From a virus, in the IMG/VR virus record IMGVR_UViG_3300045988_135886: a DNA stretch of 64,000 nt. The stretch is one strand, 5' to 3'. The notes beneath the pieces were generated by a model. That model had not been told where the DNA came from and ran no database searches. It worked only from the letters and a program-made list of their open reading frames with translations. The position numbers were made by a program, and so were the translations under genes. Every line of letters begins with the position of its first letter. Positions within the stretch are counted from its first letter, which is position 1. This document shows, one piece after another, positions 1 to 64,000 of the stretch.

Positions 1-916
1 GATCCTTATATTCCTTGTCAAAACCAAGAATTAATTCTTCTATCTTCAAATAATCGAGTAGCAATTTGATTTGTTCATCTGAAATTTCACTGCCACATAC
101 AGCTAAAGAAAAGTCATCATCACCAAAATACGAATGATTTTGCATAACTCCTTTCTCAGACTCAAGTAGTAAACATTTCCTACAAGTCTTAATCTTATTC
201 TGGTTAATATGAATACCATAAAGATTATGTGATAACTTGTGGCTTAGAAATTTTCCTTCTATATTAAGAGGTACATATTTTCCAATGTTCTCTACGTCTT
301 CTTCATCGAGATATCTTCCTCTTATACCAATAAGATTTTGATGTCTATCTCTATGAGGAATAACTATTTGATTTGTATTACCCCAATAAGATATTTCAAA
401 TGTAGATAACGTCTCTCTGGAAATATGGTCGTTTAAAAACACTTCATGAGGAGTATATTCAAACATTTCTAATACATGCTCATCTATAGGTTCACAGTCT
501 ATAATGTCTGTAGATTTGTTTTTCCCAAACTTCTTGAGCCACGACATATCACATATATGTTTTGGTCTCTCAATATGTTCAACAGCTTTCATATCTATTT
601 GATTAGCAATATAAGATACCGCCTGATACCAAGTATAAGTAATCCCTTGTACTCTTTTAGCTCTGATTACTAATTCAAAAATAGAGAATGATTCGCTACA
701 TGAGGTGTAGCAATGAAATGTTCTTCCAGAATACTGATCTGTAGGTTCATGATAGTAATAAAGCTTATAACTATCGCCACCATGACAGATTGTTTGAAAG
801 ATAAGATTCCCAGATGAGTCTGTTCTATATCCTTTTGATCCTAAATCGGTAACTATCTTGATTACCTGTTCCTTTGTAAGAGCCTTTAATATTGCATTTT
901 TATCATAGTAAGGCAT
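1..916 (-). CDS. DNA primase, DnaG-like (CHC2 zinc finger + TOPRIM-like); C-terminus lies beyond the window edge
   Basis: Absent from the ORF track because it has no stop inside the window. I read frame 916->2 triplet by triplet and found no stop. ATG 916-914. Translation MPYYDKNAILKAL...ICHGGDS...HCYTSCSESF (Zn finger) ...LLLESEKGVM...LGFDKE (acidic TOPRIM-like). Directly follows the helicase gene. Confidence 0.7.
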   Translation of the reverse strand, partial: MPYYDKNAILKALTKEQVIKIVTDLGSKGYRTDSSGNLIFQTICHGGDSYKLYYYHEPTDQYSGRTFHCYTSCSESFSIFELVIRAKRVQGITYTWYQAVSYIANQIDMKAVEHIERPKHICDMSWLKKFGKNKSTDIIDCEPIDEHVLEMFEYTPHEVFLNDHISRETLSTFEISYWGNTNQIVIPHRDRHQNLIGIRGRYLDEEDVENIGKYVPLNIEGKFLSHKLSHNLYGIHINQNKIKTCRKCLLLESEKGVMQNHSYFGDDDFSLAVCGSEISDEQIKLLLDYLKIEELILGFDKEYKD

Positions 917-924
917 CAGTACAC

Positions 925-2541
925 CTAAAAATCAAATGGCATTGATCCCAATAAAGTACTCGTAGCTTCTTGTTGCTCATCATCAGTAATCTGGATATCA
1001 TCAAGGCTCTCAGAATGTTCCTCAATTACTTTCTCAATTTGAGCTACAGCCACTTCAGTTTCGATCAGGTTATAATAGTTGTCTGTAATAAATAAATCTT
1101 TAGTTCTACCAGTAGAGAGATCAGCATATTGCCATAAACGGATTTTTGTCAGTTTTCCTCTTCGTACTTTATATATGTGTCTTACAAGATTGGGTATTGG
1201 CACTCCATACATATTGTGCATAAGTTTCTTTACACACTCTAACTCTGCACTTGTTGGCCTCAGTGAAATTTCACCTAAGTCAATTCTATCTGCTAGAGAT
1301 TTTGCACCTCTTAACATTGTTTCGTCTTTAATCTGACTATCTTTGTATGTACCATTTAACTGAGTCATTGTTAGAATAAAGATATCCAATTTCATAGCCA
1401 AATTCTTAAGAGTGTCCATGAATAAGAACAAAGTCTGATCTTCTCTCAATTTCATTCCTTTACTCATAGAAGCAACTTCAGCAATTAATTTAGCTGACAT
1501 ATGTATATAATCGAATACGAAATAATGACATCCTTTTTCTCTCTTATAAGTTTTAATGATATTTGATATATCTTCTATACCAAAATCATTAATAATTTCT
1601 ATATATAAAGGATAAGTAGCAATATATTCAATAGCTTTATCTACTCGTTCTTCCTCATCTCCTTCATAGTCTCCATCAAGAATCTTGTTCTCTGGTACTC
1701 CGGAAACGTATGCCATAATGATAGTCTGTACTTCGTCTTCCTCTAACTCAGTAGAGATGAATAGAGATGGTTCCTCACACCCAGTGTAAATCCATTCTTT
1801 TTTATCTGTATCATAGAAATAAGGGATTGAAATATTACAGATATCTGCCAATGCAGTCCTTGTCTTTCCTCCACCAGAATCAGCAGAACGAAGATAGACC
1901 TTTTTAAGTCTCGCCCCTCTAGCAATAGTAGTCATCATAGGGCTCTGTAAAGGTATTCCAAACTCTGGTTCTTCTTTCAATCTTTCTTTCAGTTCTTTCA
2001 TCCCCTTACCGGCAAGCTGACCCTTTCTCGAAGAATCCATTCCATAGAGCATTTTTGCTTTCGTAATGAGCAGATCCTCTTCTTCCAGAATCATATCATT
2101 TATTGAAGTTGCATCTAATTTAGCTGCTTGCTGTTCTTGTCTGCTAGGATCAATGATTGTTTGATCATAGATGTTCCTTATGTCTACTCCACATGAATCC
2201 CAATATCTTAAAAGACTAAATTTCTTCAAGCGTTCCAGGTAGTAACTAAAATTTTCCAATTCAGCCAAACGAATGGCATCGTCACAATAATCAATTCCTT
2301 GATTATCGTTGAAAATTTTATATTGTTTCTCATATCTTGAAAGAAAACTATCTATAGCAAATGTATCTATAATCTCTACCCCTTGGTTGTAGAGATTATA
2401 CACACATGAAAATAATATTGCGTAAAATTGTTCTTCTTCAAAGTCATACTGTGTAAGTGTGTATTCTTCCAAAAGGGAAGGTTTCTTCATAATACATCCT
2501 AAACATTGAAGAGTGGCGTGTTTGTCAATTAACATATTCAC
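925..2541 (-). CDS. dnaB: Replicative DNA helicase, DnaB-like
   Basis: 538 aa; Walker A ADSGGGKTRT, Walker B-like FVFDYIH, helical N-terminal domain; ATGA overlap with the upstream gene. Confidence 0.8.
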   Translation of the reverse strand: MNMLIDKHATLQCLGCIMKKPSLLEEYTLTQYDFEEEQFYAILFSCVYNLYNQGVEIIDTFAIDSFLSRYEKQYKIFNDNQGIDYCDDAIRLAELENFSYYLERLKKFSLLRYWDSCGVDIRNIYDQTIIDPSRQEQQAAKLDATSINDMILEEEDLLITKAKMLYGMDSSRKGQLAGKGMKELKERLKEEPEFGIPLQSPMMTTIARGARLKKVYLRSADSGGGKTRTALADICNISIPYFYDTDKKEWIYTGCEEPSLFISTELEEDEVQTIIMAYVSGVPENKILDGDYEGDEEERVDKAIEYIATYPLYIEIINDFGIEDISNIIKTYKREKGCHYFVFDYIHMSAKLIAEVASMSKGMKLREDQTLFLFMDTLKNLAMKLDIFILTMTQLNGTYKDSQIKDETMLRGAKSLADRIDLGEISLRPTSAELECVKKLMHNMYGVPIPNLVRHIYKVRRGKLTKIRLWQYADLSTGRTKDLFITDNYYNLIETEVAVAQIEKVIEEHSESLDDIQITDDEQQEATSTLLGSMPFDF

Positions 2542-3131
2542 TCCCCTATTTTGCTTATATCAATCAAATCTACATTTTTCTTTTTAGGCGATACTTTTAT
2601 ATGCTTCTTTTTATAAATCTTATCCAAATCTACTTTTGAAGGTTCTATACTGTCTAGCTGTGCATAAAATGCCTGAGCTTGATCATAATACCAAGGAATT
2701 AATCCAACAATGTCACTATCTTCATCTTTCCTGGCTTCTAATCCAACTATAGAAAAACAATATTCTAAAGTCTGTTCCATTCCTTCCCAAGTAAATCCTT
2801 CATACATTTTTTTGTATTTATAAGCCATTGCTGAACTTTTCGCTGTGCATTTACCCTGTATTTGCTCCACTTTACTAAAGAATTTTTCTGCTGCCTGGGC
2901 TTCACTTTCTGGAACTGCTTCAGGGATTTCAGGGAGAGCACTTTGTTTCAGCGCTCTCTCATATTGTTCCCTTTGCTTCTTCGTCAGTTTATCATTGTCA
3001 ATCTTTTCTTTTTCTTTCTTGATTTTTTTATCAAGACAAGCTTTATGATAGTATCTGGTTTTTATATGAATAGCTTTCGAAGCAAGTACATTTTTATGAC
3101 ATACCGGGCAAATGTACATTGCCCTTGGCAT
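2538..3131 (-). CDS. Hypothetical zinc-ribbon protein (replication accessory by position only)
   Basis: CPVCHKNV...HKAC at the N-terminus, K/E-rich linker; translationally coupled between the Sak4-like ATPase and DnaB. Confidence 0.45.
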   Translation of the reverse strand: MPRAMYICPVCHKNVLASKAIHIKTRYYHKACLDKKIKKEKEKIDNDKLTKKQREQYERALKQSALPEIPEAVPESEAQAAEKFFSKVEQIQGKCTAKSSAMAYKYKKMYEGFTWEGMEQTLEYCFSIVGLEARKDEDSDIVGLIPWYYDQAQAFYAQLDSIEPSKVDLDKIYKKKHIKVSPKKKNVDLIDISKIGE

Positions 3132-4129
3132 TACGCCACTCCTAATTCAGCACAAGCATCCTTAATGTCTTCGAGAATAATACTCATAGCCTCAGTCTGC
3201 TTTTTAGTACACTGAGATACTTTCTTCCCGACACCAAGAGTCTGCTCTACAATATCTGTCAATGTTTCCATATGATCTGAGGCAGCTAGTTTACCTCCCC
3301 AAAGGGCAATCTCTTCCTGAAGCTGTTCAAAGGACATTGTTTCTTTTTCTTCATACATAGACTGCTGCTCATCATAGGATACTGATTTAATACCGTCAGC
3401 TTCTTCCTGTTTAGTGATTGCATCAGAAATTGCTTTCTCTAAATTATCTGCTGTAAACTCTTCAATTTTAGTTACCATGAAATCATATCTTGAACGAGCG
3501 AAGAACTTATCTGTCTGTGCAAAATAAGCAGAAGATTTAATTACATGTCCATCTTCATCTACGCCATTTGGCTCAAGGTAAGCCACTACGTCACAATTAT
3601 CTACAATTGGTTTAATACAGCGCTTGTCTCCCTTAGGCTGAATAAAGCCATCTTTTTCGTCTGCATGTGCAACGAATACCACTGTATACCCGGAAGTTAC
3701 TAATTTCTGAATCTGTTCCCAATAAATACGTTCATAAATCTGATAAAGATTTACTTTGCTGTTTTCATTGGCTCCAAGAGAAATGCATCCTCCACCATAT
3801 GTGTCACATACGAATTTCTGGCAAAACAGAGAGGAAGCATATACTTCATCAATAACAATAGTGGAATAAATCTCTTTAGCTCTTTCTACTGTTTTAGGAT
3901 CAGTAAGTTCTTTGATGTACTTAGTGAACATTCTCCAGTTGTTAATCATTTTATGTTTAACTCCTGCCTGAGCACCTAAACCATTCTCACACATGAAGAA
4001 CAAAGCATTCTTCATCTTTGCGCAATTATAAGTTTTTCCCGTATTGTTTGTGCCATAAAGCATAATTACTTTTCCTTCAAGACCATGTGCTACAACGCTT
4101 ACTTCTGGTTCAAAAATACTATCTGTCAT
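3131..4129 (-). CDS. RecA-fold AAA_24 / Sak4-like ATPase (recombination/annealing)
   Basis: Walker A YGTNNTGKTY, Walker B IVIDEVY, acidic C-terminal region. Confidence 0.6.
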   Translation of the reverse strand: MTDSIFEPEVSVVAHGLEGKVIMLYGTNNTGKTYNCAKMKNALFFMCENGLGAQAGVKHKMINNWRMFTKYIKELTDPKTVERAKEIYSTIVIDEVYASSLFCQKFVCDTYGGGCISLGANENSKVNLYQIYERIYWEQIQKLVTSGYTVVFVAHADEKDGFIQPKGDKRCIKPIVDNCDVVAYLEPNGVDEDGHVIKSSAYFAQTDKFFARSRYDFMVTKIEEFTADNLEKAISDAITKQEEADGIKSVSYDEQQSMYEEKETMSFEQLQEEIALWGGKLAASDHMETLTDIVEQTLGVGKKVSQCTKKQTEAMSIILEDIKDACAELGVA

Positions 4130-4160
4130 ATGTAATCTCCTTTGATTTTACTATTTATAT

Positions 4161-4178
4161 TTTTTACAAACTTGTTTA
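4161..4178 (-). promoter_or_regulatory. Copy 1 of the conserved 18-nt box (minus strand TAAACAAGTTTGTAAAAA)
   Basis: Exact 18-mer tttttacaaacttgttta on the plus strand. It recurs at 33620-33637, 33710-33727 and 59324-59341. This copy sits in the 53-nt gap upstream of the Sak4-like gene and has no adjacent TTGACA. Confidence 0.5.
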
Positions 4179-4182
4179 TAGA

Positions 4183-5103
4183 TTAAAAATTAGGAAGTTT
4201 TGGTCTAGCTTTAGTTGTTGCGGCAGAAGCTGCTGTCTCTGGCTGTTTAGCTTTTGCTTTCTCTTCCTCTAAGCGAACTTCTCTATCAGTAATTGCCTGA
4301 GAAATTGCACCAATGTCATATGGTTCTGGAGTTGGTGTTTCACTATCCTCGCCGTAAGCATCAGAAGCATTTGTAATAATCATCTCATTTTTATAGATAG
4401 TTTTCTTCTCAAATCTTGGTTTACCAATTTTTACAGGAATTTCTTTTGTGATTTCTGCACGACTATTTACAATATCACCATAGAACTTAACAGTCTGATT
4501 TGGTGTATAATCATCTAAAATTGCTTCTGCAATTCCATCTTCTGCTGGAGCAACTAAAGTCATTGGTTCAATTCCTGAATAAGTAGGAACCCATCCTTTT
4601 ACGATAGCACGACCTGTCTCTTCACCTTTATTCTCGCCAGATGTATAAAGTTCTGGTGTAATAGAAGCAATTGCCATTTCTACTTCAAACCAAGCACGAG
4701 GCTCAAATTTCTCTGGATCTCCATCATAACGATTAAAAAACATTGTCTGGTAGGAGACACCTACATGCACCTGTTTGTCTTTTCCGACATAAGAGCGAGG
4801 TCTGATCTGACCATTTGTAACAGTTACTCTTGTAGCTGCATCTTTACCAACTTTAGCAATAGACTGATATTCTCTCATTACAGTTTCAATGCCTGCATAA
4901 CAGCCATTATCTGTACCGTCATTTTTCTTTTCATTCACATATACTCTAAATGTTACGAAATTAATGTCTCCTGTCTGCACTGTAATGTCACCACTAATGA
5001 CTTTTTTACCATCTCTTACTGATTCTTCCAGTGTGTTTTCGCTTACAATACCAACTACTTCTACTTTTGTGTCTGCCTGTCTTAAATTTGTTTTTTCACT
5101 CAT
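4183..5103 (-). CDS. Putative ssDNA-binding protein (tentative)
   Basis: Next to the Sak4-like ATPase; beta-rich N-terminal half; low-complexity linker; short C-terminal tip ...KLPNF. No diagnostic motif. Confidence 0.35.
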   Translation of the reverse strand: MSEKTNLRQADTKVEVVGIVSENTLEESVRDGKKVISGDITVQTGDINFVTFRVYVNEKKNDGTDNGCYAGIETVMREYQSIAKVGKDAATRVTVTNGQIRPRSYVGKDKQVHVGVSYQTMFFNRYDGDPEKFEPRAWFEVEMAIASITPELYTSGENKGEETGRAIVKGWVPTYSGIEPMTLVAPAEDGIAEAILDDYTPNQTVKFYGDIVNSRAEITKEIPVKIGKPRFEKKTIYKNEMIITNASDAYGEDSETPTPEPYDIGAISQAITDREVRLEEEKAKAKQPETAASAATTKARPKLPNF

Positions 5104-5168
5104 AAATAATGTCTCCTCTTATAAATAATATTGTTTGGTATATTGATAAGCGTTCATGATTGAACGAC

Positions 5169-5342
5169 TTATTCACTAAATCTCATGCTAACTCTATCTA
5201 AATATTCTTCATCTGACAGATTAGCGAATCTAATAACTGTATATATGCCTTTGCATTCTGGGCATCTATTATTTTTTCTTTCATTCCATTCAAATACTGA
5301 AGCACAACGAGTGCACTGGCATAATGTTGTTCGTGTTTCCAT
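5169..5342 (-). CDS. Small zinc-ribbon protein
   Basis: CQCTRC...CPEC. Start moved from the track TTG (5360) to ATG 5342 behind GAGGAGG. Confidence 0.6.
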   Translation of the reverse strand: METRTTLCQCTRCASVFEWNERKNNRCPECKGIYTVIRFANLSDEEYLDRVSMRFSE

Positions 5343-5343
5343 C

Positions 5344-6114
5344 TCATGCCTCCTCTTCAAAGATGCTTCCGCTAATGCCTAAGGCTTCAGCAAGTAGTGT
5401 TTTCAGAGGCTCTGATGGATTCTGATCATTCAACCATCCTAAATAACTATCTGGAATTTCAGAGAGTGGTTCTCCCTTATGTTTGCCGAATGGCATAAGA
5501 TATGTTTCTGGTGTAGGTTTGAATTCTTTCATCAGTTCATCTACTTCAGTTTCATCAAAAGATACTGTTAAATCTTTTCTTGATGCTAAATAATCTGCTA
5601 AGTGAACTATCATCTGACCTTTTGTTTCTGGTAATGGCAGCTCATCTTTACTTCTTTTATCTGTGTTCCATTCACCCATATGTGAGGCGCAACAGTTTGC
5701 AATATAATCCAATTCTTCATCTGGCAACCATTCAAATCCTTTATAGGATTTTATTCTCTCAGCTATAAGTAACGGGTGTTTAAAAAGAGTATATTGACTG
5801 CCATTACGCCCAAGTTTTTCATCATCATGGTTCATAATAGCTGTTCGTAGCATATCTCTTTCTCTTGATGTAAACTGACTCTTGATACAATCAATTGACA
5901 GCATATGGTTTAAGAATCTAGTTGCCCCTTTTACATGTTTAGCAAGTCCCATAAAACCAACTGTATAATCAGGGTGATACTTGTTAGTACTTGAAGCAGA
6001 CACTTGCCAGAAATATGTAGGCGCAGTATCTAGTAATTCAATACAAAATTCCTGAATATCATCATTTTCAAATACTTCTAATTCTTCCTTAAAAAATCTC
6101 TCTGCTAATGTCAT
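5344..6114 (-). CDS. HD-domain phosphohydrolase with DUF3820-like C-terminus
   Basis: NKYHPDY and MNHDDEK (H/HD ligands); C-terminal PFGKHKGEPLSEIPDSYLGWL; ATGA overlap with the RNA ligase gene. Confidence 0.6.
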   Translation of the reverse strand: MTLAERFFKEELEVFENDDIQEFCIELLDTAPTYFWQVSASSTNKYHPDYTVGFMGLAKHVKGATRFLNHMLSIDCIKSQFTSRERDMLRTAIMNHDDEKLGRNGSQYTLFKHPLLIAERIKSYKGFEWLPDEELDYIANCCASHMGEWNTDKRSKDELPLPETKGQMIVHLADYLASRKDLTVSFDETEVDELMKEFKPTPETYLMPFGKHKGEPLSEIPDSYLGWLNDQNPSEPLKTLLAEALGISGSIFEEEA

Positions 6115-7400
6115 ACAGTTTCCTCCTCAATAATTTCTTGTGCCTCTTCCATATCCGGTGTATCAGAGGAATCTTTTATCAATCCTTCAAGGACCTTGAA
6201 AGTGAAATTCTTGTGCTTATAAGCCTTAAAGCTACTTCTATTATCAATTCTTACAACTACACCTTCTCTAACATGTGTCACCCCTATTGGATCAGGCCCA
6301 TCATAATATTTTTCCACACGCTCCATAAGATCTTCTTTAGTAGTAAACAGGAATTTATCAAATTCAGGTACATGTTTAACTCCTAAACGATCACACCAAT
6401 TCTTTACTTCTTCCCATGGAATCTCTGTAATAACTCCATCTTCATTGGTCATAGTCATTCTATAAACATAAATATCAGAAGTACCAGGAGTACACCCATA
6501 AGAGAACACTGTTTCATCACCGTAAAGCTTCTTAACTTCTTTATCTTTAATTTTAGCGTTGGAACAGGTTCCCATAATGGTCTGCTCTGTACCATCAACC
6601 CATCCTACAATTTCATAAAATACTTCCATTCCTTTTGGCAGTCTGTCAATAAAGTAGTCATGATATTTCTGTCTAAATTTATCATTCCCATAGTAACCGC
6701 CTTCAAATACAACTCTTCTTGTTCCAGTAACTATTTTCCATTCTTTGATAACAGGAGCCGGTCTACAAAAAAGTTTCTGTAGTAGAGTCTTTTTCTTAGT
6801 AGTTACTTCTATTGCATTTGCTGTTCGACCAGATGTGCCATGCATTTTCAAAGTAATGTAACAAGTATCTCCTGGTTTAAAGGCATTTAAGTTATATGCT
6901 AACTGTTCTGTATCAGCATGTTCTTTAAAATAAGGAAATTTGTTTTTTAAATTTGGAGTTTTTACTTTCGGACCATTGTTAGATTTTTTATGATTTGATC
7001 TTGGAATATATTTTTTACAGATAACTGTCCCATTAAGTACAGTAATTTGATCTCCTAAAGATAACTTATTTATATCAGTCCATTTGCTAAGAGATTCTAC
7101 TGGTAAAACCAATCCTTCTGATTTTTCACCTCGCAGTCTCATAGCTTTAATGTTTCGTTTTACAGGATCAAGATATCCACCTGTAGTTGTTCCATCTTCA
7201 TTTTTAATACGCAGCAAATTGTTTTCTTTTGCAAATTCTTCTCCTAGCTGACCATCAACCGGGAAAAATACAACTTTCTGCCCTTCGTAATAACTTAAAT
7301 CAACAATAACCGTATTTCCAAAAACGGTACCAAGCTGGAGCCTATCAGCATTGCTGTGTTTACGAAGTTGCTTAAGCTCAGTAATGTAAGCACAATACAT
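6111..7400 (-). CDS. ATP-dependent RNA ligase with N-terminal OB-like domain
   Basis: Nucleotidyltransferase motif I ITLKMHGTSGR; N-terminal HSNADRLQLG OB/tRNA-binding-like segment; 429 aa. Confidence 0.6.
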   Translation of the reverse strand: MYCAYITELKQLRKHSNADRLQLGTVFGNTVIVDLSYYEGQKVVFFPVDGQLGEEFAKENNLLRIKNEDGTTTGGYLDPVKRNIKAMRLRGEKSEGLVLPVESLSKWTDINKLSLGDQITVLNGTVICKKYIPRSNHKKSNNGPKVKTPNLKNKFPYFKEHADTEQLAYNLNAFKPGDTCYITLKMHGTSGRTANAIEVTTKKKTLLQKLFCRPAPVIKEWKIVTGTRRVVFEGGYYGNDKFRQKYHDYFIDRLPKGMEVFYEIVGWVDGTEQTIMGTCSNAKIKDKEVKKLYGDETVFSYGCTPGTSDIYVYRMTMTNEDGVITEIPWEEVKNWCDRLGVKHVPEFDKFLFTTKEDLMERVEKYYDGPDPIGVTHVREGVVVRIDNRSSFKAYKHKNFTFKVLEGLIKDSSDTPDMEEAQEIIEEETV

Positions 7401-7555
7401 TAAGTATTGAATACCTCTTTCTCACTCATAATTCTCTTGCACAGATCAATTACATCTGTGTTGCCTCCTTTTACTTCGTTATATATTTTAGTAACACCAT
7501 AAAGTTTTCCTATATGGAATCCTTTGTTATATGTATCAGTAATTTTCTTTTTCAT
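7400..7555 (-). CDS. Small hypothetical protein (51 aa)
   Basis: Not in the track (<60 aa). ATG 7555; the TAA stop shares one base with the RNA ligase ATG (TAATG). Translation MKKKITDTYNKGFHIGKLYG... Confidence 0.4.
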   Translation of the reverse strand: MKKKITDTYNKGFHIGKLYGVTKIYNEVKGGNTDVIDLCKRIMSEKEVFNT

Positions 7556-7566
7556 CTTTTTTCTAG

Positions 7567-8124
7567 TTATAAACACGTAGCTCCTCCTGTTATTTCTTCT
7601 AAAGTTCTAGGAGTATAATTCAGCAGCATTGCTCCGACATTATACATTTTACATGGTGTATTATATAGATTTTCCATTTCATACTTTGTTCTTTGCATCA
7701 TATTATTTTCAAAACCTGTATGTACATGTCCATATAAATGATACCAACCATAGTAATGATTCTTAAAACAAGGAATCGGATAATGACAGAGAATAATACT
7801 CTCTTTTGGATTAAGGTATAGTTCTTTATAATCAACTATTTCTACAAACAAATTCTGTAAATCTTTGTTTTTCAGAATCTTATTATCATGATTTCCTTTT
7901 ATTAAATGAATCCTACCATTTAGCTGGCTATAATACTCTAATGTTTTAGTTGATCCATACCAACTAATATCTCCCAAAAGATAAACATCATCATCTAAGC
8001 CAACTACTGAATTCCAATTATTTTTAATAGTTTCATCGTTCTCTTCTATTGTCTTAAATGGTCTAGCATCGAATGCCAATGCATTTGTGTGACCAATATG
8101 TAAGTCTGAAATATAATAATTCAT
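7567..8124 (-). CDS. Calcineurin-like metallophosphoesterase
   Basis: DLHIGH, GDISW, GNHD, GHVH motifs. Confidence 0.8.
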   Translation of the reverse strand: MNYYISDLHIGHTNALAFDARPFKTIEENDETIKNNWNSVVGLDDDVYLLGDISWYGSTKTLEYYSQLNGRIHLIKGNHDNKILKNKDLQNLFVEIVDYKELYLNPKESIILCHYPIPCFKNHYYGWYHLYGHVHTGFENNMMQRTKYEMENLYNTPCKMYNVGAMLLNYTPRTLEEITGGATCL

Positions 8125-8273
8125 AAACTACTCACCACAACACTAAGTATATCAATAACGCCAACAATTAGTAATATTATATAAAATCTTGTTCCATGTA
8201 TCCCTATTGATGAACAATAAGCTCCTAGAATACCCCAGCATAGAATATTCAAAATTGATAAAAATGTTTTCAT
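8121..8273 (-). CDS. Small membrane protein (50 aa)
   Basis: Not in the track. ATGA overlaps at both ends; hydrophobic MKTFLSILNILCWGILGAYCSS...LLIVGVIDILSVVV. Confidence 0.5.
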   Translation of the reverse strand: MKTFLSILNILCWGILGAYCSSIGIHGTRFYIILLIVGVIDILSVVVSSL

Positions 8274-8491
8274 AGCTCACCTACCCAATCCTCATAAATA
8301 TTATCTGCATGTGCTTCAATGTCATCATGTAACGTCTCTTCTGGATAATCAATAAGAGAATCTATTACATAAGAATCCATAACTAAACTTGATACTTTAC
8401 TGTCTGACAACTGATATTTTGTTTTTAATGTATCTTTCAAGGCTTCAATATAAGTTTTGGCACTTTTCGTAAGTTTTAATGCATCCGTCAT
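8270..8491 (-). CDS. Hypothetical acidic protein (73 aa)
   Basis: ORF in the co-oriented train, ATG start, no motif recognised. Confidence 0.55.
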   Translation of the reverse strand: MTDALKLTKSAKTYIEALKDTLKTKYQLSDSKVSSLVMDSYVIDSLIDYPEETLHDDIEAHADNIYEDWVGEL

Positions 8492-8495
8492 CGTT

Positions 8496-9272
8496 CTACT
8501 CCTGTAATTTTCGTGCTGAATAACAAATTTCTTTATATTTCATGACTGCATCATACACTTCATCTGGAATTATATTTTTATATTGTTTGACGACAATTTC
8601 TATAATTTTCTTTTTAGCAATGTTATACGAATTACTTGCTTCCTCTTCTGACTCGAAACGTCCCAAATAAATTTTTTCTCCATTAACTCCATTGCAACTT
8701 GCTATATATGCTCCAGACTTTATTTTTTGTACTCCTAAAGCATAATTACCTCTATCATTTTTTCTATCTAGCACAATTGTATTTAATCTATGGGGTAATA
8801 ACAAACAGGTGTCGGGACTATATATTTTATTTCCAATAACTTTTATATCTTTGTCCAATTCAAGTGAGTCGTCCTTTGATAAGGCATATTTATGTTCGCT
8901 GTACCATTTTGCAAAATTTTGATAATTTTTCCATTCGTCGCATACATAGCAATCAATATAATTTTGATTTTTAATATATTTATCGCTATAACATCTTGTT
9001 AACATAGATCCCCATTTTGTATATTCTTCTGTATGAGAAACACCAACTTTAGTTTTAAAAGGACCATAACCTCTATAACCAACACCTAAATAAGTGGGAA
9101 TATTATAGTTCATAATATTTCCTTTTTTGAAATATTGATAATAAGTGTGTCTCACAATAATTCCATCTTCGAATTGGATATCAATATCGTGGACATTTTT
9201 ATATCTAATAATTTGCATCTTTAATCCTTGTTTATTAATATTTTCTTCTCCGGTTCGGTCTATTTTTTGCAT
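8496..9272 (-). CDS. AP2-type DNA-binding protein of the homing-endonuclease-associated kind
   Basis: C-terminal YALGVQKIKSGAYIASCNG..KIYLGRFESEEEASNSYNIAKKK resembles an AP2 domain. No HNH or GIY-YIG catalytic motif seen. Confidence 0.45.
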   Translation of the reverse strand: MQKIDRTGEENINKQGLKMQIIRYKNVHDIDIQFEDGIIVRHTYYQYFKKGNIMNYNIPTYLGVGYRGYGPFKTKVGVSHTEEYTKWGSMLTRCYSDKYIKNQNYIDCYVCDEWKNYQNFAKWYSEHKYALSKDDSLELDKDIKVIGNKIYSPDTCLLLPHRLNTIVLDRKNDRGNYALGVQKIKSGAYIASCNGVNGEKIYLGRFESEEEASNSYNIAKKKIIEIVVKQYKNIIPDEVYDAVMKYKEICYSARKLQE

Positions 9273-9274
9273 AG

Positions 9275-10021
9275 TTAATTCACCCTTATAATCTGTTCAT
9301 ACAAACAAATATCCTTATCAGAAACTGCAAGATTTTGATGATAATGTCCAAAAATATTTTTTCTATAATCAACATTGCACCTTACTTCTTCCAGATAATT
9401 AGTTAACTTATCCGGTTTATACAATCCATGTGATAATAATGCTGCTGTAGAAGAAGCTGTACAATGTGTTAGGATAAAATCTACTTTATTATCATGTTCT
9501 GCCAGGTTCTTTATACCTTCATCCATCTCTTCTTGATTCGGCATTTCTCGCTCCCACCATGAAATGTGATTGATGCGGTACATTTTATCCGGATCATCCC
9601 TCCATTCCTTTACTCTTGGATCGTCAATCTCTAATACTCCATCTGAAATATCATGACTTGCAGCCCCTCCAAAGGTAAAGAATTTTAAATCGTCTATCTC
9701 AAACACCTGTCCTCTCATAAGATGAATTATTGATGGTTTAATAAAATGCACCTTACCACCATGCCATTCTTCTACTGGATAAGAATCTAATATGTCGTAA
9801 TTTTCATGATTACCATCAATAAAGAGTGTTGTGAAATGCTTCTCTTCAAGCCAATTCAAATACCATCTCTGTTGTGGTGAATCTCTCCATATCCCAAAAT
9901 CTCCAAGAACAATTACATAATCATCTTTAGTCATCTCTCTTTGTTCTGGGAACGAGTCCATATTTAATCTATGGATCCAACCCCCATGTGTATCACCCGT
10001 AATCCAAATTATTTCCACCAC
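9275..10021 (-). CDS. Calcineurin-like metallophosphoesterase
   Basis: GDTHGG, LGDFG, GNHENYD, GHYH. The track start 10120 is rejected because it overlaps the upstream gene by >100 nt. GTG 10021 or 10018 is proposed, and the start remains uncertain. Confidence 0.7.
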   Translation of the reverse strand: MVEIIWITGDTHGGWIHRLNMDSFPEQREMTKDDYVIVLGDFGIWRDSPQQRWYLNWLEEKHFTTLFIDGNHENYDILDSYPVEEWHGGKVHFIKPSIIHLMRGQVFEIDDLKFFTFGGAASHDISDGVLEIDDPRVKEWRDDPDKMYRINHISWWEREMPNQEEMDEGIKNLAEHDNKVDFILTHCTASSTAALLSHGLYKPDKLTNYLEEVRCNVDYRKNIFGHYHQNLAVSDKDICLYEQIIRVN

Positions 10022-10251
10022 CTCCAACAATATGTAGCGATTGAAAATCCTATAAGAATCATGAAATATGCTATAGGTATCGCAAAAAACATTTTCATAA
10101 TTGAAATTAGTAAAATACACAGGTCTAATTTTTTATCCGCAATCATGTTTAATATTCTTACTACTGGCAAAAGCATTAACTTCCAACCACTACATATAGC
10201 TCCAATTACTCCACATATAGCAGAAATCCATCCCATGGTTTGCTTAATCAC
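10009..10251 (-). CDS. Small integral membrane protein (80 aa)
   Basis: GTG start behind AGGAGGAA, GTGA overlap with the upstream stop, several hydrophobic segments. Confidence 0.55.
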   Translation of the reverse strand: MIKQTMGWISAICGVIGAICSGWKLMLLPVVRILNMIADKKLDLCILLISIMKMFFAIPIAYFMILIGFSIATYCWRWWK

Positions 10252-10613
10252 TTAATTCCTCCTAAACTATCAATCCATTGTTTTACCTTGCCATTATCGT
10301 ATGTTTTTGTAATCAATACGGCAGACACTGTTTGCCCTATTCTTCCATGATATTTACGATATGTACTTTCATCACTAAGTGAATATTCAGTTCCGTTATA
10401 ATTTACCGTAATTTCATATTCAGCATAATCAGTTCGAAATTGCGGAACATGATTAACCATACCTGTAAAACGGGTTTCTTTAGGTTTATAATATTCATTT
10501 ACAACTGTGACCTTCACGCTTTCCTCTTTTTTATCAATGCATTTAGCGCAACCAGTTAATGTTGAAATACTTATCAATAAAACTCCTAAAATACTTAATA
10601 CTTTCTTTTTCAT
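10248..10613 (-). CDS. Lipoprotein
   Basis: MKKKVLSILGVLLISISTLTGC (signal peptide + lipobox). Start moved to ATG 10613; ATGA overlap. Confidence 0.7.
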   Translation of the reverse strand: MKKKVLSILGVLLISISTLTGCAKCIDKKEESVKVTVVNEYYKPKETRFTGMVNHVPQFRTDYAEYEITVNYNGTEYSLSDESTYRKYHGRIGQTVSAVLITKTYDNGKVKQWIDSLGGIK

Positions 10614-10783
10614 AAACTCTCTCCTACATTTGTAGTTAAGGTCCAATCTTTTTGAGTTCCATAAGGATAAGAACCATATGTTATAGTATTATCCTCAGTA
10701 GTTTCAGTTCTGGTCGTCTCCTCAATAAGATGACCTTCTTTATCATATTTCTTAGTAGTTTCCGTAATCGTAGTTTTTACCAT
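10610..10783 (-). CDS. Small Thr/Glu-rich protein (57 aa)
   Basis: ATG 10783 behind AAGGAGGAG; the track N-terminal extension is rejected. Confidence 0.5.
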   Translation of the reverse strand: MVKTTITETTKKYDKEGHLIEETTRTETTEDNTITYGSYPYGTQKDWTLTTNVGESL

Positions 10784-10799
10784 TGTCTCCTCCTTTATA

Positions 10800-10828
10800 T
10801 TGACAAACCACCTCACCTAAAGTACAAT
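10800..10828 (+). promoter_or_regulatory. Sigma70-type promoter on the PLUS strand
   Basis: TTGACA (10800-10805), 17-nt spacer, TACAAT (10823-10828). Back-to-back with the minus-strand start at 10783. Confidence 0.55.
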
Positions 10829-10924
10829 ACGATTGATCCCAGGTCTGTACCGGGTGAGGATCTTCTGAATGGGTAATGTGATATGGGATTGTATCACACA
10901 TTATTTTTGAAGGAGGTGTTGCCT

Positions 10925-11080
10925 ATGGCAGCAGATATCATAACTATACTTACTTGCTTTTGGCCGACATTACAATTCGTAGTTGTTAACGTTATCCTCA
11001 CCCTACGCAGCCACCTCATTATTACTGACGCAAAATCCCTATATTCGCTGTTTTTTCTACTACCGTCAGTGTTGGTATAG
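10925..11080 (+). CDS. Small hydrophobic peptide (51 aa); the only credible plus-strand gene; type I toxin-like or moron
   Basis: GAAGGAGGTG (10909-10918), 8 nt from GGAGG to ATG 10925. MAADIITILTCFWPTLQFVVVNVILTLRSHLIITDAKSLYSLFFLLPSVLV. This is the in-frame internal start of track ORF 10883..11080. Own promoter and terminator. Confidence 0.5.
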   Translation: MAADIITILTCFWPTLQFVVVNVILTLRSHLIITDAKSLYSLFFLLPSVLV

Positions 11081-11098
11081 CTCCACACCGTTATTTTT
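11069..11098 (+). terminator. Candidate rho-independent terminator (plus strand)
   Basis: GTGTTGG-tatagct-CCACAC (6 bp with one bulge; the TAG stop is in the loop) followed by cgTTATTTTT. Confidence 0.4.
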
Positions 11099-11155
11099 AA
11101 CAGCACTGTAATTACAGCCGGCTCCTATCTCGCTATACGTTACCCTCATTATTAA

Positions 11156-12127
11156 TTATTTATTTTCAACAGTTGCTACATTGCCTGATGTTAATTCTCC
11201 TGCGTCAACAATTGTTGCAGCGTTTCCACCCTGTACCTTCGGCACATCACCATTCCATTTATCAATTTTCTGTTTCTCAATAAGCTCTGGAGTAAGAGAC
11301 TCGGCAATTTTCTTATTTGCTTCTGCTTCAGCATCCGCTTTAATTCTTGTTGCTTCCGCTTTACCTTCAGCAGTAATCTTCGCCTGTTCAGCCTCAATAG
11401 CGGCCTTTTCTTTATCCTGTTCTGCTGCAATAAGAGCAACTTCTTTATCTTTATCTGCCTGTACCTTTGCAGTCTTAGCTTCAATATTTGCAAGTTCCAG
11501 TTCCTGCTGTGCATTTACTTTCTTCTGAATAGCTGCCTGAGTTTCGTCATCGGTTGAAATCGAAGTAAAGTTTACAGTATCAATGATAATTCCATATGGC
11601 TCAAATTTCTTTTTTAAGTATTTGTCAAGTGCTTCATTCAGTTCCTGGCGTTTATCACCAAATACATCTGTTACCGGATACTTAGCAGTCACTTCCTGTG
11701 TCCACGCTTTCATCTTTGGTTTAATGAAAGTATTTTTTACACTTTCTCCGGACTGACCTTTAAATTTTGTAAATACATCAGCAACTTGATCCTGATCGAA
11801 CTTATAAGAGAATTCCAAATCAACAAGAAGCTGTTTTCCATCAGCAGTAGGTGTCTTAAAACTCTCATCTTTTGGTGAATCACCTTTATCTTCTGAAGTC
11901 AGATAAGACTGTTCAATACCAATTGAATACAGTGATGTTTTTACTGTAGGTGAAATCAAATTCCATCCCTGTGGAAGAGTATCTTTTGAAATTCCACCGT
12001 TCATCTTGTATTCTACAGCTACATAACCAGCAGGAACTCTTACTGTGCACTTTGCTATACAAATTAATCCTGCTGCAATTATTACTGCTAATCCAACCCC
12101 ACCTAAAAAACCTTTTTTCTTTTTCAT
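11156..12127 (-). CDS. SPFH/Band-7 (prohibitin/flotillin-like) membrane protein
   Basis: N-terminal TM helix, SPFH core, long Ala/Glu/Lys coiled-coil C-terminus (AQQELELANIEAKTAKVQADKDKE...). Confidence 0.75.
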   Translation of the reverse strand: MKKKKGFLGGVGLAVIIAAGLICIAKCTVRVPAGYVAVEYKMNGGISKDTLPQGWNLISPTVKTSLYSIGIEQSYLTSEDKGDSPKDESFKTPTADGKQLLVDLEFSYKFDQDQVADVFTKFKGQSGESVKNTFIKPKMKAWTQEVTAKYPVTDVFGDKRQELNEALDKYLKKKFEPYGIIIDTVNFTSISTDDETQAAIQKKVNAQQELELANIEAKTAKVQADKDKEVALIAAEQDKEKAAIEAEQAKITAEGKAEATRIKADAEAEANKKIAESLTPELIEKQKIDKWNGDVPKVQGGNAATIVDAGELTSGNVATVENK

Positions 12128-12294
12128 TACTCATTCCCCTTATCTTTTTCTTTATTTTCTTCTCTATTTATTTCGTCTGTTGCATCTTTCCAAATTCTAT
12201 ACAAGAATCGTCCGAATGGATAAAACAATGCAGATAATAGGAACCATAAAATTACTGCTCCAACCAATACTAAAAATACAAATACTGGATTCAT
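12127..12294 (-). CDS. Small membrane protein preceding the SPFH gene
   Basis: ATG 12294 behind AAAGGAGAGAG; MNPVFVFLVLVGAVILWFLLSALFYPFG then a charged tail; TAATG junction with the SPFH gene. Confidence 0.55.
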   Translation of the reverse strand: MNPVFVFLVLVGAVILWFLLSALFYPFGRFLYRIWKDATDEINREENKEKDKGNE

Positions 12295-12304
12295 ACTCTC
12301 TCCT

Positions 12305-12556
12305 TTATAATTCAATACCTTCCATAACAGCTCTAGCTTCTAAGATAGCTAAATAGTTTGCCATAGCATCAATCTGAATATTATAAGTACTTCTTGGACA
12401 TGTTGGCTCAAAACTAAGAGTTCCATTGTCCCATTTAAAAAGCATAGACTGTAAACCTCTGAATCTAAGCATTAACTGATAATACTCAGCTTTAAATCTT
12501 TCTTTATAATCTGGGCTAACCATCATTTCTGTTGTTTCTTTTAATGTTTTTACCAT
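12305..12556 (-). CDS. Conserved small phage protein (function unknown)
   Basis: ATG 12556 behind AAGGAG; KERFKAEYYQL..RF.GLQSML...FEPTCP...QIDAMANYLAILEARA, a pattern I recall from Firmicutes phages. Confidence 0.55.
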   Translation of the reverse strand: MVKTLKETTEMMVSPDYKERFKAEYYQLMLRFRGLQSMLFKWDNGTLSFEPTCPRSTYNIQIDAMANYLAILEARAVMEGIEL

Positions 12557-12707
12557 GTTATTTATCTCCTTTATGTTCTTTAATATCATTTACGAGTGTC
12601 CAAGTGAAAAAAGCTACTAGCATTAAACTAAATAAATTTTTATAAGTAATAAGATCTACTAATGATATTGCTATAAAAATAGCATATCAAGGATGATAAA
12701 AAATTTG

Positions 12708-13130
12708 TTAAACTTCATTTAATTCATCTCTCACTCTCATAAGTATCTTCCCAAGCCTATTTTCACCAACTCCATCTACAGTTCCCCAAATAGTGTCTCC
12801 CCAAGTATTACCCTCTTCCAAATATTCATCTCCTGTAGCAAGTAATTTTTCCTTAAGGTCTGGATTCTGAGTGAATTTAGCCAGTACGATTTCATACATT
12901 ACTTTATCTTTCACTTCTTCCCAATCTGATCTCAAATCAATCTTTCTACCTGCTGCCTTTGCCTCTGATGGGCTAGCTTGAGAAAATAACTGGAATTTTA
13001 GTCTACGATTTTTTGTTTTCTGTGCTTGAAAAGCTGCTTCATTATTTGTATAGTCCCATCCGTTATAACTTACCGGTGCCATATAAAAGTTACTTAAAAA
13101 GTAATAATCTCCAGTAAAACTATTAATCAT
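12708..13130 (-). CDS. NADAR (YbiA/DUF1768) domain protein
   Basis: YYFLSNFYMAPV...NNEAAFQAQK...GDTIWG; ATG 13130 behind AAGGAAGGA. Confidence 0.75.
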   Translation of the reverse strand: MINSFTGDYYFLSNFYMAPVSYNGWDYTNNEAAFQAQKTKNRRLKFQLFSQASPSEAKAAGRKIDLRSDWEEVKDKVMYEIVLAKFTQNPDLKEKLLATGDEYLEEGNTWGDTIWGTVDGVGENRLGKILMRVRDELNEV

Positions 13131-13143
13131 TCTTTTTCCTTCC

Positions 13144-13326
13144 TTAATAATCACTACAAGTTACTGTCAAACTTACAAATCCATCATTTTGCTCAAAAGA
13201 TGTAATAAGCTCATCTTTTACCAATTCTTCTACTATATCTCTGTCAGTTATTTTTGTTCCAATTAATTCAGGATCAGTCAAGTTGTATTCAGCTTCTACA
13301 GTGATCACTCTTTTTGTTGGTATCAA
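13144..13326 (-). CDS. Hypothetical protein, start uncertain
   Basis: The frame stays open upstream into the tRNA-like element. The only canonical start is TTG 13326. Confidence 0.35.
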   Translation of the reverse strand: MIPTKRVITVEAEYNLTDPELIGTKITDRDIVEELVKDELITSFEQNDGFVSLTVTCSDY

Positions 13327-13427
13327 AATTTCTTTCTCACATGCATCATCAATTGGTTTATTTAATATTCTTTTTCCTCTTTGCGTAATATCACCTCCAT
13401 ATTTTATTTCATTGTTTAACCTCCTTA

Positions 13428-13475
13428 AGTGTAGGTGAGGAATCGAACCTCACCTTAACCTTTTGTTACTACACT
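13428..13475 (-). ncRNA. tRNA-like acceptor/T-arm minihelix (3' tRNA fragment)
   Basis: Minus strand AGTGTAG-N15-GTGAGGTTCGATTCCTCAC-CTACACT: a 7-bp acceptor-like stem plus a canonical T-arm/T-loop, with no D or anticodon arm. Confidence 0.4.
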
Positions 13476-13559
13476 TATTTTCTCTTCCCTACAAAGAACC
13501 CAACTAAGAAACAGGCTAATAAGCATACCGCAAACACGCCTATATTCAACACTATCATT

Positions 13560-14309
13560 TTATTTGCCTTTCTTTGCTTTCAGTTCCTGCAGCTTTTTAT
13601 CAATTTCATCATCTTTCATTTTCTTATCCAGACGCTGTTTCTGTACAGTAGTAGAACTTTCATAAGCGATCCTAGCTCCATCAGCAGCTTCTTTCTGCTT
13701 TTTAACTCCGTCACGTACTTTCTCTAACATCTTTTCCTCTTCGCTGGAACATACTCCTGGCGTTACATTAAAAGCTTTTGATGCCTGAGCAGTCTCCAAA
13801 GTTAAAACAGCACTTTCTTTTTCTGCTTTTAAATCATTAAGTTGCTGCTGTAATACTTCTACTTTTTCTTTCTGTACATCAGCATTTTCTTTCCATTCTT
13901 TTAATGTATTTTTAATAAAATCAATCTTATCATTCAGCTCCTGTTGTTCTTTTAAGTAGACTTTTGCCGCTTCGTCATCTCCTCGATCCACACAAGCATT
14001 TACATTTACATCTGCTTTCATGGCATCTTTCTTCAAATGGAACAAATCATCTTCATAATTAGAAATCTTACCAAGCATCTGCTGATATCTTACATTTTCC
14101 TGCTGAAGTTCATCTTCTTTCTTCTCAATAGCGGCATTATAATATGCTTTAGCTCCTTCAGGTGTAGACGCATCTTTCTGAATCGCTTCGTTTGCCGTGC
14201 CAGATGCTCTTATCCTTACTCTTTTTCCAATTTTACTATTAAAAAAGAAACAAAGTCCTACGAGTACTAAAATAACAATTATAATAATTGCTCCAGCTGT
14301 AATATTCAT
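13560..14309 (-). CDS. PspA/IM30-like coiled-coil protein with N-terminal TM anchor
   Basis: TM MNITAGAIIIIVILVLVGLCFFF, then ACVDRGDDEAAKVYLKEQQEL and LTLETAQASKAF, which resemble PspA helices; TAATG junction with terD. Confidence 0.55.
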   Translation of the reverse strand: MNITAGAIIIIVILVLVGLCFFFNSKIGKRVRIRASGTANEAIQKDASTPEGAKAYYNAAIEKKEDELQQENVRYQQMLGKISNYEDDLFHLKKDAMKADVNVNACVDRGDDEAAKVYLKEQQELNDKIDFIKNTLKEWKENADVQKEKVEVLQQQLNDLKAEKESAVLTLETAQASKAFNVTPGVCSSEEEKMLEKVRDGVKKQKEAADGARIAYESSTTVQKQRLDKKMKDDEIDKKLQELKAKKGK

Positions 14310-14947
14310 TAGTCTCTCCCCTCATCAATATCAAGCCCAAAGTTTTTAAACAGTTCTGTCATACCTCCTACATAACCGGAACCTAATGCCTGGAATTTGA
14401 ATCCATCTCCGTAACGGTATAATTTACCCATTTCTACTGCATTCAATTTTTCAAAGTTTTCATTCTCAGACAGATCATATTCATACTTATCACCATCTGG
14501 ATTGTCGTAATCACAAATTGTCATAATTGCATTGGAGACCATTCCAAAATTCTGCATACGCTGTAAGGCCCTAAAAATTGTTAAGCAGATAGTAAATTCT
14601 GTTTTATCTTTCGGGAAAGTATCAGCATGCACAATGAAATATTCGTCATAATGCTTTCCATTGAAAATCATTCCCTGAGAATCATCACCAGTTTTATTGT
14701 CTCCTGAATAGTCTACCCAAGGATATGCAGAACCATCTTCATAGGTTTTATAGTTTACTAAATCTTCTGGATACACTACTTTACGACTTGAATCTGTTAA
14801 AAATCCATTGATATCAAAGTCAATGTCTGCTTCACCAGCATAACGGTTCTGATCCCAATTGACTCCAATAAAGAAATTCTTAATGCCTGTACCATCTTCT
14901 TTTACCATACTAATTTTCTGATTTTTGCTCATGTTGATTACTGCCAT
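14309..14947 (-). CDS. terD: TerD-domain (tellurite-resistance/Ca2+-binding) protein
   Basis: DIDFDINGFL, GDNKTGDD, FKFQALGSGY motifs typical of the TerD family. Confidence 0.85.
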   Translation of the reverse strand: MAVINMSKNQKISMVKEDGTGIKNFFIGVNWDQNRYAGEADIDFDINGFLTDSSRKVVYPEDLVNYKTYEDGSAYPWVDYSGDNKTGDDSQGMIFNGKHYDEYFIVHADTFPKDKTEFTICLTIFRALQRMQNFGMVSNAIMTICDYDNPDGDKYEYDLSENENFEKLNAVEMGKLYRYGDGFKFQALGSGYVGGMTELFKNFGLDIDEGRD

Positions 14948-14964
14948 ATTTCTTTATCTCCTTT

Positions 14965-15732
14965 TTATTTATTATTCAGCCAGTCTTTATACTGACGAAG
15001 AATCTCTGTATATAACTGTTCATCAGACATTTTATTCATGTCTTTTACTGCTGTAAAACCAGTGTTATCATGTTTTCTACCTTTCATATCATCAAGAGAT
15101 TTTAAATAGTCAAAATCTTCATCTCCAATTCCTATGAACTGCACGAAGATGTTGTACTCTGAAAGCTCTTTAATAACTGCATTGGTGGCAAAAGTATCAC
15201 TGTTCTCACCATCTGTAATAAAAATGATAAATGCTGGAATCTCACTTGGCTCAATATCTTTATAATATGTAACCATTTCTTTCAATACAGGAGCATAATT
15301 AGTACCACCCATATACATATGAGCTTTTTTCATAACATTTTTAACATAACTACTATAATTATCAGCGTTAGCAGCTTTTAAGCGCTCTGCTCCATTTGAG
15401 AACAGCCAACTCTCAAGTTCTCCATTATCGTCAAATCTTAGAGCAATAGGCAACAAACGAGAAATGGTTTCCTGTACAGATCCATTATCATACAGCCAAT
15501 CCATACTTCCTGAATAATCCATTGCAAGAGCTACTCTAGCCGTATGTTTTGTCATATCAATCTTGCTTCCCTTAGACATATCAATAAGTACTTTGCCAAG
15601 ATTTTCATTGTGCTTAGACATATCAATTGTCTGTAACTTTTCTTCATATACAGGTTGCTGAGTTACAGCAGAAGATAACTCTACTGCTGCTTCCTCATCT
15701 TTTTTTCCGAATAATTTTCCCAAAAATCCCAT
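14965..15732 (-). CDS. von Willebrand factor A (vWA) domain protein
   Basis: MIDAS motif LAMDYSGSM, ...GGTNY..., FITDGE. Confidence 0.8.
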   Translation of the reverse strand: MGFLGKLFGKKDEEAAVELSSAVTQQPVYEEKLQTIDMSKHNENLGKVLIDMSKGSKIDMTKHTARVALAMDYSGSMDWLYDNGSVQETISRLLPIALRFDDNGELESWLFSNGAERLKAANADNYSSYVKNVMKKAHMYMGGTNYAPVLKEMVTYYKDIEPSEIPAFIIFITDGENSDTFATNAVIKELSEYNIFVQFIGIGDEDFDYLKSLDDMKGRKHDNTGFTAVKDMNKMSDEQLYTEILRQYKDWLNNK

Positions 15733-15733
15733 T

Positions 15734-18355
15734 TTAGTTACTTCCTTTCTTACAAATTGCTTTTCTAATCCAATCTACAGGCACAACCATAAATGCTGTC
15801 ACTAAGACTACAATCCACTGTTTAGCATCCATTGGAGTTGTCTGTACTAGATTTCCTACAAAGTTACACAAAACTACAGTCATTGCAAAAATACCCAATG
15901 CGATATACACAAATAATTTGTTATTTTTAATTCCTTTGAAAAGATTCATACTATCTGTTCTAATAGTGAATCCATTAAATACTGCCATTAGACACAATAA
16001 AGCGAATCTCGCTGTCATAGCCGAAAGTTTTGTTGTAAACATATTTCCAACTGGACCAAATGTAATTACACCAAATAAAGCAATAAATACAATTGAACTT
16101 AATGCAATTCTCCCTTTCGCTCCACGGATAAATAATCCGGATCCTTTCATGATAGGCTCTTCATTCATATATTCCTCTTTTGGCGGTTCTCCACCAAAGC
16201 TTAATGAGTTAAGTGAATCCATGATGATATTTACAATAAGGATCTGAACTGCTGCTAATAGAGCAGAGCCACCAGAAATAATTGGAAATACCATACTTAA
16301 GATCAACAACGAAATATTGATAGGTAGCTGGAATTCAAGGAACATCATAATGTTATGCATAAATGTTCTACCAAGTTCGACTGCCTTTACCACACTTGCA
16401 AAATTATTGTCTGTCAAAACAATATCTGCTGCTTCTTTTGCTACATCAGATCCGTCTTGCATTCCAAAGCCTACATCTGCTTTCTTTAGTGCAGGAGCAT
16501 CGTTCACACCGTCTCCGGTCATTGCCACAGACATTCCAATTTCTTGCGCTAATGTTACAAGACGAAGCTTCGTATTCGGTGAGCATCTGGAAATTACTCT
16601 TAACTGTGGAATAATTTCTTTTACTTTTACATCTGACATTGCCTCAAACTCATCATTGGTAACTGCTAAGTCTCCAGGCTTATAAATGCCAGCTTCCATA
16701 GCAACAGCCTTAGCAGTCTCCATACAGTCACCAGTAATTTCAATTACCTGAATTCCAGCTTTATGAGCAATTTTTACTGCTTCTGGAACTTCATTCCTAA
16801 CCGGGTCAACAACTCCAATGACTCCAAGGAGATTCATTTCATCGGGGAGACCATCATCAGTTTTATCTGAGATAGTCAATGCAATACATCTCATTGCCTT
16901 CTCTGTCAATCCCTTAATATGGCTCTTTAAAGCTTTTCTTTTTTCTTCTGTCAGCTCAGTTGCAATGCCATCATTATCAAGATAAAATTTACACTTCTCA
17001 ATTAATTTCTCTGGTGCGCCTTTATAAACAGTAAAATCATTTGCTCCATTATTTAAAGTAACTGCAGAGAATTTATTTTCACTACTAAATGGAACACGTT
17101 TTTTCATGATAGCTTTATTCTGTATTTTTTGTGCATCTTCAGGAGAAAGCATATCAAGCACTGCTCGATCAATTGAATTGCCACCAGTGATATTCCCATT
17201 AGAATCAAACACTGCACTATTATTCATACAAATGTTTAAATCAATTAGCTCGTTGAGCGGACTTTCCTTATTAAAAATATCCTGACAGTTACCGTTAATC
17301 ATAACTGTAGAAGTCATTTCACCTGTTGTGAGAGTTCCTGTCTTATCCGTACAAATTAAATTAACATATGCCAATTCAGGAATTTTACCAGTATTCTTCG
17401 CAAGAATATTGAATTTTTCCATTGTCGATACATTCTGTTTAGTTACAAGTTTTACAATGAGTGGCAGACCTTCCGGTACAGCCGCAACAATAATTGTTAA
17501 TGCATTTGAGATATTCTGTGCTACTTTCTGAATATTTTCAAGAATGTTTCCTGAGAAATACTGACTTAAACTTCCAGCATTTAAGATACCTGTAATTGTC
17601 ATAATTACAAATGCTAATACTGCCGCAATTGTTCCCCATTTTGAAATAAAATCACACAAATGATCCAGAGCAATATCAAGAGCTGTCTTAGGAGGCTCTA
17701 AAGTCTGCATTTTGACAAGAGTATCACCGTTAACTGTATTAACACCAACATCTGTAACAATCATTTTTCCTTCACCAGACATAATAACTGTTCCTGCAAA
17801 GAGCGAACACTGATCCGTATATGCAGCAGTAGATGTTGTTTTAACATGCTTATAATTAGCACTAGGAATTTTTCTACATTCTTTTGTCTCTCCATTGATA
17901 GCGGCATTATTAACAGAAATTTCTCCTTCAACAATAAAACCATCTGCAAAAATCTCTTGTCCAGTTCTCAATAAAACTAAATCACCTACTACCAGATCAT
18001 CTTTATTAATTGTCTGTACGCTTCCATCTCGAACAACATCACAATATCTAACTGCCGTTTTTGCTCTTAACTCTGCTGCAGATTTCTGTATTCCTAGACC
18101 TGTCTTAACAGCAATTTCAGTAACAATAGCTAAAACTACTATAATCATTACAGGTTCAGAAAGAGCCATTACTCCCATAGCTCCTAGAACTAACTGGAAT
18201 AAAGCAATTATTATTAGAATCATAGTAATTGGCTCAGTTAATGCTTCCTTAGCAAAATGATACCATTTTTTCAATTCAGGTTCCGGAAGCTTATTACTTC
18301 CATATGTAGTCCTACTAACCCCTACTTCGCTACTTTTTAATCCATTAAAATTCAT
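15734..18355 (-). CDS. P-type ATPase, Ca2+-transporting (type II-like)
   Basis: 873 aa; phosphorylation site ICTDKTGTLT, hinge MTGDGVNDAPAL, TGE-like loop, about 10 hydrophobic segments. Confidence 0.9.
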   Translation of the reverse strand: MNFNGLKSSEVGVSRTTYGSNKLPEPELKKWYHFAKEALTEPITMILIIIALFQLVLGAMGVMALSEPVMIIVVLAIVTEIAVKTGLGIQKSAAELRAKTAVRYCDVVRDGSVQTINKDDLVVGDLVLLRTGQEIFADGFIVEGEISVNNAAINGETKECRKIPSANYKHVKTTSTAAYTDQCSLFAGTVIMSGEGKMIVTDVGVNTVNGDTLVKMQTLEPPKTALDIALDHLCDFISKWGTIAAVLAFVIMTITGILNAGSLSQYFSGNILENIQKVAQNISNALTIIVAAVPEGLPLIVKLVTKQNVSTMEKFNILAKNTGKIPELAYVNLICTDKTGTLTTGEMTSTVMINGNCQDIFNKESPLNELIDLNICMNNSAVFDSNGNITGGNSIDRAVLDMLSPEDAQKIQNKAIMKKRVPFSSENKFSAVTLNNGANDFTVYKGAPEKLIEKCKFYLDNDGIATELTEEKRKALKSHIKGLTEKAMRCIALTISDKTDDGLPDEMNLLGVIGVVDPVRNEVPEAVKIAHKAGIQVIEITGDCMETAKAVAMEAGIYKPGDLAVTNDEFEAMSDVKVKEIIPQLRVISRCSPNTKLRLVTLAQEIGMSVAMTGDGVNDAPALKKADVGFGMQDGSDVAKEAADIVLTDNNFASVVKAVELGRTFMHNIMMFLEFQLPINISLLILSMVFPIISGGSALLAAVQILIVNIIMDSLNSLSFGGEPPKEEYMNEEPIMKGSGLFIRGAKGRIALSSIVFIALFGVITFGPVGNMFTTKLSAMTARFALLCLMAVFNGFTIRTDSMNLFKGIKNNKLFVYIALGIFAMTVVLCNFVGNLVQTTPMDAKQWIVVLVTAFMVVPVDWIRKAICKKGSN

Positions 18356-18357
18356 TC

Positions 18358-19389
18358 TTAAATCTCTCCTAATACAATTCTTTCATTGACAGACATTACA
18401 AACTCTTCTATAGCTTTATAATTTGGTTTATCAGGCAATGAGGTATTCTTTGAATCATACTCAAGTCTTTTCTCTAACTCGTTTACCATTTCAAAAAATT
18501 CTGGGATAGGCTGACTGTTTGCATCCAAATATTCTCCATTACGTAGAGCCATAAGAAGCTCATGATCATCTTCTCTATATGTAATAATTTTGCCTTTTTC
18601 AAGAATATCAAAACACATAAGATACAATCTCACTAAATGGCACATATGCTTTCCTAGCTTATTATGTTCTATGGCATGTCTGTTTCTTTTTCCAACTTTA
18701 GAGTAATCCTTAACAATATTTTTCATTTCAGCCCACATCCCCTGATAATCATTCAAAGGATAGTGCTTCAACTGGATATCCATAAATACTTCTGTTTCAT
18801 AATCTTCCTGAATACCTTTATCTACATAAAGCTTTATTGCATCTTCTGGAAAATTGAAATACTTTTCAGGGAAAGTATAAAAAGCATTCATAATACTATT
18901 AAGAACATGCTGCATTCTTTCTTCTTGCCCTAGCTTTCTAGCAGCTTTATTATCAAGCCTTCTTAGCTGGCTTGTAGCATAGCCTCCAAAAGAATAGATC
19001 GCTTTCTTAGATAAAAACATTTCAGCATTATCAAGAAGTTCTTGACCAATTGGATGAATATAAAGATAATGTTCCGGCTTCAATCCTATCAGCTCAATTG
19101 TGTTTGGGTTGCAGTTTGACAATAGAGTTATCAATTTATTAAAAGAATAGATTGTTGTATCTGTTGTTTCTTCCGTTACCTGATCAAAATTATGTGTAGG
19201 AATCAGGATTTCTTCTCTTTTATTTAAAGCACAACCCCTAATATCCAGATCGGAGCTTTCTGTATCTGTACCATAAGCATGAGACCCACCTAAGCCTAAT
19301 AGAATTATGTTGCTCCCCAGGTGCTCGTCCGCTCTTAAGAAATCATAATGTTCACTTTTCAACAACTTCTTGATTTTCTCTATCTTCAT
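18358..19389 (-). CDS. Pol-beta-fold nucleotidyltransferase (RlaP/PF10127-like)
   Basis: GLGGSHAYGTDTESSDLDIRG (GS...DxD). ATG 19389 behind AGGAGAA is preferred over the track TTG 19392. Confidence 0.65.
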   Translation of the reverse strand: MKIEKIKKLLKSEHYDFLRADEHLGSNIILLGLGGSHAYGTDTESSDLDIRGCALNKREEILIPTHNFDQVTEETTDTTIYSFNKLITLLSNCNPNTIELIGLKPEHYLYIHPIGQELLDNAEMFLSKKAIYSFGGYATSQLRRLDNKAARKLGQEERMQHVLNSIMNAFYTFPEKYFNFPEDAIKLYVDKGIQEDYETEVFMDIQLKHYPLNDYQGMWAEMKNIVKDYSKVGKRNRHAIEHNKLGKHMCHLVRLYLMCFDILEKGKIITYREDDHELLMALRNGEYLDANSQPIPEFFEMVNELEKRLEYDSKNTSLPDKPNYKAIEEFVMSVNERIVLGEI

Positions 19390-19870
19390 CAATTTCTCCT
19401 GTTGAATAATAATAATTTACTATATCGTCTAAGTTCCTTATCTCTTTTTCTAACTCTGCACACTTTTTCTTGCTATCACATGCCCATAACTGTTTTCGTA
19501 GCTTCGTTGCAACCTCAGATACCTTTTCTGCTTCTTCTGTTTTATCAATGGTTTCTATGACATCAACTTCAATTGGTTCTCCGCAAAATGGACAGAATTT
19601 AAGAGGGTAATAATAGTCTTCAGGCCATGTATCTTCCCAGTCTTGGACTTCTTCGCTTACGTAAAAGAAAATTCCAAAAGTTTCATCAGTTTTATAGTCA
19701 CAACCATGGCATTCTATAGTTTCACAAGTTCTACATAAATAGTTATCAGGATATTCATTAGAAATAACTATCCTAGGATTCTCTTCCAATGCTTTGCAAC
19801 AGAATTTAGGTTTATAATATTTATAAGATGTGCTCCTATCTACAATTATTTGCTTTGCTTTTATTTCCAT
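19352..19870 (-). CDS. Cys-rich (multi zinc-ribbon) hypothetical protein
   Basis: CCKAL, CRTCETIECHGC, CPFCGEP; acidic C-terminus. Confidence 0.55.
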   Translation of the reverse strand: MEIKAKQIIVDRSTSYKYYKPKFCCKALEENPRIVISNEYPDNYLCRTCETIECHGCDYKTDETFGIFFYVSEEVQDWEDTWPEDYYYPLKFCPFCGEPIEVDVIETIDKTEEAEKVSEVATKLRKQLWACDSKKKCAELEKEIRNLDDIVNYYYSTGEIDEDRENQEVVEK

Positions 19871-19879
19871 GTTTACACC

Positions 19880-20263
19880 TCAGATAATCTGTAAGTTTTC
19901 ATCACCAATAAGCCATGCAGAATCTAAAATAAAATTTTCATATGGATCACCATTGTCATTCCAGAACTCATCCGATCCAACCTCCCAATCGCCCAATGTT
20001 CCAGCATTAAAGTTACCGTATAAATAATCTGCCACATATTCTAAAAACGCATCTGCAGCCTTATCATAATCTTCTTTTCTTATTAACTCTTCTACATCCG
20101 GCTCAAGATCAATCCATTTATGCTGTTCAATCAAAAAAGATTTAGCGTTGTCTCTTACTTTCAGCAGTGAGTTTTTAATGTCTGTCAATGTTGCATCTTT
20201 CTTTTTTGCAATGATATAACTTGAAGACGAACTATTAGTAACAAATCCTCTTCTTATTTTCAT
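19880..20263 (-). CDS. GFVTNSSSSS-motif family protein (paralog 1)
   Basis: N-terminus MKIRRGFVTNSSSSSYIIAKK; acidic remainder. Confidence 0.7.
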   Translation of the reverse strand: MKIRRGFVTNSSSSSYIIAKKKDATLTDIKNSLLKVRDNAKSFLIEQHKWIDLEPDVEELIRKEDYDKAADAFLEYVADYLYGNFNAGTLGDWEVGSDEFWNDNGDPYENFILDSAWLIGDENLQII

Positions 20264-20658
20264 TAACCATCTCTCCCTTCTCCTTCAGCAACTTCTATAT
20301 CAGCAAATCCATTTACTTCCGTAATAGCATCTATTGCTTCATTCATAGAGAAATCATAATCATATACAGCATCACCCCATTCATCATAATAAGCATCGTT
20401 CCTGTCCTCAATTACGATATATTCTCCATCAGGGTGCTTTTCTAAAATGTCATCAACTCCATAAATGACCGCTCCGCACCAACTAGCACCAAGCTCACCG
20501 GACCAGTTTCTTTCATCATTTACACCAGTGACATCTAATACATCAAGATTGAACTGATCAATTATCTTCTGAGCTTTTTCTTTGTCAGCAATCCTTGCAA
20601 AGCAAATAATGAAACTGCTAGAGCTTGAATTAGTAACAAATCCTTTCCGTATTTTCAT
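20263..20658 (-). CDS. GFVTNSSSSS-motif family protein (paralog 2)
   Basis: N-terminus MKIRKGFVTNSSSSSFIICFA; acidic; SD AAAGGAGGG. Confidence 0.7.
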   Translation of the reverse strand: MKIRKGFVTNSSSSSFIICFARIADKEKAQKIIDQFNLDVLDVTGVNDERNWSGELGASWCGAVIYGVDDILEKHPDGEYIVIEDRNDAYYDEWGDAVYDYDFSMNEAIDAITEVNGFADIEVAEGEGRDG

Positions 20659-20670
20659 GAGCCCTCCTTT

Positions 20671-20859
20671 CTAGTGGCTCTCGCCACTAGATTTCTTATT
20701 CCACTTAGGTTTATCGACTTTTATTTTATTTACATGTTTAGAGAATGCAAGTGACTTCTTAGACTGCTTCATTCCATGTTTAACCATCCTAGTATGTTTC
20801 TTTCCATTTTTATCTACTTTTGTCTCATACTCTTTGTTCCAGGAATTCTTTGATCTCAT
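20671..20859 (-). CDS. Small highly basic (Lys-rich) protein
   Basis: 62 aa, K/H/N-rich, no motif recognised. Confidence 0.5.
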   Translation of the reverse strand: MRSKNSWNKEYETKVDKNGKKHTRMVKHGMKQSKKSLAFSKHVNKIKVDKPKWNKKSSGESH

Positions 20860-20860
20860 A

Positions 20861-22009
20861 TTACATGTCCTCCATTGAATAAATTACTCTTTCTAAACTT
20901 CTTTTTGATTTGAAACACTTCTTAAGTAAACACCACATAATGGCTTTTTCAGTATCATCTTCGTCTTCCCAATCATTTAAGACTACAGAAGTCTGTGTTC
21001 CATCTTTGAATCCTACAGTAGTTCTAATTTTCCCTGTAGCAATATCTTTTGTTCTTCCTACAAATGAAATATCATCTTTAGACAATGTTTTATAAACACG
21101 TTTATCAAAATCATCTTTAGATATAATGTATACATCAACGCCTAAAGCCTCTTTAATTTGACGTTCACAGCTCCTAAACTCTTTATCGAGTGCATGCTTA
21201 TGATTAATAGTTTCTTGAGCCTTCTCTAAAGCTACAGCAATATCTTCTGGTGAGCAACAATATGTCATATTATTATCCTCCTTGTAATTGAAATACGGCA
21301 TTGGTTTCATTTTAAACTTATTTTTTGTATGTAAACGATCAATCCGTCTTTTAATTTCCGGATCATCGCAAATACCTGTACGAATATATCTATCTAATAC
21401 TGCATAGGTAAATCCGAAGTTATCTTCATCTGATTTACCGCATAACCCATCTGATGGTGTTTTCTCTACATATTTTTTAGGTAATCCTAAGTAATAACCG
21501 ATTCTTTTTACTTCACTCTTTGTGAACTGTGCCAATGGAGCAAAGTCTCCTGCTGAGTCACCATATCTAGTGGAGTATCCGATGTAATCCTCACTAAGGT
21601 TACATGTATTAACCACTCTTCCATTGTGTGACTGCGATACCCCGTATAGAGTGGCCATTCTTAGTCTAGGAGCGAGATTAATTAATGTCTGATCTGTTAC
21701 ATTAAATGCAGCATCAATTTGATCAATAATATCATCATAAGCTGATCCAATATTAATAGTAAGATAATCAATGTTTAATACATGCTGGCAAATATCATAA
21801 GCCACACAAATATCATCCTGTTTATAATTTGGCATAATTACTCCAAGAACCTTGTCAGCTCCAATAGCTTCTACACATAACTCAGCAGCCACTAAAGAAT
21901 CAACACCACCGGAGATACCTACTATAAAATTACATCCTGGGCCGTTCTCTTCTCTCCAATCTCTAATCCACTGAATACAATCATTTGTTGCTTTTTCTAC
22001 ATTAAACAT
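20861..22009 (-). CDS. nadE: NH3-dependent NAD+ synthetase (NadE) fused to an unknown ~135-aa C-terminal domain
   Basis: PP-loop GISGGVDSLV, SDEDNFGFTY region. There is an internal in-frame AAGGAGGATAATAATATG near 21270. Confidence 0.75.
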   Translation of the reverse strand: MFNVEKATNDCIQWIRDWREENGPGCNFIVGISGGVDSLVAAELCVEAIGADKVLGVIMPNYKQDDICVAYDICQHVLNIDYLTINIGSAYDDIIDQIDAAFNVTDQTLINLAPRLRMATLYGVSQSHNGRVVNTCNLSEDYIGYSTRYGDSAGDFAPLAQFTKSEVKRIGYYLGLPKKYVEKTPSDGLCGKSDEDNFGFTYAVLDRYIRTGICDDPEIKRRIDRLHTKNKFKMKPMPYFNYKEDNNMTYCCSPEDIAVALEKAQETINHKHALDKEFRSCERQIKEALGVDVYIISKDDFDKRVYKTLSKDDISFVGRTKDIATGKIRTTVGFKDGTQTSVVLNDWEDEDDTEKAIMWCLLKKCFKSKRSLERVIYSMEDM

Positions 22010-22502
22010 TCTGCTCCTCCAATTTCCACAATTCTACTTTAAAACTACTTAATTCTTCTTCTATAATCTTATAAACCACTTCCCAGTCTGCTCCTCCTCT
22101 TCCGCAGCCTATTTTGTATGGGAGTGCAATGGTTGTCTTATGAGGCCTGTTATCAGCATCAAACCAATAAACAGGTATTTGTTGTTGAATGAAATTTAAT
22201 CCTTCTCGAAAAGCTTTAACATCAGTATATTGTTTCCCATCATATTCGTATTTATCTTGTGCAAATAAGGATAATATTCCTTGATTTTTCCTTCTGATAA
22301 AGTATTCGTCATATGTTCCAAGAAGTAATTCTGGATTAAACTCACGTAATTTACAGACGTTTCTATAATGTATATAAATACCTTCGTCATAATCTCTTAA
22401 TGCTTTAGCAACTCCAGTATTCATTTTTCCTTGGCAATTAACTTGATGAATTATATAGTCGGTCTGCGCATCTACAATGTTACCTTCAATAATTTTAATC
22501 AT
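22002..22502 (-). CDS. Macro domain protein (ADP-ribose binding/hydrolase)
   Basis: ATG 22502; IIEGNIVDAQTDYIIHQVNCQGKMNTGVAKAL ... IGCGRGGADWE. Confidence 0.65.
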   Translation of the reverse strand: MIKIIEGNIVDAQTDYIIHQVNCQGKMNTGVAKALRDYDEGIYIHYRNVCKLREFNPELLLGTYDEYFIRRKNQGILSLFAQDKYEYDGKQYTDVKAFREGLNFIQQQIPVYWFDADNRPHKTTIALPYKIGCGRGGADWEVVYKIIEEELSSFKVELWKLEEQNV

Positions 22503-22512
22503 AAATCTTTTC

Positions 22513-22920
22513 CTATAAATCCTGAAATGTAAACTTCTCGCCACAGGAGCAAATCACTTCTCCAATAGTTCCTATTGATGTTGGTGTAAAGCACCATGTA
22601 AGAGAACCGCCTATGCAACCATGTCCCATTGCTCTCTGTTTAGAAGTTTTCAGACCATGTTTCTCAGCATCATGTTTTAATTCCCACTCTCTGATTTTCT
22701 CTTGTTCTTTTTCTGAAATTGGAAATCCTCTATATAAATCGTCTTTTGCTTCTTTTAACTCAGCTTCCATTCTTTGCATTTCAGAATCTTTATAATGCTC
22801 ATCTTTGAGCTTCTTGTTTTCTTCTTCTAAGTATTTAATTCGTTTTTCATAAGTGTCTACTTTATCAACAATCCCCTGACAAAGATCTGAAACTGAATCA
22901 GTAAAATATGTACTACTCAT
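22513..22920 (-). CDS. Coiled-coil protein with C-terminal Cys/His cluster
   Basis: 135 aa, heptad-rich N-terminal half, HGCIGG...CSCGE. Confidence 0.5.
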   Translation of the reverse strand: MSSTYFTDSVSDLCQGIVDKVDTYEKRIKYLEEENKKLKDEHYKDSEMQRMEAELKEAKDDLYRGFPISEKEQEKIREWELKHDAEKHGLKTSKQRAMGHGCIGGSLTWCFTPTSIGTIGEVICSCGEKFTFQDL

Positions 22921-22937
22921 TTTTTATACCTCCATAT

Positions 22938-23411
22938 CTACTCCATAAATGATGAAACATGTACGGTTACAAAATCACTATGTGCACGAATATAATCCAA
23001 AGTTTTAACTGTATCTTCTACAATTGCAATCTGAGATGGCTTAAGTCCGAGCTTTTGTTGCAGCGTTTGAAGCACAGTAAGTTTTTCTGTCTTTTCTAAA
23101 GTGAAATAGATATTATCATCTGGCAGATCATAATTGTCTTTTATAAAAGCTCTTTTACCAGGAATTTCATTTAAAGGACTCTTTGAACAGGTATATACTT
23201 TATTCACGCCTTTATTCTGAATAAACTCCTGCATTAATTTGATCGGACGCACATCTTTATACGGATTCTCACCGGAAGCTACAAGTCTGTCCCATTCATC
23301 GTCAGTCATACTATGACTTAATTCAGAAAACTCATACGGAGCAAGTACTCCATCTACATCCATTACTACAATCACATCATCTTTTAATAAATAATCTGTA
23401 ATTTTACTCAT
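22938..23411 (-). CDS. HAD-superfamily phosphatase-like protein
   Basis: VVMDVDGVLAP (DxDxV nucleophile motif); 157 aa; overlaps the NAMPT-like stop. Confidence 0.5.
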   Translation of the reverse strand: MSKITDYLLKDDVIVVMDVDGVLAPYEFSELSHSMTDDEWDRLVASGENPYKDVRPIKLMQEFIQNKGVNKVYTCSKSPLNEIPGKRAFIKDNYDLPDDNIYFTLEKTEKLTVLQTLQQKLGLKPSQIAIVEDTVKTLDYIRAHSDFVTVHVSSFME

Positions 23412-24879
23412 CTTTGTTTCTTCCGTTTAATCTGTCTCTGATTTCTTTAAATATTTCTGTATGATATATTTCACCGTCTTTAAATACAGTTTTTAATGCC
23501 CCATCATAAACAAAGCTGTCATATCCATCTCTGCACCTTAATTCTCCATTTTCATCGTAATATACATGACAACATCCTTTATGAGATTTCTTTAAATGGC
23601 TTACATCTGTCTTTGGATCTTTGTAAATCATAATCGGTTGTCCGTTAACTTCTCCAAATGTAGCTTTCATAGCAATGCCGAACATATCTCTGGTTACAAC
23701 GACCATACGTCCATCAGGTTCTACAACTGCCGAGAAACAAAAAGCCCCAACTCCAAATACAATGTTGTTTGCAGCGAATCCTTTCTTCTCAAGTTCTTCC
23801 CATACCTTTTTTACATTGTTAAGAGTACAGCCATCACCATAGATAATTCCAATATGAGGGTCCAGTACTTTGTAACCTTTGCTATTTACTGATCCTTTAA
23901 ATGTATTCCAGAGTTTTTCGATAGTCTTAACTGAAATCTCTACCATATCACCAGAATCCGGACGAACCAAGAGCTTACCATTGTGCTGCATAATTTCTTT
24001 TTTGCAAGCTGGAAGAATATTGTCAATCATGTTCCAGTAATCATATGTATCAGATACCATGCTGAAAGATGCATTCGGATATAATTCTGTAAGTAGTCTT
24101 TTCACAAATGTAATTTCGTCTCCGTCCACAGCATAATTTGAAGCCATGACCGCATGTTCGGTAGAAATCGCACCAATTCCAATATGACTCACGCTACAGT
24201 CATTGAAATAATATTTGTCCAAATAATCAATTGCCGGGATCGTACTTGTCTTATCAAAGGATAATAGCCAAGCAACGGAGCATCTCTCTGCTTCTTCCAT
24301 ACAGGACATTCCACGCATTCCAAAGTCTGAGCAGGCCATTTCAGGTCTTAAAATGTCGTCGCAGGTCTTTTTATAGTAGAAATTTGCCAGTTCTCTGTAC
24401 ATATGTCCAATTGTTGCATGAGCACACGGCTTCCAAAGCTCAACCTGCAGAATACACTCAATCCACTGCACAACCCATGCAAAATCTGGATGTGTATTCG
24501 TGATTTCAATGCATGGCACTCCCATAGGCACTAATGTACCTTCCGGCAATGCACGGATCTGAATCGGAAGATACCCTAATTCGTGAAGTTTAAGGATTGG
24601 AGAAATATCGTAATTTCCTTCTCCTAACTGAATGTCCATACTAATTGTATAAAGTTCTTGAACTTCATCAGTGCTTAATTTAAAGAAATCTCTTTTAAAA
24701 TATGTAATAAGATATTCTTTAATAAAAGCCTGCAGTCCGAAGAAAACCATATGATCCTGCTCCTTTAACATTGATCTTCTCGGAGTCCAATAAGAGACTA
24801 ACTTCGTCAATCCTCTCGGAAACATATTGTGGTGTACTTGTTTGTAAGTATCGCTTAACAGAATTGCTAAGGTATCCAT
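23404..24879 (-). CDS. Nicotinamide phosphoribosyltransferase family protein (NAMPT/NadV-like or Namat-like)
   Basis: 491 aa; LSDTYKQVH, VSDTYDYWN, LLVRPDSGD, IIYGDG motifs of the NAMPT family. Confidence 0.8.
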   Translation of the reverse strand: MDTLAILLSDTYKQVHHNMFPRGLTKLVSYWTPRRSMLKEQDHMVFFGLQAFIKEYLITYFKRDFFKLSTDEVQELYTISMDIQLGEGNYDISPILKLHELGYLPIQIRALPEGTLVPMGVPCIEITNTHPDFAWVVQWIECILQVELWKPCAHATIGHMYRELANFYYKKTCDDILRPEMACSDFGMRGMSCMEEAERCSVAWLLSFDKTSTIPAIDYLDKYYFNDCSVSHIGIGAISTEHAVMASNYAVDGDEITFVKRLLTELYPNASFSMVSDTYDYWNMIDNILPACKKEIMQHNGKLLVRPDSGDMVEISVKTIEKLWNTFKGSVNSKGYKVLDPHIGIIYGDGCTLNNVKKVWEELEKKGFAANNIVFGVGAFCFSAVVEPDGRMVVVTRDMFGIAMKATFGEVNGQPIMIYKDPKTDVSHLKKSHKGCCHVYYDENGELRCRDGYDSFVYDGALKTVFKDGEIYHTEIFKEIRDRLNGRNKDE

Positions 24880-25268
24880 TATTTTTTATCCTCCTCTTTG
24901 TCGTTTACAACTTTGTCAATCTGGTCAGTAATATAATCAACTACATCTTTGCCGGTTTTCCCAATCGCTTGTATATTATCTGTAGTTACATTATCTAATA
25001 CAATCATTGTATACATTGTGTCTTTCGATGGAATTACTGTAAAAAGTAAACTACTAATACAAAACCAAATAATCGATTTCTTTAAATACTTTTTGCATTT
25101 AATAATTAAATTATCATCTATATTATATCCCATAAAACATGAAAACCGAATAATTAACAAAACCACTATTGCACATCCAAGTGAAAACAATACAACACTA
25201 AGCAATACATTTAAATTATCAAACAAATTAATCAAATAAATCAACCAAGGGTTAATAATTGGTTTCAT
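24879..25268 (-). CDS. Membrane protein (129 aa)
   Basis: Three hydrophobic segments, acidic/basic tail; TAATG junction with the NAMPT-like gene. Confidence 0.55.
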   Translation of the reverse strand: MKPIINPWLIYLINLFDNLNVLLSVVLFSLGCAIVVLLIIRFSCFMGYNIDDNLIIKCKKYLKKSIIWFCISSLLFTVIPSKDTMYTMIVLDNVTTDNIQAIGKTGKDVVDYITDQIDKVVNDKEEDKK

Positions 25269-25383
25269 AGTTTCTCATCTCCTTTATAATTTTATCAACT
25301 TCATATTCTCTTAAAATATCATCCACATCTTCTGTATGAGAATATCTATTAATGTATCTATATGTAGCAATTTCATAATCCAT
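25252..25383 (-). CDS. Possible small ORF (43 aa)
   Basis: Not in the track. ATG 25383 lies 4 nt after the upstream TGA. MDYEIATYRYINRYSHTEDVDDILREYEVDKIIKEMRNYETNY. Overlaps the next start by 17 nt. Weak SD. Confidence 0.3.
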   Translation of the reverse strand: MDYEIATYRYINRYSHTEDVDDILREYEVDKIIKEMRNYETNY

Positions 25384-25387
25384 TGAT

Positions 25388-25594
25388 TCAATCTTCCCAT
25401 TTGTATGTTTCTGTACAGTAATCTGGTAATTCTCTTAATGGACATAATTTAGGAATCGTTGAATGTTCTTTCCTTTTTAAAGAATTAATGTATTTATTTA
25501 ATAATTGGCAATAATATCCATACGTTTCTAATTCTGAAAATGGGCATTCGTCACATGAATTAGGTTCTTCTATAATCAACATAACTTTACTCAT
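25388..25594 (-). CDS. Small Cys4 protein
   Basis: CDECPF...YYCQ...LCPL; 68 aa. Confidence 0.5.
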   Translation of the reverse strand: MSKVMLIIEEPNSCDECPFSELETYGYYCQLLNKYINSLKRKEHSTIPKLCPLRELPDYCTETYKWED

Positions 25595-25646
25595 TATTGC
25601 TTTCTCCTGTAATTTCTCTTAAGCAAATACTTATATCATCTAACCT

Positions 25647-26450
25647 TTATCTAAACCTCTCAATCAGTTCAATCTTAGGACTTTCCAGATTTGTCAGAAT
25701 CGTATCTGTCGTATAAATCTTCTCAATCAATCCATTGTTTTTCAAAAGCTCACCGTCATAAATCGTGTTCTCGCAATGAGTTACATAGAGATAAATCTTA
25801 TTCACTCCTGCTTCTTTTAGTTTCTTAGCACTATAATAAAAAGTACCGCCTTTGCTGCAGATATCATCTACAATAAGGATATCTTTACCTGGTAACTGAT
25901 CAATTTCACCTGATAAATCTAAACCTTTAATCTCTCCAGTTTCCCAATCTCTATTCTTAATACCAAAAGTATATGGAAGATGTACTGCTGAAGAATATCG
26001 CTTCATGGATCCCGCATCCGGATAAAACATCATAAGATTATTACTCGCAATCTTCTTAACAGTATCCTCAATCATTCGATTCGGGGATTCTACATGTACT
26101 TTATTAAATAATGCGGCAGATACATCAGAATGCGGATCTAAAACTTCTACTCTTCCAAAATGTAATGAATTAATAGTCTGAGCAAAATATTTTAAAGTAA
26201 ATAATTCGTTCTCATGTTTAACTCGGTCCATACGTGCATCTAGGATATAAGGCATATATAAATTAGGCACTACTCTATGATCCCAACAATATCTAGTAAT
26301 ATATTCAACTGCTGTTAATTCTTCCATTGATTCAAAGAACCATTCAATATTATCTCTACTCCATCCACCGATGGGTGGGAGATTCTTAAATAAAAATGTC
26401 CCATCCGGATATTTATCAAGTTTGATTTCTACACCGTTTAATTTAATCAT
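25647..26450 (-). CDS. Ribose-phosphate pyrophosphokinase family protein (Prs-like or Adps-like)
   Basis: YPDGTF, MPYILDARMDR, VLDPHS, YPDAGSMKRY, PRPP-loop ILIVDDICSKGGTF, TTDTI; 267 aa. Confidence 0.75.
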   Translation of the reverse strand: MIKLNGVEIKLDKYPDGTFLFKNLPPIGGWSRDNIEWFFESMEELTAVEYITRYCWDHRVVPNLYMPYILDARMDRVKHENELFTLKYFAQTINSLHFGRVEVLDPHSDVSAALFNKVHVESPNRMIEDTVKKIASNNLMMFYPDAGSMKRYSSAVHLPYTFGIKNRDWETGEIKGLDLSGEIDQLPGKDILIVDDICSKGGTFYYSAKKLKEAGVNKIYLYVTHCENTIYDGELLKNNGLIEKIYTTDTILTNLESPKIELIERFR

Positions 26451-26805
26451 TCCAAATCTCCTTATAGTTTATTTCTCGCTGATCAATGATGTTATCTCTT
26501 GTAAAAACAATCTCAAAATCTGAAATCTGCTTTGTACCAACTAACTGAAACTCATAAACTTTATATCCAAGTTTCTGAAGTTCAAGAACGTCAGTAAGGC
26601 TGAACCAGTGTTTTAATGTTTCCTTTGATGGTGCTGCTGAGAACCACTGTTTCCCACATTCTCTGTATAATTCACTATCTTCCATTGGCAGGTTTCTACT
26701 CAATCCTTCTGAGAGCTGGTCAAATACAGGATTCCACGTTCCATCAAAGTTTCTCCACAGTCCATGTTTTTCAGCCTGATCTTCTACTCTATATCCGAAA
26801 ATCAT
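26443..26805 (-). CDS. Hypothetical protein coupled to the Prs-like gene
   Basis: 120 aa, SD AGGAGAAAAAA, 8-nt overlap with the Prs-like start, no motif recognised. Confidence 0.55.
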   Translation of the reverse strand: MIFGYRVEDQAEKHGLWRNFDGTWNPVFDQLSEGLSRNLPMEDSELYRECGKQWFSAAPSKETLKHWFSLTDVLELQKLGYKVYEFQLVGTKQISDFEIVFTRDNIIDQREINYKEIWND

Positions 26806-26881
26806 TTTTTTCTCCTACTACATTAATCCGCATCAAATCTTTGTGTTACTTTAACTTGATTAAATTAATCCACCTTATCCT

Positions 26882-27343
26882 TTACTTATGCTCAATATCA
26901 CAGGTAGTTATTACAGACGGATTATTCAAATGATTACCATTGCAGAAATTATTAATAAAATCCACCTGTCTTTGAAAGTAATCAATAGATTCACATAATG
27001 AAGTTTTCGCTTCGCTTAATAATCCTGCGACAATTGTACTAATCTTAAACAGTTCATTTTCTTCATCATCATATTCAATACCATCTGCATGATTAAATGG
27101 ACAAATCATCCCCTCATTTCTACATATAATAAAATCACCATTCTTTTTATAGATTGAACAAACTAAAATATCATCGTCATAATGTCCATCAAATTCCAAA
27201 ATCTGCAATGTTTCCACATCATTTTTTGTAACGATTTTTGTTGTGATTGTTTCATCACAATCATTATCATATAAATAATTCTGAATATCCTCTAATGTAA
27301 TTTCTTCTAATTTCTTCATTTCCACAGTATTTTCTCCTACCAT
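26882..27343 (-). CDS. Hypothetical acidic protein
   Basis: 153 aa, starts 1 nt after the PncA stop, no motif recognised. Confidence 0.55.
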   Translation of the reverse strand: MVGENTVEMKKLEEITLEDIQNYLYDNDCDETITTKIVTKNDVETLQILEFDGHYDDDILVCSIYKKNGDFIICRNEGMICPFNHADGIEYDDEENELFKISTIVAGLLSEAKTSLCESIDYFQRQVDFINNFCNGNHLNNPSVITTCDIEHK

Positions 27344-27344
27344 C

Positions 27345-27893
27345 TTATTTCTCTCCTATCACATTAATCTGGCAACTTTTCATCACTTCTAAAGCTGCTT
27401 TATGCTTCTCCGGTGAAGTCCCGGCACAGCATGACGCATCAACTGTAATTTCTATATCCGGATAATGTGTTTTTAATACTAATGCATTAGTTACTACACA
27501 GATATCTGTGCATACACCAATAATTTCAACATCATAACAACATATCCAATGGCTTATATTCCATCTATATCCAAAAGTATTTTTAGGATAAATCTTTTCC
27601 ATTGTTGAAAGTTCAACATTTAATTCTGGAATAATTTCATAGCCAGAAGTTCCTACAATACAATGTGACACTGGAAGTTTTTTGCCTTCTGGTGTTTCCA
27701 AATAATCATCGTAATGAGTATCAGTTGTAAAAATAATCACATCATCTCTTGATCTATATTCTTCCACTTTTTTCACTATATTCGGTACAACTGCCTGAGC
27801 TTCCGGTGTACCTAGCGAACCTGTCACAAAATCATTCTGAACATCAATAACAATCAAAATTTTCTTTTTATTTTCCACAAGTACTACCTCCAA
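27345..27893 (-). CDS. pncA: Nicotinamidase (isochorismatase family, PncA-like)
   Basis: ILIVIDVQNDF, TTDTHYDDY, VSHCIVGTSGYE, catalytic Cys in GVCTDICV. Start is either TTG 27893 or GTG 27878 (behind GGAGG). Confidence 0.75.
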   Translation of the reverse strand: MEVVLVENKKKILIVIDVQNDFVTGSLGTPEAQAVVPNIVKKVEEYRSRDDVIIFTTDTHYDDYLETPEGKKLPVSHCIVGTSGYEIIPELNVELSTMEKIYPKNTFGYRWNISHWICCYDVEIIGVCTDICVVTNALVLKTHYPDIEITVDASCCAGTSPEKHKAALEVMKSCQINVIGEK

Positions 27894-28467
27894 CAGTCAT
27901 TCTCCCGAATGGGTACTCTACAACTCTATAGCTACAAAGAATCTCCATTTCTTTAACAACGTCTCCTTTACACATCTCTAATAAGACACCAACTTCTTCT
28001 GCTACTTTTTTAATTTCAACTTTTTTCTCTTCTGCTGAACTTAAAGTAATAGTTCTCATTCCTCTGGTATAATCAGAAGTCATATCATAAATATTATTTG
28101 GTATTTCAACTTTAAACCCGGCATCTTTTAGATCATTCATATGTAAAATTAAATCATGAGTATACTCATCTTCTGCAAGCAATTCCATTAATTTAATTTC
28201 AGCTTCCTTATCAATCTTTTCAATACTTCTTTTCTCCCAAAGTTCTATAATTGACATATCATTTTCCTTTCTTGTAAAATTATCTAGCTCATTTTCTTTA
28301 AAATAAAAATCTCCTTCTTCTGATTTTTCGTTGTAATAACTAGAGATATGTATTCTTATATTGTTAGAATAAACTGTTTTTACAATACCTGTAGCGCCTG
28401 TAATATCATATTGTTTATATTTTTTAGGCACTATTATTACTTGTACTATATCTCCTACTTGAAACAT
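27868..28467 (-). CDS. Hypothetical protein with SH3/KOW-like N-terminus
   Basis: ATG 28467 behind AAAGGAG (MFQVGDIVQVIIV...). The track extension to 28530 runs into tRNA-Leu and is rejected. Confidence 0.6.
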   Translation of the reverse strand: MFQVGDIVQVIIVPKKYKQYDITGATGIVKTVYSNNIRIHISSYYNEKSEEGDFYFKENELDNFTRKENDMSIIELWEKRSIEKIDKEAEIKLMELLAEDEYTHDLILHMNDLKDAGFKVEIPNNIYDMTSDYTRGMRTITLSSAEEKKVEIKKVAEEVGVLLEMCKGDVVKEMEILCSYRVVEYPFGRMTVGGSTCGK

Positions 28468-28491
28468 TTTTAACTCCTTTCTATTTATTAA

Positions 28492-28573
28492 TCCACCCAG
28501 AGAGACTCGAACTCTCACGCTATTAAGCATTAGAACCTAAATCTAACGTGTCTGCCAATTCCACCATGGGTGG
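28492..28573 (-). tRNA. tRNA-Leu (anticodon UAG), long variable arm
   Basis: Minus strand CCACCCA-TG-GTGGAATTGGCAGACAC-G-TTAGA-TTTAGGT-TCTAA-TGCTTAATAGCGT-GAGAG-TTCGAGT-CTCTC-TGGGTGG-A; full cloverleaf; no encoded CCA. Confidence 0.85.
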
Positions 28574-28712
28574 GTACAACTGGCAGCCGAACTGCCAATT
28601 GTTAATAATGAAAGCGACTATTATATTTACTTATTCACTACTTACCAGCCTTGTACAAACTAAGAGCCAAGTATAATCATGCTCATAAACTTTTACCAAG
28701 GATTTGATAAAT

Positions 28713-28806
28713 CTTTATTCTTTATGCTTTATTCTTTAATCTTTAAACTGGGATAAACTTTGAATTTTGAATTTTAAGATTTGAGTTTTAATCTTTGAAC
28801 TTTACA
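28713..28806. repeat. Twelve contiguous 7-bp repeats (plus strand CTTTAWN x5, then NTTTRAN x7)
   Basis: CTTTA at 28713, 28720, 28727, 28734, 28741. After a 10-nt break, NTTTR at 28758, 28765, 28772, 28779, 28786, 28793, 28800. Lies in a 440-bp ORF-free gap. Confidence 0.7.
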
Positions 28807-29015
28807 GTACTATGGCTATCTGCCTCATCCAATAATATAATATATTAAGCTTACAGGTCCTATACGACCACGTAATCCTAATCCATTTTGTATTTTATAC
28901 TATTATCTACTGTATAAGTAATGCTGTGGTTTCTTTATTGTTTTATATATGTCTAACCCAGCTAAAAAGACATATAGATTATAGTTTAAAGTTTTCGATA
29001 AGCAGTGAATATATC

Positions 29016-29654
29016 TTAGTATGTAATTTCTATTTCTGTCAGAGAATTACTTACTGAAAGTGCCGCATCTACTTCAGCAGTAAACTCTGCAATTTCTGTT
29101 TCTAAATCCTCCATTTCTTTAAGAACACCAATTGGATCAACAAGTTCCATTGTTTGAGCTTCTATATAAGCTTCTCTAGTTTTTGTAAACTCTTCAGTAG
29201 AGGTTTTACCTTCTTTACTGCCATAGAGCCCTACAACATAATTTTCAGCTTTATCTTCCAATTTACCATTCTCAGTTATGATCTGAGCCATAGCAGCATC
29301 ATACTGTTTTTTGATTTTCTGTTTTAAAAGTTTCTTGAAGTCCATTCCATGATTTTTCATTTCAATAGCTTCAGCTACTGTATACTCTTTATCAGCAACA
29401 GTGACTTTAGTTACTGCATTTGAAAGAACCACAGCTCTTTTAATAGCTTCTCTTCTCTTGATTAAATCAGTTGCTTTATCATAAGAAGATTTCATAACTC
29501 CTGTGTAAACTTTGATATCCACTCCTTTGACCTTTGTGTTAGAATGCTTATTTGAGATACAAGCTTCTACACTGTTGATTGCTTTTACGATGCGATCATC
29601 TAAGATCTTCAGTTCCGCTAATGCTTTGTGCACATTCATTTTTTCTGTTGTCAT
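29016..29654 (-). CDS. Hypothetical helical/coiled-coil protein
   Basis: ATG 29654 behind AGGAGGTA (MTTEKMNVHKALAELK...). The track extension to 29765 overlaps the tRNA-like gene and is rejected. Confidence 0.6.
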   Translation of the reverse strand: MTTEKMNVHKALAELKILDDRIVKAINSVEACISNKHSNTKVKGVDIKVYTGVMKSSYDKATDLIKRREAIKRAVVLSNAVTKVTVADKEYTVAEAIEMKNHGMDFKKLLKQKIKKQYDAAMAQIITENGKLEDKAENYVVGLYGSKEGKTSTEEFTKTREAYIEAQTMELVDPIGVLKEMEDLETEIAEFTAEVDAALSVSNSLTEIEITY

Positions 29655-29694
29655 AATAAATACCTCCTGAATTTTAAACTTTAATTTAATTGCC

Positions 29695-29765
29695 TGTGAT
29701 AAGAGTGAACTCGAACCACCGACCTCATTTTTGCAGTGTGCTCTCCCAACTGAGCTACTTATCAC
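29695..29765 (-). tRNA. tRNA-like gene with an aberrant, shortened anticodon arm (possible pseudo-tRNA; loop contains GCA)
   Basis: Canonical TAGCTCAGTTGGGAGAGC D-arm, 7-bp acceptor TGATAAG/CTTATCA, T-loop TTCGAGT with G-U closing pairs. Only 19 nt lie between the D and T stems, so no 5-bp anticodon stem can be drawn. Confidence 0.4.
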
Positions 29766-29827
29766 TTTTCATGCATGACCTGTCGTGCTGCAGTCACAAC
29801 AGGATTATGTGTACTTATTCTTTCTCC

Positions 29828-30154
29828 TTATCCATTATAATTCTCTCCGTAGATTGCTATTTCTGGTTTACCATTTTCATCTAATACGTAATATGGTGTA
29901 ATGCCACTAACGCCACCATAACTGTCTGAACCTTGTGCTACATATACAATTTTAGTAGTTTTATCATATACAAAATATTGACTAAACATATACCACCCAT
30001 CACTCGATGCGATTTTTATTTCCTTAAATTCAATAAATTGTCCAAATGATTGAACTTTTTTCCCACTGTCATTTATCTCTTTGTCATCACATCCAGTAAA
30101 CGAAAGTACCAATCCTGCCATCAATAATCCAACAGTCAAATTTTTAATTTTCAT
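29828..30154 (-). CDS. Lipoprotein
   Basis: MKIKNLTVGLLMAGLVLSFTGC lipobox; embedded in the tRNA island. Confidence 0.7.
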   Translation of the reverse strand: MKIKNLTVGLLMAGLVLSFTGCDDKEINDSGKKVQSFGQFIEFKEIKIASSDGWYMFSQYFVYDKTTKIVYVAQGSDSYGGVSGITPYYVLDENGKPEIAIYGENYNG

Positions 30155-30270
30155 TTAACTTCTCGCTTCCTTAAGTAATTCTTTTGAATTTTCATCATCT
30201 AATTCAAGTTCTCGCTTGTTTCTTTTTGAAACTCTACAGCCTATAAAAGTCACTCCTTCGTCAGGAGAAA

Positions 30271-30344
30271 TGGAAACTCTGGGACTCGAACCCAGGACCG
30301 ACCGGTTATGAGCCGGTTGCTCTAACCAACTGAGCTAAGTTTCC
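30271..30344 (-). tRNA. tRNA with anticodon CAU (elongator Met, or Ile2 if lysidinylated)
   Basis: GGAAACT-TA-GCTC-AGTTGGTTA-GAGC-A-ACCGG-CTCATAA-CCGGT-CGGTC-CTGGG-TTCGAGT-CCCAG-AGTTTCC-A. Lacks the initiator features (1:72 mismatch, GGG/CCC anticodon stem). Confidence 0.85.
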
Positions 30345-30768
30345 ATGTAGTGGGTGTTATAATTACACCCACAATATAGAAATGTAACAATATCTGTAAA
30401 AAACTTGCTTATGCAATCGTGTCAGTTACACGAACGATCGTCATCACTCTCAAAAGCCCTCCCACATTATTTCTACCTCACTGACTCAATTACTTTTTTT
30501 GCTTCATAACTAATCTACACATCTGCTTAACCAGATCATCCTCCAACTTCCCACTTACAACCTCATTAGCACAAAGCACATCTATATAAATGTTTTGTAC
30601 ATCCAAACCATTGCTACCAATGCACTGTGTTCCCTTTCTCGAACAGGTTCCAGTTATTAAACCATCCAAATTTTCACTTAAGTTTTATCTATGTTCGCCA
30701 TGAACATAAGTAGGTATACCTTAGTTCTATTGGTTACCTCTTTGGCCTTCAGAGCTAACTTAGAACTA

Positions 30769-30840
30769 CGGGGTAGATGGGATTCGAACCCATGAATGCA
30801 GCAGTCAAAGTGCTGTGCCTTACCGCTTGGCCACTACCCT
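30769..30840 (-). tRNA. tRNA-Gln (anticodon UUG)
   Basis: AGGGTAG-TG-GCC-AAGCGGTAA-GGC-A-CAGCA-CTTTGAC-TGCTG-CATTC-ATGGG-TTCGAAT-CCCAT-CTACCCC-G; A1:C72 is unpaired; discriminator G. Confidence 0.8.
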
Positions 30841-30877
30841 CTATAGATACCTATGAAGGTATCTATATATAGATTAT

Positions 30878-31978
30878 TTACACTGTATAATGCAATTCTC
30901 TACTTTTTGTTCTTACAAAAGTCATATATGCTGGTTTCATTTCTTTGATGATCTTTTCATCTTCTTCATCATTGTAGTAATTATCATTTTCTAATTTAAT
31001 ATCATTTCCAGATACATAAATGATGCCTTTCTTATGATCAAACTCACAATCAAGAACCTTACAAGAAGCATCTACATAAGTTCCTTTAAAGCAGAATTCC
31101 GGTTCAATCCTTGCACTCTTATCAAAGAAATCAATGGTCAATTTTGTGGTTGCCTCAGAACCATCTTCAAGATGTAGAGTGACTTCATATATAATACTGT
31201 TTAAATTAATAATATTTAGATCTTTGATTGCTATCTCAAAAGGCTCCCCAAAATTCAACTCGAATGCGATTGCTCTTAAACAATCATAGTTTAAATCTAC
31301 TTTGTGAGCAAAAGAAATTACTTTTTCAATTTCGCTGTAATACTGTTTATCCAACTTGTCTTCTAAGTATTCTGTAATTTCAACATCTGACGGATACTCA
31401 AATCTAAAATGATAGTGAAATCTTCCAGGTCTGTTTACTAAATAACTATTTAACGAGTTGAGGTCATTACAAGTAATCACAAACATTTTCTTCCCTTGAG
31501 ACAATCCATCAAACAATGTAAGCATTTCTGTTTGAGGATCTGCCATGCCATCAGCAGCTTTAATACTACCAAATGTTTTATCAAATTCATCGAACAACAC
31601 CATTACTTCCTGTTCAATTTCTTCAATAAAGCTTGCAATTCCAGGAATATACGTGTCTACAATGATAACTGGTAAACCAACTTTTGTTGCTTCCACAGCC
31701 AATGTCTTTGCAAACAATGATTTGCCGATTCCTTTATTGCCTGACAGGATAACGCCAAGGTTCTTTTCTGCTTTTGGGAAAGCTTTAAGAACTTTTTCAA
31801 CCTTACTCATATGTACTCCGTAGGTTTTTTCTTTGATTTCTATGTCTGCATATTTTTCTAAAAAGAAACCAGAATTCTTTTGAAACCTCACGACATAATT
31901 CTGAGCCGGAAGCTTGTCGAAAGTTTCTAATGAATCGTCGTAAGTTCTAAATGTGTTTCCTACCTTAATAATTCTCAT
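30878..31978 (-). CDS. AAA+ ATPase with an unknown C-terminal domain
   Basis: Walker A GNKGIGKSLFAK, Walker B VLFDEFDK, NRPGRF arginine region. Confidence 0.7.
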   Translation of the reverse strand: MRIIKVGNTFRTYDDSLETFDKLPAQNYVVRFQKNSGFFLEKYADIEIKEKTYGVHMSKVEKVLKAFPKAEKNLGVILSGNKGIGKSLFAKTLAVEATKVGLPVIIVDTYIPGIASFIEEIEQEVMVLFDEFDKTFGSIKAADGMADPQTEMLTLFDGLSQGKKMFVITCNDLNSLNSYLVNRPGRFHYHFRFEYPSDVEITEYLEDKLDKQYYSEIEKVISFAHKVDLNYDCLRAIAFELNFGEPFEIAIKDLNIINLNSIIYEVTLHLEDGSEATTKLTIDFFDKSARIEPEFCFKGTYVDASCKVLDCEFDHKKGIIYVSGNDIKLENDNYYNDEEDEKIIKEMKPAYMTFVRTKSRELHYTV

Positions 31979-32018
31979 TTTTCATTCTCCTGTTTTATAT
32001 CATTGTTTATATCGAAAA

Positions 32019-32924
32019 TCAATGCCCTTTAACATCTGCTTCATGTAATAGCATCACATCTGAAAACATCTGTTTTCCAATTAAATACTTATCTTTATTC
32101 TTTGCCTTGTTTGATTGTGACCATGATAAATAGGGATGCATATGATAATAAATCAAATTTGCTGTATAAAAAGCATCATATATATCTTTTCCTGTAAGTG
32201 CACCGGAAAAATCAAAACATGTTAAACATTCATAAGCTCCAACACAATGATGCTGATAATAGTGACAGTAATCATCCTCTTCACCTTTTCCATTAATTCT
32301 TGATTTAGTGAAAAGCTTTCCAATATCATGGAGACAGGCCGCCACCCATAAATTTTTTTCTTCTCTAGGTACTCCTTCTGAAACCTTTTTCAAATGTTTA
32401 TAAAGAGTAAGAGAATGATGTGGATTCTCTTGATCGAAGTCACGAGCCATATCTATTAATTCTTTTATATCTTTATGATCATCTTGTACAACTCTAATTT
32501 CATTGAACCCTTCATGGTACATTGGTGGAGAAAATACTTTCCTCATTCTTGTAATCACTTCGTCTGGAACTGAATTTTCCCTTTTTGAGTTGTCCTTTAA
32601 ACATTTTTCATACGTTTTCAAAAACATAATACATGTTTTATAAACATGTTTAGGAACTCCTTTTAAAAAATGCACTCTTCTTTTCTTTACCAAATTAGTA
32701 GCATCATAAATAACCGAATGCATTTTCAAATCTTCCAGTATTCTACGATGCAGTTCTTCAAATACTTTACTGTTGTCTGCGTCATCATAATTATCTCCAT
32801 ACATTTCTTCTCTGAGTTTATCAGAAGAGTGCACTATATAATCAGGATGAGTTTCTGAATACTCTTTAGCCCATGTACTTTTACCGGAAGCAGGTAAACC
32901 TACCAGCATAATTAATTCATTCAT
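32019..32924 (-). CDS. P-loop (polynucleotide) kinase fused to an HD phosphohydrolase domain
   Basis: ATG 32924 (TAATG junction); MLVGLPASGKSTWAKEY Walker A; C-terminal AACLHDIGK / HHCVGAYE HD ligands. Confidence 0.65.
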   Translation of the reverse strand: MNELIMLVGLPASGKSTWAKEYSETHPDYIVHSSDKLREEMYGDNYDDADNSKVFEELHRRILEDLKMHSVIYDATNLVKKRRVHFLKGVPKHVYKTCIMFLKTYEKCLKDNSKRENSVPDEVITRMRKVFSPPMYHEGFNEIRVVQDDHKDIKELIDMARDFDQENPHHSLTLYKHLKKVSEGVPREEKNLWVAACLHDIGKLFTKSRINGKGEEDDYCHYYQHHCVGAYECLTCFDFSGALTGKDIYDAFYTANLIYYHMHPYLSWSQSNKAKNKDKYLIGKQMFSDVMLLHEADVKGH

Positions 32925-33559
32925 TATGTAATCTCCTCTATTTCTTTGCAAATCTTCTCTGCTATTTCTTTAGATATGTACTTCTGATTAAAAAACTCTT
33001 GTCCAATATCTGATCTAATTCGATATTTTTGATTATCTAAATTAGGCCTCCCTTCCCCGTTTACAATTTGAGGTAATGAAGCTGTCTGAAGATAATCTAT
33101 ATAATATAGATCTTCTTTTATACTTCTTCGTTTCTCTCTAATTGCTTTTTTTATTTTATAGGCCCAATATCCAGAAGTAACATTCAGTTTATTAAATTCT
33201 ATATAGTGATCAAGATCCTGAGATATAAGCTCCAGTTCCTTTAGCTGTTTTTCTAAAGGTTTTCTATTACCTAATATTTCTTTAATAGGCAATATGCTGT
33301 CATCTATTTTCTTTTTATAATCACCAATCTCTACAAGAGATTTATTCTGCTGTACAAAACCAACTCTCTCATCAACTGATGTTACTTTCCAAGGGGCGTA
33401 TATGCTTAAATTTTTAGGAATTGTTGATATCCTGTTTAAAGCTTTCGGTACATTGTCAAACTTCTGAGCAGATTTTAAATCCACCACATGAGGAGGACTT
33501 CCATGTTTAAACACCAAATAATTTCCAGGATATTTTTCACTTTCTAAAACATATCTCAT
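32924..33559 (-). CDS. Hypothetical protein, first gene behind the tandem promoters
   Basis: 211 aa, SD AAAGGAAGAGGAAA, no motif recognised. Confidence 0.6.
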   Translation of the reverse strand: MRYVLESEKYPGNYLVFKHGSPPHVVDLKSAQKFDNVPKALNRISTIPKNLSIYAPWKVTSVDERVGFVQQNKSLVEIGDYKKKIDDSILPIKEILGNRKPLEKQLKELELISQDLDHYIEFNKLNVTSGYWAYKIKKAIREKRRSIKEDLYYIDYLQTASLPQIVNGEGRPNLDNQKYRIRSDIGQEFFNQKYISKEIAEKICKEIEEIT

Positions 33560-33585
33560 TTTCCTCTTCCTTTTGTGATATATGT

Positions 33586-33637
33586 ATTATAACATACTCC
33601 GTATTCTGTGTCAACAAGTTTTTTACAAACTTGTTTA
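33586..33637 (-). promoter_or_regulatory. Consensus sigma70 promoter plus 18-nt box (copy 2)
   Basis: Minus strand TAAACAAGTTTGTAAAAAACTTG-TTGACA(33614-33609)-17 nt-TATAAT(33591-33586). The box with its flank forms ACAAGTTT-gtaaa-AAACTTGT. Confidence 0.7.
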
Positions 33638-33675
33638 TTGCTTGAAACTGTTCTCCTTTCTCTTAACTTGCTCTA

Positions 33676-33727
33676 AGTATACCATAGTCATTCTACCTTG
33701 TCAACACTTTTTTTACAAACTTGTTTA
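33676..33727 (-). promoter_or_regulatory. Second tandem sigma70 promoter plus 18-nt box (copy 3)
   Basis: Minus strand TAAACAAGTTTGTAAAAAAAGTG-TTGACA(33704-33699)-17 nt-TATACT(33681-33676). The box lies inside the last codons of ligA. Confidence 0.6.
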
Positions 33728-35738
33728 AAAATTCTTTTTCTGAAATTATCGGGATACCAAGCTGCATAGCTTTCACATTCTTGCTACTCTTTGACAATGT
33801 ATCATTATTAATAAGGTAGTTAGTTTTTTTAGTTACTGATCCTGTGACTTTACCTCCAAGAGACTCTATTTTCTCTACTAGAGCTGCTCTATTGGCAAAC
33901 TCGGTGAGTGTCCCAGTAATACAGAATATTGCCCCATTCAAAACATCTTTTACCGTCTCCTGAGAAATTTCTTCAAACTGGAATTCCGCAGCAAGCTCAG
34001 TTATGTATCTTTGATTTTCTTCAAAATAATTTTTCAAAGAAGAAGCTTTCGCAAAACCAAAGTCTTCCAAACATGTAAAATCATACTGAGAATCCATATC
34101 TTTAATAAAGCTATCAAAAGCTGTTTTTAACCCTTTTTCTCTTGCTCTCTTCTCTTCAACAATGTTTAGCTGCTTACTAACACTTCGACCGATTAAAGGT
34201 ATGGACAGCCCATAAAGGAATTTAGGCAGAGTTGTCTTGCGGCATTTTTCTATTGATTCCAGGATTTTATCAACCTTTTTTGCTCCTAGCCCTTGTAATG
34301 TCACTAACATTCCCCGGCAGTCTTTTAGATAAAATAAGTCTAAAGGCCCTTTAATAAATTCTTTCTCTATTAATAGACTCAGAGTAGATTTAGAAAGCCC
34401 TGTAATATCATGTGCTTCTTTGCTTACAAAAGTACATAATTCACCAAGAAGTTTCCCTTTACATTCAAGGTTCATGCACTGAAGCTCTTCTGTCTCATTT
34501 TCACCTGTAATTTTTACATGACCACCACAAATAGGGCACTTGTCAGGCACAGTAAACAATTTATCACTGTTTCTGGTCAGATTCTCTGCAATCTGCGGAA
34601 TGATCATATTTGCTTTATATACAGTGATCGTATCTCCTACTGACAGTTCATAACTTTTGAAAATACTCACATTATGTAAGCTAGCTCTTTCAACAATAGT
34701 ATCATCTATTTCAACCGGATCAAAAACTGCCACAGGTGTCAACTGTCCAGTCTTTCCCATGCTCCATTCCACATCTCTAATTACTGTTTCAAACTTATCA
34801 TCTGCAAATTTATATGCCAATTGTGATCGAACATGATGTGATGTGTTTCCTAAGCTTTCACTATAATCAATATCATCATATGAAAATACGATTCCATCAA
34901 TAGGAACATCTTTTTCTCTTGCGGTTTTTCTAAGTTCTTTAATATTCTCTTCAATATTATCAACTTTTACCCAAGGGACCACTTCAAATCCTAACAGATC
35001 TAATATCTGTAATCTTTTCATGAAACTATTTCCATCTATTCCACGAACGGCCTTCCAAGCAATGAACTTGATTTTTCTTTCTTTTGTAACGGAGTTATCA
35101 AGCTGTCTAACAGAGCCAGCAGTTAAATTTCTGATATTCTTAATACCATTATCTTTAATATATTTTTCTAATTCTTCACCAAAAAGTCCCTTTCTTTCTC
35201 CATCTTTTTTCAGATCAATATCTTTTAGCTCTTTAAGATAAGTATAATGATGGATTTCCATGACAGCTTCTCCATCAACTACTACTTCATCTTTATAAGG
35301 AATTTCCTTTGGAAGATTTACAAAACTGTTTGCTGTATGTAAAACATTCTCTCCGATGATTCCATTCCCTCTAGTTTCTGCAGCAACCAATTTACCATCT
35401 ATATATTTTACTGAAATAGTAAGCCCATCCATTTTTAGCATGGCTAATCCTGGCAAACCATTCATAAAACTTTCAACTTCATTTATATCCTTTGTTTTGT
35501 CTAAGGACAACATTGGATGATCATGTTCGACTTTTTCTAACTCACTAACTGTTTCTGAGCCAACATTGATAGTGGGACTGTTGGCTAAAATAATACCTGT
35601 AACTTTCTCAAGTTCTTTAAGTCGATCATATTTTTTATCATATTCATAATCAGAAATTAGAGAAGTATCTTCCATATAATACGCATGAGCATATATATTT
35701 AATTCTTCCACTAATTCACGCATTTCTTTTAAAAGCAC
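33693..35738 (-). CDS. ligA: NAD+-dependent DNA ligase
   Basis: Adenylation motif LKMDGLT, Zn finger CPICGG...C..LEC, HhH region, C-terminal BRCT (FCITGTL). GTG 35738 behind GGAGG; an ATG 15 nt downstream is also possible. Confidence 0.9.
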   Translation of the reverse strand: MLLKEMRELVEELNIYAHAYYMEDTSLISDYEYDKKYDRLKELEKVTGIILANSPTINVGSETVSELEKVEHDHPMLSLDKTKDINEVESFMNGLPGLAMLKMDGLTISVKYIDGKLVAAETRGNGIIGENVLHTANSFVNLPKEIPYKDEVVVDGEAVMEIHHYTYLKELKDIDLKKDGERKGLFGEELEKYIKDNGIKNIRNLTAGSVRQLDNSVTKERKIKFIAWKAVRGIDGNSFMKRLQILDLLGFEVVPWVKVDNIEENIKELRKTAREKDVPIDGIVFSYDDIDYSESLGNTSHHVRSQLAYKFADDKFETVIRDVEWSMGKTGQLTPVAVFDPVEIDDTIVERASLHNVSIFKSYELSVGDTITVYKANMIIPQIAENLTRNSDKLFTVPDKCPICGGHVKITGENETEELQCMNLECKGKLLGELCTFVSKEAHDITGLSKSTLSLLIEKEFIKGPLDLFYLKDCRGMLVTLQGLGAKKVDKILESIEKCRKTTLPKFLYGLSIPLIGRSVSKQLNIVEEKRAREKGLKTAFDSFIKDMDSQYDFTCLEDFGFAKASSLKNYFEENQRYITELAAEFQFEEISQETVKDVLNGAIFCITGTLTEFANRAALVEKIESLGGKVTGSVTKKTNYLINNDTLSKSSKNVKAMQLGIPIISEKEFLNKFVKKVLTR

Positions 35739-35995
35739 TCTTCTTCCTCCATTTTATACAATATAACATAATCTTTACCATGAACAAATTTTTCCCCTTC
35801 TCCAACTGGAACCTCTTCATAAAGCTTCGGCTCCAGTCTTATGTAGGAATCTCCGGTTTCTACTCTTACAACATCTCCCTCTTCATATATATTTTCAATT
35901 ACAAAGTTCATCCACCCCATTTCCATGCCATTTATGTGACAAATTAATCCAATTCTCTCCTCAGTTCCAAAACATTCATAAAGTCTCTCTAACAC
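35729..35995 (-). CDS. Hypothetical small protein
   Basis: GTG start 6 nt after GGAGGG; 88 aa. Confidence 0.5.
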   Translation of the reverse strand: MLERLYECFGTEERIGLICHINGMEMGWMNFVIENIYEEGDVVRVETGDSYIRLEPKLYEEVPVGEGEKFVHGKDYVILYKMEEEECF

Positions 35996-36041
35996 TGCAA
36001 TCCCTCCAATGTTCGAACGCTTGTTCGCTTATTATGTTTAA

Positions 36042-36082
36042 ATATTACCACACACAGCAAATTAAGTCAATCTATGTGTGGT
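36042..36082 (-). promoter_or_regulatory. Sigma70 promoter bracketed by an 8-bp inverted repeat
   Basis: Minus strand TTGACT(36070-36065)-17 nt-TAATAT(36047-36042). ACCACACA (36082-36075) and TGTGTGGT (36054-36047) flank the -35 box and spacer. Confidence 0.55.
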
Positions 36083-36090
36083 ATTATCTA

Positions 36091-36996
36091 TTATAAATAA
36101 CTATAAAATTTATTTTTAAGAGTTCCTTTGCCATAAGAACTTATATTATAATTTGAACTAACCATTTCAACATACTGGCTTTCAAAGATATCTTCCTTAG
36201 AAACATTATATTTCTTCATTATTTCTCTAAACTGCTCTACAATTCCGGCTGTATAGAGTCGAGGAATAGTCAGATACGGAATATTAAGCTCTTTTCTAAG
36301 CGCAATTAACCTATTTGTCAGTCTTAGATTTAAAGCTTCTAATGAATCACTACGTGTATTATTCCTGGAGTTAACAATATTCCCCTTCATACTTAATAAA
36401 GAAGCAGTTCCAGTAAAAGATATATACTCCTCCTCTTGTGAACTAACTTTAGCCAAGTCTACCAGCGTCTCTGACAAAGTTTTTTCCTCTCCGTTTTCGA
36501 AAGTAAGGATATTACCATTCAACTTACTTATTTTAGCTCTTAAAAGCTCACCGGGGGCTTCTGTTCTTACTCCTTCAAACAAAGCCAGAATTAAAAATTT
36601 ATCAGAATAGTTTCTAATTTTAGAAATATCCTTTAAAACCTGTTCTCTGCTGGGACACACCGCTCTCTCCTTATTAAGATATTTCTGTAGACTTTCAATT
36701 TCCATATTTATTTCATCATAGTGATTTATGTTGTCTATAGATATGTTGCAGGAACAACACCAGTCAGCATATTTCCGTAAAACACTTATATTTTTCCTTA
36801 AGGCATTTATTGATGAGGCTGCAAATGTAGACAACAATTTATCTATTTCAGAAAAAGTAAAATCACATAAGTCCTTGTTAAGTAAGTCCTCATAGTCTTC
36901 CGTTTTGTTAAAAAGAGCTTTCGCACTTTGTGGAGTTTGTCCGAGATCTTCTACTACATGTCGCAGATATTCTTTCTTCCGTTCTTCATTATACAT
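36091..36996 (-). CDS. Tyrosine-recombinase-like protein with degenerate catalytic residues
   Basis: ATG 36996 behind GAGGAGG. LALFEGVRTEAPGELLRAKISKL resembles recombinase box I, but no HxxR box or clear catalytic Tyr context was found. Confidence 0.4.
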   Translation of the reverse strand: MYNEERKKEYLRHVVEDLGQTPQSAKALFNKTEDYEDLLNKDLCDFTFSEIDKLLSTFAASSINALRKNISVLRKYADWCCSCNISIDNINHYDEINMEIESLQKYLNKERAVCPSREQVLKDISKIRNYSDKFLILALFEGVRTEAPGELLRAKISKLNGNILTFENGEEKTLSETLVDLAKVSSQEEEYISFTGTASLLSMKGNIVNSRNNTRSDSLEALNLRLTNRLIALRKELNIPYLTIPRLYTAGIVEQFREIMKKYNVSKEDIFESQYVEMVSSNYNISSYGKGTLKNKFYSYL

Positions 36997-36998
36997 AA

Positions 36999-38207
36999 TC
37001 ACACCTCCTCAAATAAAGCTTTTATTTTATTTACTTTCATGTTTGTAACACTATTAATAATCGGCACATCTTTTCCTAATGCACTTTCTATTTTTTCTGC
37101 ACATTCATATGCATCCTTTGAGATAGATGAACCATATAACACTACTGGCATAGTGGTGTCATCAAATACAACATCTGGATTATTCTCTTGAACTATCTTC
37201 AAAATATTTATGATAAATACCGCAGTTTTGATACACTGACTCCGGTTCATATTTTTAGTTTTAAGAATAAACTCCAATAATGAAAACAAAGTAGCTCTGT
37301 CTATTTCTCCTCTATGTGCTCTTTCAATTTTACCTCTTACTGGACTATCCAATGTGTTGTTTAGTTTGTCAATAATTATATTAGTAGGAGACGACTTATC
37401 CATAGAAGCTAAGTAACTTTTAGAAATCTTATTTCTCTTATCTTCCTGCTCAATATACTGACATGCTTTGTCTTCTGTAAAATTCATGATATTCAGAATA
37501 AAATTAAACTGAAAATCAGGATTCTTAATTTTCGTGTTTATTGCAGCTCTAAACCGGTGAAAACCATCAATGATATCAAATTTACCAGAATTAAGTATCA
37601 ATTCTGATCCAACAATATCAAAATCTACCTCTGGATCATCAACATTGAGATTAAGAGTTAAAGCATTAGGTACAAATTCTCCCTTGCTCATTAAACCTTC
37701 AATAGCTTTTACTGATGAAGAAACTATATCAATTGTATATGATACATCTTGTCCTCTACGTCTCTGTTTAAGTTGACGCTGAGTCCTTGGATTGTATATT
37801 ATAAGCTGGTTATCATAAAACTCTTTTAGTAAATCAATACTTATTTTTGTCACCCATTGATCTTCAGCTATCTCTATCACTGGACTTATTCTTATTGGAT
37901 AAATATTTGTTTTTAAATAATCTGCCTTTAGGCTCGAAAATCTTACTATTTCCTTATCAGAAAAATATGTTTTCATTTCCATATTTGTCCTAAAAACATT
38001 ATTAAACGCATCAATAAGCCAATACATTTCATTGTCTGGAATTTCATCTTTGCTTTTTGCTCCAATGATATACTGCATATATTCAATATCTGAATATTCA
38101 TATTTTTTCATAAGAAATTTTTGTACTTCTCTCTTGTAATATGAATTTTTCTGGATTTGAGAAAAATACTTATCCAGTATCTCATACAGGTTTTCACTTC
38201 TTAACAT
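36999..38207 (-). CDS. DGQHR/DndB-like ParB-fold protein
   Basis: YNPRTQRQLKQRR and IIDGFHRFRAA (DGxHR) motifs; 402 aa; SD AAGGAGG. Confidence 0.55.
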   Translation of the reverse strand: MLRSENLYEILDKYFSQIQKNSYYKREVQKFLMKKYEYSDIEYMQYIIGAKSKDEIPDNEMYWLIDAFNNVFRTNMEMKTYFSDKEIVRFSSLKADYLKTNIYPIRISPVIEIAEDQWVTKISIDLLKEFYDNQLIIYNPRTQRQLKQRRRGQDVSYTIDIVSSSVKAIEGLMSKGEFVPNALTLNLNVDDPEVDFDIVGSELILNSGKFDIIDGFHRFRAAINTKIKNPDFQFNFILNIMNFTEDKACQYIEQEDKRNKISKSYLASMDKSSPTNIIIDKLNNTLDSPVRGKIERAHRGEIDRATLFSLLEFILKTKNMNRSQCIKTAVFIINILKIVQENNPDVVFDDTTMPVVLYGSSISKDAYECAEKIESALGKDVPIINSVTNMKVNKIKALFEEV

Positions 38208-38247
38208 TTTGCAACCTCCTTTCTTGTATTATATCATTGTTTAGAAC

Positions 38248-39246
38248 TTATTTCAATAAACTATTTACATATTTAGCAGCTTCAGCATTAATAGGCTTTC
38301 GAACGATGTATCTTTGTGTCGTGTCAGGTCGAGAATGATTCATTAATTGCTGTACATATGCAATGTCTCCTGTCTGATCATATAATAATGTAGCAAAAGT
38401 ACTTCTAAATTTATGAGGAGTAATATGTTTTTCAAAATCTGCGGTATATGCCTTAACTAAATCTCTCACTGATTTGTCAGTGATTCTTGTTCGTCTGTTA
38501 GAAATAAAAAGAGCATTACAATCTCTTTTATTCAAAAGTTCTGCACGTTTTATTACCCAATTTCTTAAAATATCCATACTATCATCATCAAGTTCACATT
38601 CATAAGTGTTTCTGCGCTTATCAGTAACCCTAATAATCTTCTGATCCCAGAATATGTCTTCCATATTAAGTTCTGTAAGCGCAGTAACACGAATACCAGT
38701 TACCATAAGAAGAGTAAATATAGCAAGGTTTCTTTCCTTCCATGCTTCTCTTCTTGCGTTGGCCCTTTTTGTACCAATAGAATTATCATTTATTCTTTCA
38801 ACAACTTTTTTCAACTCTGCAGCTGTCATTGCAACCTGTTTAAGCGGATCTTTTACAGAAACTCTTTTTATGCCACAATCAAAAGGGTTCTCTGAAATCA
38901 TTTTCCTACTTAACAAATAATCAGCAAATGATTTTAATGCCGTATAAGTAGTTGCTTTAGCACTATCTGAACTGTATCCTCCATCTCTTCCTCTTAAACA
39001 AGAGAGATAAGAGTTTACATTGTCAATAGTCATCGCTCCATTACAATCTTCTATTGACTCTATAAACCCGTTTTCTTTCAAATAGTTCATAAACCTAACA
39101 GCCGTCATAGTATAATTTTGCGCAGTAAGATATTCGCATGAATTGAATAGACCATTATAATAACCAGTGAAATATTGTGGCTTATCCCTAAGCAATGCTC
39201 TCATCTTGCTTTCTGATTTATATTTATGTTCTTCTCTTCCTTTCAT
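38248..39246 (-). CDS. Tyrosine recombinase/integrase
   Basis: VTGIRVTALTEL (box I Arg), HKFRSTFATLL (HxxR), LMNHSRPDTTQRYI (catalytic Tyr). ATG 39246 behind GAGGTG. Confidence 0.8.
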   Translation of the reverse strand: MKGREEHKYKSESKMRALLRDKPQYFTGYYNGLFNSCEYLTAQNYTMTAVRFMNYLKENGFIESIEDCNGAMTIDNVNSYLSCLRGRDGGYSSDSAKATTYTALKSFADYLLSRKMISENPFDCGIKRVSVKDPLKQVAMTAAELKKVVERINDNSIGTKRANARREAWKERNLAIFTLLMVTGIRVTALTELNMEDIFWDQKIIRVTDKRRNTYECELDDDSMDILRNWVIKRAELLNKRDCNALFISNRRTRITDKSVRDLVKAYTADFEKHITPHKFRSTFATLLYDQTGDIAYVQQLMNHSRPDTTQRYIVRKPINAEAAKYVNSLLK

Positions 39247-39256
39247 GCAATTCACC

Positions 39257-39973
39257 TCACCATCTAAATTTGTGGTCTAATCCACTTCCACTAATTCCAT
39301 GTTTATTTCTTTGTTCAAGGATTTCTTTTCTTACTTTTTCATGCTTTGAATGAAAATAAGCTGCTGCTACCGCCCACATTGTTATCAGTAGACTCAAACC
39401 AGAAAGTCCAGCCATTAACAGTACAAATGATATTATTCCTAATATAACTATAGTCTTTGCATCAGACTCGTCCCAAACATCTACATGCTTTGCTGCCTTG
39501 GAATCAGGATCACTTGTTTCTCCCCATGTCCATGGATTCGGCAAAGGTATTGGCTCATAGTCATCTCTCACTACAGCAATAGGGAATGGATAAGCTTCTT
39601 CCATTTCAAAATCTAATGAGTCTACTTCTACTCGGACAGTACAATTGGGATGATAGTTCCAAACCTTATTCCCAGTTCTTACTACTTGAAAAGTTCCTTG
39701 CTGACCGGGCCTCAGTGCTTTTTCTGTCAGCTCAACTTCTTCATGTATAGGATATAGATTGAACCCGTATTTTTCATCCCAATTGTTTTTATTGTCTTCA
39801 GTAACTTTGAGCAATAATAAACCTGTATTTTGTTTTGCGTCTGTCATTTGTACCGGAGGCCATTTAGCATATTCATGCGCACTTTCATAAATTTCTTCCA
39901 ATGTTTTGCCAGGTACTCTATATGTCCAACCTGGCTTCATATCTCTTACTTTAACTTTCTTTCCCAAATTCAC
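39257..39973 (-). CDS. Hypothetical protein with C-terminal TM helices
   Basis: 238 aa, GTG start, IVILGIISFVLLMAGLSGLSLLITMWAVAAAYF. Confidence 0.5.
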   Translation of the reverse strand: MNLGKKVKVRDMKPGWTYRVPGKTLEEIYESAHEYAKWPPVQMTDAKQNTGLLLLKVTEDNKNNWDEKYGFNLYPIHEEVELTEKALRPGQQGTFQVVRTGNKVWNYHPNCTVRVEVDSLDFEMEEAYPFPIAVVRDDYEPIPLPNPWTWGETSDPDSKAAKHVDVWDESDAKTIVILGIISFVLLMAGLSGLSLLITMWAVAAAYFHSKHEKVRKEILEQRNKHGISGSGLDHKFRW

Positions 39974-40021
39974 CTTACCTTTCCTTAGTACAAAAAGATG
40001 GTTATTTACAGTTTATAGTAT

Positions 40022-40225
40022 TTATGTAGTTTTTTCAATAGGTCTCCATCCTACAACACACTTATCTGTCCAATTTCTCCATTCATAATTTCCATATTTT
40101 CCTTTAACCATTATATCTTTTCTTATAGCTCCATCTTTTAAAAGAATTTCTACTTCCTTATACAGTTCAGGAAAGTCTCCCCATTCTGTGTGCCAACTCG
40201 TATTTTTACCTTCTCTACCTTTCAA
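40022..40225 (-). CDS. Small DUF551-like protein
   Basis: TTG start without a clear SD; Trp-rich pattern ...VVGWRPIE. Confidence 0.35.
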   Translation of the reverse strand: MKGREGKNTSWHTEWGDFPELYKEVEILLKDGAIRKDIMVKGKYGNYEWRNWTDKCVVGWRPIEKTT

Positions 40226-40238
40226 TTCTATTTAGCAT

Positions 40239-40454
40239 TTATTTCTTATAGGGCTCACTGTTATATTTCCATGCTGTTATTTCTACTCTAACTTCATCGT
40301 CGGTTAACGACCAATACCAATCTCCATCATTTCTATACGCAAATGCATCACAATAAGGCTCATGATCGTTATATCCAATATATGTTACTTGTACATCTTC
40401 CATATCATCTGGTAATAAACCAGTACTAATGGGAGTCCAACTATTATTTTTCAT
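40239..40454 (-). CDS. Small DUF551-like protein
   Basis: SD AGGAGAA; SWTPISTGLLPDDMEDVQV...DWYWS...ITAWKY. Confidence 0.5.
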   Translation of the reverse strand: MKNNSWTPISTGLLPDDMEDVQVTYIGYNDHEPYCDAFAYRNDGDWYWSLTDDEVRVEITAWKYNSEPYKK

Positions 40455-40463
40455 ATTATTCTC

Positions 40464-40652
40464 CTATGTAACTAACCCAAACTCTTTAATAAGTCTCTGC
40501 ACAACCATCCGGTTACATTTCTTATAAGCAATAGACAATGTTTTCTTTACACCTTCTTTCTTATAAATTGAATGTCCACCAGTACAATGATCTAGTTCCC
40601 AGCCATTCTTTAGAATGATTCTCTCAACTTCTCTTCTGTTATAAGTTTTCAT
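40464..40652 (-). CDS. hicA: HicA-like (YcfA family) mRNA interferase toxin, orphan
   Basis: EVERIILKNGWELDHCTGGHSIYKK...VVQRLIKEFGL matches the HicA pattern (GxH, C-terminal I.K..GL); 62 aa. Confidence 0.5.
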   Translation of the reverse strand: MKTYNRREVERIILKNGWELDHCTGGHSIYKKEGVKKTLSIAYKKCNRMVVQRLIKEFGLVT

Positions 40653-40750
40653 ATTTCACCTTCTTTCATTTAAATATCCATTCAATAATAACTCTTGCTA
40701 TAACTCCTATTAAAAAATACTGCAATTTTATCCCCTTATTTTTATTTGTA

Positions 40751-41560
40751 TTATAAGAAATATCCAACTGTTTTATCCTTTGGCTTTCCCCAAATAGATT
40801 CGTACAGATACTCTACCGTACTAGGTGCAATTCCATGATAGTTACACAATTCTTTAAATACTTCATATTTTGGTCTGGCATCAATATCTTCAATTACTTC
40901 TCCTAATGAAGTTTCGGCATAGTTGGTGGCGCACCCATACATCGGAAGCGGCTCATATATGCTCTTCAATTCTTTATAGACTTCATCACTATATTTATGA
41001 ATATCATCATTTAACCCAGCAGAATCTGATTTATCAAGTTCCTTTTCTTTATCTCCTATAATTTCGCTTGCCTTGAACTGAATAACATTGCACATATGCC
41101 ACTGATAATCATCGTCAACACACGAATCAAACGAATTAACTTCAAATACATCATCGTCAGTTATGTCAATATTAAAATCATTAGCCATTTTAGCTGCTGA
41201 ATCTAACATATGATTTTTACATTCTTCCAAAGTGCCAATCTTCTCTACATAGAATCCAACACCTTCGTAAGCATGATGATAAATACAAAGATAATCTCCA
41301 TCTTTTATTTCAATTTCATGAATAGTGTTAACATAGAATTCTCCATCTCCGTATGAATAATCAATTCGCATGATCTGGTCGTCGGATCCGTCTACATTTT
41401 TATATTCAAGCTCACTTATTACTTCTTCTCGGCTTTCCTCTGTAATACTGACTAAGTTGTCTATAACCCATTTATGAGCCGCAAAAGCAGCTTCAAAAAA
41501 GTAAAAATATGGTTCTCTATAATGTTCACTATCCAATGTACATAGTAAATATATCTTCAT
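40751..41560 (-). CDS. Hypothetical acidic protein
   Basis: 269 aa, no motif recognised. Confidence 0.55.
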   Translation of the reverse strand: MKIYLLCTLDSEHYREPYFYFFEAAFAAHKWVIDNLVSITEESREEVISELEYKNVDGSDDQIMRIDYSYGDGEFYVNTIHEIEIKDGDYLCIYHHAYEGVGFYVEKIGTLEECKNHMLDSAAKMANDFNIDITDDDVFEVNSFDSCVDDDYQWHMCNVIQFKASEIIGDKEKELDKSDSAGLNDDIHKYSDEVYKELKSIYEPLPMYGCATNYAETSLGEVIEDIDARPKYEVFKELCNYHGIAPSTVEYLYESIWGKPKDKTVGYFL

Positions 41561-41563
41561 TTT

Positions 41564-42121
41564 TCACCTCCACTGTTTCCTTCTTTTACTTTGCATCTTC
41601 CAACCAGACACTTTGGATTCTTTCTCATAATCCCATGGATTTATTTTTCTTTTTGGTTTTATAGGCTTGAGAGTAATACCATATTCATTTCTTATTTCTA
41701 CAATCTCTTCTGGTGTAATACTTTTACGCTGATCCGGCACTGTTGAAGCCCAATGAATATTCCATCCATGATGTTTATGATATGTACGATAGTATTTCTT
41801 TTTATATTTCTTAGTAAGCTGATGAAAGTCTCGTACATTACCATAATCATCCATGATCAAATATCTGTGATATTCGTGTGGGTAATACATAAAATCCCAA
41901 TCGTTATCCGTTCTAACATATTCACTATCAAAATAGTTGAATGAATGGTAAAAATTAATACTTCTTGTGCTGTATGGGAACTTCAACTTAAAGTATGTAT
42001 ACAGCTCTTTAGTCCCCTCTACATATCCTACATATTCCCATGGAAGCCATTTATATATGCTATAGTCGCAATGCCATTCTGTACGCTTTGTACGCTGCAT
42101 ATAAATATGGTATTCTCTCAT
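41564..42121 (-). CDS. Hypothetical basic Tyr/Trp/His-rich protein
   Basis: ATG 42121 behind AGGAGGG; track N-terminal extension rejected. Confidence 0.55.
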   Translation of the reverse strand: MREYHIYMQRTKRTEWHCDYSIYKWLPWEYVGYVEGTKELYTYFKLKFPYSTRSINFYHSFNYFDSEYVRTDNDWDFMYYPHEYHRYLIMDDYGNVRDFHQLTKKYKKKYYRTYHKHHGWNIHWASTVPDQRKSITPEEIVEIRNEYGITLKPIKPKRKINPWDYEKESKVSGWKMQSKRRKQWR

Positions 42122-42166
42122 AACTACCCTCCTATCAGCCCCTCTCAAGAAGAGAGAGGCTATTTT

Positions 42167-43108
42167 TTATATGGCACAAAGAAATCTATGAGTATCTTTT
42201 TCATACTTATATATTTTCCTTGTGAGGAAATCTTCTTTAGGTGTCGCCTCTTCCAACGTATCCTGTAAGATTATTGATAAGTCTACCGCATCAACAGCAT
42301 CTGCTTTATGTACCATTACCTCATGTACACTGGTAAACACTAAATACAAATCTGAATCCAGTACATCAGCAAAGCGTTCAGCCACACCGGGATAAAATAT
42401 AGCTACCGCACCGTTTGTTTTCTTTGCTGTAGTTAGACAATTTCCAATAAGATCTTGGCTAATTGCTTCTTCTGTACCAGGACTCATAAACTCTTCTCCT
42501 TCATATTCCGGATTAAAGAGCATCTGATCCCATCTGTAAATTCTCGGTGGATACATACGTTCTGTGTTTCTTAATGCTTCTTCCAGAATATTGTCTTCAC
42601 TTAAGGTCAAACCATCTTCCTTCCATTTCTCTACTACAGATTTAAAAATCTTAGTGCTCATAATGTTTCCATCACATTCAGACACCTTCATATATAATAC
42701 CTGAGCAATATCACCTATTCTTTTATAAACAGCATTACTCAATTCTTTAGAATTATCATCATAATTAAGCAGCCTTATAAAAAGAGAGCCTTTAACAGTT
42801 TCATAGTTCCAAATTTTCTTTGTTTTTTCATAAGAATTTTGTCCTTGTAACTGTCTAATGTCTCTTACAGTACTATCAAGAATAGTGTCAAATGATGCTC
42901 CATTTAAGAATTCTCTAAAAAGCTCTTTTGTATGTATTCCACAGATCTCATAGGCATCATCATGCTCTGCAAACTTCACCAGCAGTCTGTCTCCTGTCGG
43001 AGAAAATCTATCTCCATCTTTTGAAAATTCTATATTCTCAATAGGAATATTGATAGCTGCACTTATTTTATTTTTAAGTTCTTCCACAAACATTTCATAG
43101 TTCATCAT
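42167..43108 (-). CDS. Hypothetical protein
   Basis: 313 aa, SD GAGGGA, no motif recognised. Confidence 0.55.
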   Translation of the reverse strand: MMNYEMFVEELKNKISAAINIPIENIEFSKDGDRFSPTGDRLLVKFAEHDDAYEICGIHTKELFREFLNGASFDTILDSTVRDIRQLQGQNSYEKTKKIWNYETVKGSLFIRLLNYDDNSKELSNAVYKRIGDIAQVLYMKVSECDGNIMSTKIFKSVVEKWKEDGLTLSEDNILEEALRNTERMYPPRIYRWDQMLFNPEYEGEEFMSPGTEEAISQDLIGNCLTTAKKTNGAVAIFYPGVAERFADVLDSDLYLVFTSVHEVMVHKADAVDAVDLSIILQDTLEEATPKEDFLTRKIYKYEKDTHRFLCAI

Positions 43109-43126
43109 AACTAATCCCTCTCTTTC

Positions 43127-43876
43127 TTAACCCATATGGTTACATGAATATTCCGACATTTCGCTTAACTTTTTAACTATAAAATCTGGTATATAGCCAC
43201 ATTCTGAACAAATACAAATCTTTCCTAAGATATACAAACATGCTTGATCTCTTGGAATTTCTTTTCCCATAAACTGTTGTTTAGTTTCTTGGCATTCCTC
43301 TTTATAACAGTATTCATTATCTGGACAGCTATCGCAGTCATACTTTATATTTTCAATCCAGGGGAAATACCAATCTAATATATCTGACTCAATTCCGTTG
43401 CCATTGTCTCCTGAGCATTCTATCATTTGTGTGCTGAAATCAAGAGGAACATACGGATCATTGCAGGAAAAGTCTCTTATATAAAAAGGTGCATGAACTC
43501 CAATTTCCATTCTAGGAATCCAAAAATTGACATAGTCTTTGTATGTTTCACAGTTGATCCAATCAATTACTCCCGGTAATTCTTCATAATGGTCAAGGCC
43601 AAACATCAATCTCAACTGAGTGTCAGCAATTTTTGTACAGTCCCACGATTTCTTTGAGTGTAAATATTTACCTCTTTTTTCAGTAATAACTTCAAACACA
43701 TCAGGATAATATTCTTCTACATAGCTATACATTTCAGAGCAAGATTTATAATATTGTTTATAAAATTCTTTTATTTCTTGATATACCGAATCAATAGTTA
43801 CTGTGTTGTCGTTTGCTTTACCAATAATAAAACTTGAAGAACTACTATTGGTTACAAACCCGTTACGAATCTTCAA
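43127..43876 (-). CDS. GFVTNSSSSS-motif family protein (paralog 3, Cys-rich C-terminal half)
   Basis: TTG 43876, 6 nt after GAGGTG, gives (M)KIRNGFVTNSSSSSFIIGKA, the same N-terminus as the other paralogs. Confidence 0.65.
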   Translation of the reverse strand: MKIRNGFVTNSSSSSFIIGKANDNTVTIDSVYQEIKEFYKQYYKSCSEMYSYVEEYYPDVFEVITEKRGKYLHSKKSWDCTKIADTQLRLMFGLDHYEELPGVIDWINCETYKDYVNFWIPRMEIGVHAPFYIRDFSCNDPYVPLDFSTQMIECSGDNGNGIESDILDWYFPWIENIKYDCDSCPDNEYCYKEECQETKQQFMGKEIPRDQACLYILGKICICSECGYIPDFIVKKLSEMSEYSCNHMG

Positions 43877-44405
43877 TGGTATCACCTCTTCCTATATCAT
43901 ATGCTCTTTTACAGTACTTCCAATCATTACATAATGATCCATCCATTTTCTTATAGCAACCTTTACACAGGTATTCTCTATTTTCTATGATTTTATTGAA
44001 TCGCTCATAGTTTGCATAGAATTCTTTCCGGTAGGTTCCATCTTCATCTTCAATAGTGCCTATATAGCCACCATCTGCTTCATCAAGAATGTCTGAATTA
44101 AAATATGGATACAGAAAGTCATAAATATCTTGCCCTAAGTCATCACCTAGGTACATGTATCCTTTCATACAGAAGCTGGCAGTCAAGAACCACACTCCCT
44201 CTGAAAATTCTAATGTGTAAGTCGGATATAAAGCTCTATAATGATTCATCCATTTAGACTCTTTTAATTCTCTATGCTGTAACAGTGGTTTTATATCTCT
44301 ATCACAGCTCCGCTCGCTTGCAAGTACAGATAAATCATGTAACAGTTCATCTGGAAGATTCCTCTTTAATGCAAAAATCAGCCTTCCCTCATAATAATTC
44401 CCCAT
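43863..44405 (-). CDS. Hypothetical protein
   Basis: ATG 44405 (MGNYYEGRLIF...), Cys cluster CKGCYKK...C...C near the C-terminus. Confidence 0.5.
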   Translation of the reverse strand: MGNYYEGRLIFALKRNLPDELLHDLSVLASERSCDRDIKPLLQHRELKESKWMNHYRALYPTYTLEFSEGVWFLTASFCMKGYMYLGDDLGQDIYDFLYPYFNSDILDEADGGYIGTIEDEDGTYRKEFYANYERFNKIIENREYLCKGCYKKMDGSLCNDWKYCKRAYDIGRGDTIEDS

Positions 44406-44718
44406 TTTTCCACATCCTTTCGAACACATAAATAGAATTCTCTGTTTCTACTGTTACCTCAGTTACTTTTACTGTAATATGTATCACATGGCTTGTATAT
44501 AACACCATTCCTTTAAGAGAGGTTCCGTCAGTGTCGCATACGTAGTTAATAATCATAGGAGCATCTCCAATAATTTTAGTTACATCAAGATCTACAATTC
44601 GTCCAATTCTCAAAGGATACCTCCCATCAGTTCTTTTGGTTCCTCTTACGCCGCAACTACCAGAATGTAGTATTTCTTTTATTTTATATTGTGTGTCCTT
44701 TTTGCGTAGTGTTTTCAT
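44389..44718 (-). CDS. Hypothetical beta-rich protein
   Basis: 109 aa, SD TAAGGAG. Confidence 0.55.
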   Translation of the reverse strand: MKTLRKKDTQYKIKEILHSGSCGVRGTKRTDGRYPLRIGRIVDLDVTKIIGDAPMIINYVCDTDGTSLKGMVLYTSHVIHITVKVTEVTVETENSIYVFERMWKNGELL

Positions 44719-44727
44719 ATAGTCTCC

Positions 44728-45186
44728 TTAATGATGACTAATAGCAGCAAGACAACAATTCATATTCGGTGCAACATGATGTTCAAGGGTTGAATACCTA
44801 AGACCATCCTCGTCTGAATAATTAATCTCTACAAATACAGAGTACCCTTGCATATCTTCCTCTAACTCAGACACCCTATCTGTTATTGCTTTATTGAGCT
44901 TATTCTGAAACTCTTTCGTTTCTCGTATTTCGAACTTCTTATCATAAGGTACATCAAGTCTATACTCTAAATCCCAGAGAGTATCATAATAAATTTCTTT
45001 TGAATACCCTTCCAAAGCTTCATCTTTAGTCAATTTTGTAGCTCTCATTACATCTTCCAGGACCTCATCAAAATATTCTTTGAGATCCTCTGCTTCCAAT
45101 TCTTTTTTGATATTTTCTTCACTTGTAAAACCAAGAATGAAACTACTGCTGCTGCTATTAGTTACGAATCCTTTTCTAATTTTCAT
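44728..45186 (-). CDS. GFVTNSSSSS-motif family protein (paralog 4)
   Basis: ATG 45186 behind GGGAGGA; MKIRKGFVTNSSSSSFILGF; ATGA overlap with paralog 5. Confidence 0.7.
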   Translation of the reverse strand: MKIRKGFVTNSSSSSFILGFTSEENIKKELEAEDLKEYFDEVLEDVMRATKLTKDEALEGYSKEIYYDTLWDLEYRLDVPYDKKFEIRETKEFQNKLNKAITDRVSELEEDMQGYSVFVEINYSDEDGLRYSTLEHHVAPNMNCCLAAISHH

Positions 45187-45455
45187 GACCAATCCTCCCA
45201 TTCAACAATATCTCTGTTAATACCAATTAGCCTTAGAAACTTGTTCATATCTCCATTGTCCATACATGTGAAGCCTCTAATTCCAAAATTTGTTTCATCA
45301 ATATCCCACAAATCGTCGAAATCATTCATTCCAACTTCTTTTGCAGCCTCAAAATAATTTTTAATCTTCTCAATCTGTTCATCTGTTAAATCACTTCTAG
45401 CAATAGCAAAACTGGATGAGGAACTATTGGTTACAAAGCCTATTCTTAATTTCAT
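45183..45455 (-). CDS. GFVTNSSSSS-motif family protein (paralog 5, 90 aa)
   Basis: MKLRIGFVTNSSSSSFAIAR; SD GAGGAGGA; ATGA overlaps at both ends. Confidence 0.7.
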   Translation of the reverse strand: MKLRIGFVTNSSSSSFAIARSDLTDEQIEKIKNYFEAAKEVGMNDFDDLWDIDETNFGIRGFTCMDNGDMNKFLRLIGINRDIVEWEDWS

Positions 45456-45871
45456 ACGTCCTCCTCTATAATTCTGTAATTGCGTTCTTGTGCATAAGTT
45501 TTTGTATGAGCATTACATGTAGCACAAACATAGACTTCTTTATTCATTCCATTAAAATTTATCTGGCTAAAACCTCTCGCTTTCGCTTCGGCTTCAAAAT
45601 TATTCTGTGCTTTTATGGCTACATATTCTTTGATATAAGTATCTATACACACCAGATAATACTCTTTAGGCTCTTCTGAAACTTCTTCATACATGGCACT
45701 AAGTTCATCAGTATCAAAATCTATTGTTCTACTCTCTGGATCACAATGGATGTAACCTTTCTTTTTTCCTTCAAAATGAACAATGCCATCCTGAGGCAAC
45801 CGCTGCAGAGCTTCAATCATCTCTGCAACAGTTGTTCCTTCACACCTCACTCTCTTGTTAATGTCTAACAT
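45452..45871 (-). CDS. Hypothetical protein
   Basis: 139 aa, SD AAGGAGGAG. Confidence 0.55.
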   Translation of the reverse strand: MLDINKRVRCEGTTVAEMIEALQRLPQDGIVHFEGKKKGYIHCDPESRTIDFDTDELSAMYEEVSEEPKEYYLVCIDTYIKEYVAIKAQNNFEAEAKARGFSQINFNGMNKEVYVCATCNAHTKTYAQERNYRIIEEDV

Positions 45872-45882
45872 AAGACTCCTCC

Positions 45883-46149
45883 TTACTCCGTCACTTTAAT
45901 GACGTAGATTTTATTTCCGCGTTTAGCATATTTGATAACTTCTTTTTCACCTTCTTCATTGAGTCTCTTGCAGCAATTCATTACTGCAGAAGCTCTTCTT
46001 TTAGCTTCAGCCTCATCATCGTACTCAAAGCACATGTTGGCTCTACTTGTTTTCATAAACTCAACAATAGCTCTTCCCTCTTCTGAAGTAACAAGACCTC
46101 TTCTGTTTGCTCCTAACTCCTCAACCTGTACATCATAGCTCATTTTCAT
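45883..46149 (-). CDS. Hypothetical protein
   Basis: 88 aa, no motif recognised. Confidence 0.5.
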   Translation of the reverse strand: MKMSYDVQVEELGANRRGLVTSEEGRAIVEFMKTSRANMCFEYDDEAEAKRRASAVMNCCKRLNEEGEKEVIKYAKRGNKIYVIKVTE

Positions 46150-46153
46150 AATT

Positions 46154-46375
46154 TTAGTTCTCCTTTTCTTGTTTATTTAAAATTAATAATTTTAACGAAT
46201 TCAGCGGCACCATAAAACATCTATTGACAGGATTAACATTCTCCATTACTGGATAGTAGACATGCACCCAATCATTTATTTGTTTTTCTCCAGTTAATGT
46301 AAAAATTCTATTTTCCCATCCTGGAGTAAAAGTGTTTTTCATAATAACTTGCAAACCTTTTTTATTCGGAATCAT
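46154..46375 (-). CDS. Hypothetical protein, start uncertain
   Basis: The track start 46438 overlaps the upstream gene by 62 nt. ATG 46375 (1 nt after the upstream TAA) is preferred. Confidence 0.4.
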   Translation of the reverse strand: MIPNKKGLQVIMKNTFTPGWENRIFTLTGEKQINDWVHVYYPVMENVNPVNRCFMVPLNSLKLLILNKQEKEN

Positions 46376-46376
46376 A

Positions 46377-47168
46377 TTATAAACCCGTTTGCTTTCCAAC
46401 AAAGTTAATTGGTTTACCAGTAACTTTGTTAATGCCATGTCCTACTACTTCTAAAACATAATCTTCCCAGTAGTCACCTTTTTTCCAGTAGTCGGTATCT
46501 TCTTCATAGTAGCCCTCAATGTGCTTAACGACAAATTCTACAGTTCCTTTGAAATCTTTAATCCAAGTAACCGTCCATTTATTTTTTAAATGATCTTTAT
46601 AATATGGATTATATTTCAGGACTTCATCTAATAAAAATACTGACACTAAACCAGCATCTGCACAAAACTCACCAATAGCTTCTTTTGTATCACTGTCAAA
46701 AGTAGTACAACTCCAATCTCCATAGAGAGTATCTCTTGTCATATAGTGAGTTATTCCAAGTGCTTCCATATTCTCTCCGTAGGCACATGTTGCCCAATCA
46801 TCATCTTCTTTCATGATATAACAAGGATCTGTGATAATAATATCTCCATCAAATTCCATTGGCTCTCCATCTAAATATGCATCAATCCAATTTTTCTTGG
46901 TGTATTTATAAAACAACTCTTCAATTCCTGTAAGTTCTGATAATTCTTTATATTCTTCATAAGTTTTTGTAGAATCATCCACATATTTCATAATAAGTAC
47001 CATGTTTAATTCTTGTATTGCAGTAGTATAACAAGGAGATTCGAGACAATCCATGATTTTCTCAAATTCCTTATCATCTAAATGCAGCTTGTTCCTAAGT
47101 ATTTTTTCAATCTCAGGCCGGACACTTTCACATTCTTTTGTTTTCTGTTCTAACCAAGCTTTATCCAT
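46377..47168 (-). CDS. Hypothetical acidic protein
   Basis: ATG 47168 behind AAGGAGGAAAGAAGA. Confidence 0.55.
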   Translation of the reverse strand: MDKAWLEQKTKECESVRPEIEKILRNKLHLDDKEFEKIMDCLESPCYTTAIQELNMVLIMKYVDDSTKTYEEYKELSELTGIEELFYKYTKKNWIDAYLDGEPMEFDGDIIITDPCYIMKEDDDWATCAYGENMEALGITHYMTRDTLYGDWSCTTFDSDTKEAIGEFCADAGLVSVFLLDEVLKYNPYYKDHLKNKWTVTWIKDFKGTVEFVVKHIEGYYEEDTDYWKKGDYWEDYVLEVVGHGINKVTGKPINFVGKQTGL

Positions 47169-47182
47169 TCTTCTTTCCTCCT

Positions 47183-47578
47183 TCAATTTGGTTCATCATA
47201 GCTGAGTCCTGCACTTTCCACATATTCATTTAATGCTAAAAACATATCTTCTTCCAACTCTTCTTTCCATCTGTTACTCCACCAATCCACATCTGCTCCA
47301 GTCCCAATATATTCAATAGGCTCCCAATCATTCTCCGTTTTTAAACAAGTAAAATATTCAATAGTCGGTTTATATGTTGGTATTTCGTTAAACATTCCGA
47401 GAACAGAAATGTTTACTTCAATATCAACATACCCTATCTCTAACACAGCTTCACCTATGAGAGGACCATTATCGAGATCAATTTCTAAATGCTCTTCTCT
47501 TATATTCCTTATTAGAAATTGGATTCCGTTGAGTCTAAAACAGTAATCTGAACGCTGTTTAGCTTCTTCAAATGTCAT
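47183..47578 (-). CDS. Hypothetical protein
   Basis: ATG 47578 behind GAGGTG. Confidence 0.55.
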   Translation of the reverse strand: MTFEEAKQRSDYCFRLNGIQFLIRNIREEHLEIDLDNGPLIGEAVLEIGYVDIEVNISVLGMFNEIPTYKPTIEYFTCLKTENDWEPIEYIGTGADVDWWSNRWKEELEEDMFLALNEYVESAGLSYDEPN

Positions 47579-47579
47579 A

Positions 47580-48026
47580 TCAACACCTCGAATATAGTTC
47601 AATTTCTATATGAATATACTTACCCATGTTTCCTTCTAAGATTTTTAACAGATCATGACCACCACATTTGAATTCTTCTTCAGTCCAAAGATATCCAGTA
47701 TAATCACTATACCTATGATAATATTCAGACTCAGTGATTCCTTCCATTGATACAATCTTTGTCTCATCAATGTGATCCATATCAATAGGTGTATCTCCTG
47801 TAAGCATTTGAATACTTGCATATCTGTCAAGCCACCCGCATCGACTTTCCATTTCTTTTGAAAAAGCAAATCCATTATTAGATACAACAATTTCTTCACC
47901 AGAAAATCTTTTTACTTTCTGAATATTTTGTATTCCAATAATGCTATCAGCAACATCTCCTGTGTTTACCCACCCTACTTTTCCATTGAGAATGATAGTA
48001 TCCTCTAATTTATACCCTTCTTTCAT
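47580..48026 (-). CDS. Hypothetical protein
   Basis: 148 aa, SD AGGAGAA. Confidence 0.55.
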   Translation of the reverse strand: MKEGYKLEDTIILNGKVGWVNTGDVADSIIGIQNIQKVKRFSGEEIVVSNNGFAFSKEMESRCGWLDRYASIQMLTGDTPIDMDHIDETKIVSMEGITESEYYHRYSDYTGYLWTEEEFKCGGHDLLKILEGNMGKYIHIEIELYSRC

Positions 48027-48258
48027 GTCTATAATTCTCCTTTCTTTTCTCTATAGTATTCCTCAAATTGTGTTCTCCATATATAATAGAGTAATACTTC
48101 AAAGCTTCTAATAATGGAACCGGATTTCCATCTAAGAAATATCCATAACCATTACCGCATTTGTGTTGAGGATTTATAAAACTTATTTGACAGATACTGC
48201 AGTACGGAGACTTACAACAGAATTCTCTTAACTTGAAATATATTTCATATCTATCCAT
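48010..48258 (-). CDS. Hypothetical Cys-rich small protein
   Basis: 82 aa, CCKSPYCSIC...HKC. Confidence 0.5.
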   Translation of the reverse strand: MDRYEIYFKLREFCCKSPYCSICQISFINPQHKCGNGYGYFLDGNPVPLLEALKYYSIIYGEHNLRNTIEKRKENYRHERRV

Positions 48259-48541
48259 GTCTTCTCCTATAAATTAATGTGCTTAAAGGAAGTTCTAACA
48301 TCTGGCTATTCCAACAATATCTTGCTTCTTTTATATGATAAAGCTTATCTTCATGCCTATAGAATGTATCATGTATCGTAATTTTTTGATCACACAATTT
48401 TTTCATTTGCTTATTAAAACCGCAGATGACATTCGGCATTCCACTAGAGTTATTAGAACCATATTCTTCCATTAAACGAGCAAACGATTTTACTTTATAT
48501 TGCCCGCCAAGTTTAAGAAATTTAAGTTTATCTGTATTCAT
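48251..48541 (-). CDS. Small beta-barrel-like paralog with C-terminal L-I-x-R-R tail (array A)
   Basis: LGGQYKVKSF...MKKLCDQKITI...STLIYRRRHG; the AGG AGA AGA tail codons form the SD of the next gene. Confidence 0.65.
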   Translation of the reverse strand: MNTDKLKFLKLGGQYKVKSFARLMEEYGSNNSSGMPNVICGFNKQMKKLCDQKITIHDTFYRHEDKLYHIKEARYCWNSQMLELPLSTLIYRRRHG

Positions 48542-48836
48542 TGTTCATCCTCTCATATAGTTTTCTAAACTTTACAAAATCTTCTTGTTTACCTCCATTG
48601 TCAGGATGAGCTTTAATCATTGCATAGTGAATAGCTTCTTTTATGTCTGGTGTAGTGGGCTTTGGTGTATCAGATTTCATTAATAGCTTTGTATAATCTT
48701 GACATATGCTGGAATAACTTAAACGTTGGATCTTGTACTTTATTTTTAGTTCTTCCACTTCCATTTTCAACTTTATAATTTTGCTTATACAACAAAACAA
48801 AACTATTAATATTATTATAAACGCTGGTGTTAGCAT
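48528..48836 (-). CDS. Membrane-anchored J-domain (DnaJ-like) protein
   Basis: ATG 48836; TM LTPAFIIILIVLFCCISKII; C-terminal IKEAIHYAMIKAHPDNGGKQEDFVKFRKLYERM (HPD motif). Confidence 0.6.
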   Translation of the reverse strand: MLTPAFIIILIVLFCCISKIIKLKMEVEELKIKYKIQRLSYSSICQDYTKLLMKSDTPKPTTPDIKEAIHYAMIKAHPDNGGKQEDFVKFRKLYERMNNEYR

Positions 48837-49894
48837 AAATCTTTCTCCTCTTTTGTGCACAAGACAATTTCTCTTGTGATCGGACATCCACCTAGACAAT
48901 CACACTGACGGCTACAATCTCTACAAGAATTCCTGAAATGGCTTCTGAAATCATCGAACACATCTGAATCCCATGCTTCCTGAATAGTGTGTTCATTAAG
49001 ATCAACTGCCCACTTAAGTTCCTGATTGTCAAAGCTACATGGCAGCATTTTCATATCTGACGTAATGTAACCAGAAAATCTTGCTCCTTCACACGGTTCC
49101 AGAGTAGAATTTAAAATCTCTTCTGTAAAATTCAACAGTCCAGGCACAGAACATGAATCAAATCCAATCTGAAATTTATAATCATGTTTATCAATCAAAG
49201 AGAAAAATTCTTTGACTCTTTCATCATCAGGAGACAATACATTTGCCTGAGTTCCTAAACCTACTGGCTTATGCAACAAGAAAATTACTGCATTGATACC
49301 ATCAGGAAAATCTTCCTGCTGCAAATGTTCAATAGCTTCATCAATAGAATTCCGTCCAAGGACATAATGAATATTGGTAGTAACTCCTGCAGATACTAAC
49401 ATATCAATCGCTTTCTGTGTATATTCACTTCTATACCAAGAAATAGCTACGGCTCCGCAATATTCTTTACATAAGGAAACAATTTTTTCATTGAATCCTA
49501 AACCGGAACTTGTAAAGTTTGGCACAATCCCTTGTGAACAACAATACTTAAGGATTTCTTCAAAATCTTCATGCTGGTCTACATCTCCTCTGCCGCCAAG
49601 AGCAAACTGAAATGTTTTCCCTTTACATTCATCTACTATTCTCTTGAAATTTTCAAGGGACATATTAGGCTCCTGTGTGTGTAATCCATTCTGATAACAC
49701 TGAACTCCTGACTGAATACACAAACCAGATGCCCCATGAACACAATGTCCCATAACACCAATATCTAACAAAGCAGGAAAATTTCTCATAAATGGTTCCT
49801 TTCCTGTTGTCAAATCATCAGACCGGATATAGAATCCTGTCTCCGGATTAAATGTTTCTACAAAATTGTTTTTCTTGTCGTAATATTTATACAT
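48830..49894 (-). CDS. Radical-SAM/SPASM-like Fe-S protein (non-canonical N-terminal Cys motif)
   Basis: C-terminal CRDCSRQCDCLGGC fits the SPASM pattern CX2CX5CX3C. FALGGRGD sits at the GGE position. The N-terminal Cys trio is GHCVHGASGLCIQSGVQC, not CX3CX2C. Confidence 0.5.
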   Translation of the reverse strand: MYKYYDKKNNFVETFNPETGFYIRSDDLTTGKEPFMRNFPALLDIGVMGHCVHGASGLCIQSGVQCYQNGLHTQEPNMSLENFKRIVDECKGKTFQFALGGRGDVDQHEDFEEILKYCCSQGIVPNFTSSGLGFNEKIVSLCKEYCGAVAISWYRSEYTQKAIDMLVSAGVTTNIHYVLGRNSIDEAIEHLQQEDFPDGINAVIFLLHKPVGLGTQANVLSPDDERVKEFFSLIDKHDYKFQIGFDSCSVPGLLNFTEEILNSTLEPCEGARFSGYITSDMKMLPCSFDNQELKWAVDLNEHTIQEAWDSDVFDDFRSHFRNSCRDCSRQCDCLGGCPITREIVLCTKEEKDLC

Positions 49895-50189
49895 GAGTTT
49901 TTCTCCTTTGAATTATTTGTGCCAATAAACCGGCAGATGTAAGCATTTCTTCATCCCAGTAATAATGTTTTATTTCATCATTTAATTCCTTATTATTAGT
50001 TTCTAAATCGTAAGTAACACGAAAAATACCAGATCTTACATTCTTAATTGTAAAAATCATCCCACAAAACCAATTCATTTCTCTAGTAAATGATGATGGT
50101 GTCTTTATGCTACCGCAAGAATTAAGTCCATATTCTTTTTCCATTTGTTCCCAAGATTTAACTCTTACTTTCTGTCCTACTTTATACAT
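49887..50189 (-). CDS. Small beta-barrel-like paralog with L-I-x-R-R tail (array A)
   Basis: MYKVGQKVRVKSWEQMEKEYG...MNWFCGMIFTI...LLAQIIQRRKTHV. Confidence 0.65.
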   Translation of the reverse strand: MYKVGQKVRVKSWEQMEKEYGLNSCGSIKTPSSFTREMNWFCGMIFTIKNVRSGIFRVTYDLETNNKELNDEIKHYYWDEEMLTSAGLLAQIIQRRKTHV

Positions 50190-50464
50190 TCCTGTCTCCT
50201 TGTGATTAACATTGATAAGTCTCCTTTTTCAAACATCTCACTTGTAAAAGTCCACGGAATTGCAGTCATTGTATAATAATAGGTATTACCAAGATTTTTT
50301 ATAGTATCTATTCGTAATTTTTTCCCACAATATTTCTTCATTTCTCCCACAAAACTGCAATAATTGTTACATCGAATAACACCATAATAATTAACACCAA
50401 ATTCTTTAACCATATCATTCCATTGTCGAATCTGGACAATGTCTCCTACTTTGTATCGCTTCAT
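50177..50464 (-). CDS. Small beta-barrel-like paralog with L-I-x-R-R tail (array A)
   Basis: MKRYKVGDIVQIRQWNDMVKEFG...MKKYCGKKLRI...LSMLITRRQECIK. Confidence 0.65.
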   Translation of the reverse strand: MKRYKVGDIVQIRQWNDMVKEFGVNYYGVIRCNNYCSFVGEMKKYCGKKLRIDTIKNLGNTYYYTMTAIPWTFTSEMFEKGDLSMLITRRQECIK

Positions 50465-50708
50465 ATAAATCTCCTAATGGTGTGATCATGTCTGTAGACC
50501 ACATATATCTACCGTTATCTTCTTCGATTCTAAAAACATTGTCGTATATAAAATATGAAACAGTTATAGTAGTTCCACAAAATCTACACATGTCTTTAAC
50601 AAAAAATGCCAAACATGGTATATATATTTCATCCCCAGTTTGAGCGGTTCCAAACTCTCTTTCCATATCATCCCAAGAACGAACTTTATACTTTTGTCCT
50701 ACTTTCAT
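50415..50708 (-). CDS. Small beta-barrel-like paralog with tail (array A); 50-nt out-of-frame overlap with the next gene
   Basis: MKVGQKYKVRSWDDMEREFG...MCRFCGTTITV...LYEAIQSRRHCPDSTME. Confidence 0.6.
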   Translation of the reverse strand: MKVGQKYKVRSWDDMEREFGTAQTGDEIYIPCLAFFVKDMCRFCGTTITVSYFIYDNVFRIEEDNGRYMWSTDMITPLGDLYEAIQSRRHCPDSTME

Positions 50709-50979
50709 TTCTCACCTCAATCATTCTTTTCAAGCCAGGTACGACCAACATATTCTCAGTAAACAAAAATTGCTCTGAAGTGTTTATACTTTTTCCTTGG
50801 TATACTCCTTCATAAAGAGGATCTTTTCTAATTATACGTATCTTATTTCCACATAAAACCTTCATCCTAGATAAAAATAATATGTCTCCAAAATCTAAGG
50901 CTCCACGAAAACCACCATTAGAAGCTTTTTTAAGCTCCTCCCAAGTTTTTAAATAATATGTTTTCCCTATTTTTAGCAT
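50686..50979 (-). CDS. Small beta-barrel-like paralog with tail (array A)
   Basis: MLKIGKTYYLKTWEELKKA...MKVLCGNKIRI...LKRMIEVRNESRTKV. Confidence 0.6.
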   Translation of the reverse strand: MLKIGKTYYLKTWEELKKASNGGFRGALDFGDILFLSRMKVLCGNKIRIIRKDPLYEGVYQGKSINTSEQFLFTENMLVVPGLKRMIEVRNESRTKV

Positions 50980-50984
50980 AGTCT

Positions 50985-52061
50985 TTACCCAACCATCATG
51001 ACATCAACTGCATTCTTAAATTTTCTCAGCATTTCCGGATTAGAAGAAATGATTTTCTTTCTTCTTGCTCCTACTTTGCCATGTTTGTTAATATAACGAA
51101 CTTCTAAATTATGCCAATTGATCGGACTCATTTCTCCCATCTTTTTATATACTTTTCTGTATGTAACCATTCCTCCGTTGCTCTTATCTCCATATTTTTC
51201 TACGAGAGGAGCAATAATAGAATCTGTTGCATCCTGATTACAGATTGATTTATATTTTTCATAGAGATCTCCTAACGCAGCACTGAAGATAGATCTCAAA
51301 GTATCATTGGCATAGACAACATCATAAGTACTAAATTTACTTACTGGATTACACTTTTCTTTGTAATCTTTCACTTCCTGATCCCAACAGATACCGTAAT
51401 TTTTATTCATATACTTATATACAGTTTTCATTACAGAGCCACGATCAGAAAATTTGTCACAAGTGGTAAGAGCATCAATCATCTGGTACATATCATTTTT
51501 CCATTTTTTACCTGGATCCTCTACTTTCTTTACTGGAAGAGGTGTCGTAACAGCTTTCTCTTGAACCATCATAGAAGCTAAACGCCCCATATCTTCAAAG
51601 ATTTTATCTACTTTTCTTTCTAGTACTTCAATTTTGTCATTAAAATCCGGAAGCTGTAACTGAATAACATTTGGATTATTAACTTTTTTCTCAAGGAAAG
51701 CTGCTGCCAGTACATCTTTTGCCTTGAGTTGATATGCTACAAGTTTTTCTGCTATTCCCGGCATTTCTTTTTTCATAGTTGGAGTAATTGAGATTTTAGC
51801 CAACCATAATGGCAGATAGTCTAACTGTAAGCACATAACATTCTGATTCCCGCCATTGGTAAGGAGGGTAAAATTTTGTACCCCCTTTGAAATTACTGAA
51901 TCCGTCTGCATTTTTCTTCTTTCATATTTAATCCGGTTATCATCTAAACCGATAGCTTCACATACCCAACGAGCACCAACCCAAATATTTCCATCAGGAT
52001 CCTGTGCTGCTTTAAGAATATCTCCGTTAAACTCTACTTCTTTTGCTATTAATTTATCCAT
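50985..52061 (-). CDS. Phage antirepressor-like protein (P22 Ant N-terminal-type domain)
   Basis: VEFNGDILKAAQDPDGNIWVGARWVCEAIGLDDNRIKYERRKMQ...CLQLDYLPLWLAKIS. Confidence 0.5.
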   Translation of the reverse strand: MDKLIAKEVEFNGDILKAAQDPDGNIWVGARWVCEAIGLDDNRIKYERRKMQTDSVISKGVQNFTLLTNGGNQNVMCLQLDYLPLWLAKISITPTMKKEMPGIAEKLVAYQLKAKDVLAAAFLEKKVNNPNVIQLQLPDFNDKIEVLERKVDKIFEDMGRLASMMVQEKAVTTPLPVKKVEDPGKKWKNDMYQMIDALTTCDKFSDRGSVMKTVYKYMNKNYGICWDQEVKDYKEKCNPVSKFSTYDVVYANDTLRSIFSAALGDLYEKYKSICNQDATDSIIAPLVEKYGDKSNGGMVTYRKVYKKMGEMSPINWHNLEVRYINKHGKVGARRKKIISSNPEMLRKFKNAVDVMMVG

Positions 52062-52129
52062 AATGATTTCTTCTCCATTAATATAAATTTGTTAGTGGTC
52101 CATTCTGTACAACTATTGATTTTCCTATT

Positions 52130-52621
52130 TTAGCCGTTAGATTTTCCATCATCTCTTACTTCCAGGTTCTTTAAATCTTCAATACTCCAGGGTTCTTCAT
52201 CTTCCCATTTGATGAAGTCAAATATATTACCATACATATCTCTTGATACATAAAAACAATTACTATTATCAGTTATCCAAGATTCTTTCATAGAATTACG
52301 TCTTGGTTTATTATAGTAAATATAAAGATTATTATTGATATTATCTCTTGCAATATATTTACAATTAGGCAGAAGGGCATCAAGGAAGTTCTTTTCTCTT
52401 AATGTAATTGTATGTTTTTTCTCTACATATTCTGATTCAGCCCATCGCATAAGTGCTTCATCATCACAATGACTTCCATAATCATCGGTTTTATAAAATA
52501 AACATTGTCCACATTTAATATCGTCACAACAAACAACTTTATTATCTTTTGTTACTGCAATTATATTACCTTTACAAGCAATATCTAAAATTTCTTTAGC
52601 AAATTTTTCTCTATTTTTCAT
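52130..52621 (-). CDS. Hypothetical Cys-containing protein
   Basis: 163 aa, SD GAGGTGA. Confidence 0.55.
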   Translation of the reverse strand: MKNREKFAKEILDIACKGNIIAVTKDNKVVCCDDIKCGQCLFYKTDDYGSHCDDEALMRWAESEYVEKKHTITLREKNFLDALLPNCKYIARDNINNNLYIYYNKPRRNSMKESWITDNSNCFYVSRDMYGNIFDFIKWEDEEPWSIEDLKNLEVRDDGKSNG

Positions 52622-52630
52622 AAAATCACC

Positions 52631-53044
52631 TCAATAAAAAATTTCTTTAACTCTTCCCCAAAACATAATTGAATTATCAATATCTATGCCCCATTGTTCC
52701 TCATGTGAAGAACATGTGCTCTCATACTCATACACCGGGAAACCAACTGTAACATCTTCTACCTCAATAACTTTTCCTACTGATGTAGGCCCTTTATCTT
52801 CCTGATGGTAGTAAACTATTCCAGTGAGGAATTCTATTACTGTTTCTTTATACTTTGGATTGCACCAGACATATACCCTATTTCCTGAATCATTCTCTAT
52901 TCTCCAGATAACATCTTTGTACTCTCTTGCGTTGTTGCATAGTCTTAGCCATGCCATAGCATAACTTTCTGTTGTAGGTGCTGTAAAATCGGCTGTAATC
53001 ATTACAGCCTTTTTCCGCTCAATAGATAATTTCTCTTTTAACAT
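52631..53044 (-). CDS. Hypothetical protein
   Basis: ATG 53044 behind AGAGGGA; track extension rejected. Confidence 0.55.
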   Translation of the reverse strand: MLKEKLSIERKKAVMITADFTAPTTESYAMAWLRLCNNAREYKDVIWRIENDSGNRVYVWCNPKYKETVIEFLTGIVYYHQEDKGPTSVGKVIEVEDVTVGFPVYEYESTCSSHEEQWGIDIDNSIMFWGRVKEIFY

Positions 53045-53313
53045 AGTTGTCCCTCTTTTCTTTTCAATATCATATTTCTTAATGCACCAACTATTTCTTT
53101 GCACTGGTAATCACGATTATAAAAATAAGCGGAAGAATTATAATATACTTTACACTCTTCATTAAAGCGTAATCTTGTTGGGAAATCACAAAATATATTG
53201 GTTAAAGCAGTTCCATCCGCCCATGTGTAACCTTGCTTTTTAGCTTCTTTGATTAACGCTATATATTCTGCTTTATTATTCACCAAAACAGTGCACTTTT
53301 TTAAATTTATCAT
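53038..53313 (-). CDS. Second-type small paralog carrying the same C-terminal tail (array B)
   Basis: CTVLVNNKAEYIALIKEAKKQGYTWADG...FPTRLRF...LRNMILKRKEGQLC. Confidence 0.6.
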   Translation of the reverse strand: MINLKKCTVLVNNKAEYIALIKEAKKQGYTWADGTALTNIFCDFPTRLRFNEECKVYYNSSAYFYNRDYQCKEIVGALRNMILKRKEGQLC

Positions 53314-53584
53314 TAGCCATTTCCTTTCTAATCATTATGAGCCTTCGCACTCCTTCAATTAAAACCATGCATTTAGGATAATCTCGTGCACGTCTTCCAC
53401 GAATAGAACCATAATATGTATAATAATTTTCTCTAAATTCTAGCCTCGTTGGAAACCTGCAGAAAACTTTATTTAAAGAATCCCCAGATGCCCATGTAAA
53501 TCCTTGCTTCATAGCAATTTTAGTTATAGCCGAATATTCTTTTATATTGTTGACCAATACAGTAGAATCTCTAAGATCAATCAT
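53276..53584 (-). CDS. Second-type small paralog carrying the same tail (array B)
   Basis: ATG 53584 (MIDLRDSTVLVNNIKEYSAITKIAMKQGFTWASG...FPTRLEF...VRRLIMIRKEMAND...); 38-nt overlap with the next gene. Confidence 0.6.
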   Translation of the reverse strand: MIDLRDSTVLVNNIKEYSAITKIAMKQGFTWASGDSLNKVFCRFPTRLEFRENYYTYYGSIRGRRARDYPKCMVLIEGVRRLIMIRKEMANDKFKKVHCFGE

Positions 53585-53721
53585 TTCCACCCCCAACCTT
53601 TCCAGACGAGCATTTTCTTCAAATTTTTACATTTGATGAAGCTTGGTGTATACTCTTTTGTCTCTTCACAATAGCCGAACCATCTGCCTGATATATCTTG
53701 ATGAAGTTCATATATTTTCAT
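53581..53721 (-). CDS. Small ORF (46 aa)
   Basis: Not in the track. ATGA overlaps at both ends. MKIYELHQDISGRWFGYCEETKEYTPSFIKCKNLKKMLVWKGWGWK. Confidence 0.45.
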   Translation of the reverse strand: MKIYELHQDISGRWFGYCEETKEYTPSFIKCKNLKKMLVWKGWGWK

Positions 53722-53996
53722 GAGGTCGCCTCCCTTGTCATTACTAAATATCTCAAACTATTTGCCGGAAGTAACATTGCATTGTTAAAATACCATGATA
53801 CTTCTTCATCATCTATTGATAAGAAATATTCATCTAATACAAGATCTGTAATTTTAGTTACTACACAAATTTTTCCACAAAGTTTATACATGTGGCTGTT
53901 AAAAAATAATCTTCCCATTGAATTTTCATAATGGTAATACCACCCGCTAACTAAATTTTTTCTAATCACTACTCTGTCTCCGACTTTATATCTCAT
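53718..53996 (-). CDS. Small beta-barrel-like paralog with tail (array B)
   Basis: MRYKVGDRVVIRKNL...MYKLCGKICVV...LRYLVMTREATS. Confidence 0.65.
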   Translation of the reverse strand: MRYKVGDRVVIRKNLVSGWYYHYENSMGRLFFNSHMYKLCGKICVVTKITDLVLDEYFLSIDDEEVSWYFNNAMLLPANSLRYLVMTREATS

Positions 53997-54219
53997 GATT
54001 TTCCTTTCTAATTTCTACAAGTCTACTTAAATTTCCTACTGGAATAAGTGATGATCTGTACCAGTATCCTTCTGGAGTACCAGATAGATAGTAACCTGTA
54101 TAACTTATTCTATTGATTCTATAAACTTTTCCGAGATACTTCACCCCTATCTCATGAACTGCTAGGTTACGTTTTACACGAACCCAATCTCCAACTTTTA
54201 ATTCTTTTTTCTCTTGCAT
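53986..54219 (-). CDS. Small beta-barrel-like paralog with tail (array B)
   Basis: ATG 54219 behind GGGGGA; MQEKKELKVGDWVRVKRNL...LSRLVEIRKENHEI. Confidence 0.65.
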   Translation of the reverse strand: MQEKKELKVGDWVRVKRNLAVHEIGVKYLGKVYRINRISYTGYYLSGTPEGYWYRSSLIPVGNLSRLVEIRKENHEI

Positions 54220-54491
54220 ATAAGTCCCCCTAAACACTGAACAGGTTCTAACATTATGTCACTGAAAACCCACTCGCATGTTTCATCTCCTAGTGCTAGT
54301 CTATAGTTAACATAGCCAGGATAAAATGATGAAACTTTATCTATGATTTTATATGCATGGCCACAGAATTTTTGCATGGCAATGTTAAAAAACAAATATT
54401 CATTATCACTACCATCATAATAATATCTTGTATTACCTTTCAAATTACTTCTAACTCTTACTATGTCTCCTATTTTATATTTCTCTTGCAT
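54198..54491 (-). CDS. Small beta-barrel-like paralog with tail (array B)
   Basis: MQEKYKIGDIVRVRSNL...MQKFCGHAYKI...LGGLICKRKKN. Confidence 0.65.
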   Translation of the reverse strand: MQEKYKIGDIVRVRSNLKGNTRYYYDGSDNEYLFFNIAMQKFCGHAYKIIDKVSSFYPGYVNYRLALGDETCEWVFSDIMLEPVQCLGGLICKRKKN

Positions 54492-54751
54492 ATCAAGCTC
54501 CTTAACCCATCAACAAGTATCAACATTGCATCGTTGAACACCCACTTAGATTCCTCTTCTCCTAGAGATAAACTATAAGTTTCACACCCATAATCATCTA
54601 AAGATGCTACTATCTCGTACTCCTCTCCACGGAATTTTTCCATTGCTGAAGCAAAATATAACTTTCTGCGTGCCGGATTCGAATAAGGATATTCTAACCC
54701 ACCAACTAAATCTGTCCGGACCATGACTCTATCTCCAACTTTATATTTCAT
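54470..54751 (-). CDS. Small beta-barrel-like paralog with tail (array B)
   Basis: ATG 54751 behind AGGAGGAAAC; MKYKVGDRVMVRTDL...MEKFRGEEYEI...LRSLICKRNIK. Confidence 0.65.
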   Translation of the reverse strand: MKYKVGDRVMVRTDLVGGLEYPYSNPARRKLYFASAMEKFRGEEYEIVASLDDYGCETYSLSLGEEESKWVFNDAMLILVDGLRSLICKRNIK

Positions 54752-54986
54752 GTTTCCTCCTCTTATCAATTAGTACAGTTAGTCCTTTGTAAGGAATGAA
54801 TTCCTCTGCTGGAAACCAATAATCACTAGCTTCTTCTAACTCATAAGCTTTTCTTTCAAAAGTTTTAGAAGTTAGTTCTATAATTGATTTTATGGTACAT
54901 ATATTTCCTAATAAATAATTTATATCTACGCCCCATAGAATACGAGGAGTATTAGATCTAAAAATTACTTTATCTCCTCTCTTCAT
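54741..54986 (-). CDS. Small beta-barrel-like paralog with tail (array B)
   Basis: ATG 54986; MKRGDKVIFRSN...LTVLIDKRRKHEI. Confidence 0.6.
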   Translation of the reverse strand: MKRGDKVIFRSNTPRILWGVDINYLLGNICTIKSIIELTSKTFERKAYELEEASDYWFPAEEFIPYKGLTVLIDKRRKHEI

Positions 54987-55212
54987 ATTGCCTTCTTTCA
55001 TGGATAGCTAAAAATAAAGTACCTTCTGCAGGAATAAACATATCCAACTTAAAAATATATCCTGATTCTTTAACACAACAATAAGCCTCAAAACCTCTAG
55101 GGTTATTTATGGATATTATAGTCATAATTTTTCCTTTAACTTCTTCCACAGGAATACACCATATGCATCCATGCAATCTAGGATCAACTATTACTTTATC
55201 TCCAACTTTCAT
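54970..55212 (-). CDS. Small beta-barrel-like paralog with tail (array B)
   Basis: ATG 55212 behind GGAGGAA; MKVGDKVIVDPRL...LFLAIHERRQYEERR. Confidence 0.6.
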   Translation of the reverse strand: MKVGDKVIVDPRLHGCIWCIPVEEVKGKIMTIISINNPRGFEAYCCVKESGYIFKLDMFIPAEGTLFLAIHERRQYEERR

Positions 55213-55213
55213 C

Positions 55214-55369
55214 TTATTCCTCCAATATAAAATCAAGTACTTCTACAATACCCATACCTGATATATCTAATAGTTTCATTTCCTTTGAAGCATACTGTAC
55301 AATACAAATCCCGTCCTTGATTGTGCAGCTTATTATGCTTCTCTTTTTTAATAACTTATCTAATTCCAT
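55214..55369 (-). CDS. Small ORF (51 aa)
   Basis: Not in the track. SD AAGGAGC, ATG 55369. MELDKLLKKRSIISCTIKDGICIVQYASKEMKLLDISGMGIVEVLDFILEE. The stop lies 1 nt before the next ATG. Confidence 0.5.
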   Translation of the reverse strand: MELDKLLKKRSIISCTIKDGICIVQYASKEMKLLDISGMGIVEVLDFILEE

Positions 55370-55388
55370 AATAGCTCCTTGATAATTC

Positions 55389-55413
55389 TCTTGGGGAGTC
55401 GAACCCCAAGAGA
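55389..55413 (-). other. Perfect 9-bp hairpin with a tRNA T-loop sequence (tRNA-like minihelix / 3' end structure)
   Basis: Minus strand CTCTTGGGG-TTCGACT-CCCCAAGAG, 17 nt after the stop of 55431..55955, with no U-tract. Confidence 0.5.
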
Positions 55414-55430
55414 ACTGTTTATTTTATTGT

Positions 55431-55955
55431 TTACTCAGCATCTGGAAGATAGAACTTTTTGATTCTATCCTCTCCTACAGCTTCGACAGCAGCCATTGCT
55501 ACCTCATGAGAGCTGAAGTAAATACCATCTGTAATTTTTCTTCTGCTCCATGTGGAATCAACTTTCTCTGTCTCTCTGTTCCAGCAGAGTTTGTATTTTC
55601 TCTGAGAGTGATCATCCCAATCAATCTCATCGTTGTGATCAATAGCGAAGCGTTTAAGCTCTGCTACAATCATCAGATACTCAGCAGCTGCGTCTCTCTC
55701 TTCCTCAGTCTTGAAGCAGTTACCTACTGCAAGTCTCATTACATCTTTCTGGTTCTCTGCTGTGAATACTCCACCGTCTTTCTTTCCTGTACCCCACAGA
55801 TAGAAGTACTGCTCACCTTCTGTTGGCTCCCAATGTTTCTGTACTGTCTCTGGTGCATCAACCATTCCCTGAAGTGCTCCGATGAGTTCTTTAAGCTCGT
55901 CCTGTCCAAGTGCTGCCATAATTTTTGTAATAATAGTTGTGTTCATCATAATCAT
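55431..55955 (-). CDS. Hypothetical protein in its own transcription unit
   Basis: 174 aa, SD AGGAGA, visibly GC-richer codons, internal duplication around GNCFKTEEERDAAAEY / YFSSHEVAMAAVEAV. Confidence 0.6.
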   Translation of the reverse strand: MIMMNTTIITKIMAALGQDELKELIGALQGMVDAPETVQKHWEPTEGEQYFYLWGTGKKDGGVFTAENQKDVMRLAVGNCFKTEEERDAAAEYLMIVAELKRFAIDHNDEIDWDDHSQRKYKLCWNRETEKVDSTWSRRKITDGIYFSSHEVAMAAVEAVGEDRIKKFYLPDAE

Positions 55956-56010
55956 AATCTCCTATTCTTGTTTGAAATTTGTTTTTTGTTGTTTGTTTTA
56001 ATCTTTACCC

Positions 56011-56048
56011 ATATTCAGTTGTAATTTTTCTATATTCAGTTGTAATTT
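56011..56048. repeat. Two 17-bp direct repeats, 21-bp period (operator/iteron-like)
   Basis: atattcagttgtaattt at 56011-56027 and 56032-56048, between a terminator-like hairpin and the A/C-rich leader of 55431..55955. Confidence 0.7.
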
Positions 56049-56050
56049 AT

Positions 56051-56076
56051 ATGAAAACCTCTTAGTGGGCTAGAGG
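56051..56076 (-). terminator. Candidate rho-independent terminator
   Basis: Minus strand CCTCTAG-CCCA-CTAAGAGG (one bulge) followed by TTTTC; 34 nt after the stop of 56110..57081. Confidence 0.45.
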
Positions 56077-56109
56077 TCAATCATATACTTTGGCATAAAC
56101 ATTCCTCCT

Positions 56110-57081
56110 TTACTGTGATTTTATATCAATAATGTCACAAGCAGAATAATACTGATAATGACTTAAAGCCATACCAATTGCTTCCATTTCATTTATTGCG
56201 AGGATTTCACAACAGATTTCATTTCCGCTGTAAGTCTGAAGATAAATATGGAAGAATTTCTTTGCCTTCTCCTCTTTCGAGAATATATAAGTACAATCAT
56301 CTGTATAAGCTGTTGTGTAATCAGTGCTAATAGGTGATGCTTCTTCATCATAAGCTCTCCACCAGTTTCCATAACCACCATAGGCAGCTTCAATGTACTC
56401 AAATGGTTCCTCGCATGGTAAAGCAAGAATCTTTTTCGCTTCTTCAATTGTAGAAAGTAATGCTTCTACATTGATTGTTTCTCTTGTAGTGTGTTCGTCG
56501 AAATAACCAGAAGATAAATTGACTGCTGCTACACCGAGTGCCGGAGCAATTGTTGATATATCACTCACAGAACCCCATGCTGTTTTGAAATAACCAGTAG
56601 ATTCAATGAATTTTTCAAATTCTTGATTATCACAAGAGTAGAATACACAGTCATTGGTCCCTCTTCTATCAATTTCAATGATATAATTTATATCATTGTT
56701 TACTATATAGTCACTTACAGCAAACTTCTCAGCTCCTACGCACCCTTTCTCTTCATCCTCTGTAAACAATACAGAACAATGATACTCTTTAATAATTTGC
56801 AGAATAGCGTAGATGCCACACCGGTCGTCTCCCCCAATCCCTTGAGGAGAAGACATGATTGCTCCAGTGTATTTGATTTTCTGGACACATTCTTCATGTA
56901 CTGTATCCATATGAGCAACTAAGAGCACTGGGAAAGTTCCCTTAGCATAGAGGAATCCATCCTCCGATTTAGGTTCATAACCTGCTGTTTCTAACTTAGC
57001 TTCCAGGTGACTCTTTAAAGTCATCTGTTTCATTCTCAAAATCTCTTCTAATTCTGTAATTTTATATTTATTTTTACTCAT
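56110..57081 (-). CDS. M20/M28-type zinc metallopeptidase-like protein
   Basis: ATG 57081 behind AAGGAGA; VLLVAHMDTVHE, GIGGDDRCG, FTEDEEKGCVGA metal-ligand motifs. Confidence 0.55.
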   Translation of the reverse strand: MSKNKYKITELEEILRMKQMTLKSHLEAKLETAGYEPKSEDGFLYAKGTFPVLLVAHMDTVHEECVQKIKYTGAIMSSPQGIGGDDRCGIYAILQIIKEYHCSVLFTEDEEKGCVGAEKFAVSDYIVNNDINYIIEIDRRGTNDCVFYSCDNQEFEKFIESTGYFKTAWGSVSDISTIAPALGVAAVNLSSGYFDEHTTRETINVEALLSTIEEAKKILALPCEEPFEYIEAAYGGYGNWWRAYDEEASPISTDYTTAYTDDCTYIFSKEEKAKKFFHIYLQTYSGNEICCEILAINEMEAIGMALSHYQYYSACDIIDIKSQ

Positions 57082-58606
57082 CTCCGGTCTCCTTTTCTTT
57101 GCAGTCTGGACAAAGCCCTTTGTCACCATCTTCAATTACATAGAGGCTTCCACACTCTTTACATTCTTTAACTTCTTCGTTAAGGAAATAGTCATCCTCG
57201 CTTTCAACATATGTATAATTTGTTCTTAAGCAGTGATCACATACATACTCATCGGTTGATTCCACCCATGTGACATCATCGTTTCTACATAAATCATCAC
57301 AACAATCACATGTTGTGAAATTTTCATCCCTGCAGTCATTACAGATATGCATATTTAATTCATCATAATAGTTGATATAACTATTGGGCACTCTTTCATC
57401 ACAGCAATCGCAATAAATAGAGCAATTACAGCAATACCAACTTCCGTCGATAAGGTACATCTCATCTTCGTCATAACGATCACCGCAATCACAACATCTA
57501 TGAGATCCACTGTCACCATAGTTATCATGACAATCCTCACAAAGAAGAGTGCTTTCCATATCATGCCAATCCCCACATTTTACACAGTAGATATCATGTC
57601 CAACTGTCATATGCCTATTATCTACTCTTCCCTTGGGAATCATTTTGACAATCTTACTTACTGAGCACTCACTCTGGCACTCATAATCTCTGTAGTGGGT
57701 ACCTTCAGAATTAATAACTGAGCAACAAGCAGAGGTGCCGCCTTTCTTTCTCCAAAGGTTAGGAGCCACCAAACAATCAGCGATGATTTTCTGAAGCTGT
57801 GCTCTAATTGGAGTATACAGTGAGTTTTTGCCATCGTTACATTGAGGGTAGAGTCTTCCCTGTACAAGGATTCCATCTTTATAATGGAATAACTGACGGA
57901 TGATTTTCGGCTCGAACTCTAAGTCATTTCCGTCGTACTCTTTATCTACCTGATAGTAAACCATTGTAGTTCCATCAAGGAGATAACTCATAGTTCCGGA
58001 ACAGTGACAACCTGAGAACCCATTAGGATTGTTTTTATCAAGTGTGTGGCAAGAAGACCAGCTGTTTCCATTGGAGGACAATAGATAATCAACTGGATTA
58101 ACTGACAGGATAGTGTGCCGAACAACGTCAAGAGGATTGATTGCATCTGAATATTTGGCATACCTCTTTTCAAAATCTGAATAGGTATTAGAAGTAATAC
58201 CTATAAGTGTACAGATTTTCTTCACTGCTCTTGAGGTTTTCTGACCTGCTGAAATACCTTTAATATCAGGATAGCATTCTTTAATTAAAGAAGCTGTTCG
58301 TTCGTCCAAAAGCTGTTCTCTGTAATCTCTCAGTGCAAACAAAGCATCTGTGCGTCTTCCCTTGATAATCATCCAATTAATGAAATTATAAATTTTCTCC
58401 TCGTCTGGCTGTCCCTTGATATTCTGATCAAATGCTACATAGCATTTTTCATCATTCCAGTTAGGATGATGTCTTAATAACTCAATCAAAGGGGTTTTGT
58501 TGTCTGCCCATGTGTTGATAATTTTGTCAATGGCTGAATTACCCCAAGGGATATCATACATATTAAGAACCTTAATCATACCCTGTTTCATTGTTTCTTT
58601 ATTCAT
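57074..58606 (-). CDS. Large protein with an extremely Cys-rich C-terminal region (multiple zinc ribbons)
   Basis: 510 aa. The last ~170 aa contain many CxxC/CxC pairs (CVKCGDW...CEDCHDN...CCDCGDRY...CCNCSIYCDCCDE...CNDC...CDCCDDLC...CDHC...CKECG...CPDC). Confidence 0.6.
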   Translation of the reverse strand: MNKETMKQGMIKVLNMYDIPWGNSAIDKIINTWADNKTPLIELLRHHPNWNDEKCYVAFDQNIKGQPDEEKIYNFINWMIIKGRRTDALFALRDYREQLLDERTASLIKECYPDIKGISAGQKTSRAVKKICTLIGITSNTYSDFEKRYAKYSDAINPLDVVRHTILSVNPVDYLLSSNGNSWSSCHTLDKNNPNGFSGCHCSGTMSYLLDGTTMVYYQVDKEYDGNDLEFEPKIIRQLFHYKDGILVQGRLYPQCNDGKNSLYTPIRAQLQKIIADCLVAPNLWRKKGGTSACCSVINSEGTHYRDYECQSECSVSKIVKMIPKGRVDNRHMTVGHDIYCVKCGDWHDMESTLLCEDCHDNYGDSGSHRCCDCGDRYDEDEMYLIDGSWYCCNCSIYCDCCDERVPNSYINYYDELNMHICNDCRDENFTTCDCCDDLCRNDDVTWVESTDEYVCDHCLRTNYTYVESEDDYFLNEEVKECKECGSLYVIEDGDKGLCPDCKEKETGDE

Positions 58607-59262
58607 GCTACAAATCCTCCTAAAATTGTTTCATAGAGATCCTCAGGAATCTGCTCTTTTCCTAAGTACTGTTCAGAGATTTCTCTTGCTCTCTGTACAG
58701 CTAAAGTTCCCTTGTCTTTGATTTTTTCGTAGAATGCTTCAACAGTATTCATTACTTTTGATACTGTCTCGTACTCTGTATACAGCTCTTTGTCGTCTGA
58801 CTGGATCTGTTCAAACACTTCCTGTACTCCATAGGTTACGAAGCATTCTGGACAATAATCATTGACTAAAGATCCGGAAATAATCTTTCCGCAGTGCTTA
58901 CAAATGGAGAGTTTATAATCTCTCTCATCCAGATCTTTATAGTCACCGTTTTCAAACTTGAATACCTCATACTGGTCAAAGATATAAGCTGCTTCGTAGC
59001 TCTTAGCGAGCTCCTCAAACTGAATCAGAACCTCTACAGAATCCTCTTTTTCTTGCGAAAATGTTTTTATTTTCTTGTTTAGAGGTTTCATTTTAAACTT
59101 GCTGTCCTCAATGTAGAGAAACTTTGAGTCAAAGTTCTCTGTGATGTCTTCTCCTAAGACATAGTTTTTGAAGAGGAATCCAAGGACAATATCAATGTCC
59201 TTAGATTCTACCTCTGATGAAGTGATTCTGTTATCTTTATATAAACTAATAAGTGTTGCCAT
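58603..59262 (-). CDS. Hypothetical protein with a zinc ribbon
   Basis: CKHCGK...CPEC; first gene behind the 59292-59341 promoter. Confidence 0.55.
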   Translation of the reverse strand: MATLISLYKDNRITSSEVESKDIDIVLGFLFKNYVLGEDITENFDSKFLYIEDSKFKMKPLNKKIKTFSQEKEDSVEVLIQFEELAKSYEAAYIFDQYEVFKFENGDYKDLDERDYKLSICKHCGKIISGSLVNDYCPECFVTYGVQEVFEQIQSDDKELYTEYETVSKVMNTVEAFYEKIKDKGTLAVQRAREISEQYLGKEQIPEDLYETILGGFVA

Positions 59263-59291
59263 TTGTTTTCTCCTTTCTTAACTGTAACTGC

Positions 59292-59341
59292 ATTATAAAC
59301 CAGTTTGTAAAACTTGTCAATACTTTTTACAAACTTGTTTA
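59292..59341 (-). promoter_or_regulatory. Consensus sigma70 promoter plus 18-nt box (copy 4), with an inverted repeat bracketing the -35 box
   Basis: Minus strand TAAACAAGTTTGTAAAAAGTA-TTGACA(59320-59315)-17 nt-TATAAT(59297-59292). AGTTTGTAAAA and TTTTACAAACT (11 bp) flank the -35. Confidence 0.7.
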
Positions 59342-60181
59342 AGAAATTTTCTTTCCTTTCTCGTTAAACTGTTTTGGTTCACCAAGAGATACAAGATAGT
59401 CCTGCAGGTAGAGAGCAAGACTTAATTCAACTCTTTCTGGATAAGCAGCTATTCCTTTTGCTTTAAGTGTACTTGGCTCAGTTCCTCTCATAATAGGCAA
59501 TACTTTTACTAATCCAATATCTCCGTAGAAGCAATAAATTTTATATAAGTTCCTAATTATCTTGTCACATAATCCATCTCCTGATAAGTTATAACCAGCT
59601 TTACAACAAGTAGATATAATACTTTCATAAGCTATCTTACCTTTTGCTTTAATTATCCTGTAAGCGGATGTGTAACTACCAATAGTTCCTGGTTTTCTTA
59701 CCCCTTTGTCTTCTGCAATGCTTAAATTATATTCATCAACCACTTCCTGCAACGCTACAGCATTCGGTTCACCTAAGATAAGATTTGCCTTATGCATCTG
59801 CAGCGGAGTAACTTTTTCAGTATACAAGCTCTGTCTTGTAAAGATACTTGCTTCGAAATGTCTTCTCTCATCTGGATCAGATGGGGCTGAAGTAATAACA
59901 ACACATTCGAGCTTATCTAAAATACCTTCTGATGCAATAAAACGACCATAGCCATCCACTATGGAAAATGTGCTTTCTTCTGGATGTGGCACCACTAATA
60001 ATGCATCCATAATCATATGATCAAAATTGTCATGCATTGCTTTAATTTTTCTATGATTTCGTGTTTCCAGCCGCTGATAAGCAGGATCGACAGACATCAG
60101 TTCCCTTGGAATTACTGCGCATGCCTTTGTACCAGAGATTAATAAGTTGCTCATAACTGTGTTGTAAACGATGTTTTCCAT
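59339..60181 (-). CDS. ParB N-terminal (ParB/Srx-fold) domain protein
   Basis: MSVDPAYQRLE...FSIVDGYGRFIAS; 280 aa. Confidence 0.6.
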   Translation of the reverse strand: MENIVYNTVMSNLLISGTKACAVIPRELMSVDPAYQRLETRNHRKIKAMHDNFDHMIMDALLVVPHPEESTFSIVDGYGRFIASEGILDKLECVVITSAPSDPDERRHFEASIFTRQSLYTEKVTPLQMHKANLILGEPNAVALQEVVDEYNLSIAEDKGVRKPGTIGSYTSAYRIIKAKGKIAYESIISTCCKAGYNLSGDGLCDKIIRNLYKIYCFYGDIGLVKVLPIMRGTEPSTLKAKGIAAYPERVELSLALYLQDYLVSLGEPKQFNEKGKKIS

Positions 60182-60206
60182 TTTGTTTTCCTCTTTTCTT
60201 TTTTTA

Positions 60207-60237
60207 TATAATAAAAAAGAGCTGTTTTCACAGCTCT
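60207..60237 (-). terminator. Rho-independent terminator
   Basis: Minus strand AGAGCTGT-GAAA-ACAGCTCT followed by TTTTTTATTAT; 17 nt after the stop at 60254. Confidence 0.7.
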
Positions 60238-60253
60238 AATTTTATTTCATAGT

Positions 60254-60487
60254 TTAATAGTTACATTCTACTAAGTTGGTGAGATACTCAATACCATGAC
60301 CACATAAAGCAGTCAGAATTTCATCTAATATGTCAAATTCTCCGTCTGTTTCGCATGATTCAAGAGCTTGAATGATTCCGTAGCCTTTTTCATACTCACT
60401 GGTATTCACAAGTTCCTTAGTTACTGTGTCACCGAGTTTTTCCTCGGCATAATCAACTCTGTAGAGTCTTTCCTTTGCTGTCTTCAT
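60254..60487 (-). CDS. Hypothetical acidic protein
   Basis: 77 aa; SD AAGGAGG lies inside the tail codons of the upstream gene. Confidence 0.55.
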   Translation of the reverse strand: MKTAKERLYRVDYAEEKLGDTVTKELVNTSEYEKGYGIIQALESCETDGEFDILDEILTALCGHGIEYLTNLVECNY

Positions 60488-60804
60488 TTTGAAAACCTCC
60501 TTGATATGATTAATTCTTTAAGATTTTTGGGGTATTTTGTCCAAATTAAATCTTTATCTTTGTATTTCATTTCATAAGTAAGTCCATTTACAGTTGACTT
60601 ATATAGAGCTTTTATAGAGCAAATGCCACGAATAGTGCTCAAATTTTCATCGTAATTACTGCCTATCATAAAACCATCAGGTCCAATAATACAAAAATCT
60701 TGACTGCCATAATTCGCCGTCTCGCAATCGGTAAGAACAAGATAGCTTCCTGCTGGTGTGACAGCTATCATTCCAGACCGGAGCTTCTTTCTTAAATCAA
60801 CCAT
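60484..60804 (-). CDS. Larger paralog carrying the L-I-x-R-R tail (array C)
   Basis: 106 aa ending ...PKNLKELIISRRFSK. Confidence 0.6.
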   Translation of the reverse strand: MVDLRKKLRSGMIAVTPAGSYLVLTDCETANYGSQDFCIIGPDGFMIGSNYDENLSTIRGICSIKALYKSTVNGLTYEMKYKDKDLIWTKYPKNLKELIISRRFSK

Positions 60805-61042
60805 GCTGCCTCCTTTCTATTAGTGTACGGACAGATGAAATAAGTTTCAGGTCTTCAGCATAGCTCCACCAATAGTGGTAATCTGAGCCACCATTTCCAT
60901 TGTGTAATGAAATGTTTTCTTTATAGTAATAGACTAAATATTGGAATGGTTCTCCAAGATCTTTGTCAATATCTTCTATCTGTCCTATACCGTAATATTT
61001 ATGATATATGTCACCTATATTTAATTCTTTAGGATGTTGCAT
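60797..61042 (-). CDS. Small Tudor/SH3-like paralog with tail (array C)
   Basis: NIGDIYHKYYGIGQIEDI...YHYWWSY...VRTLIERRQHG. Confidence 0.65.
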   Translation of the reverse strand: MQHPKELNIGDIYHKYYGIGQIEDIDKDLGEPFQYLVYYYKENISLHNGNGGSDYHYWWSYAEDLKLISSVRTLIERRQHG

Positions 61043-61265
61043 TTCTTCTCCTTTCTATTAGCTTGCACAAAGACACTGAACGGACAAGAGTAAGTGAACT
61101 TCTGAAGCACCACCAATAGCGACAATCTGGGCCTCTATCGTTGCCATTATACAAACGGTTATTTTCTTTATAAAAATAAACTAGATATGGCGCTGAGGAA
61201 GATCTAATATCTATTATTCTTCCCATACCAGAATTGCTTCGCCATACTATATCACCTATTTTCAT
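61029..61265 (-). CDS. Small Tudor/SH3-like paralog with tail (array C)
   Basis: MKIGDIVWRSNSGMGRIIDI...CRYWWCF...LCKLIERRRNATS. Confidence 0.65.
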   Translation of the reverse strand: MKIGDIVWRSNSGMGRIIDIRSSSAPYLVYFYKENNRLYNGNDRGPDCRYWWCFRSSLTLVRSVSLCKLIERRRNATS

Positions 61266-61495
61266 TGTTGCCTCCTCTCTATTAATGATGCCAGCGGAGG
61301 AAGGTACTTCATTCTTTTAATGTCGTCAGAACCAAACCACCAACCATGGTTGTCTGGACAGGAACCTGGCTCTATTGCACCATCATGTAGGTTATCATTT
61401 GCTTTGAAAAAGTACACAAGTTCACTACTGCCAGGTCTGAATTTTATAACTTTGCCTAACCCATAAAATGGGTCTTTAATGTATTCTCCTATCAT
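61262..61495 (-). CDS. Small Tudor/SH3-like paralog with tail (array C)
   Basis: MIGEYIKDPFYGLGKVIKF...NHGWWFG...LASLIERRQQ. Confidence 0.65.
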   Translation of the reverse strand: MIGEYIKDPFYGLGKVIKFRPGSSELVYFFKANDNLHDGAIEPGSCPDNHGWWFGSDDIKRMKYLPPLASLIERRQQ

Positions 61496-61737
61496 TTGCC
61501 TTGCCTCTTTTCTATGAAATGTCTCAATGGTTTCTTGTGTAAGAGCTTGATTTCATCTTTTCTGTAAACCGTACAGTCTACAACAATTCTATCATCAATT
61601 GAGCCACTATATAAAAATATTTTATTGTAGGAATGACTATAAGTGACTACATAAGGGTAAAAGACTATACCCCTATACCATATCAGCTTTCCTATTTTAT
61701 CTTTACGATTATATACATATATGTTCTGCATAGTCAT
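61492..61737 (-). CDS. Small paralog with tail (array C)
   Basis: ...KIGKLIWYRGIVFYPY...PLRHFIEKRQGK; start is ATG 61737 or 61731. Confidence 0.6.
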   Translation of the reverse strand: MTMQNIYVYNRKDKIGKLIWYRGIVFYPYVVTYSHSYNKIFLYSGSIDDRIVVDCTVYRKDEIKLLHKKPLRHFIEKRQGK

Positions 61738-61964
61738 TCCTTTCTCTTGGTGATCAGATCAATCAGCGGTCTCTTCCTGAGAAACTTGATATGTTCTTTG
61801 CCATAGCAGAGAGCGTTAGTTAGATATCTTCCTTCATAGTATCCAGAGTAAAAGTTTGAATCATGTTTATAATGGTCTACTATGTAGTGAGAGTGCCATA
61901 ATGATCCGTCATAAAAATTTAATTTACCTAAACCATTAGGTGTCTTTACATAAATATGTCTCAC
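61734..61964 (-). CDS. Small paralog with tail (array C)
   Basis: GTG start behind AAAGGAGAA; TPNGLGKLNFYDG...PLIDLITKRKE. Confidence 0.6.
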   Translation of the reverse strand: MRHIYVKTPNGLGKLNFYDGSLWHSHYIVDHYKHDSNFYSGYYEGRYLTNALCYGKEHIKFLRKRPLIDLITKRKE

Positions 61965-62146
61965 CGTTGTTCTCCTTTCCTGCGTAAAATCGCTTCATAA
62001 AGAGTATTATGAACCAATAATGGTTCTACTATTTTTTTAGGAAAGTCAAAAATATAATTTCCATGTAGAAATTCTACAGTATATTTATTATTTGACTCTT
62101 TGGACACATAGCCCAGTCCTATTAATGTTGTATAAATTATTTTCAT
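61961..62146 (-). CDS. Small paralog with tail (array C, first member)
   Basis: SD AGGAGGTAAAC; LIGLGYVSKES...TLYEAILRRKGEQR. Confidence 0.6.
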   Translation of the reverse strand: MKIIYTTLIGLGYVSKESNNKYTVEFLHGNYIFDFPKKIVEPLLVHNTLYEAILRRKGEQR

Positions 62147-62188
62147 GTTTACCTCCTAATCGAATCATAGCAAACATCTGTTCCCTTG

Positions 62189-62413
62189 TCAAGCATCTAT
62201 ATAACAGAAACTTCCGGTTCCTGTATCTACAGTGCAACAAGCATGTTCATATTTCATTATCAGACGATTAAATTTCTCTTCTGACATAGGGGTCTTCACT
62301 TTGAATGGATGCGCCCAAGGTGAATTCACTTGCATTCTATTCGGAAGCAAATATACAGGATTCCCTGCAACAAGTGCTTTTTGTGCTTCTCTTCTGGTTA
62401 CTTTCTTTAACAT
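62189..62413 (-). CDS. Hypothetical small protein
   Basis: 74 aa, SD AGAAAGGAAAC. Confidence 0.5.
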   Translation of the reverse strand: MLKKVTRREAQKALVAGNPVYLLPNRMQVNSPWAHPFKVKTPMSEEKFNRLIMKYEHACCTVDTGTGSFCYIDA

Positions 62414-62519
62414 ATTGTTTCCTTTCTAAGCAGCATAGTTAAACATCTTGGAGGAAAACGGGTAACCCTAGATTTCATGCTACCCTTTTTGAGTAATTCA
62501 AGATGCTTAAATATACTGC

Positions 62520-62852
62520 TTATGCAGTATATTGTGATAATTGGTCTAATGTGCCAACATAGTGAGCGTCTACAATTTCATCGTCATAGACTTCATCAGT
62601 TCCGTTGGAGTTCATGATGCAAGATGCAAGGTCATTAATAGACCAACAGTCTTCTGCGTCAGCGTACCAAGAGAACTGATTTCCATTGGCAGTTGTCATA
62701 GTAATCAGATCCGTATCTTCCATGTGCTCAACCTCTGTTACTATTCCAGTCAGAGGATATAGGTCTTTGTATTCTCCATCTGTTGTTGGAGCTGCTGATA
62801 CTGGGGTTGCTATCATCATAGTTGTTAATACTACTGCTAATAATTTCTTCAT
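62520..62852 (-). CDS. Secreted acidic protein
   Basis: Signal peptide MKKLLAVVLTTMMIATPVSAAP. Confidence 0.65.
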   Translation of the reverse strand: MKKLLAVVLTTMMIATPVSAAPTTDGEYKDLYPLTGIVTEVEHMEDTDLITMTTANGNQFSWYADAEDCWSINDLASCIMNSNGTDEVYDDEIVDAHYVGTLDQLSQYTA

Positions 62853-62878
62853 GATTTTTATTTCCTTTCTTATATATC

Positions 62879-63079
62879 TTATATAACTACTATAAATTTA
62901 TAGATATCTACATACTGGTCTAACTGATATACAGGTGCCTTATCAAAGATAGGCAACAGTCTATCAATAATATCTTGGTATTGCTTTGTGAGTTCTGCTA
63001 AGATAGCTTCATACACTACGTTTGACAACTCACAGAATTTCAAAGTCATAATCTCTTGTATTGTGTATACGTTATTCAT
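62879..63079 (-). CDS. Hypothetical small protein
   Basis: 66 aa, SD AAAGGAGGAA. Confidence 0.5.
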   Translation of the reverse strand: MNNVYTIQEIMTLKFCELSNVVYEAILAELTKQYQDIIDRLLPIFDKAPVYQLDQYVDIYKFIVVI

Positions 63080-63094
63080 AACAGAATTCCTCCT

Positions 63095-63328
63095 TTAGAT
63101 AAAATTCACTATCTCTCTTGCAAGATAGCTATACATAACAGACACTGAAATTCTGTGCCAGTTTCCATTCTGAAACATTAACACAGGAATATTCATAGGA
63201 TCCTTTGGACGTTCAATACATATGAACTGAAGTCCATTGCCTCTAATAAATAAGGCTCCTTTAGGTACTGTGTAACCCAAAAGAGCCTCTTTCCGTTGTA
63301 TTCTGACAGTTGTATATTTGTATGTCAT
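63095..63328 (-). CDS. Hypothetical small protein
   Basis: 77 aa, ATGA overlap with the RHH gene. Confidence 0.5.
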   Translation of the reverse strand: MTYKYTTVRIQRKEALLGYTVPKGALFIRGNGLQFICIERPKDPMNIPVLMFQNGNWHRISVSVMYSYLAREIVNFI

Positions 63329-63510
63329 TGTGATTCCTCCAATTTTTCTTTAATCAATGCCCGGATGAGTCCTGCTTTGGAATATCCATGTTCTTCGCAA
63401 TATGCTTCAAGCGCTTCTGCTTCCTTAATAGGCATTGACAGTTTCACTTGTCTGTAGTTATTATCGAAATATTTTTTACTTGCTCTCTTCTGAGCTTCTG
63501 ATACTGCCAT
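63325..63510 (-). CDS. Ribbon-helix-helix (CopG/Arc-like) DNA-binding protein
   Basis: SEAQKRASKKYFDNNYRQVKLSMPIKEAEALEAYCEEHGYSKAGLIRALIKEKL fits the beta-alpha-alpha RHH pattern. Confidence 0.5.
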   Translation of the reverse strand: MAVSEAQKRASKKYFDNNYRQVKLSMPIKEAEALEAYCEEHGYSKAGLIRALIKEKLEESQ

Positions 63511-63523
63511 TTCTTTTCTCCAA

Positions 63524-63551
63524 TAAAAAAGACACCTCTTTCGAGATGTCT
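63524..63551 (-). terminator. Rho-independent terminator
   Basis: Minus strand AGACATCTC-GAAA-GAGGTGTCT (9 bp, one G-U) followed by TTTTTATTGG, directly after the stop at 63551. Confidence 0.7.
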
Positions 63552-63751
63552 TAGTCTGCGCAAAGCACTCCTATTTTAGACCATGAGGCTGGTCCTCTGT
63601 CTACTATAGTACACAAGTCTGGATGAAATTCATGCGGCATAAAAATTTTATCAATCCAATTGTCCGCTGCTACTTCATCTATAAAGTAAGTTTCCGTTGT
63701 GTATTCTACAGTAGTATACGGTACTCTATGTAATATACTAACGTAATACAT
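63551..63751 (-). CDS. Hypothetical small protein
   Basis: 66 aa, SD AAAAGGAGAG. Confidence 0.5.
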   Translation of the reverse strand: MYYVSILHRVPYTTVEYTTETYFIDEVAADNWIDKIFMPHEFHPDLCTIVDRGPASWSKIGVLCAD

Positions 63752-63754
63752 ATA

Positions 63755-63973
63755 TCACTCTCCTTTTGTCCCTATTTTAGTTCCATCTGGGAAATCAAAG
63801 GAACAGTTAAATTCTGCTCCCATACAACGAGCTATTTCTTGAAGTTCATCAAGAGTGAATTTGCCTCTCTGGATTCTTTTAGATATATTCTGTTGAGTTA
63901 CTCCCAAACGAGCACCAAGTTCCGTTTTGCTCATGTTTGCCTTGGCTAAGGCTGGATTAATAATTCTCTGCAT
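63755..63973 (-). CDS. XRE/Cro-type helix-turn-helix regulator
   Basis: MSKTELGARLGVTQQNISKRIQRGKFTLDELQEIARCMG; SD GTAGGAGGTA. Confidence 0.75.
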   Translation of the reverse strand: MQRIINPALAKANMSKTELGARLGVTQQNISKRIQRGKFTLDELQEIARCMGAEFNCSFDFPDGTKIGTKGE

Positions 63974-64000
63974 AGGTTTATACCTCCTACAGAGATTATA

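Follow-up and report, generated by a model that had tools for sequence, protein, structure and literature searches.

A core operon and a separate cassette on a Blautia phage

The window analyzed here (the whole 64,000-nucleotide stretch of IMG/VR record IMGVR_UViG_3300045988_135886) contains a core operon at positions 13560–18355 of the minus strand, with four genes in the order ATPase, vWA, TerD and PspA-like, as well as a separate SPFH cassette (Table 1). All of these genes were present on the minus strand at the coordinates of the original prediction, and its domain calls (SPFH, PspA/IM30-like, TerD, vWA and Ca2+-ATPase) were confirmed by HMM and structure searches. Its description of the junctions was also accurate: the TerD and PspA-like genes share a TAATG stop-start overlap, the ATPase stop is followed after 1 nt by the vWA start, and the vWA/TerD gap is 17 nt. 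A Shine-Dalgarno sequence is found at every junction of the four genes, which are predicted to be translationally coupled. Promoter and terminator scans returned no more sites than expected by chance, and transcript boundaries are therefore placed solely by gene spacing.

The carrier is a large, very prevalent phage or phage-plasmid of the gut bacterium Blautia. That the element is phage-borne, as had been proposed, is upheld by the IMG/VR viral contigs on which it lies, by homologues labeled Caudoviricetes, and by the many PHROG families among its genes. The genomic neighbors include NADAR, RlaP, RNA ligase, NAMPT and NAD synthetase, which are kinds of genes linked to phage-host conflict; PADLOC gave zero matches for the ATPase, vWA, TerD and PspA-like proteins.

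Table 1. Genes of the core operon and of the SPFH cassette
Feature	Coordinates	Strand	Length	Remarks
P-type (P2, PMCA-like) Ca2+-ATPase	15734..18355	-	873 aa	First gene of the operon; Pfam and NCBIfam
TerF-type vWA protein	14965..15732	-	255 aa	Stand-alone, copine-like vWA domain; PF10138
TerD-domain protein	14309..14947	-	212 aa	Non-canonical subtype, 8-aa insertion in Ca2+ loop; PF02342
Membrane-anchored PspA/IM30 (ESCRT-III fold) protein	13560..14309	-	249 aa	PF04012, AF2, Foldseek
62-aa single-TM protein	12127..12315	-	62 aa	Constant SPFH partner; independent cassette outside core operon
SPFH/Band-7 (prohibitin-like) membrane protein	11156..12127	-	323 aa	Independent cassette outside core operon

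Characteristics of the operon-encoded proteins

The ATPase matched the Pfam families E1-E2_ATPase (4e-32), Cation_ATPase_C (3e-31) and Cation_ATPase_N, and scored 508.3 bits with the NCBIfam model for PMCA-type Ca2+-ATPases (TIGR01517), only ~1 bit above its cutoff of 507.05. Its best PDB matches were ACA8 (9e-104), LMCA1 (2e-91) and SPCA1 (1.5e-90). The protein has 10 hydrophobic segments and an A-domain motif NGE[T/S] instead of TGES, and across 105 distinct phage homologues D337 of DKTGT, E295 of PEGL, and the ion-site residues N680 (M5), N709 and D713 (M6) are invariant. It is predicted to be a single-site (site II) P2-type pump that, by family rule, would export Ca2+ from the cytoplasm. 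Single-site P2 pumps, e.g. SPCA, transport Mn2+ as well. Mn2+ or another divalent cation could instead be the ion that is moved or sensed, making the operon a metal-homeostasis unit like TerD-TerC. Herelleviridae phages carry TerD-TerD-TerC, and the TerC family has been tied to Mn2+ export (PMC10197570); in addition, the pump has site-II ligands only, as in the Ca2+/Mn2+ pump SPCA, the PDB score of SPCA1 is nearly equal, and the PMCA model is only marginally passed. We nevertheless consider this improbable, as the family and PDB searches both place Ca2+ pumps (ACA8, LMCA1) at the top, and Ca2+ is the sole characterized TerD ligand (PMC8123226).

The vWA protein matched the vWA-TerF-like family (PF10138, 1.4e-59) and Copine (6.7e-11). 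Its putative MIDAS metal site is complete, with D72, S74, S76, T144 and D174 invariant in 60 distinct homologues, and the domain is copine-like. The TerD protein matched Pfam TerD (PF02342) at 2e-34 and aligned end to end with the Ca2+-binding TerD of K. pneumoniae (2KXT, 8.5e-23), marking it as homologous to a beta-sandwich protein that binds Ca2+. Ca2+ binding by the vWA-linked TerD is not assured, because the 8-aa insertion disrupts the canonical Ca2+ loop GDNxTGxGDGDDE, which was found in 0/38 vWA-linked TerDs versus 53/54 vWA-less TerDs. According to PMC8123226, which cites Pan 2011, Daigle 2015 and Whelan 1997, TerD binds Ca2+ and influences Ca2+ homeostasis, and ter operons confer phage inhibition and colicin resistance.

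The PspA-like protein matched Pfam PspA_IM30 with an E-value of 1e-6, its 29 bits lying below the gathering score of 33.9. The assignment is nonetheless settled, because several results agree: the AlphaFold (AF2) model has ESCRT-III topology, the best 17 Foldseek matches in the PDB are all Vipp1/PspA, the family profile finds Vipp1/PspA in the PDB at an E-value of 1.4e-7, and PF04012 is matched by 43 of 81 family members. An N-terminal TM helix (~residues 5–23) stands in for the amphipathic helix alpha0, and, judging by this single helix and the basic stretch after it, the PspA domain is predicted to face the cytoplasm. The protein is modeled as an ESCRT-III/PspA fold that its TM helix tethers to the membrane from the inside. 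Other TM-PspA relatives adjoin ABC transporters on phage-like contigs, an operon type that is on record (PMC11237479).

The cytoplasmic orientation bears on lysis timing, a role suggested in the original prediction, in which the tethered PspA and Ca2+ handling would oppose premature depolarization by holins, so that a large, slow phage would have a longer latent period. PspA classically keeps up the proton-motive force under envelope stress (PMC11237479). There is, however, no holin or endolysin gene beside the operon in the window or in its relatives, and the equivalent bacterial ATPase-TerD operons described below are unrelated to lysis, leaving this reading with little probability.

The SPFH cassette is independent of the operon

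The SPFH protein matched Band_7 (1.7e-23) and phrog_200 (4.5e-66), with prohibitins as the closest solved structures (2e-7). The 62-aa gene, which encodes one TM segment and had no family match in domain and PHROG profile searches, lies directly upstream of SPFH in 80/80 SPFH loci, and the two are a real pair. The original prediction had joined this pair with the operon in one 7.2-kb module (11156–18355), in which SPFH, as a scaffold, and the small TM protein would act with PspA, TerD, vWA and the pump. Consistent with this, the distance between SPFH and the operon is 1.2–4 kb here and in close relatives, bacterial PspA-Band-7 operons exist (PMC11237479), and one unrelated phage-like contig has an SPFH gene of 34% identity immediately upstream of an ABC-TM-PspA cassette. 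Sister phages, however, carry a 97%-identical SPFH cassette ~24–28 kb away from the operon, many 40–85 kb phage contigs outside the 157 operon loci contain the cassette at 88% identity, and SPFH lies within 10 kb of the operon in only ~30 of these 157. The genes in between (a 60-aa ORF, NADAR and crAss001_48/'Sequestin') vary even among near-identical strains. The cassette (11156–12315) is thus mobile and moves independently of the operon; its location largely refutes the 7.2-kb stretch as a genomic unit, and joint action of all its parts is very improbable, while the co-conservation of ATPase, vWA, TerD and PspA stands.

Conservation of the operon across relatives

Co-occurrence of TerD, PspA-like and ATPase genes in phages, a search that the original prediction had proposed, was counted over 113 distinct ATPase-containing related phage sequences with enough flank. 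All 113 have TerD after the ATPase, and 112 also have a PspA-like gene, whose start always lies 1.4–2.1 kb past the ATPase. The operon is kept even where identity falls to 46–62% (ATPase) and ~30% (PspA-like). Identities of ATPase, vWA, TerD and PspA-like are 98, 98, 84 and 60% at locus L012, and 48, 75, 90 and 68% at locus L096; operon parts therefore recombine, and the complete set is nonetheless retained. In a second arrangement (B; ATPase-TerDx3-PspA), three canonical TerD genes replace vWA and TerD, with the parts list and its logic unchanged. The mosaic identities, invariant residues and coupling support selection for the full set, and the four genes appear to form a conserved functional unit.

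Some relatives hold damaged copies, including a split ATPase, IS110 insertions, a frameshifted TerD, and a deletion of TerD2, TerD3 and PspA, indicating that the operon is dispensable at times. Such copies, together with the existence of cellular ATPase-TerD operons, could point to passenger DNA, i.e. a host operon acquired and carried without phage-specific function. This is extremely improbable given that lineages whose ATPases are as little as 46% identical still keep the operon, with active-site residues invariant, and that the PspA-like family is a small one, with 194 clusters in 1.84 billion representatives. The profile of this family found only 8 MAG contigs among 185,579 species genomes, and 7/7 with enough flank carry ATPase and TerD.

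Comparison with known systems

The original prediction that no such phage system had been described was too strong. Abbreviated Ter operons of jumbo phages (TerD, TerC, TerF-vWA, TelA), with a proposed role in superinfection exclusion, were reported by Iyer et al. 2021 (PMC7824862). Like the operon studied here, they are phage-borne and combine TerD and a TerF-type vWA with one membrane transport and one sub-membrane helical component, and in both cases membrane-level exclusion of competitors has been proposed. The transport slot, however, is filled by a P-type Ca2+-ATPase here and by TerC there, and the sub-membrane slot by a TM-anchored PspA/ESCRT-III protein here and by TelA there; our operon also lacks TerB and nucleotide-signal enzymes, and its host belongs to the gut Bacillota.

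Jug phages of Bacteroides/Phocaeicola, described in 2025/26, carry a Ca2+ P-type ATPase operon and a terD-pspA-like operon (PMC12880540; preprint PMC12363816), and ATPases occur in 85 other gut phages, some nearest to Bacillota ATPases (PMC12880540). Both are gut phages with a P-type ATPase that translocates Ca2+, with TerD proteins and with a pspA-like gene adjoining terD, the PspA-like proteins being likened by their description. The Jug ATPase, preceded by a small gene, and the Jug terD-pspA-like pair occupy different loci with independent transcription, whereas here all parts form one translationally coupled operon that also has a vWA gene, which the Jug paper does not mention.

On gut Clostridia chromosomes (L174/L175), a Ca-ATPase-TerD-TerD-TerD-AIM24 operon identified in the present analysis lies beside the S10 ribosomal operon. 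As in the phages, a P2 Ca2+-ATPase directly precedes a TerD array, and the TerD paralogues are those of arrangement B, in the same order, at 58–59% identity. This operon is, however, cellular, ends in AIM24 instead of a PspA-like gene, and has an ATPase just 35% identical to that of the phage. The TM-anchored PspA/Snf7 proteins found with an ABC transporter and PBP-OmpA (Ravi et al. 2024, PMC11237479; L266, L268, L172) belong to the same small family as the PspA-like protein, sharing a length of ~245 aa, an N-terminal TM helix and a conserved D-x-A-x-TPEGA motif. They too always lie beside a membrane transporter and occur on large phage-like contigs, but their partners are an ABC permease/ATPase and a solute-binding OmpA protein, without TerD, vWA or P-type pump.

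The plasmid or chromosomal tellurite-resistance cluster terZABCDEF (IncHI2 R478 type) shares TerD-family proteins and a TerF-type vWA domain, and its phenotypes of phage inhibition and pore-forming-colicin resistance fit a membrane-protection role; TerB, TerC, TerA, TerZ and TerE are absent here, and the vWA is unfused to a TerD domain. Eukaryotic Ca2+-triggered plasma-membrane repair uses Ca2+ sensors and copines, ESCRT-III, and PMCA. By analogy only, the PMCA-type pump, copine-like vWA, Ca2+-binding beta-sandwich and ESCRT-III-fold polymer match these by fold, but there is no evidence that the two systems share an origin, and a Vps4-like ATPase is absent here. To our knowledge, such a repair mechanism has been demonstrated in no bacterium or phage.

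A possible role in membrane protection

The pump could alternatively serve to manipulate Ca2+ for the phage, lowering host cytosolic Ca2+ and thereby optimizing replication or packaging, or rewiring Ca2+-regulated physiology. TerD and vWA would then buffer or regulate the pump, for which PspA would be only a scaffold. This hypothesis has been published for Jug phages, in which the ATPases show high transcription in vivo (PMC12880540); the pump gene is the largest and first of the operon, and bacterial ATPase-TerD operons without PspA suggest a plain Ca2+-homeostasis unit. It does not explain, however, the retention of a membrane-remodeling PspA in nearly all phage versions (112/113) or the pairing of TM-PspA with unrelated transporters, and no Ca2+-dependent process is known for the phage here. 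We regard it, in all its parts, as rather unlikely.

Protection of the membrane and of Ca2+ balance, as originally predicted, is the most coherent reading for the four-gene operon, with SPFH falling outside the unit. We hold at about even confidence that the operon serves the infected cell as an abbreviated Ter-type module, handling Ca2+ and protecting the membrane. Injury of the membrane, by a competing phage's injection, bacteriocins, abortive-infection pore formers or the phage's own holins, would let Ca2+ leak inward. TerD and vWA would bind the cation beneath the membrane, much as a split TerF or split copine would, the tethered PspA polymer would seal or stiffen the damaged bilayer, and the pump would restore resting cytosolic Ca2+. 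The infected or lysogenic cell would thereby stay alive and energized, with rival phages perhaps excluded, which matches the phage inhibition and colicin resistance of plasmid ter phenotypes. The module possibly serves superinfection exclusion or resistance to pore-forming attack. Parts of this operon have lately been reported in other gut phages, though not as a single unit, and the union of ATPase, TerD and PspA-like genes with a vWA gene in one conserved operon appears to be new.

Results

A four-gene operon is maintained across diverged phage loci

The original prediction read 11156-18355 as one membrane-stress and calcium module. Every gene that it listed was present in its place, and the junctions were confirmed, with 1 nt between ATPase and vWA, 17 nt between vWA and TerD, and a TAATG overlap of TerD with the PspA-like gene. 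By synteny, however, the real unit proved narrower, covering only the four genes at 13560-18355, with the SPFH cassette as a separate neighbour (coordinates are collected in the table). A Shine-Dalgarno sequence precedes each start codon at these junctions, including that of the ATPase, which begins 2 nt after RlaP.

Features of the window and of relatives that bear on the operon
Feature	Sequence	Coordinates	Strand	Remarks
P-type Ca2+-ATPase	window	15734-18355	-	core operon
vWA protein	window	14965-15732	-	core operon
TerD	window	14309-14947	-	core operon
PspA-like protein	window	13560-14309	-	core operon
SPFH protein	window	11156-12127	-	SPFH cassette
62-aa single-TM partner of SPFH	window	12127-12315	-	SPFH cassette
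crAss001_48 (PF21825) protein, "Sequestin" in newer Pfam names	window	12305-12589	-	between PspA-like gene and SPFH cassette
Hairpin	window	13435-13455	-	inside the 233-nt gap past the PspA-like gene
RlaP nucleotidyltransferase	window	18358-19392	-	directly upstream of ATPase
RNA-repair genes (RlaP, RNA ligase)	window	18358-19392 and 6111-7400	-	
NAD+ toolkit (NAD synthetase, NAMPT, NAD-dependent DNA ligase, NADAR protein)	window	20861-24879, 33693-35738, 12708-13154	-	
Tyrosine integrase/recombinase-like genes	window	36091-37002 and 38248-39255	-	phrog_5830, phrog_216/phrog_1
Natural disruptions of the operon	L162	5758-8279 and 14585-15793		
Natural disruption of the operon	L163	7008-8174		
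Natural disruption of the operon	L051	13192-13802		
AIM24-family protein	L174/L175	13154-13864		in the slot of the phage PspA

Queries with the ATPase or TerD yielded 157 related viral loci, onto each of which all ten local proteins were mapped; co-conservation was scored on the 113 distinct sequences among them that included the ATPase with 3.5 kb or more of sequence downstream of it. The co-occurrence proposed for phage genomes was borne out for ATPase, TerD and the PspA-like protein, as a TerD gene was found in 113/113 sequences and a PspA-like gene in 112/113, the latter always starting 1.4-2.1 kb past the ATPase. The sole exception (locus L033) has cleanly lost TerD2, TerD3 and PspA. The association persists down to 46-62% identity of the ATPase and ~30% identity of the PspA-like protein, and the identity profiles are mosaic: one relative (L012) has identities of 98% for ATPase, 98% for vWA, 84% for TerD and 60% for the PspA-like protein, and another (L096) has 48%, 75%, 90% and 68%, respectively, from which we conclude that parts of the operon recombine between lineages while the full set is still kept. 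Two arrangements occur, ATPase-vWA-TerD-PspA as in the window (arrangement A, 72 sequences) and ATPase-TerD-TerD-TerD-PspA, with three TerDs replacing vWA and TerD (arrangement B, 40 sequences). When 185,579 species genomes were scanned with the PspA-like profile, 8 loci were recovered, all on MAG contigs, and the ATPase and TerD were present in all 7 that had enough flanking sequence.

By these data, the four genes form a translationally coupled unit that selection has maintained across a large clade of Blautia-type phages; its predicted products are an export pump of Ca2+ type, two metal-binding proteins of Ter type and a protein of ESCRT-III fold tethered to the membrane. The operon is also naturally disrupted in some relatives, where the ATPase is broken into two parts, the middle TerD has a frameshift, or IS110 transposases have inserted, once between ATPase and vWA, so that the module is dispensable at times. 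One 250,027-bp contig (IMGVR_UViG_3300029402_000234) has two operon copies ~190 kb apart (L009 and L022), with ATPases 98% and 71% identical to that of the window; this reflects either a real duplication or two related phages joined in a chimeric or co-assembled contig.

Among GenBank phages, the 7.2 kb had no megablast match, and the ATPase had tblastn matches of <35% identity only, mostly in unannotated records that look like host contamination. PADLOC returned no match for the four core proteins or SPFH.

The ATPase resembles single-site Ca2+ pumps

Assignment of the first gene to the P-type Ca2+-ATPases was upheld by profile search. Its best PDB matches were ACA8 (plant PMCA-type, 9e-104), Listeria LMCA1 (2e-91) and SPCA1 (1.5e-90), and it passed the PMCA-type equivalog TIGR01517 of NCBIfam marginally, by ~1 bit (508.3 bits vs a cutoff of 507.05). 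The catalytic motifs CTDKTGTLT (335-343), KGAPE (445), ITGDC (540) and TGDGVNDAPAL (613) are invariant or nearly so in 105 homologues, and D337 (DKTGT), E295 (PEGL, M4), N680 (M5), and N709 and D713 (M6) are invariant in the 105 distinct phage sequences, with the site-II ligands aligning with the ACA8 and LMCA1 motifs. An acidic residue in M5 is lacking, and the absence of this Glu indicates one Ca2+ per cycle, as in the single-site (site II) pumps PMCA, LMCA1 and SPCA; judged from these residues, the pump may also transport Mn2+. The A-domain motif is NGE[T/S] in place of TGES, with N154, G155 and E156 invariant, so that the catalytic Glu is kept and Thr is replaced by Asn. Ten hydrophobic segments fit a 2+2+6 layout. 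Since its start aligns to residue 144 of ACA8, the phage protein is without the N-terminal extension of ACA8, which we take to be the autoinhibitory region.

The vWA protein is TerF-type and the TerD loop differs between arrangements

The predicted vWA domain was found to be of the TerF type, well above the curated threshold (PF10138, vWA-TerF-like, 202 bits vs 29.4), and Copine also matched this protein at 7e-11. Its MIDAS residues D72, S74, S76, T144 and D174 (DxSxS...T...D) are invariant in 60 sequences. In TerF the vWA is fused to an N-terminal TerD domain, whereas the operon vWA is stand-alone and TerD is encoded by the next gene. The N-terminal 60 residues of the vWA protein had no domain match. 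Its conserved residues 1-11, MG[LF][FL]xKLFGKK, resemble the MGLFDR/MGIFSR start of helix alpha0 of Vipp1/PspA, in contrast to the PspA-like protein of the same operon, which has a TM helix instead of alpha0; a role for this N-terminus as amphipathic membrane anchor was dropped, as its hydrophobic moment ranks only at the 31st percentile among the 11-mers of this protein.

TerD was likewise identified correctly (PF02342, 119 bits vs 25.3), and it matches the Ca2+-binding TerD of K. pneumoniae (2KXT) end to end (8.5e-23), except for a loop insertion. In this loop, GDNKTGDDSQGMIFNGKHYDE, 8 aa are inserted and GDN, TG and the final DE are retained, and the canonical Ca2+ loop GDNxTGxGDGDDE is thus absent from the window TerD. 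The canonical loop was found in 0/38 vWA-linked TerDs and in 53/54 vWA-less TerDs; all three TerDs of arrangement B bear it.

The fourth protein is a TM-anchored member of the PspA/IM30 superfamily

The PspA/IM30 call scored below the gathering threshold of PF04012 (29 bits vs 33.9) and is backed by fold and family profile. The Pfam match itself (E 1e-6) spans the full length in register, covering model positions 24-219 of 220. An AF2 model of ESCRT-III/PspA topology places a TM helix ahead of a hairpin of helices 50-109 and 112-180, followed by helices 189-222 and 233-246, with pLDDT ~90 in the hairpin and a mean of 72 overall, and Foldseek against the PDB returned Vipp1/PspA as all of the top 17 matches, then Asgard and eukaryotic ESCRT-III. 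A search of 1.84 billion representative proteins yielded a family of 194 clusters only, nearly all ~245 aa in length; among 81 aligned members, 43 match PF04012 at E<=0.001 (best 1.3e-18), and a relative in locus L172 reaches 42.4 bits. The family profile recovered Vipp1/PspA chains as its top 11 PDB matches, in register (1.4e-7). Taken together, the AF2 topology, Foldseek, family search and family profile identify a genuine PspA/IM30-superfamily protein. TelA was considered as the identity of this helical protein and rejected, as it gave no TelA match and Pfam, PDB profile and fold support PspA/Vipp1. Two distant family members (P0412 and P0417), used to scan viral contigs, gave no relatives.

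A true TM helix at residues ~5-23 stands in place of the amphipathic alpha0, and most of the 81 aligned members start with a hydrophobic stretch resembling it; one member (P0474) starts like canonical PspA. Because a single TM helix is followed by a basic stretch, the PspA domain is predicted to be cytoplasmic, and the ESCRT-III domain would then be tethered to the membrane by that helix. No PspB, PspC or PspF partner genes are present in the window region.

SPFH and other neighbours lie outside the unit

The SPFH/Band-7 domain is sound (84 bits vs the Pfam threshold of 23.6), and SPFH is paired with the 62-aa TM gene in 80/80 loci; this partner has no NfeD match. As a member of the module SPFH was rejected: a 97%-identical cassette lies ~24-28 kb from the operon in sister lineages, and an 88%-identical one occurs in dozens of 40-85 kb phage contigs outside the operon loci. 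One hint of a looser SPFH-PspA link comes from an unrelated phage-like contig (L268), where an SPFH gene of 34% identity immediately precedes a TM-PspA cassette. Bacteria have operons that combine PspA with Band-7 proteins (PMC11237479).

RlaP was dropped as a fifth member, being adjacent only in some lineages and elsewhere 3-10 kb away or on the other side of the operon, as was the 67-aa TM ORF between ATPase and TerD1 of arrangement B, which is unconserved (missing in L028, for example). The 60-aa ORF, NADAR and crAss001_48 genes are conserved only in relatives above ~89% identity, and whole genes are gained or lost here even between strains that share an identical TerD.

The hairpin past the PspA-like gene, GGTGAGGTTCGATTCCTCACC, has a perfect 7-bp stem and contains a tRNA T-loop-like sequence, GGTTCGATTCC. 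ARAGORN and Rfam gave neither a tRNA nor an RNA family for it, and it may represent the remnant of a tRNA, a relic of an att-like site or a hairpin at a transcript end. Rfam had no match in 10800-20000 at E<=1, and promoter and terminator scans gave sites no more numerous than in shuffles.

The operon is carried by a large gut phage or phage-plasmid of Blautia

All ORFs of the window are on the minus strand, at a GC content of ~34%, and they encode a DnaB-type helicase, a Sak4-like annealing protein, an RNA ligase, an NAD-dependent DNA ligase, NAMPT, NAD synthetase, an Ant-like anti-repressor and two tyrosine recombinases, along with three tRNAs; this content is of the large phage or phage-plasmid type. 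Near-identical DNA is found in IMG/VR viral contigs of ~90-250 kb and metagenome contigs of 200-400 kb, and NCBI homologues carry the label Caudoviricetes sp. Proteins identical to the window's vWA and TerD are annotated as MULTISPECIES [Blautia] or Blautia obeum (WP_081017021.1, WP_055053134.1, CUN81128.1, CUN81096.1), which identifies the host as Blautia; since they occur in Blautia obeum genome records, the host genus is cultivable. The assembly collection lists the exact TerD sequence in 5471 blocks, and this sequence lies on >1000 contigs; the element is therefore very common in human guts.

The two recombinase-like genes sit within the replication/metabolism region. The data suggest a temperate or plasmid-like lifestyle for this phage of >130 kb, and a persistent phase of either kind is plausible, as the element has two recombinase genes and an Ant-like gene and is present in Blautia genome records.

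Many genes of the neighbourhood are of types associated with conflict between phage and host (NADAR, RlaP, RNA ligase and NAD+ salvage). The NADAR protein has a weak PADLOC match to PDC-M42C, and another locus bearing a TM-PspA cassette (L266) likewise has NAMPT and NAD synthase; NAD+ synthesis sets resembling the window's toolkit are reported for gut jumbo phages (PMC11662467). An RNA-repair theme surrounds the operon, with RlaP and RNA ligase in the window, and a CCA-adding enzyme, a second RNA ligase and a PARG-like gene adjoining it in relatives L160-L163.

Discussion

The original prediction knew of no phage system combining these parts, and its reading as membrane and ion protection is reasonable, but the kind of system is already known from phage Ter operons and from the ATPases of Jug phages. 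Complete and abbreviated Ter operons (TerD, TerC, TerF, TelA) were described in jumbo phages by Iyer et al. 2021, who proposed their use against superinfecting phages, with TerD as ligand sensor, TerC as membrane/transport responder, and TelA and the TerF vWA in sub-membrane structures (PMC7824862). Herelleviridae phages of Bacillus and Lysinibacillus have TerD-TerD-TerC. The Jug-phage study called Ca2+-translocating P-type ATPases "not detected previously in phages" (PMC12880540; preprint PMC12363816) and found them in 85 other gut phages as well, some closest to Bacillota ATPases (PMC12880540). In Jug phages the ATPase and a terD-pspA-like pair occupy separate loci with independent transcription, and vWA is unmentioned in that study (PMC12880540), whereas here pump, vWA, TerD and PspA are fused in one operon. 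No paper uniting TerD, PspA and vWA was found in the literature. What appears to be new is the physical fusion of these four genes in one conserved operon, and its parallel with cellular ATPase-TerD operons and TM-PspA-transporter cassettes.

The first of these parallels is a Ca-ATPase-TerD-TerD-TerD-AIM24 operon (L174/L175) on the chromosome of an uncultured gut Clostridiales/Christensenellales bacterium, directly next to the S10 ribosomal operon. Its TerD1-2 correspond in order to TerD2 and TerD3 of phage arrangement B, with identities of 58-59%, whereas the ATPases share only 35% identity; the third TerD has a 110-aa N-terminal extension. Since this chromosomal operon exists, the pump with a TerD array is a cellular design, to which the phages add a tethered PspA. 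In other TM-PspA subgroups the cassette is ABC permease - ABC ATPase - 175-aa protein - TM-PspA - solute-binding/OmpA protein, on phage-like contigs with NAMPT and NAD synthase, or PhoH/NrdD; Ravi et al. 2024 have described operons of this type (PMC11237479). A neighbouring membrane transporter is the constant theme of the TM-PspA family.

No gene within 11156-19392 matched TerB, TerC or TelA, and because only TerD and a TerF-type vWA are present, the operon is a variant rather than a canonical Ter operon under the Anantharaman/Iyer definition, which pairs TerD with TerC, TerB, TelA or nucleotide-signal enzymes. We infer an abbreviated Ter system, in which the pump takes the place of TerC and PspA that of TelA. 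Membrane lesions would let Ca2+ in, TerD and the copine-like vWA would react beneath the membrane, PspA would stabilise the bilayer, and the pump would bring Ca2+ back to low. The likely benefit is that the infected or lysogenic cell survives pore-forming attack, that rival phages are excluded, or both. As summarised in PMC8123226 (citing Pan 2011, Daigle 2015 and Whelan 1997), TerD is a Ca2+-binding protein with an effect on Ca2+ homeostasis, and ter operons inhibit phages and make cells resistant to colicins.

A bolder and rather improbable version is that the operon is a self-contained, Ca2+-triggered membrane-repair kit, in which Ca2+ entering through a lesion would be sensed by TerD and the copine-like vWA, these would recruit or activate the tethered ESCRT-III (PspA) polymer at the wound, and the PMCA-type pump would reset Ca2+; with this kit the phage would withstand pore-forming defences, bacteriocins or rivals of its own kind. 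If true, the kit would parallel, in prokaryotes and their viruses, the Ca2+-dependent repair of eukaryotic plasma membranes by ESCRT-III. The resistance of cells with Ter proteins to tellurite, phages and colicins has been known for decades, to our knowledge without a mechanism, and the repair kit, if true, would be the first mechanistic answer to the role of TerD/TerF proteins.

In >100 diverged phage genomes, TerD and TerF-type vWA are linked to a putative Ca2+ export pump and a probable tethered ESCRT-III protein, a gene context that points to Ca2+-linked membrane protection. TerD/TerF function becomes testable in a compact four-gene system with a culturable host genus, and the Ca2+-ATPases and TerD/PspA-like genes of gut jumbo phages appear to be functionally joined, at least in phages of Bacillota.

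Follow-up and report, generated by a model that had tools for sequence, protein, structure and literature searches.

A minus-strand operon in a 64-kb stretch of DNA from a phage of gut bacteria, analysed at its full length and referred to here as the window, is read with moderate confidence, on comparative and structural grounds, as a deamidated form of NARP1 that would rebuild NAD+ via nicotinic acid after host defences destroy NAD+ (Table 1). Its NAD-related genes had been recognized in an initial annotation, together with a NADAR domain and an NAD-dependent ligase elsewhere in the window, and profile and structure searches found all of them present and upheld their family assignments. Neighbouring operon genes overlap by up to 8 nt or lie up to 119 nt apart, start and stop overlap in four cases, and a search for internal terminators returned no convincing candidate.

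Table 1. Features of the NAD-related operon and associated genes (window coordinates).
Feature	Position	Strand	Length	Remarks
Operon	20861-27893	-		Six NAD-related genes, tightly packed
NH3-dependent NAD synthetase NadE	20861..22009	-		Core aa 1-242 plus 140-aa C-terminal extension
Macro-domain protein, Adpp-like	22002..22502	-	166 aa	Poa1p/DarG-like
Coiled-coil/Cys-rich protein	22513..22920	-	135 aa	
HAD-fold phosphatase	22938..23411	-	157 aa	Predicted; AlphaFold2 pLDDT 92
Namat-family transferase, Ser212/Ser239 variant	23404..24879	-	491 aa	PRK09198, 2e-137
Altered adenine "selectivity-clamp helix" (SCH) region of Namat	23686..23748	-		GAFCFSAVVEPDGRMVVVTRD; 10-aa insertion
Ser239 of Namat	24163-24165			Replaces SPbetaL1 A242
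Ser212 of Namat	24244-24246			Replaces SPbetaL1 D215 (human NAMPT D219)
Small predicted membrane protein	24879..25268	-	129 aa	PHROG 3878, 6e-17
Small Cys-rich ORF	25388..25594	-	68 aa	
Adps (ADPR pyrophosphokinase, PRPS-like)	25647..26450	-	267 aa	
Hypothetical protein	26443..26805	-	120 aa	PHROG 23161, 7e-15
Hypothetical protein	26882..27343	-	153 aa	
PncA-type nicotinamidase	27345..27893	-	182 aa	Pfam Isochorismatase, 1.2e-25
tRNA-Leu(TAG)	28492..28573	-		ARAGORN; upstream boundary of operon
NADAR-domain protein	12708..13154	-		Pfam NADAR, 1.3e-27
NAD-dependent ligase	33693-35738			Confirmed

In the proposed pathway, a host NADase defence would split NAD+ into ADPR and nicotinamide, while an aRES defence would yield ADPR-1''-phosphate. 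Judging from homology, the macro protein would convert ADPR-1''-phosphate to ADPR, Adps would use ATP to convert ADPR to ADPR-PP with release of AMP, and PncA would hydrolyze nicotinamide to nicotinate and NH3. The Namat variant would then join nicotinate and ADPR-PP to form NaAD and PPi, and NadE, again by homology, would complete NAD+ from NaAD, ATP, and NH3. By the textbook stoichiometries of the two reactions, the NH3 released by PncA would serve as a co-substrate of NadE. The new element would be the Namat step, to which the pocket changes and gene linkage described below point; no description of a nicotinic-acid NARP1 route was found in the literature searched.

The two core enzymes are nearest to the validated NARP1 pair of SPbetaL1. 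Adps is 41.5% identical to SPbetaL1 Adps (E 1e-45), reaches 2e-13 at best against solved Prs structures, and matches PHROG 619 at 8e-67 and TIGR01251 at 1.5e-24, the latter under that model's curated cutoff. Its ARMDR, DPHS, and IVDDICSKGGTF motifs are present, and its 267 aa fall short of the 284-335 aa typical of Prs chains among the PDB matches. The Adps family is characterized by the absence of a C-terminal alpha11-alpha12 module (PMC13586617), with which the short predicted chain is consistent; alignment to the ribP_PPkin model suggests that the shortfall is mostly N-terminal. Namat is 40.6% identical to SPbetaL1 Namat, whose crystal structure (9W5X) is its top PDB match (3e-110, vs 1e-55 for human NAMPT). 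Pfam scans covering almost every ORF of at least 60 aa detected no NMNAT, NadD, or PncB in the window, and neither tblastn with several NMNAT/NadD queries nor a motif scan recovered an NMNAT or NadD there. No NMNAT or NadD was found in the 136-kb genome of Phage Phass-1 either, which carries an Ala-type module with a Namat of the clade described below. These identities, the 9W5X match, and the NMNAT-negative searches support the earlier proposal that the pair is of NARP1 rather than NARP2 type, and the searches agree with the earlier observation that the window lacks an NMNAT.

The Namat of the window retains the catalytic His242 and the D, Y, F, and R pocket residues, and departs from SPbetaL1 Namat at two positions that contact or line the nicotinamide site. 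In the SPbetaL1 crystal structure, D215 hydrogen bonds nicotinamide in a pocket whose lining includes A242 (PMC12774641); both are serine here. D215 aligns with human NAMPT D219, which sets substrate specificity (PMC7096376), and in the human enzyme D219S "switches the substrate affinity" while D219A abolishes activity (PMC4919578). The switched or broadened specificity of the aspartate-to-serine change comes from one enzyme, human NAMPT, and its effect on Namat is an extrapolation. The SCH region also diverges from the published consensus GSX-Phi-X-Phi-X-Phi-TRD (PMC12774641), through an insertion (9-10 aa) and loss of the position-7 aromatic that are common to the whole Ser/Ala clade except Phass-1. 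Because the clamp aromatic is lost and the insertion is present, use of ADPR-PP is inferred from linkage to Adps and the macro domain, not from the published motif.

To place these substitutions in context, 186 Namat homologues of at least 380 aa were reduced to 176 near-full-length ones, which formed 54 clusters at 90% identity. PncA and NadE were both absent within 10 kb in all 27 clusters with Asp or Glu at position 215, whereas both lay in the same operon in all 27 clusters with Ser or Ala, the window included (Fisher p 1e-15, uncorrected and ignoring kinship between clusters, a value that overstates independence because the Ser/Ala-type Namats form one clade). For the same reason, the perfect association represents a single retained event and not 27 independent ones. 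The D215-to-S/A and A242-to-S changes divide the groups equally cleanly (27/27 vs 27/27) and are among 24 positions that do so. Ten Ala-type loci were found via similarity to SPbetaL1 Namat alone, and were thus not selected through PncA. Bacterial genome contigs repeat the pattern, among them one from Ruminococcus sp. AM36-2AA that is probably a prophage. The PncA-Adps-Namat-NadE core is contiguous, is as compact as 2.8 kb when measured between starts, and is retained where gene order has changed and identity has fallen to 33-50%. Among 50,697 GenBank phage records, Adps matches number about 1,500, PncA only 14, and NadE only 39. Dozens of independent viral contigs carry the same module, and the combination of genes is not accidental.

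The top PDB match of PncA is the Pyrococcus horikoshii pyrazinamidase/nicotinamidase 1ILW (2e-13), and its D/K/C catalytic triad (motifs VIDVQNDF, YPKNTF, and GVCTDICV) and D-H-H metal site (TTDTH...SHC) are present. NadE matches Pfam NAD_synthase (1.5e-47 over aa 10-233), TIGR00552 (8e-48), and PDB entries 3FIU, 2E18, and 3P52, with an SGGxDS motif at aa 31. Its C-terminal ~140 aa returned no match in family searches, and are seen only as a fusion and only within this lineage. Among solved NadE structures the nearest is 3FIU, from Francisella, an enzyme that reportedly favours NaMN over NaAD; this preference counts against the deamidated NARP1 reading. The window NadE is also 47-57% identical to its counterparts in NadD-carrying Preiss-Handler modules of phages. 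In sister phages PncB and NadD lie between PncA and NadE, whereas the window phage has Adps and Namat in that slot, and the cultured phages G and Phosso have the order PncA-PncB-NadD/NMNAT-NadE. Adps and Namat thus hold the place of the two enzymes that convert nicotinate to NaAD. This arrangement, together with the co-occurrence with Ser/Ala Namats, supports the linkage of PncA and NadE, which the initial annotation had placed outside the described NAD+ routes, and favours a deamidated branch.

A different but rather unlikely explanation is that the Namat still converts nicotinamide to NAD+ within a canonical NARP1-AP system, and that PncA and NadE are an unrelated addition boosting both ends of the host Preiss-Handler route via host PncB and NadD, such that two routes run in parallel. 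Adps, Namat, and the macro protein are indeed homologous to described NARP1 and NARP1-AP parts, and the single origin of the Ser/Ala clade means that the linkage could be co-inherited. Additionally, the related contig L234 encodes Adps-Namat-NadE with no PncA within ~7 kb, which also indicates that PncA may be dispensable or host-supplied. However, two parallel routes would leave unexplained why both D215 and A242 changed precisely in the clade that goes with PncA and NadE. The D219A change inactivates human NAMPT, and PncA and Namat would compete for nicotinamide. Moreover, the sister phages that lack Adps and Namat do not depend on the host for PncB and NadD but bring these enzymes themselves, and the four genes remain side by side even between deeply diverged loci.

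The macro protein has no Pfam match as a single sequence, and matches NCBIfam DarG (5e-13) and PHROG 335 "phosphatase" (6e-35); a 17-sequence profile (A1) matches BT1257 (2e-18), the DarG macro domain (3e-16), and the Poa1p ADPR-1''-phosphate phosphatase (6LFU/6LFQ, 4e-13). Homologues also occur in the Asp-type NARP1 loci L114 and L117. The earlier suggestion that the macro protein feeds ADPR into the pathway is plausible but not new, as macro domains of NARP1 operons have already been described as Adpp within NARP1-AP (bioRxiv 10.64898/2026.01.28.702374). The HAD-like protein has only weak sequence matches, and Foldseek matches of its model are the capless HAD phosphatases MDP-1, a deoxyribonucleotidase-like protein, and KdsC (TM 0.5-0.6). 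It carries a DxDG motif at aa 17-23, its gene overlaps the Namat stop by 8 nt, and it is fused to the Namat C-terminus in sister phages (P0012, 646 aa; cluster of 2406 members). The predicted membrane protein gene overlaps the Namat start by 1 nt and in many related loci separates Adps from Namat (39-74% identity). The NADAR gene, 8 kb from the operon in this phage, lies inside the module in sister phages, either between the macro domain (or Namat) and NadE (L016, L031, L060, L081, L082, and L158) or just downstream of NadE (L231). We propose that the HAD phosphatase, small membrane protein, and NADAR are lineage-specific accessories, of which some may feed ADPR into the pathway. Among the other ORFs, the 153-aa protein has no match in Pfam, NCBIfam, or PHROG and is kept only in close relatives (77-100% identity); the 120-aa protein, whose gene runs 8 nt into the start of Adps, is kept in close relatives; the 68-aa ORF is present in some close relatives only (94-97% identity); and the 135-aa protein, with no significant match in family searches (Pfam, PHROG), keeps its position between the HAD and macro genes in relatives.

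It is improbable that the operon is a general auxiliary metabolic module supplying NAD+ for replication, with or without an NADase defence, instead of a counter-defence. The phage does encode an NAD-dependent ligase that could draw on such a supply, and cyanophages and pelagiphages have NadE on its own. Yet ADPR, the Adps substrate, builds up mainly upon NAD+ cleavage, the macro/Adpp-type accessory specifically counters aRES defence, and NARP1, with the same two core enzymes, acts only after NAD+ depletion (bioRxiv 10.64898/2026.01.28.702374). Least credible is a Preiss-Handler booster without ADPR chemistry, in which PRPP comes from the Prs-like protein, NaMN from the NAMPT-family enzyme acting as a nicotinate phosphoribosyltransferase, and NaAD from host NadD, leaving the final step to phage NadE: the degenerate clamp motif that otherwise enforces ADPR-PP selectivity, the PRPP activity that Namat partly keeps in vitro (PMC12774641), and the nicotinate-type pocket would all fit, but the Prs-like protein is far nearer to Adps than to any Prs and is short like the Adps family, most lineages have ADPR-handling macro/NADAR genes within the module, and no NadD/NMNAT is encoded, unlike in the true Preiss-Handler modules of sister phages.

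The module is abundant in gut Clostridia phages, and by analogy with NARP1 a counter-defence role is inferred for this phage. If the deamidated NARP1 reading holds, its advantages are open to speculation: charged nicotinate may be retained in the cell while nicotinamide diffuses out, the route may cope with hosts that rapidly deamidate nicotinamide, and the ATP-driven last step may render NAD+ resynthesis irreversible.

All genes of the NAD region lie on the minus strand and are ordered here downstream from a tRNA-Leu gene (see the table), with intergenic distances of -8 to +119 nt and stop/start overlap at four junctions; a promoter and terminator scan, uninformative overall, returned no convincing terminator inside the operon. 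ORF and family searches agree with the initial annotation on the coordinates and families of the island genes and on the presence of a NADAR gene and an NAD-dependent ligase. Its statement that no NMNAT is encoded also held: Pfam scans covering almost every ORF of at least 60 aa, tblastn with six queries and a motif scan detected no NMNAT, NadD or PncB in the 64-kb window, beyond which the genome of this phage continues. NMNAT and NadD were also undetected in the genome of the GenBank phage Phass-1, and no window ORF matched the PnuC or NadR families. At the nucleotide level the 7.6-kb region had no match among GenBank phages (megablast), and its relatives can be detected at the protein level only. 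The operon is closely preceded by three tRNA genes, and a long ORF there overlaps tRNA-Leu, so its real start is probably further downstream.

Features of the window and of related loci (positions in the window or in the locus named)
Feature	Source	Position	Strand	Evidence or remark
RNA-repair-like set: RNA ligase, two metallophosphoesterases, RlaP nucleotidyltransferase, AAA_33 kinase + HD protein	window	6111-7400, 7567-8124, 9275-10120, 18358-19392, 32019-32951
SPFH/Band 7	window	11156-12127
crAss001_48-related protein	window	12305-12589		Pfam PF21825, 2.7e-18; adjoins NADAR
NADAR	window	12708-13154
PspA-like	window	13560-14309
TerD	window	14309-14947
vWA-TerF	window	14965-15732
P-type cation ATPase, 873 aa	window	15734-18355
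Five paralogous proteins	window	19880-20658, 43127-43885, 44728-45455		common N-terminus MKIRKGFVTNSSSSSF
NadE	window	20861-22009	-	NAD_synthase 1.5e-47 over aa 10-233; 140 further residues without assignment
Macro-like protein	window	22002-22502	-	NCBIfam DarG 5e-13
Coiled-coil protein, 135 aa	window	22513-22920	-	no family basis
HAD-like protein	window	22938-23411	-	weak sequence matches only
NAMPT-family protein (Namat variant)	window	23404-24879	-	PRK09198 2e-137
Membrane protein, 129 aa	window	24879-25268	-	PHROG 3878, unknown function
Cys-rich ORF, 68 aa	window	25388-25594	-	no family basis
Prs-like protein (Adps), 267 aa	window	25647-26450	-	TIGR01251 1.5e-24, under the curated cutoff
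Two ORFs	window	26882-27343, 26443-26805	-	no family match or function-unknown family only
PncA-like isochorismatase-family protein	window	27345-27893	-	Pfam 1.2e-25
Long ORF	window	27868-28530		overlaps tRNA-Leu
tRNA-Leu (TAG)	window	28492-28573	-	upstream of the operon ORFs
tRNA-Met (CAT)	window	30270-30345
tRNA-Gln (TTG)	window	30769-30840
NAD-dependent ligase	window	33693-35738
Two tyrosine-recombinase-like genes, HicA toxin	window	36091-37002, 38248-39255, 40464-40652
~95-aa paralogues, two tandem arrays	window	49887-50979, 53718-55236		at least 10 copies in all
Preiss-Handler module	L059	10013-13615		PncA, PncB, NadD or NMNAT-like, NadE
Preiss-Handler module	L053	9983-14306		PncA, PncB, NadD or NMNAT-like, NadE
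Preiss-Handler modules, further loci	L048, L067, L070, L072, L077, L079, L080, L083, L086, L087
Preiss-Handler module	Bacillus phage G (L236)	1124-8373		with KptA
Preiss-Handler module	Sinorhizobium phage Phosso (L237)	2774-8415
PncA unlinked to NARP or Preiss-Handler genes	L063 (also L066, L068)	9980-13522		PAPS-reductase-like protein and SIR2-like protein (12941-13522) nearby
302-aa Macro/Macro_2 protein; Tad8-family protein (L225)	L225-L228	1547-2637, 2679-2999		related phages

Judged from its sequence, the Prs-like protein belongs with phage Adps (the PRPS-like ADPR pyrophosphokinase) and not with cellular Prs. By tblastn it is 41.5% identical to the Adps of SPbetaL1, whose Adps-Namat pair is the validated reference (E 1e-45; second-best match among 50,697 phage records), it is assigned to PHROG 619, and the best solved cellular Prs in a PDB search reached only 2e-13. 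Solved Prs chains are longer (284-335 aa), and the Adps family has been reported without the C-terminal alpha11-alpha12 module of PRPS (PMC13586617). The length of the window protein fits a truncated family member: residues 65-256 align to positions 86-278 of the 309 in TIGR01251, a shortfall of about 20 residues at the N-terminus and about 20 at the C-terminus, and this alignment neither makes clear which end dominates nor pins the shortfall to alpha11-alpha12 specifically.

The NAMPT-family protein, 768 nt and two small ORFs away on the same strand and thus within the ten-gene spacing used to define NARP1, is closer to Namat (the NAMPT-like nicotinamide-ADPR transferase) than to NAMPT, with a NAMPT-like catalytic core. 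It is 40.6% identical to SPbetaL1 Namat, two crystal structures of Namat, 9W5X and 9W5W, head its PDB matches (3e-110, against 1e-55 for human NAMPT), and it keeps the catalytic His (H242) and the pocket residues D, Y, F, R and R. These identities to both members of a validated pair bear out the NARP1-type assignment made in the initial annotation.

The nicotinamide pocket differs at the residue whose replacement by Ser in human NAMPT (D219S) reportedly switches the enzyme towards nicotinic acid. In SPbetaL1 Namat the pocket is formed by F189, R192, D215, A242, R306, D13' and Y15', with a hydrogen bond to nicotinamide from D215 (PMC12774641). D215 aligns to D219 of human NAMPT and A242 to A244; the nicotinamide-binding Asp is Ser212 in the window Namat, and the A242 equivalent is Ser239. 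Substrate specificity of NAMPT is determined by D219 (PMC7096376), and PMC4919578 describes D219S as a change that "switches the substrate affinity" and D219A as abolishing activity. Like the window Namat, D219S NAMPT (Khan et al., 2006, cited by PMC4919578 and PMC7096376) has Ser in place of Asp at the amide-contacting residue, but it is an engineered, PRPP-using point mutant, whereas the phage enzymes are natural, would be expected to use ADPR-PP, and add a second pocket change, Ala to Ser.

These pocket changes follow the gene neighborhood closely. An alignment was made of 186 Namat homologues with a minimum length of 380 aa, of which 176 were near full length (440 aa or more) and fell into 54 clusters at 90% identity. 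PncA and NadE lie within 10 kb in none of the 27 clusters with Asp or Glu at position 215 (SPbetaL1 numbering), against all 16 with Ser (the window type, FDKTSTIP) and all 11 with Ala (FLNTATVP) (Fisher p = 1e-15, uncorrected). Position 242 covaries perfectly, being Ala in 27/27 clusters of the Asp/Glu group and Ser in 27/27 of the Ser/Ala group, and the two positions are among 24 that cleanly split the groups. Ser/Ala-type Namats form one deep clade in a neighbor-joining tree, so the linkage reflects a single origin that was retained, not many independent events. Selection bias through PncA-based retrieval was considered and rejected, because ten Ala-type loci found solely through similarity to SPbetaL1 Namat show the same linkage. 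The Ser/Ala pocket also occurs in seven matches from bacterial genome contigs, one of them a likely prophage in the cultured isolate Ruminococcus sp. AM36-2AA. Where the contig extends far enough, PncA and/or NadE are in most cases found in the vicinity; one retrieved locus, L234, has no PncA nearby.

The best PDB matches of the window PncA are nicotinamidases. Aligned to the P. horikoshii nicotinamidase 1ILW it carries D17, K104 and C132 together with D58, H60 and H78, corresponding to the Asp-Lys-Cys triad and the Asp-His-His metal site typical of nicotinamidases; on these grounds the possibility of an isochorismatase-family protein with another activity was rejected. The window NadE lacks a glutaminase domain, and its closest solved structure is the Francisella enzyme 3FIU, which prefers NaMN, a point that sits less well with NaAD as the substrate of the window enzyme. 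Its C-terminal 140 aa match no family and occur only fused and only in this lineage; a single-sequence structure model of the extension had a pLDDT of 54, too low to use.

The initial annotation had offered two roles for PncA and NadE, a deamidated branch or a boost to the host Preiss-Handler route, and both the residue 215/242 linkage and the gene content of sister phages favor the former. Thirteen PncA-retrieved loci lack Adps and Namat; PncB stands between PncA and NadE in all of them, joined in 12 by a NadD/NMNAT-like gene and in some by a Nudix gene. Two cultured jumbo phages, Bacillus phage G and Sinorhizobium phage Phosso, also have a complete Preiss-Handler set. The window PncA and NadE share 47-62% identity with their counterparts in the gut-phage Preiss-Handler modules and resemble those of other NARP-type modules no more closely. 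PncB and NadD convert nicotinate to NaAD, and the simplest reading is that Adps and the Namat variant, in the PncB+NadD slot, do the same net conversion with recycled ADPR replacing PRPP and ATP. Alternatively, the window phage could rely on host PncB and NadD, with its PncA and NadE boosting the host route, but phages without Adps and Namat encode PncB/NadD rather than lean on the host, which argues against such reliance. A PncB-like tblastn match in Phass-1 (E 5e-4) was rejected as a 648-aa protein without a NAPRTase Pfam match. The literature searched yielded no study treating phage Preiss-Handler modules as an NAD+ reconstitution pathway. In a separate context, typified by L063, PncA is linked to neither kind of module and lies near a SIR2-like protein, where its action might free a phage sirtuin from inhibition by nicotinamide.

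We consider it fairly probable that PncA, Adps, the Namat variant and NadE, with the macro protein, make up a deamidated pathway for rebuilding NAD+. A defense NADase would cleave NAD+ to nicotinamide and ADPR or ADPR-1''P. By homology, the macro protein would convert ADPR-1''P to ADPR, Adps would convert ADPR to ADPR-PP, and PncA would deamidate nicotinamide to nicotinate and NH3. The Namat variant, given its pocket changes and gene linkage, may join nicotinate and ADPR-PP into NaAD, from which NadE, again by homology, would form NAD+ with ATP and NH3. From known reaction stoichiometries, the NH3 released by PncA balances as the NadE co-substrate. Our confidence leans slightly towards the wider claim that Ser/Ala-type Namats catalyze an undescribed reaction, nicotinate + ADPR-PP to NaAD + PPi in one step without NaMN, and with PncA, Adps and NadE constitute a fourth pathway of phage NAD+ reconstitution, dominant in phages of human-gut Clostridia and exchangeable in the same slot with the phage Preiss-Handler module.

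The adenine-binding side of the Namat variant is also altered. The Namat SCH signature is GSX-Phi-X-Phi-X-Phi-TRD, in which aromatics at positions 3 and 7 stack on adenine (PMC12774641). The window Namat does not match it, reading GAFCFSAV, VEPDGRMVVV and TRD, with an aromatic at position 3, Ala at position 7 and a 10-aa insertion; a 9-10 aa insertion and the missing position-7 aromatic are common to the whole Ser/Ala clade except Phass-1. With this motif unmatched, use of ADPR-PP rests on the linkage to Adps, macro and NADAR genes. Several relatives carry additional domains: P0012 (646 aa), which represents abundant sister sequences, is a Namat variant fused to a C-terminal HAD phosphatase, P0060 (628 aa) has a second, unrelated HAD-like tail, and P0021 (738 aa) is extended by about 245 aa at its N-terminus. 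The Namat-HAD fusions suggest that the phosphatase acts on the Namat substrate or product.

A profile of 17 macro sequences matched BT1257 (2e-18), DarG macro domains (3e-16) and, more weakly, the yeast ADPR-1''-phosphate phosphatase Poa1p (4e-13), as well as TARG1; the single macro sequence had no Pfam match, and the protein falls in PHROG 335, annotated "phosphatase". Homologues occur in the canonical NARP1 loci L114 and L117. The gene is the third downstream of Namat in the window and directly adjoins Namat in many sister loci, yet it is optional in the Ser/Ala clade (17/27 clusters). Adpp, a Poa1p-like macro phosphatase in 15% of NARP1 operons, turns the aRES defense product ADPR-1''P into ADPR, and the extended pathway, NARP1-AP, is recognized by PF14519, PF01661 or PF20016 (HHpred) in a Poa1p homologue at most two genes from the NARP1 genes (bioRxiv 10.64898/2026.01.28.702374). 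With Adpp described there, the macro part of the island would count as known biology. For the HAD protein the fold assignment is confident but general, Foldseek supporting a capless HAD phosphatase and nothing more specific. Divergent homologues are found among unrelated genes in bacteria or, in other phages, at 5 kb from PncA; a role as a pyrophosphatase or ADPR-phosphate phosphatase is speculation.

IMG/VR was scanned with four queries (PncA, NadE, window Namat and SPbetaL1 Namat), and dozens of viral contigs from the gut, each 85-250 kb long, carry the module (tblastn, 221 loci). Its minimal conserved core is PncA-Adps-Namat-NadE, co-directional and as compact as 2.8 kb start to start, into which macro, NADAR and HAD genes are optionally inserted, and seven gene orders were observed. 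In GenBank, Phass-1 carries PncA-Adps-Namat-x-NadE, its 307-aa "hypothetical" protein being an NAD synthase (Pfam 7e-45), and scaffold MT835544 carries Adps-Namat-Macro-NadE-PncA. Roughly 1,500 GenBank phage records match Adps, against 14 for PncA and 39 for NadE. Module proteins are abundant in human-gut metagenomes, forming clusters of hundreds to thousands of member sequences. The Ruminococcus sp. AM36-2AA copy (QTYB01000001) is 76% identical and sits inside a 499-kb scaffold; together with the recombinase-like genes and HicA of the window, it suggests a temperate phage of gut Clostridia.

Other genes of the window and its relatives also deserve mention. A membrane/stress-type cluster that is unusual for a phage spans 11156-18355. 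The RNA-repair-like set may counter tRNA-cleaving defenses, and RlaP with the kinase-HD gene also lies near the NAD module in the related phages L003 and L225-L228. In L225 a Tad8-family (Thoeris anti-defense) protein is encoded a few kb from HAD and PncA genes, and the L225-L228 genomes appear to stack several NAD/ADPR-directed counter-defenses. The ~95-aa paralogues, with the N-terminus KVGD.V.V..W..M and the C-terminus RR, have no family assigned.

Compared with known systems, the island shares with NARP1 (Bacillus phage SPbetaL1 and E. coli phage Bas63; Osterman et al., 2024) a PRPS-like Adps beside a NAMPT-like transferase that retains the catalytic His and most of the pocket, with ADPR as the presumed input. 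The NARP1 enzymes make ADPR-PP from ADPR and ATP, and then NAD+ from ADPR-PP and nicotinamide. Unlike NARP1, the window has Ser for Asp215, Ser for Ala242, and an adenine clamp with a 10-aa insertion and one aromatic fewer, its operon has PncA and NadE as constant members, and the transferase is predicted to yield NaAD, not NAD+. NARP1-AP (Vibrio phage Gary; Adps + Adpp + Namat; bioRxiv 10.64898/2026.01.28.702374) likewise has an operon-borne macro gene, the putative window counterpart being Poa1p/DarG-like by profile, third downstream of Namat, and optional in the clade. NARP2 (NAMPT + NMNAT; Vibrio phage KVP40) shares the NAMPT-family enzyme, but no NMNAT was found in the window or in Phass-1 and the transferase is far nearer to Namat, with Adps always beside it, and neither component of NARP3 (a PnuC-like nicotinamide riboside transporter and a NadR-like bifunctional enzyme) was found in the window. 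The Preiss-Handler route (PncA-PncB-NadD-NadE; G, Phosso, L053/L059) shares the first and last enzymes and the deamidated logic, but its steps from nicotinate through NaMN to NaAD are replaced in the window by Adps and the Namat variant, and the adenylyl-ribose part would come from recycled ADPR, not PRPP and ATP. In none of the NARP1, NARP1-AP, NARP2, NARP3 and RyDEP papers is phage NAD+ reconstitution connected with a nicotinamidase, an NAD synthetase or NaAD, and no PncA/NadE-containing NARP module was found in the literature searched, whose coverage left out most subscription journals. The first NARP1 study drew on cultured-phage genomes, where the Ser/Ala clade is almost absent.

Depletion of NAD+ ranks among the commonest bacterial antiphage strategies, and research on how phages reconstitute it is active (NARP1, NARP1-AP, NARP2, NARP3, RyDEP). 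If our reading holds, the module would bring new chemistry to the pyridine side, whereas the known accessories Adpp and RyDEP work on the ADPR side, and it would account for nicotinamidase and NAD synthetase genes in phages. The predicted new activity, a nicotinate:ADPR-PP transferase, centers on two specific residues open to mutagenesis in both directions, and the likely prophage of the cultured Ruminococcus isolate offers an experimental entry point. Such a pathway would bear on niacin and NAD metabolism of the gut microbiome, and on the engineering of phages resistant to NAD+-depleting defenses in nicotinamide-deamidating hosts.

Follow-up and report, generated by a model that had tools for sequence, protein, structure and literature searches.

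Basic C-terminal tail codons coincide with the Shine-Dalgarno site of the next gene in a tandem array of small, predicted Tudor-like phage genes

Does a short basic tail at the end of a phage protein belong to the protein, or is it simply the Shine-Dalgarno (SD) sequence of the following gene read in frame? The question is raised by seven successive small genes on the minus strand (62146 to 60484) of a 64,000-nt viral DNA stretch (IMG/VR record IMGVR_UViG_3300045988_135886), hereafter the window, which carry the C-terminal motif [L]-x-x-[LF]-I-x-[RK]-R. These genes, which we call array C and number g8 to g14, had been described in an initial annotation as sharing this tail: all seven open reading frames are indeed present, but g8 and g14 fit the motif loosely. 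All features described below are on the minus strand. The first gene, g8 (61 aa, 61961..62146), ends in AILRRKGEQR. It is followed by five genes for predicted Tudor-like paralogs: g9 (76 aa, GTG start, 61734..61964, ending in LIDLITKRKE), which falls in a subgroup with g10; g10 (79 aa, 61492..61731, HFIEKRQGK), for which an alternative start at 61737 would give 81 aa, its homologs having either MQNIYVY or MxMQNIYVY as N-terminus; g11 (77 aa, 61262..61495, SLIERRQQ); g12 (78 aa, 61029..61265, KLIERRRNATS); and g13 (81 aa, 60797..61042, TLIERRQHG). The last gene of the array, g14 (106 aa, 60484..60804, ELIISRRFSK), is unrelated in sequence to the paralogs.

The array is continued by g15 (77 aa, 60254..60487), which encodes an acidic protein lacking the basic tail, and beyond which there is no gene within 70 nt. 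A promoter-like element, TTGACA-17-(TG)TATGAT (62164..62192), adjoins g8 upstream; it is a consensus match (11/12), and the same pattern occurs upstream of the g8-like gene in five related loci (L001, L002, L008, L009, L011). Weaker promoter-like matches are also found inside array C. At the other end, 17 nt past the g15 stop, a pattern match identifies a terminator-like hairpin, AGAGCTGTGAAAACAGCTCT, with a T-run after it (60218..60237), which is kept in 14 of 17 IMG/VR loci. Altogether g8 to g15 look like a single eight-gene operon between promoter-like and terminator-like sites. Megablast of positions 59000-64000 against GenBank phages gave no match, an Rfam scan of 58000-64000 gave no family, and a scan of genome contigs with g12 confirmed no relative, so that the clue to a Blautia-type host comes from cluster names only.

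The initial annotation had proposed that the same purine-rich nucleotides form both the basic tail codons and the SD of the next gene, and gene calls and junction layout bear this out. At all seven junctions the next start codon lies 4-8 nt past the purine-rich stretch of R/K codons, and an SD match of 5-10 nt to AGAAAGGAGGTGA, with the same spacing of 4-8 nt, is found within the upstream reading frame; the matches were scored against AGAAAGGAGGTGA as the presumed complement of the host 16S 3' end. One junction departs from the description of the R/K codons themselves as the ribosome-binding site (RBS): between g8 and g9 (CGCAGGAAAGGAGAA, 61970..61984) the core GGAG is in K-G-E, past the RR; here the GTG start overlaps the TGA stop. 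The remaining sites are CACCAAGAGAAAGGA between g9 and g10 (61738..61752), ATAGAAAAGAGG between g10 and g11 (61504..61515, ATGA overlap), ATAGAGAGGAGG between g11 and g12 (61271..61282, ATGA overlap), ATAGAAAGGAGA between g12 and g13 (61047..61058, 14-nt overlap), ATAGAAAGGAGG between g13 and g14 (60809..60820, the exact extended SD, 8-nt overlap), and ATATCAAGGAGG between g14 and g15 (60496..60507, ATGA overlap). Stop and start codons had been said to overlap throughout. This is so at six junctions (GTGA, three ATGA, 8 nt and 14 nt) but not at g9/g10, where the plausible start at 61731 (6-nt spacing) leaves a 2-nt spacer and therefore reduces the count to 6/7. Coupled translation is probable with this arrangement; at the least, the packing is as tight as it can be. 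RNA folds of the junctions are not more stable than those of shuffled sequences (z from −0.7 to +1.35), so there is no sign of the SD masking that strict coupling would require, and SD-masking hairpins were dropped from consideration; given junction RNAs of ordinary structure, each gene may also initiate independently.

By sequence comparison only g9 to g13 (61964-60797) are demonstrable paralogs; the flanking genes of 61 and 106 aa share the tail only. Within this group BLASTP E-values range from 1e-8 to 1e-16 (g9-g10 1.3e-8, g11-g12 3e-9, g11-g13 5e-9, g12-g13 8e-16), the five proteins still score 1e-23 to 1e-31 with a family HMM from which the tail columns were removed, and g9 matches the HMM of alignment A4 with E 2.9e-30. 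The corresponding values for g8 (A4 HMM E 0.9, hhalign probability 5.8%) and g14 (HMM E 8.6, hhalign 0.8%) carry no significance, so the seven genes do not form the one family originally envisaged, and the idea that g8 and g14 might be very divergent Tudor members was rejected, as HMM and hhalign give it no support. The pattern G-[LIM]-G-[KRQ] is present in g9, g11, g12 and g13; g8 has GLGY, g10 has KIGK, and g14 is without it. Recent tandem duplication inside this genome was also rejected, because the paralogs share only short DNA repeats (14-22 nt).

For these five central genes the early guess of a Tudor/SH3-like fold holds in the light of AF2 modeling, Pfam matches of distant homologs, Foldseek and a widened profile. 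We predict that g9 to g13 encode divergent Tudor/SH3-like barrels with a C-terminal helix, nearest to the C-terminal Tudor domain of PcrA/UvrD and to the RID domain of CarD/Mfd. The AF2 model of g13 (pLDDT 68.8, pTM 0.55) has five strands and a C-terminal helix at residues 71-80, for which confidence is low (block means 42-52). The top Foldseek matches in the PDB are PcrA/UvrD Tudor domains and the N-terminal domain of CdnL (best entries 5dma, 7egs_B, 7egt_B and 9dqs), with target-normalised TM of 0.67-0.71 and weak E-values (0.09 or worse). Neither PHROGs nor Pfam gave anything above threshold for the window proteins: g12 reaches 13 bits (CarD_TRCF_RID) and g13 15.7 bits, both under the cut-off of 23, and Pfam has no match for g9, g10 and g11. 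Precomputed above-threshold Pfam matches exist for close g13 alleles (P0095, P0101, P0104). In distant homologs, retrieved from a search of 1.84 billion proteins, the barrel domain occurs as 2-4 internal repeats, and one such protein, P0142, passes Pfam both as PcrA_UvrD_tudor (54 bits) and as CarD_TRCF_RID (38 bits). Against PDB sequences the widened profile A6 finds UvrD1/UvrD/PcrA Tudor chains at E 0.002-0.16, and the narrow profile A4 finds noise only, plus one weak UvrD1 match. The similarity to PcrA/UvrD is mostly confined to the first three strands.

The surface residues by which PcrA binds RNA polymerase are H681, W684, K712 and L714 (PMC5397179). Both g13 and the distant repeats have equivalents of the His and of the aromatic residue, g11 has the aromatic residue only, and g9, g10 and g12 have neither; residues of the second half cannot be placed in the alignment. 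The paralogs might bind a protein of the host, for example the beta lobe of its RNA polymerase, with a binding face diversified among the copies, but we hold this to be rather doubtful. No publication describing phage Tudor-like proteins that bind RNA polymerase as free-standing units came up in a literature search. If the barrel did bind the polymerase of the host, these proteins would be new phage transcription modulators in a major gut genus.

Tails of the same kind occur elsewhere in the window. Array A (53718..54986) comprises five members of a second SH3-like family that appears to share a homologous C-terminal strand-plus-tail module, and array B (48251..50979) contains five further members of this second family, with a SPASM-domain gene and other genes lying between them. 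That arrays A and B have this tail in common with array C, as was first proposed, is supported by hhalign, which aligns the A/B family with the Tudor family over the last strands and the tail with 93.8% probability (E 1.8e-7); an earlier comparison with small profiles had been equivocal (52%). An unrelated A/B family with a convergent tail was rejected, since hhalign supports a homologous C-terminal module. At four A/B junctions (g24/g25, g25/g26, g34/g35 and g35/g36) the next start codon precedes the tail or falls inside it, which means that the K/R codons do not form the SD at these places.

These observations can be set against the different explanations of the tail. It may have no function in the protein, being the passive translation of the extended SD AGAAAGGAGG in the AGG-AGG frame, inherited from one duplicated junction. 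E-R-R is exactly the GAA-AGG-AGG of the anti-SD complement, and the use of AGG is far above background: the tail Arg codons number 76 AGG, 19 AGA and 0 CGN (80% AGG), versus 13% AGG and 24% CGN in the window genes, which indicates that the codon choice in the tail is shaped by the SD. All tail-bearing genes have an overlapping successor; among the homologs no family member was found with a tail and without such a successor, and therefore constraint at the protein level and constraint at the SD level are never cleanly separated in nature. The sole gene of the putative operon with no downstream neighbor, g15, is also the one without a tail, and the internal repeats of the distant multi-domain homologs have none. 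On the other hand the conserved Leu, Leu/Phe and Ile, which lie outside the SD, are specified by 5, 7 and 3 different codons, respectively, in 59 unique genes; the A/B family keeps the tail although its K/R codons are downstream of the next start; and the final Arg, which the search pattern requires, is found in every motif gene of both families and does not vary in alignments A2-A5. The tail is also retained in relatives that fall into separate clusters at 50% identity (P0123, P0130, P0131, P0136, P0141, P0143, P0145), and the sequence-unrelated g8 and g14 carry and conserve similar tails, with g8 orthologs at 59% identity keeping ILRRKGQGK and the tail of g14 strongly conserved in orthologs of 58-59% identity. 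Embedded SDs in ordinary genes favor the Glu or Gly frames: they are read as Arg in 7 of 37 ordinary window genes, whereas in array C this holds for 5 of 7 (Fisher p 0.011), and 15 of the 108 called genes have the motif, defined post hoc, within their final 14 aa, versus 0.5% of internal 14-aa windows (binomial p ~1e-17, indicative only because genes are not independent), although both statistics overstate significance, paralogs not being independent observations. The suggestion that the tail is purely a by-product of the SD is thus contradicted by the variety of synonymous codons, by the A/B tails off the SD and by the frame counts; we consider a passive origin unlikely and conclude, on these comparisons, that the tail is a genuine inherited feature of the proteins. 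It could also be a targeting signal, either a degron resembling the MuA-type ClpX C-motif-2 or a chaperone-binding site, conferring a short life or routing to a host machine. The one piece of evidence for such a signal is an R/K-R situated two to five residues before the C-terminal end; in bacteria as a whole, proteins show an excess of basic residues at the C-terminus (PMC7246954). The residues past the RR vary with the neighboring gene (QQ, QHG, NATS, NENR, QQWK, QGK), and the motif of P0145 stands 24 residues short of the C-terminus, both of which are awkward for a strictly C-terminal degron. We regard a targeting role of either sort as extremely improbable.

A further explanation places the emphasis on DNA: the conserved 3' end and junction would be mainly a recombination linker for the annealing recombinase of the phage, with coding and SD functions secondary. 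This explanation draws on the comparison with related phages, in which copy-number variation, block-wise mosaicism and a breakpoint at a junction substantiate the proposal of cassette duplication and exchange among relatives. The number of Tudor copies in syntenic loci is 1 (L018), 2 (L019-L021), 5 (most loci) or at least 6 (L014), and divergence among relatives is block-wise and mosaic, with conserved 3' ends. The window equals L009 up to a sequence ending in CTAATAGAAAGGAGA and differs from the next base on, which places this breakpoint exactly on the SD/tail between g12 and g13. In five loci the g10/g11 junction has received an unrelated HTH-like gene, with the same ATGA overlap, chimeric proteins between paralogs are found (P0020, P0070, P0107), and among the window genes is one for a Sak4-like single-strand annealing protein. 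Several points weigh against giving the linker the main role. Just one breakpoint is mapped to the base, the others being placed at 20-nt resolution, and breakpoints at gene boundaries are also expected when selection retains intact genes after random recombination. The near-identical 12-nt junction sequence, first put forward as a driver of duplication, amounts to no more than the SD consensus: ATAGAAAGGAGG, allowing 2 mismatches at most, is present at 5 of the 7 junctions, but it has 22 matches versus 11 expected, many of them at other, unrelated genes, and the paralogs share merely 14-22 nt of DNA at the junctions. A mainly recombinational role is in our view very unlikely. A more elaborate scheme, in which a diversifying host-takeover family docks on the RNA polymerase beta lobe or another Tudor-recognised target and the junction is a plug-and-play linker through which a Sak4-type recombinase duplicates, swaps or inserts cassettes, seems quite unlikely; if true, it would amount to a built-in gene-cassette system by which inserts into a phage accessory region are automatically in frame and translated.

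The explanation we favor, with a probability of roughly 0.7, is an eight-gene unit in which g9 to g13 arose by tandem duplication and a selected tail helix has codons that double as the RBS of the successor. Array C would be the core of a polycistronic unit running from the promoter-like element near 62190 to the terminator-like hairpin near 60230, within the early or accessory part of the genome of a large temperate phage (or prophage) from gut Firmicutes of the Blautia type; for this unit we infer a single transcript, translational coupling, a structural role of the helix and the job of the proteins. The ancestral gene would have encoded a small Tudor/SH3-like beta-barrel protein ending in a short amphipathic helix, P-L-x-x-[LF]-I-x-[RK]-R, and tandem duplication of this one gene would have produced g9 to g13. 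Because the helix ends in two basic residues, its codons could become fixed as AGG/AAG, spelling the extended SD AGAAAGGAGG 4-8 nt before the next start; each cistron would therefore carry the RBS of its successor, and thus every duplicated unit would arrive with an in-frame RBS of its own. Alleles or extra cassettes would then be swapped between related phages at the boundary given by the conserved 3' end and junction. If so, the coupling of tail and RBS shows how duplicated cassettes become self-sufficient, and array C is a clean natural case of two-level selection, for amino-acid identity and for RBS strength, on the same bases. The Tudor-like family is uncharacterised, and proteins of this putative operon are found on hundreds to more than 1000 contigs, some annotated as Blautia or Ruminococcus.

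In large phages, small early or accessory genes that are paralogous form tandem arrays, and these undergo mosaic exchange at the boundaries between genes. Array C resembles them in its small genes of unassigned function, its variable copy number and its block-by-block replacement of alleles; it differs in that the repeat unit carries a dual-use tail/RBS and one exchange boundary lies exactly there. With the Tudor domain of PcrA/UvrD (PF21196; PDB 5DMA, 7EGS) and the RID of CarD/Mfd (PF02559), which are their best profile, Pfam and Foldseek matches, the paralogs have in common a predicted five-stranded Tudor-like barrel and an N-terminal G-D-x-V-x-H-x-x-[YF]-G-x-G-x-[IV]. They are free-standing phage proteins of 76-81 aa, whereas the known domains are parts of a helicase or transcription factor, and their second half, with an L-H-x-G ... 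H-x-W-W insertion and the C-terminal helix, is distinct. The same barrel domain (LHDG ... HGWWC) is present in PHROG 22041 and in multi-repeat phage proteins (P0142, P0144), but there 2-4 repeats are joined in one polypeptide without the basic tail, and in array C each repeat is a separate cistron with its own tail. As to the junctions, an SD inside the upstream reading frame is known to constrain the C-terminus of the upstream protein (Huber et al. 2019, PMC6728339). Like the coupled overlapping pairs of that study (ATGA/TGATG overlaps), the genes of array C are co-directional, their stops and starts overlap, and a strong SD, typical of Firmicutes, is located in the 3' end of the upstream frame. 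Constraints from an SD within a reading frame and phage paralog arrays are both established, current understanding stands, and we regard array C as a neat but not unusual instance of gene duplication with probable translational coupling. It differs from the pairs described in PMC6728339 in that coupling is here deduced from gene layout, the SD is read in the otherwise disfavored Arg frame, and the codons under constraint are also those of a protein motif conserved in ~15 superfamily paralogs.

The seven ORFs of array C, g8 (61961-62146, 61 aa), g9 (61734-61964, 76 aa), g10 (61492-61731, 79 aa), g11 (61262-61495, 77 aa), g12 (61029-61265, 78 aa), g13 (60797-61042, 81 aa) and g14 (60484-60804, 106 aa), lie consecutively on the minus strand, and their basic tails are those described in the initial annotation; an eighth gene without the tail, g15 (60254-60487, 77 aa), ends the unit. 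Because g8-g15 are bracketed by a strong promoter-like site with a near-consensus extended -10 (TTGACA-17-TGnTATGAT; 62192-62164, minus strand) 5' of g8 and by a hairpin terminator (60237-60218, minus strand) 3' of g15, both kept in close relatives, they suggest a discrete eight-gene operon. Though unrelated, g14 and g15 (60254-60804) fall in one cluster of a 90%-identity protein collection, which may reflect a fused or read-through form elsewhere, or a clustering artefact.

When the tails are aligned with the starts of the following genes, 5-10 nt matching AGAAAGGAGGTGA are found 4-8 nt before each of these start codons, within the R/K and adjacent codons; the proposal that these codons are the Shine-Dalgarno (SD) site of the next gene is supported at all seven junctions. 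Stop and start codons, also said to overlap throughout, do so at six junctions (GTGA, three ATGA, 8 nt, 14 nt). The exception is g9/g10, where a start at the first ATG would adjoin the SD directly; the second, at 61731, is the plausible start of g10, leaving a 2-nt spacer. By predicted RNA folding the array C junctions are no more structured than shuffled sequences. The L-P-P codons of g11 (CUUCCUCC, 61285-61300) are able to pair with the GGAGG SD about 15 nt downstream (61271-61277); the stability of the predicted hairpin is not above that of shuffled sequences.

The seven genes do not form the single family first envisaged. In an all-against-all BLASTP comparison g11, g12 and g13 are linked with E-values of 1e-9 to 1e-16 and g9 and g10 at 1e-8, with g9 and g12 forming a weak bridge, and all five score 1e-23 or better against a family HMM built without the tail columns. 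Neither g8 (HMM E 0.9, hhalign probability 5.8%) nor g14 (E 8.6, 0.8%) is detected as a member, and the tails of both rank among the best-conserved parts of their orthologs (58-59% identity overall). Another paralog pair, g29 and g30 (53038-53584; BLASTP 3e-25), lies elsewhere in the window; the tail of g30, MILKRKEGQLC, also carries an SD, since the next gene probably starts at an ATG (53044-53042) that overlaps the g30 stop.

Is the tail a protein feature, or a mere by-product of the embedded SD? The frame in which the SD is read, the variety of the codons, and the homology and start positions in arrays A (53718-54986) and B (48251-50979), both on the minus strand, all speak against the latter. 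In 37 ordinary window genes an embedded GGAGG is read as Glu in 18, Gly in 12 and Arg in 7, while the Arg reading accounts for 5/7 cases in array C (Fisher p 0.011) and 6/11 in arrays A/B (p 0.005), in tests that treat the paralogs as independent, which they are not. In 59 unique family genes, taken from the window and from 21 related loci, the tail L is a conserved residue written with five codons (TTG, CTG, CTA, TTA, CTT), the L/F position with seven and the I with ATA, ATT and ATC. As the initial annotation had noted, arrays A and B have the tail too: their second family, of about 95 aa, ends in L-x-x-L-[IV]-x-x-R, and its predicted model is an SH3-like barrel into which helices are inserted, with a further helix at the C-terminus. 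Since hhalign links this family to the widened Tudor family over the last strands and the tail (93.8% probability, E 1.8e-7), the tail is an inherited module. The L-I-C codons contain the next ATG at g24/g25 and g25/g26, with the K-R codons downstream of it, and the gene that follows likewise starts ahead of the basic residues at g34/g35 and g35/g36; these residues are retained at all four junctions although they are not an SD. Overlaps of 22-50 nt, read in two frames, join consecutive genes of arrays A and B (54470-54491, 54198-54219, 50686-50708, 50415-50464), the same bases encoding one tail (e.g. LICKRNIK) and the next N-terminus (MQEKYKIGD).

The SD clearly shapes the DNA of the tail nonetheless: its Arg codons are 76 AGG, 19 AGA and no CGN, against 13% AGG and 24% CGN in window genes overall, and its Lys codons are mostly AAG, while AAA dominates elsewhere. 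The simplest reading is a dual constraint, on protein and on SD; an amphipathic basic helix would have pre-adapted the 3' end of the gene for use as a ribosome-binding site (RBS), and RBS selection could then have fixed AGG and AAG. A C-terminal degron or a DnaK-type binding motif had also been put forward; the residues after RR vary freely with the neighbouring gene and one homolog, P0145, has 24 extra residues past the motif, both of which argue mildly against a strictly C-terminal signal.

A survey of copy number in related phages, advocated in the initial annotation, finds the Tudor gene in syntenic loci (small genes followed by proteins of ~280, 218 and 510 aa, as in the window) once (locus L018), twice (L019-L021), five times (most IMG/VR loci) or at least six times (L014). 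In L018 (3001-3300) a 1-nt difference from the window, seen by eye (GTT to TG), leaves the one Tudor gene without its stop codon, so that P0145 reads on beyond its tail; the g14-like gene of L018 begins at an internal ATG. The copies within the window are old: what they share is no more than 14-22 nt at the junction and, outside junctions, 33-48 nt at 71-79% identity. Between phages the divergence is block-wise: gene bodies can differ by 30-45%, and despite this near-identity is kept over the junction and the last 60-80 nt of the genes. In a single base-by-base alignment of the window with L009, identity extends up to ...CTAATAGAAAGGAGA, gives way to divergence from the very next base, and returns ~80 nt upstream of the g13 stop. 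An unrelated HTH-like gene of ~67 aa (MIVYKINVLQELKHKG...) sits exactly at the g10/g11 junction in five loci (L002, L008, L010 and L011 at ~7564-7771; L009 at ~3563-3770), reusing the ATGA overlap, and chimeric proteins combine halves of different paralogs. A further protein, P0126, has a g10-like N-terminus fused to the C-terminal part of the HTH-like gene. The block-wise divergence, insertion and chimeras fit the suggested cassette shuffling, in the form of exchange bounded by conserved 3' ends; selection after recombination would also preserve breakpoints at gene boundaries. In the junction DNA, singled out as nearly identical, the highlighted 12-mer is just a generic SD, with 22 matches in the window vs 11 expected.

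The guess of a Tudor/SH3-like fold finds support for g9-g13, and none for g8 and g14. A word-indexed search returned 272 relatives, each of them near one or other of the five paralogs, and names among the matches listed are absent or just 'hypothetical protein'. Against 1.84 billion representatives, an exhaustive profile search gave only 52 matches at E <= 1e-3. The closer ones are proteins of 70-100 aa with a single domain and the tail; the distant ones are larger phage-like proteins that lack the tail and repeat the domain (F-K-[IV]-G-D-R-V-x-H-x-x-Y-G-x-G ... Y-L-V-E-F-D ... L-H-D-G ... H-G-W-W-C) two to four times. These multi-repeat proteins score above the thresholds of the Pfam families PcrA_UvrD_tudor and CarD_TRCF_RID; Pfam membership of the window proteins themselves is not supported (13-16 bits vs a cut-off of 23). 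The widened profile matches Tudor chains of UvrD1, UvrD and PcrA at E 0.002-0.16. AlphaFold2 predicts five strands for g13 (pLDDT 68.8), followed by a helix at the C-terminus (residues 71-80). The model's best PDB matches, with weak E-values and TM 0.67-0.71 on the target, are the CdnL N-terminal domain and the Tudor domains of PcrA/UvrD, among them that of 7EGS, a complex of UvrD with an RNAP lobe; its viral-library matches are uncharacterised small phage proteins. From profiles and model together, the fold class of the five paralogs is reasonably supported. RNAP binding, which might be read from that class, seems unlikely to us. The His + aromatic pair that PcrA needs for it (PMC5397179) is complete only in g13, g11 keeping the aromatic only and g9, g10 and g12 neither.

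Transcription throughout the 64-kb window (~34% G+C) is from the minus strand. Its products include a DnaB-like helicase, a Sak4-like annealing protein, an RNA ligase (6111-7400), an NAD-dependent DNA ligase (33693-35738), NAMPT (23404-24879), an NAD-synthetase-like protein (20861-22009), an integrase and a P22-type antirepressor N-domain; the ligases, NAMPT and NAD-synthetase-like protein together resemble an NAD-replenishing counter-defence set. Proteins identical or nearly so to some of the region are annotated as hypothetical in Blautia wexlerae, Blautia obeum and Ruminococcus sp., individual proteins of the region occur on hundreds to >1000 contigs, and related IMG/VR contigs measure 87-250 kb. 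On the phage-type genes, these annotations and the contig sizes, we take the window to belong to a large phage of Blautia-type gut Firmicutes, either a temperate phage or a prophage. Five otherwise dissimilar window proteins of 90-249 aa (45183-45455, 44728-45186, 43127-43876, 20263-20658, 19880-20263; all minus strand) begin with a near-identical MK[IL]R.GFVTNSSSSSF[IA]I, a shared N-terminal module.

Overall, the initial observation is confirmed and its interpretation partly supported. In phage genomes, tandem paralog arrays and boundary-limited mosaicism are standard features. What is new is an uncharacterised, gut-abundant superfamily of Tudor/SH3-like small proteins, and the fact that its conserved tail coincides with the next cistron's RBS. 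Bacterial C-termini are generally enriched in K/R (PMC7246954), and at overlapping gene pairs an SD within the upstream ORF constrains the upstream C-terminus (PMC6728339); array C resembles such pairs with intragenic SDs, which are common in Firmicutes.
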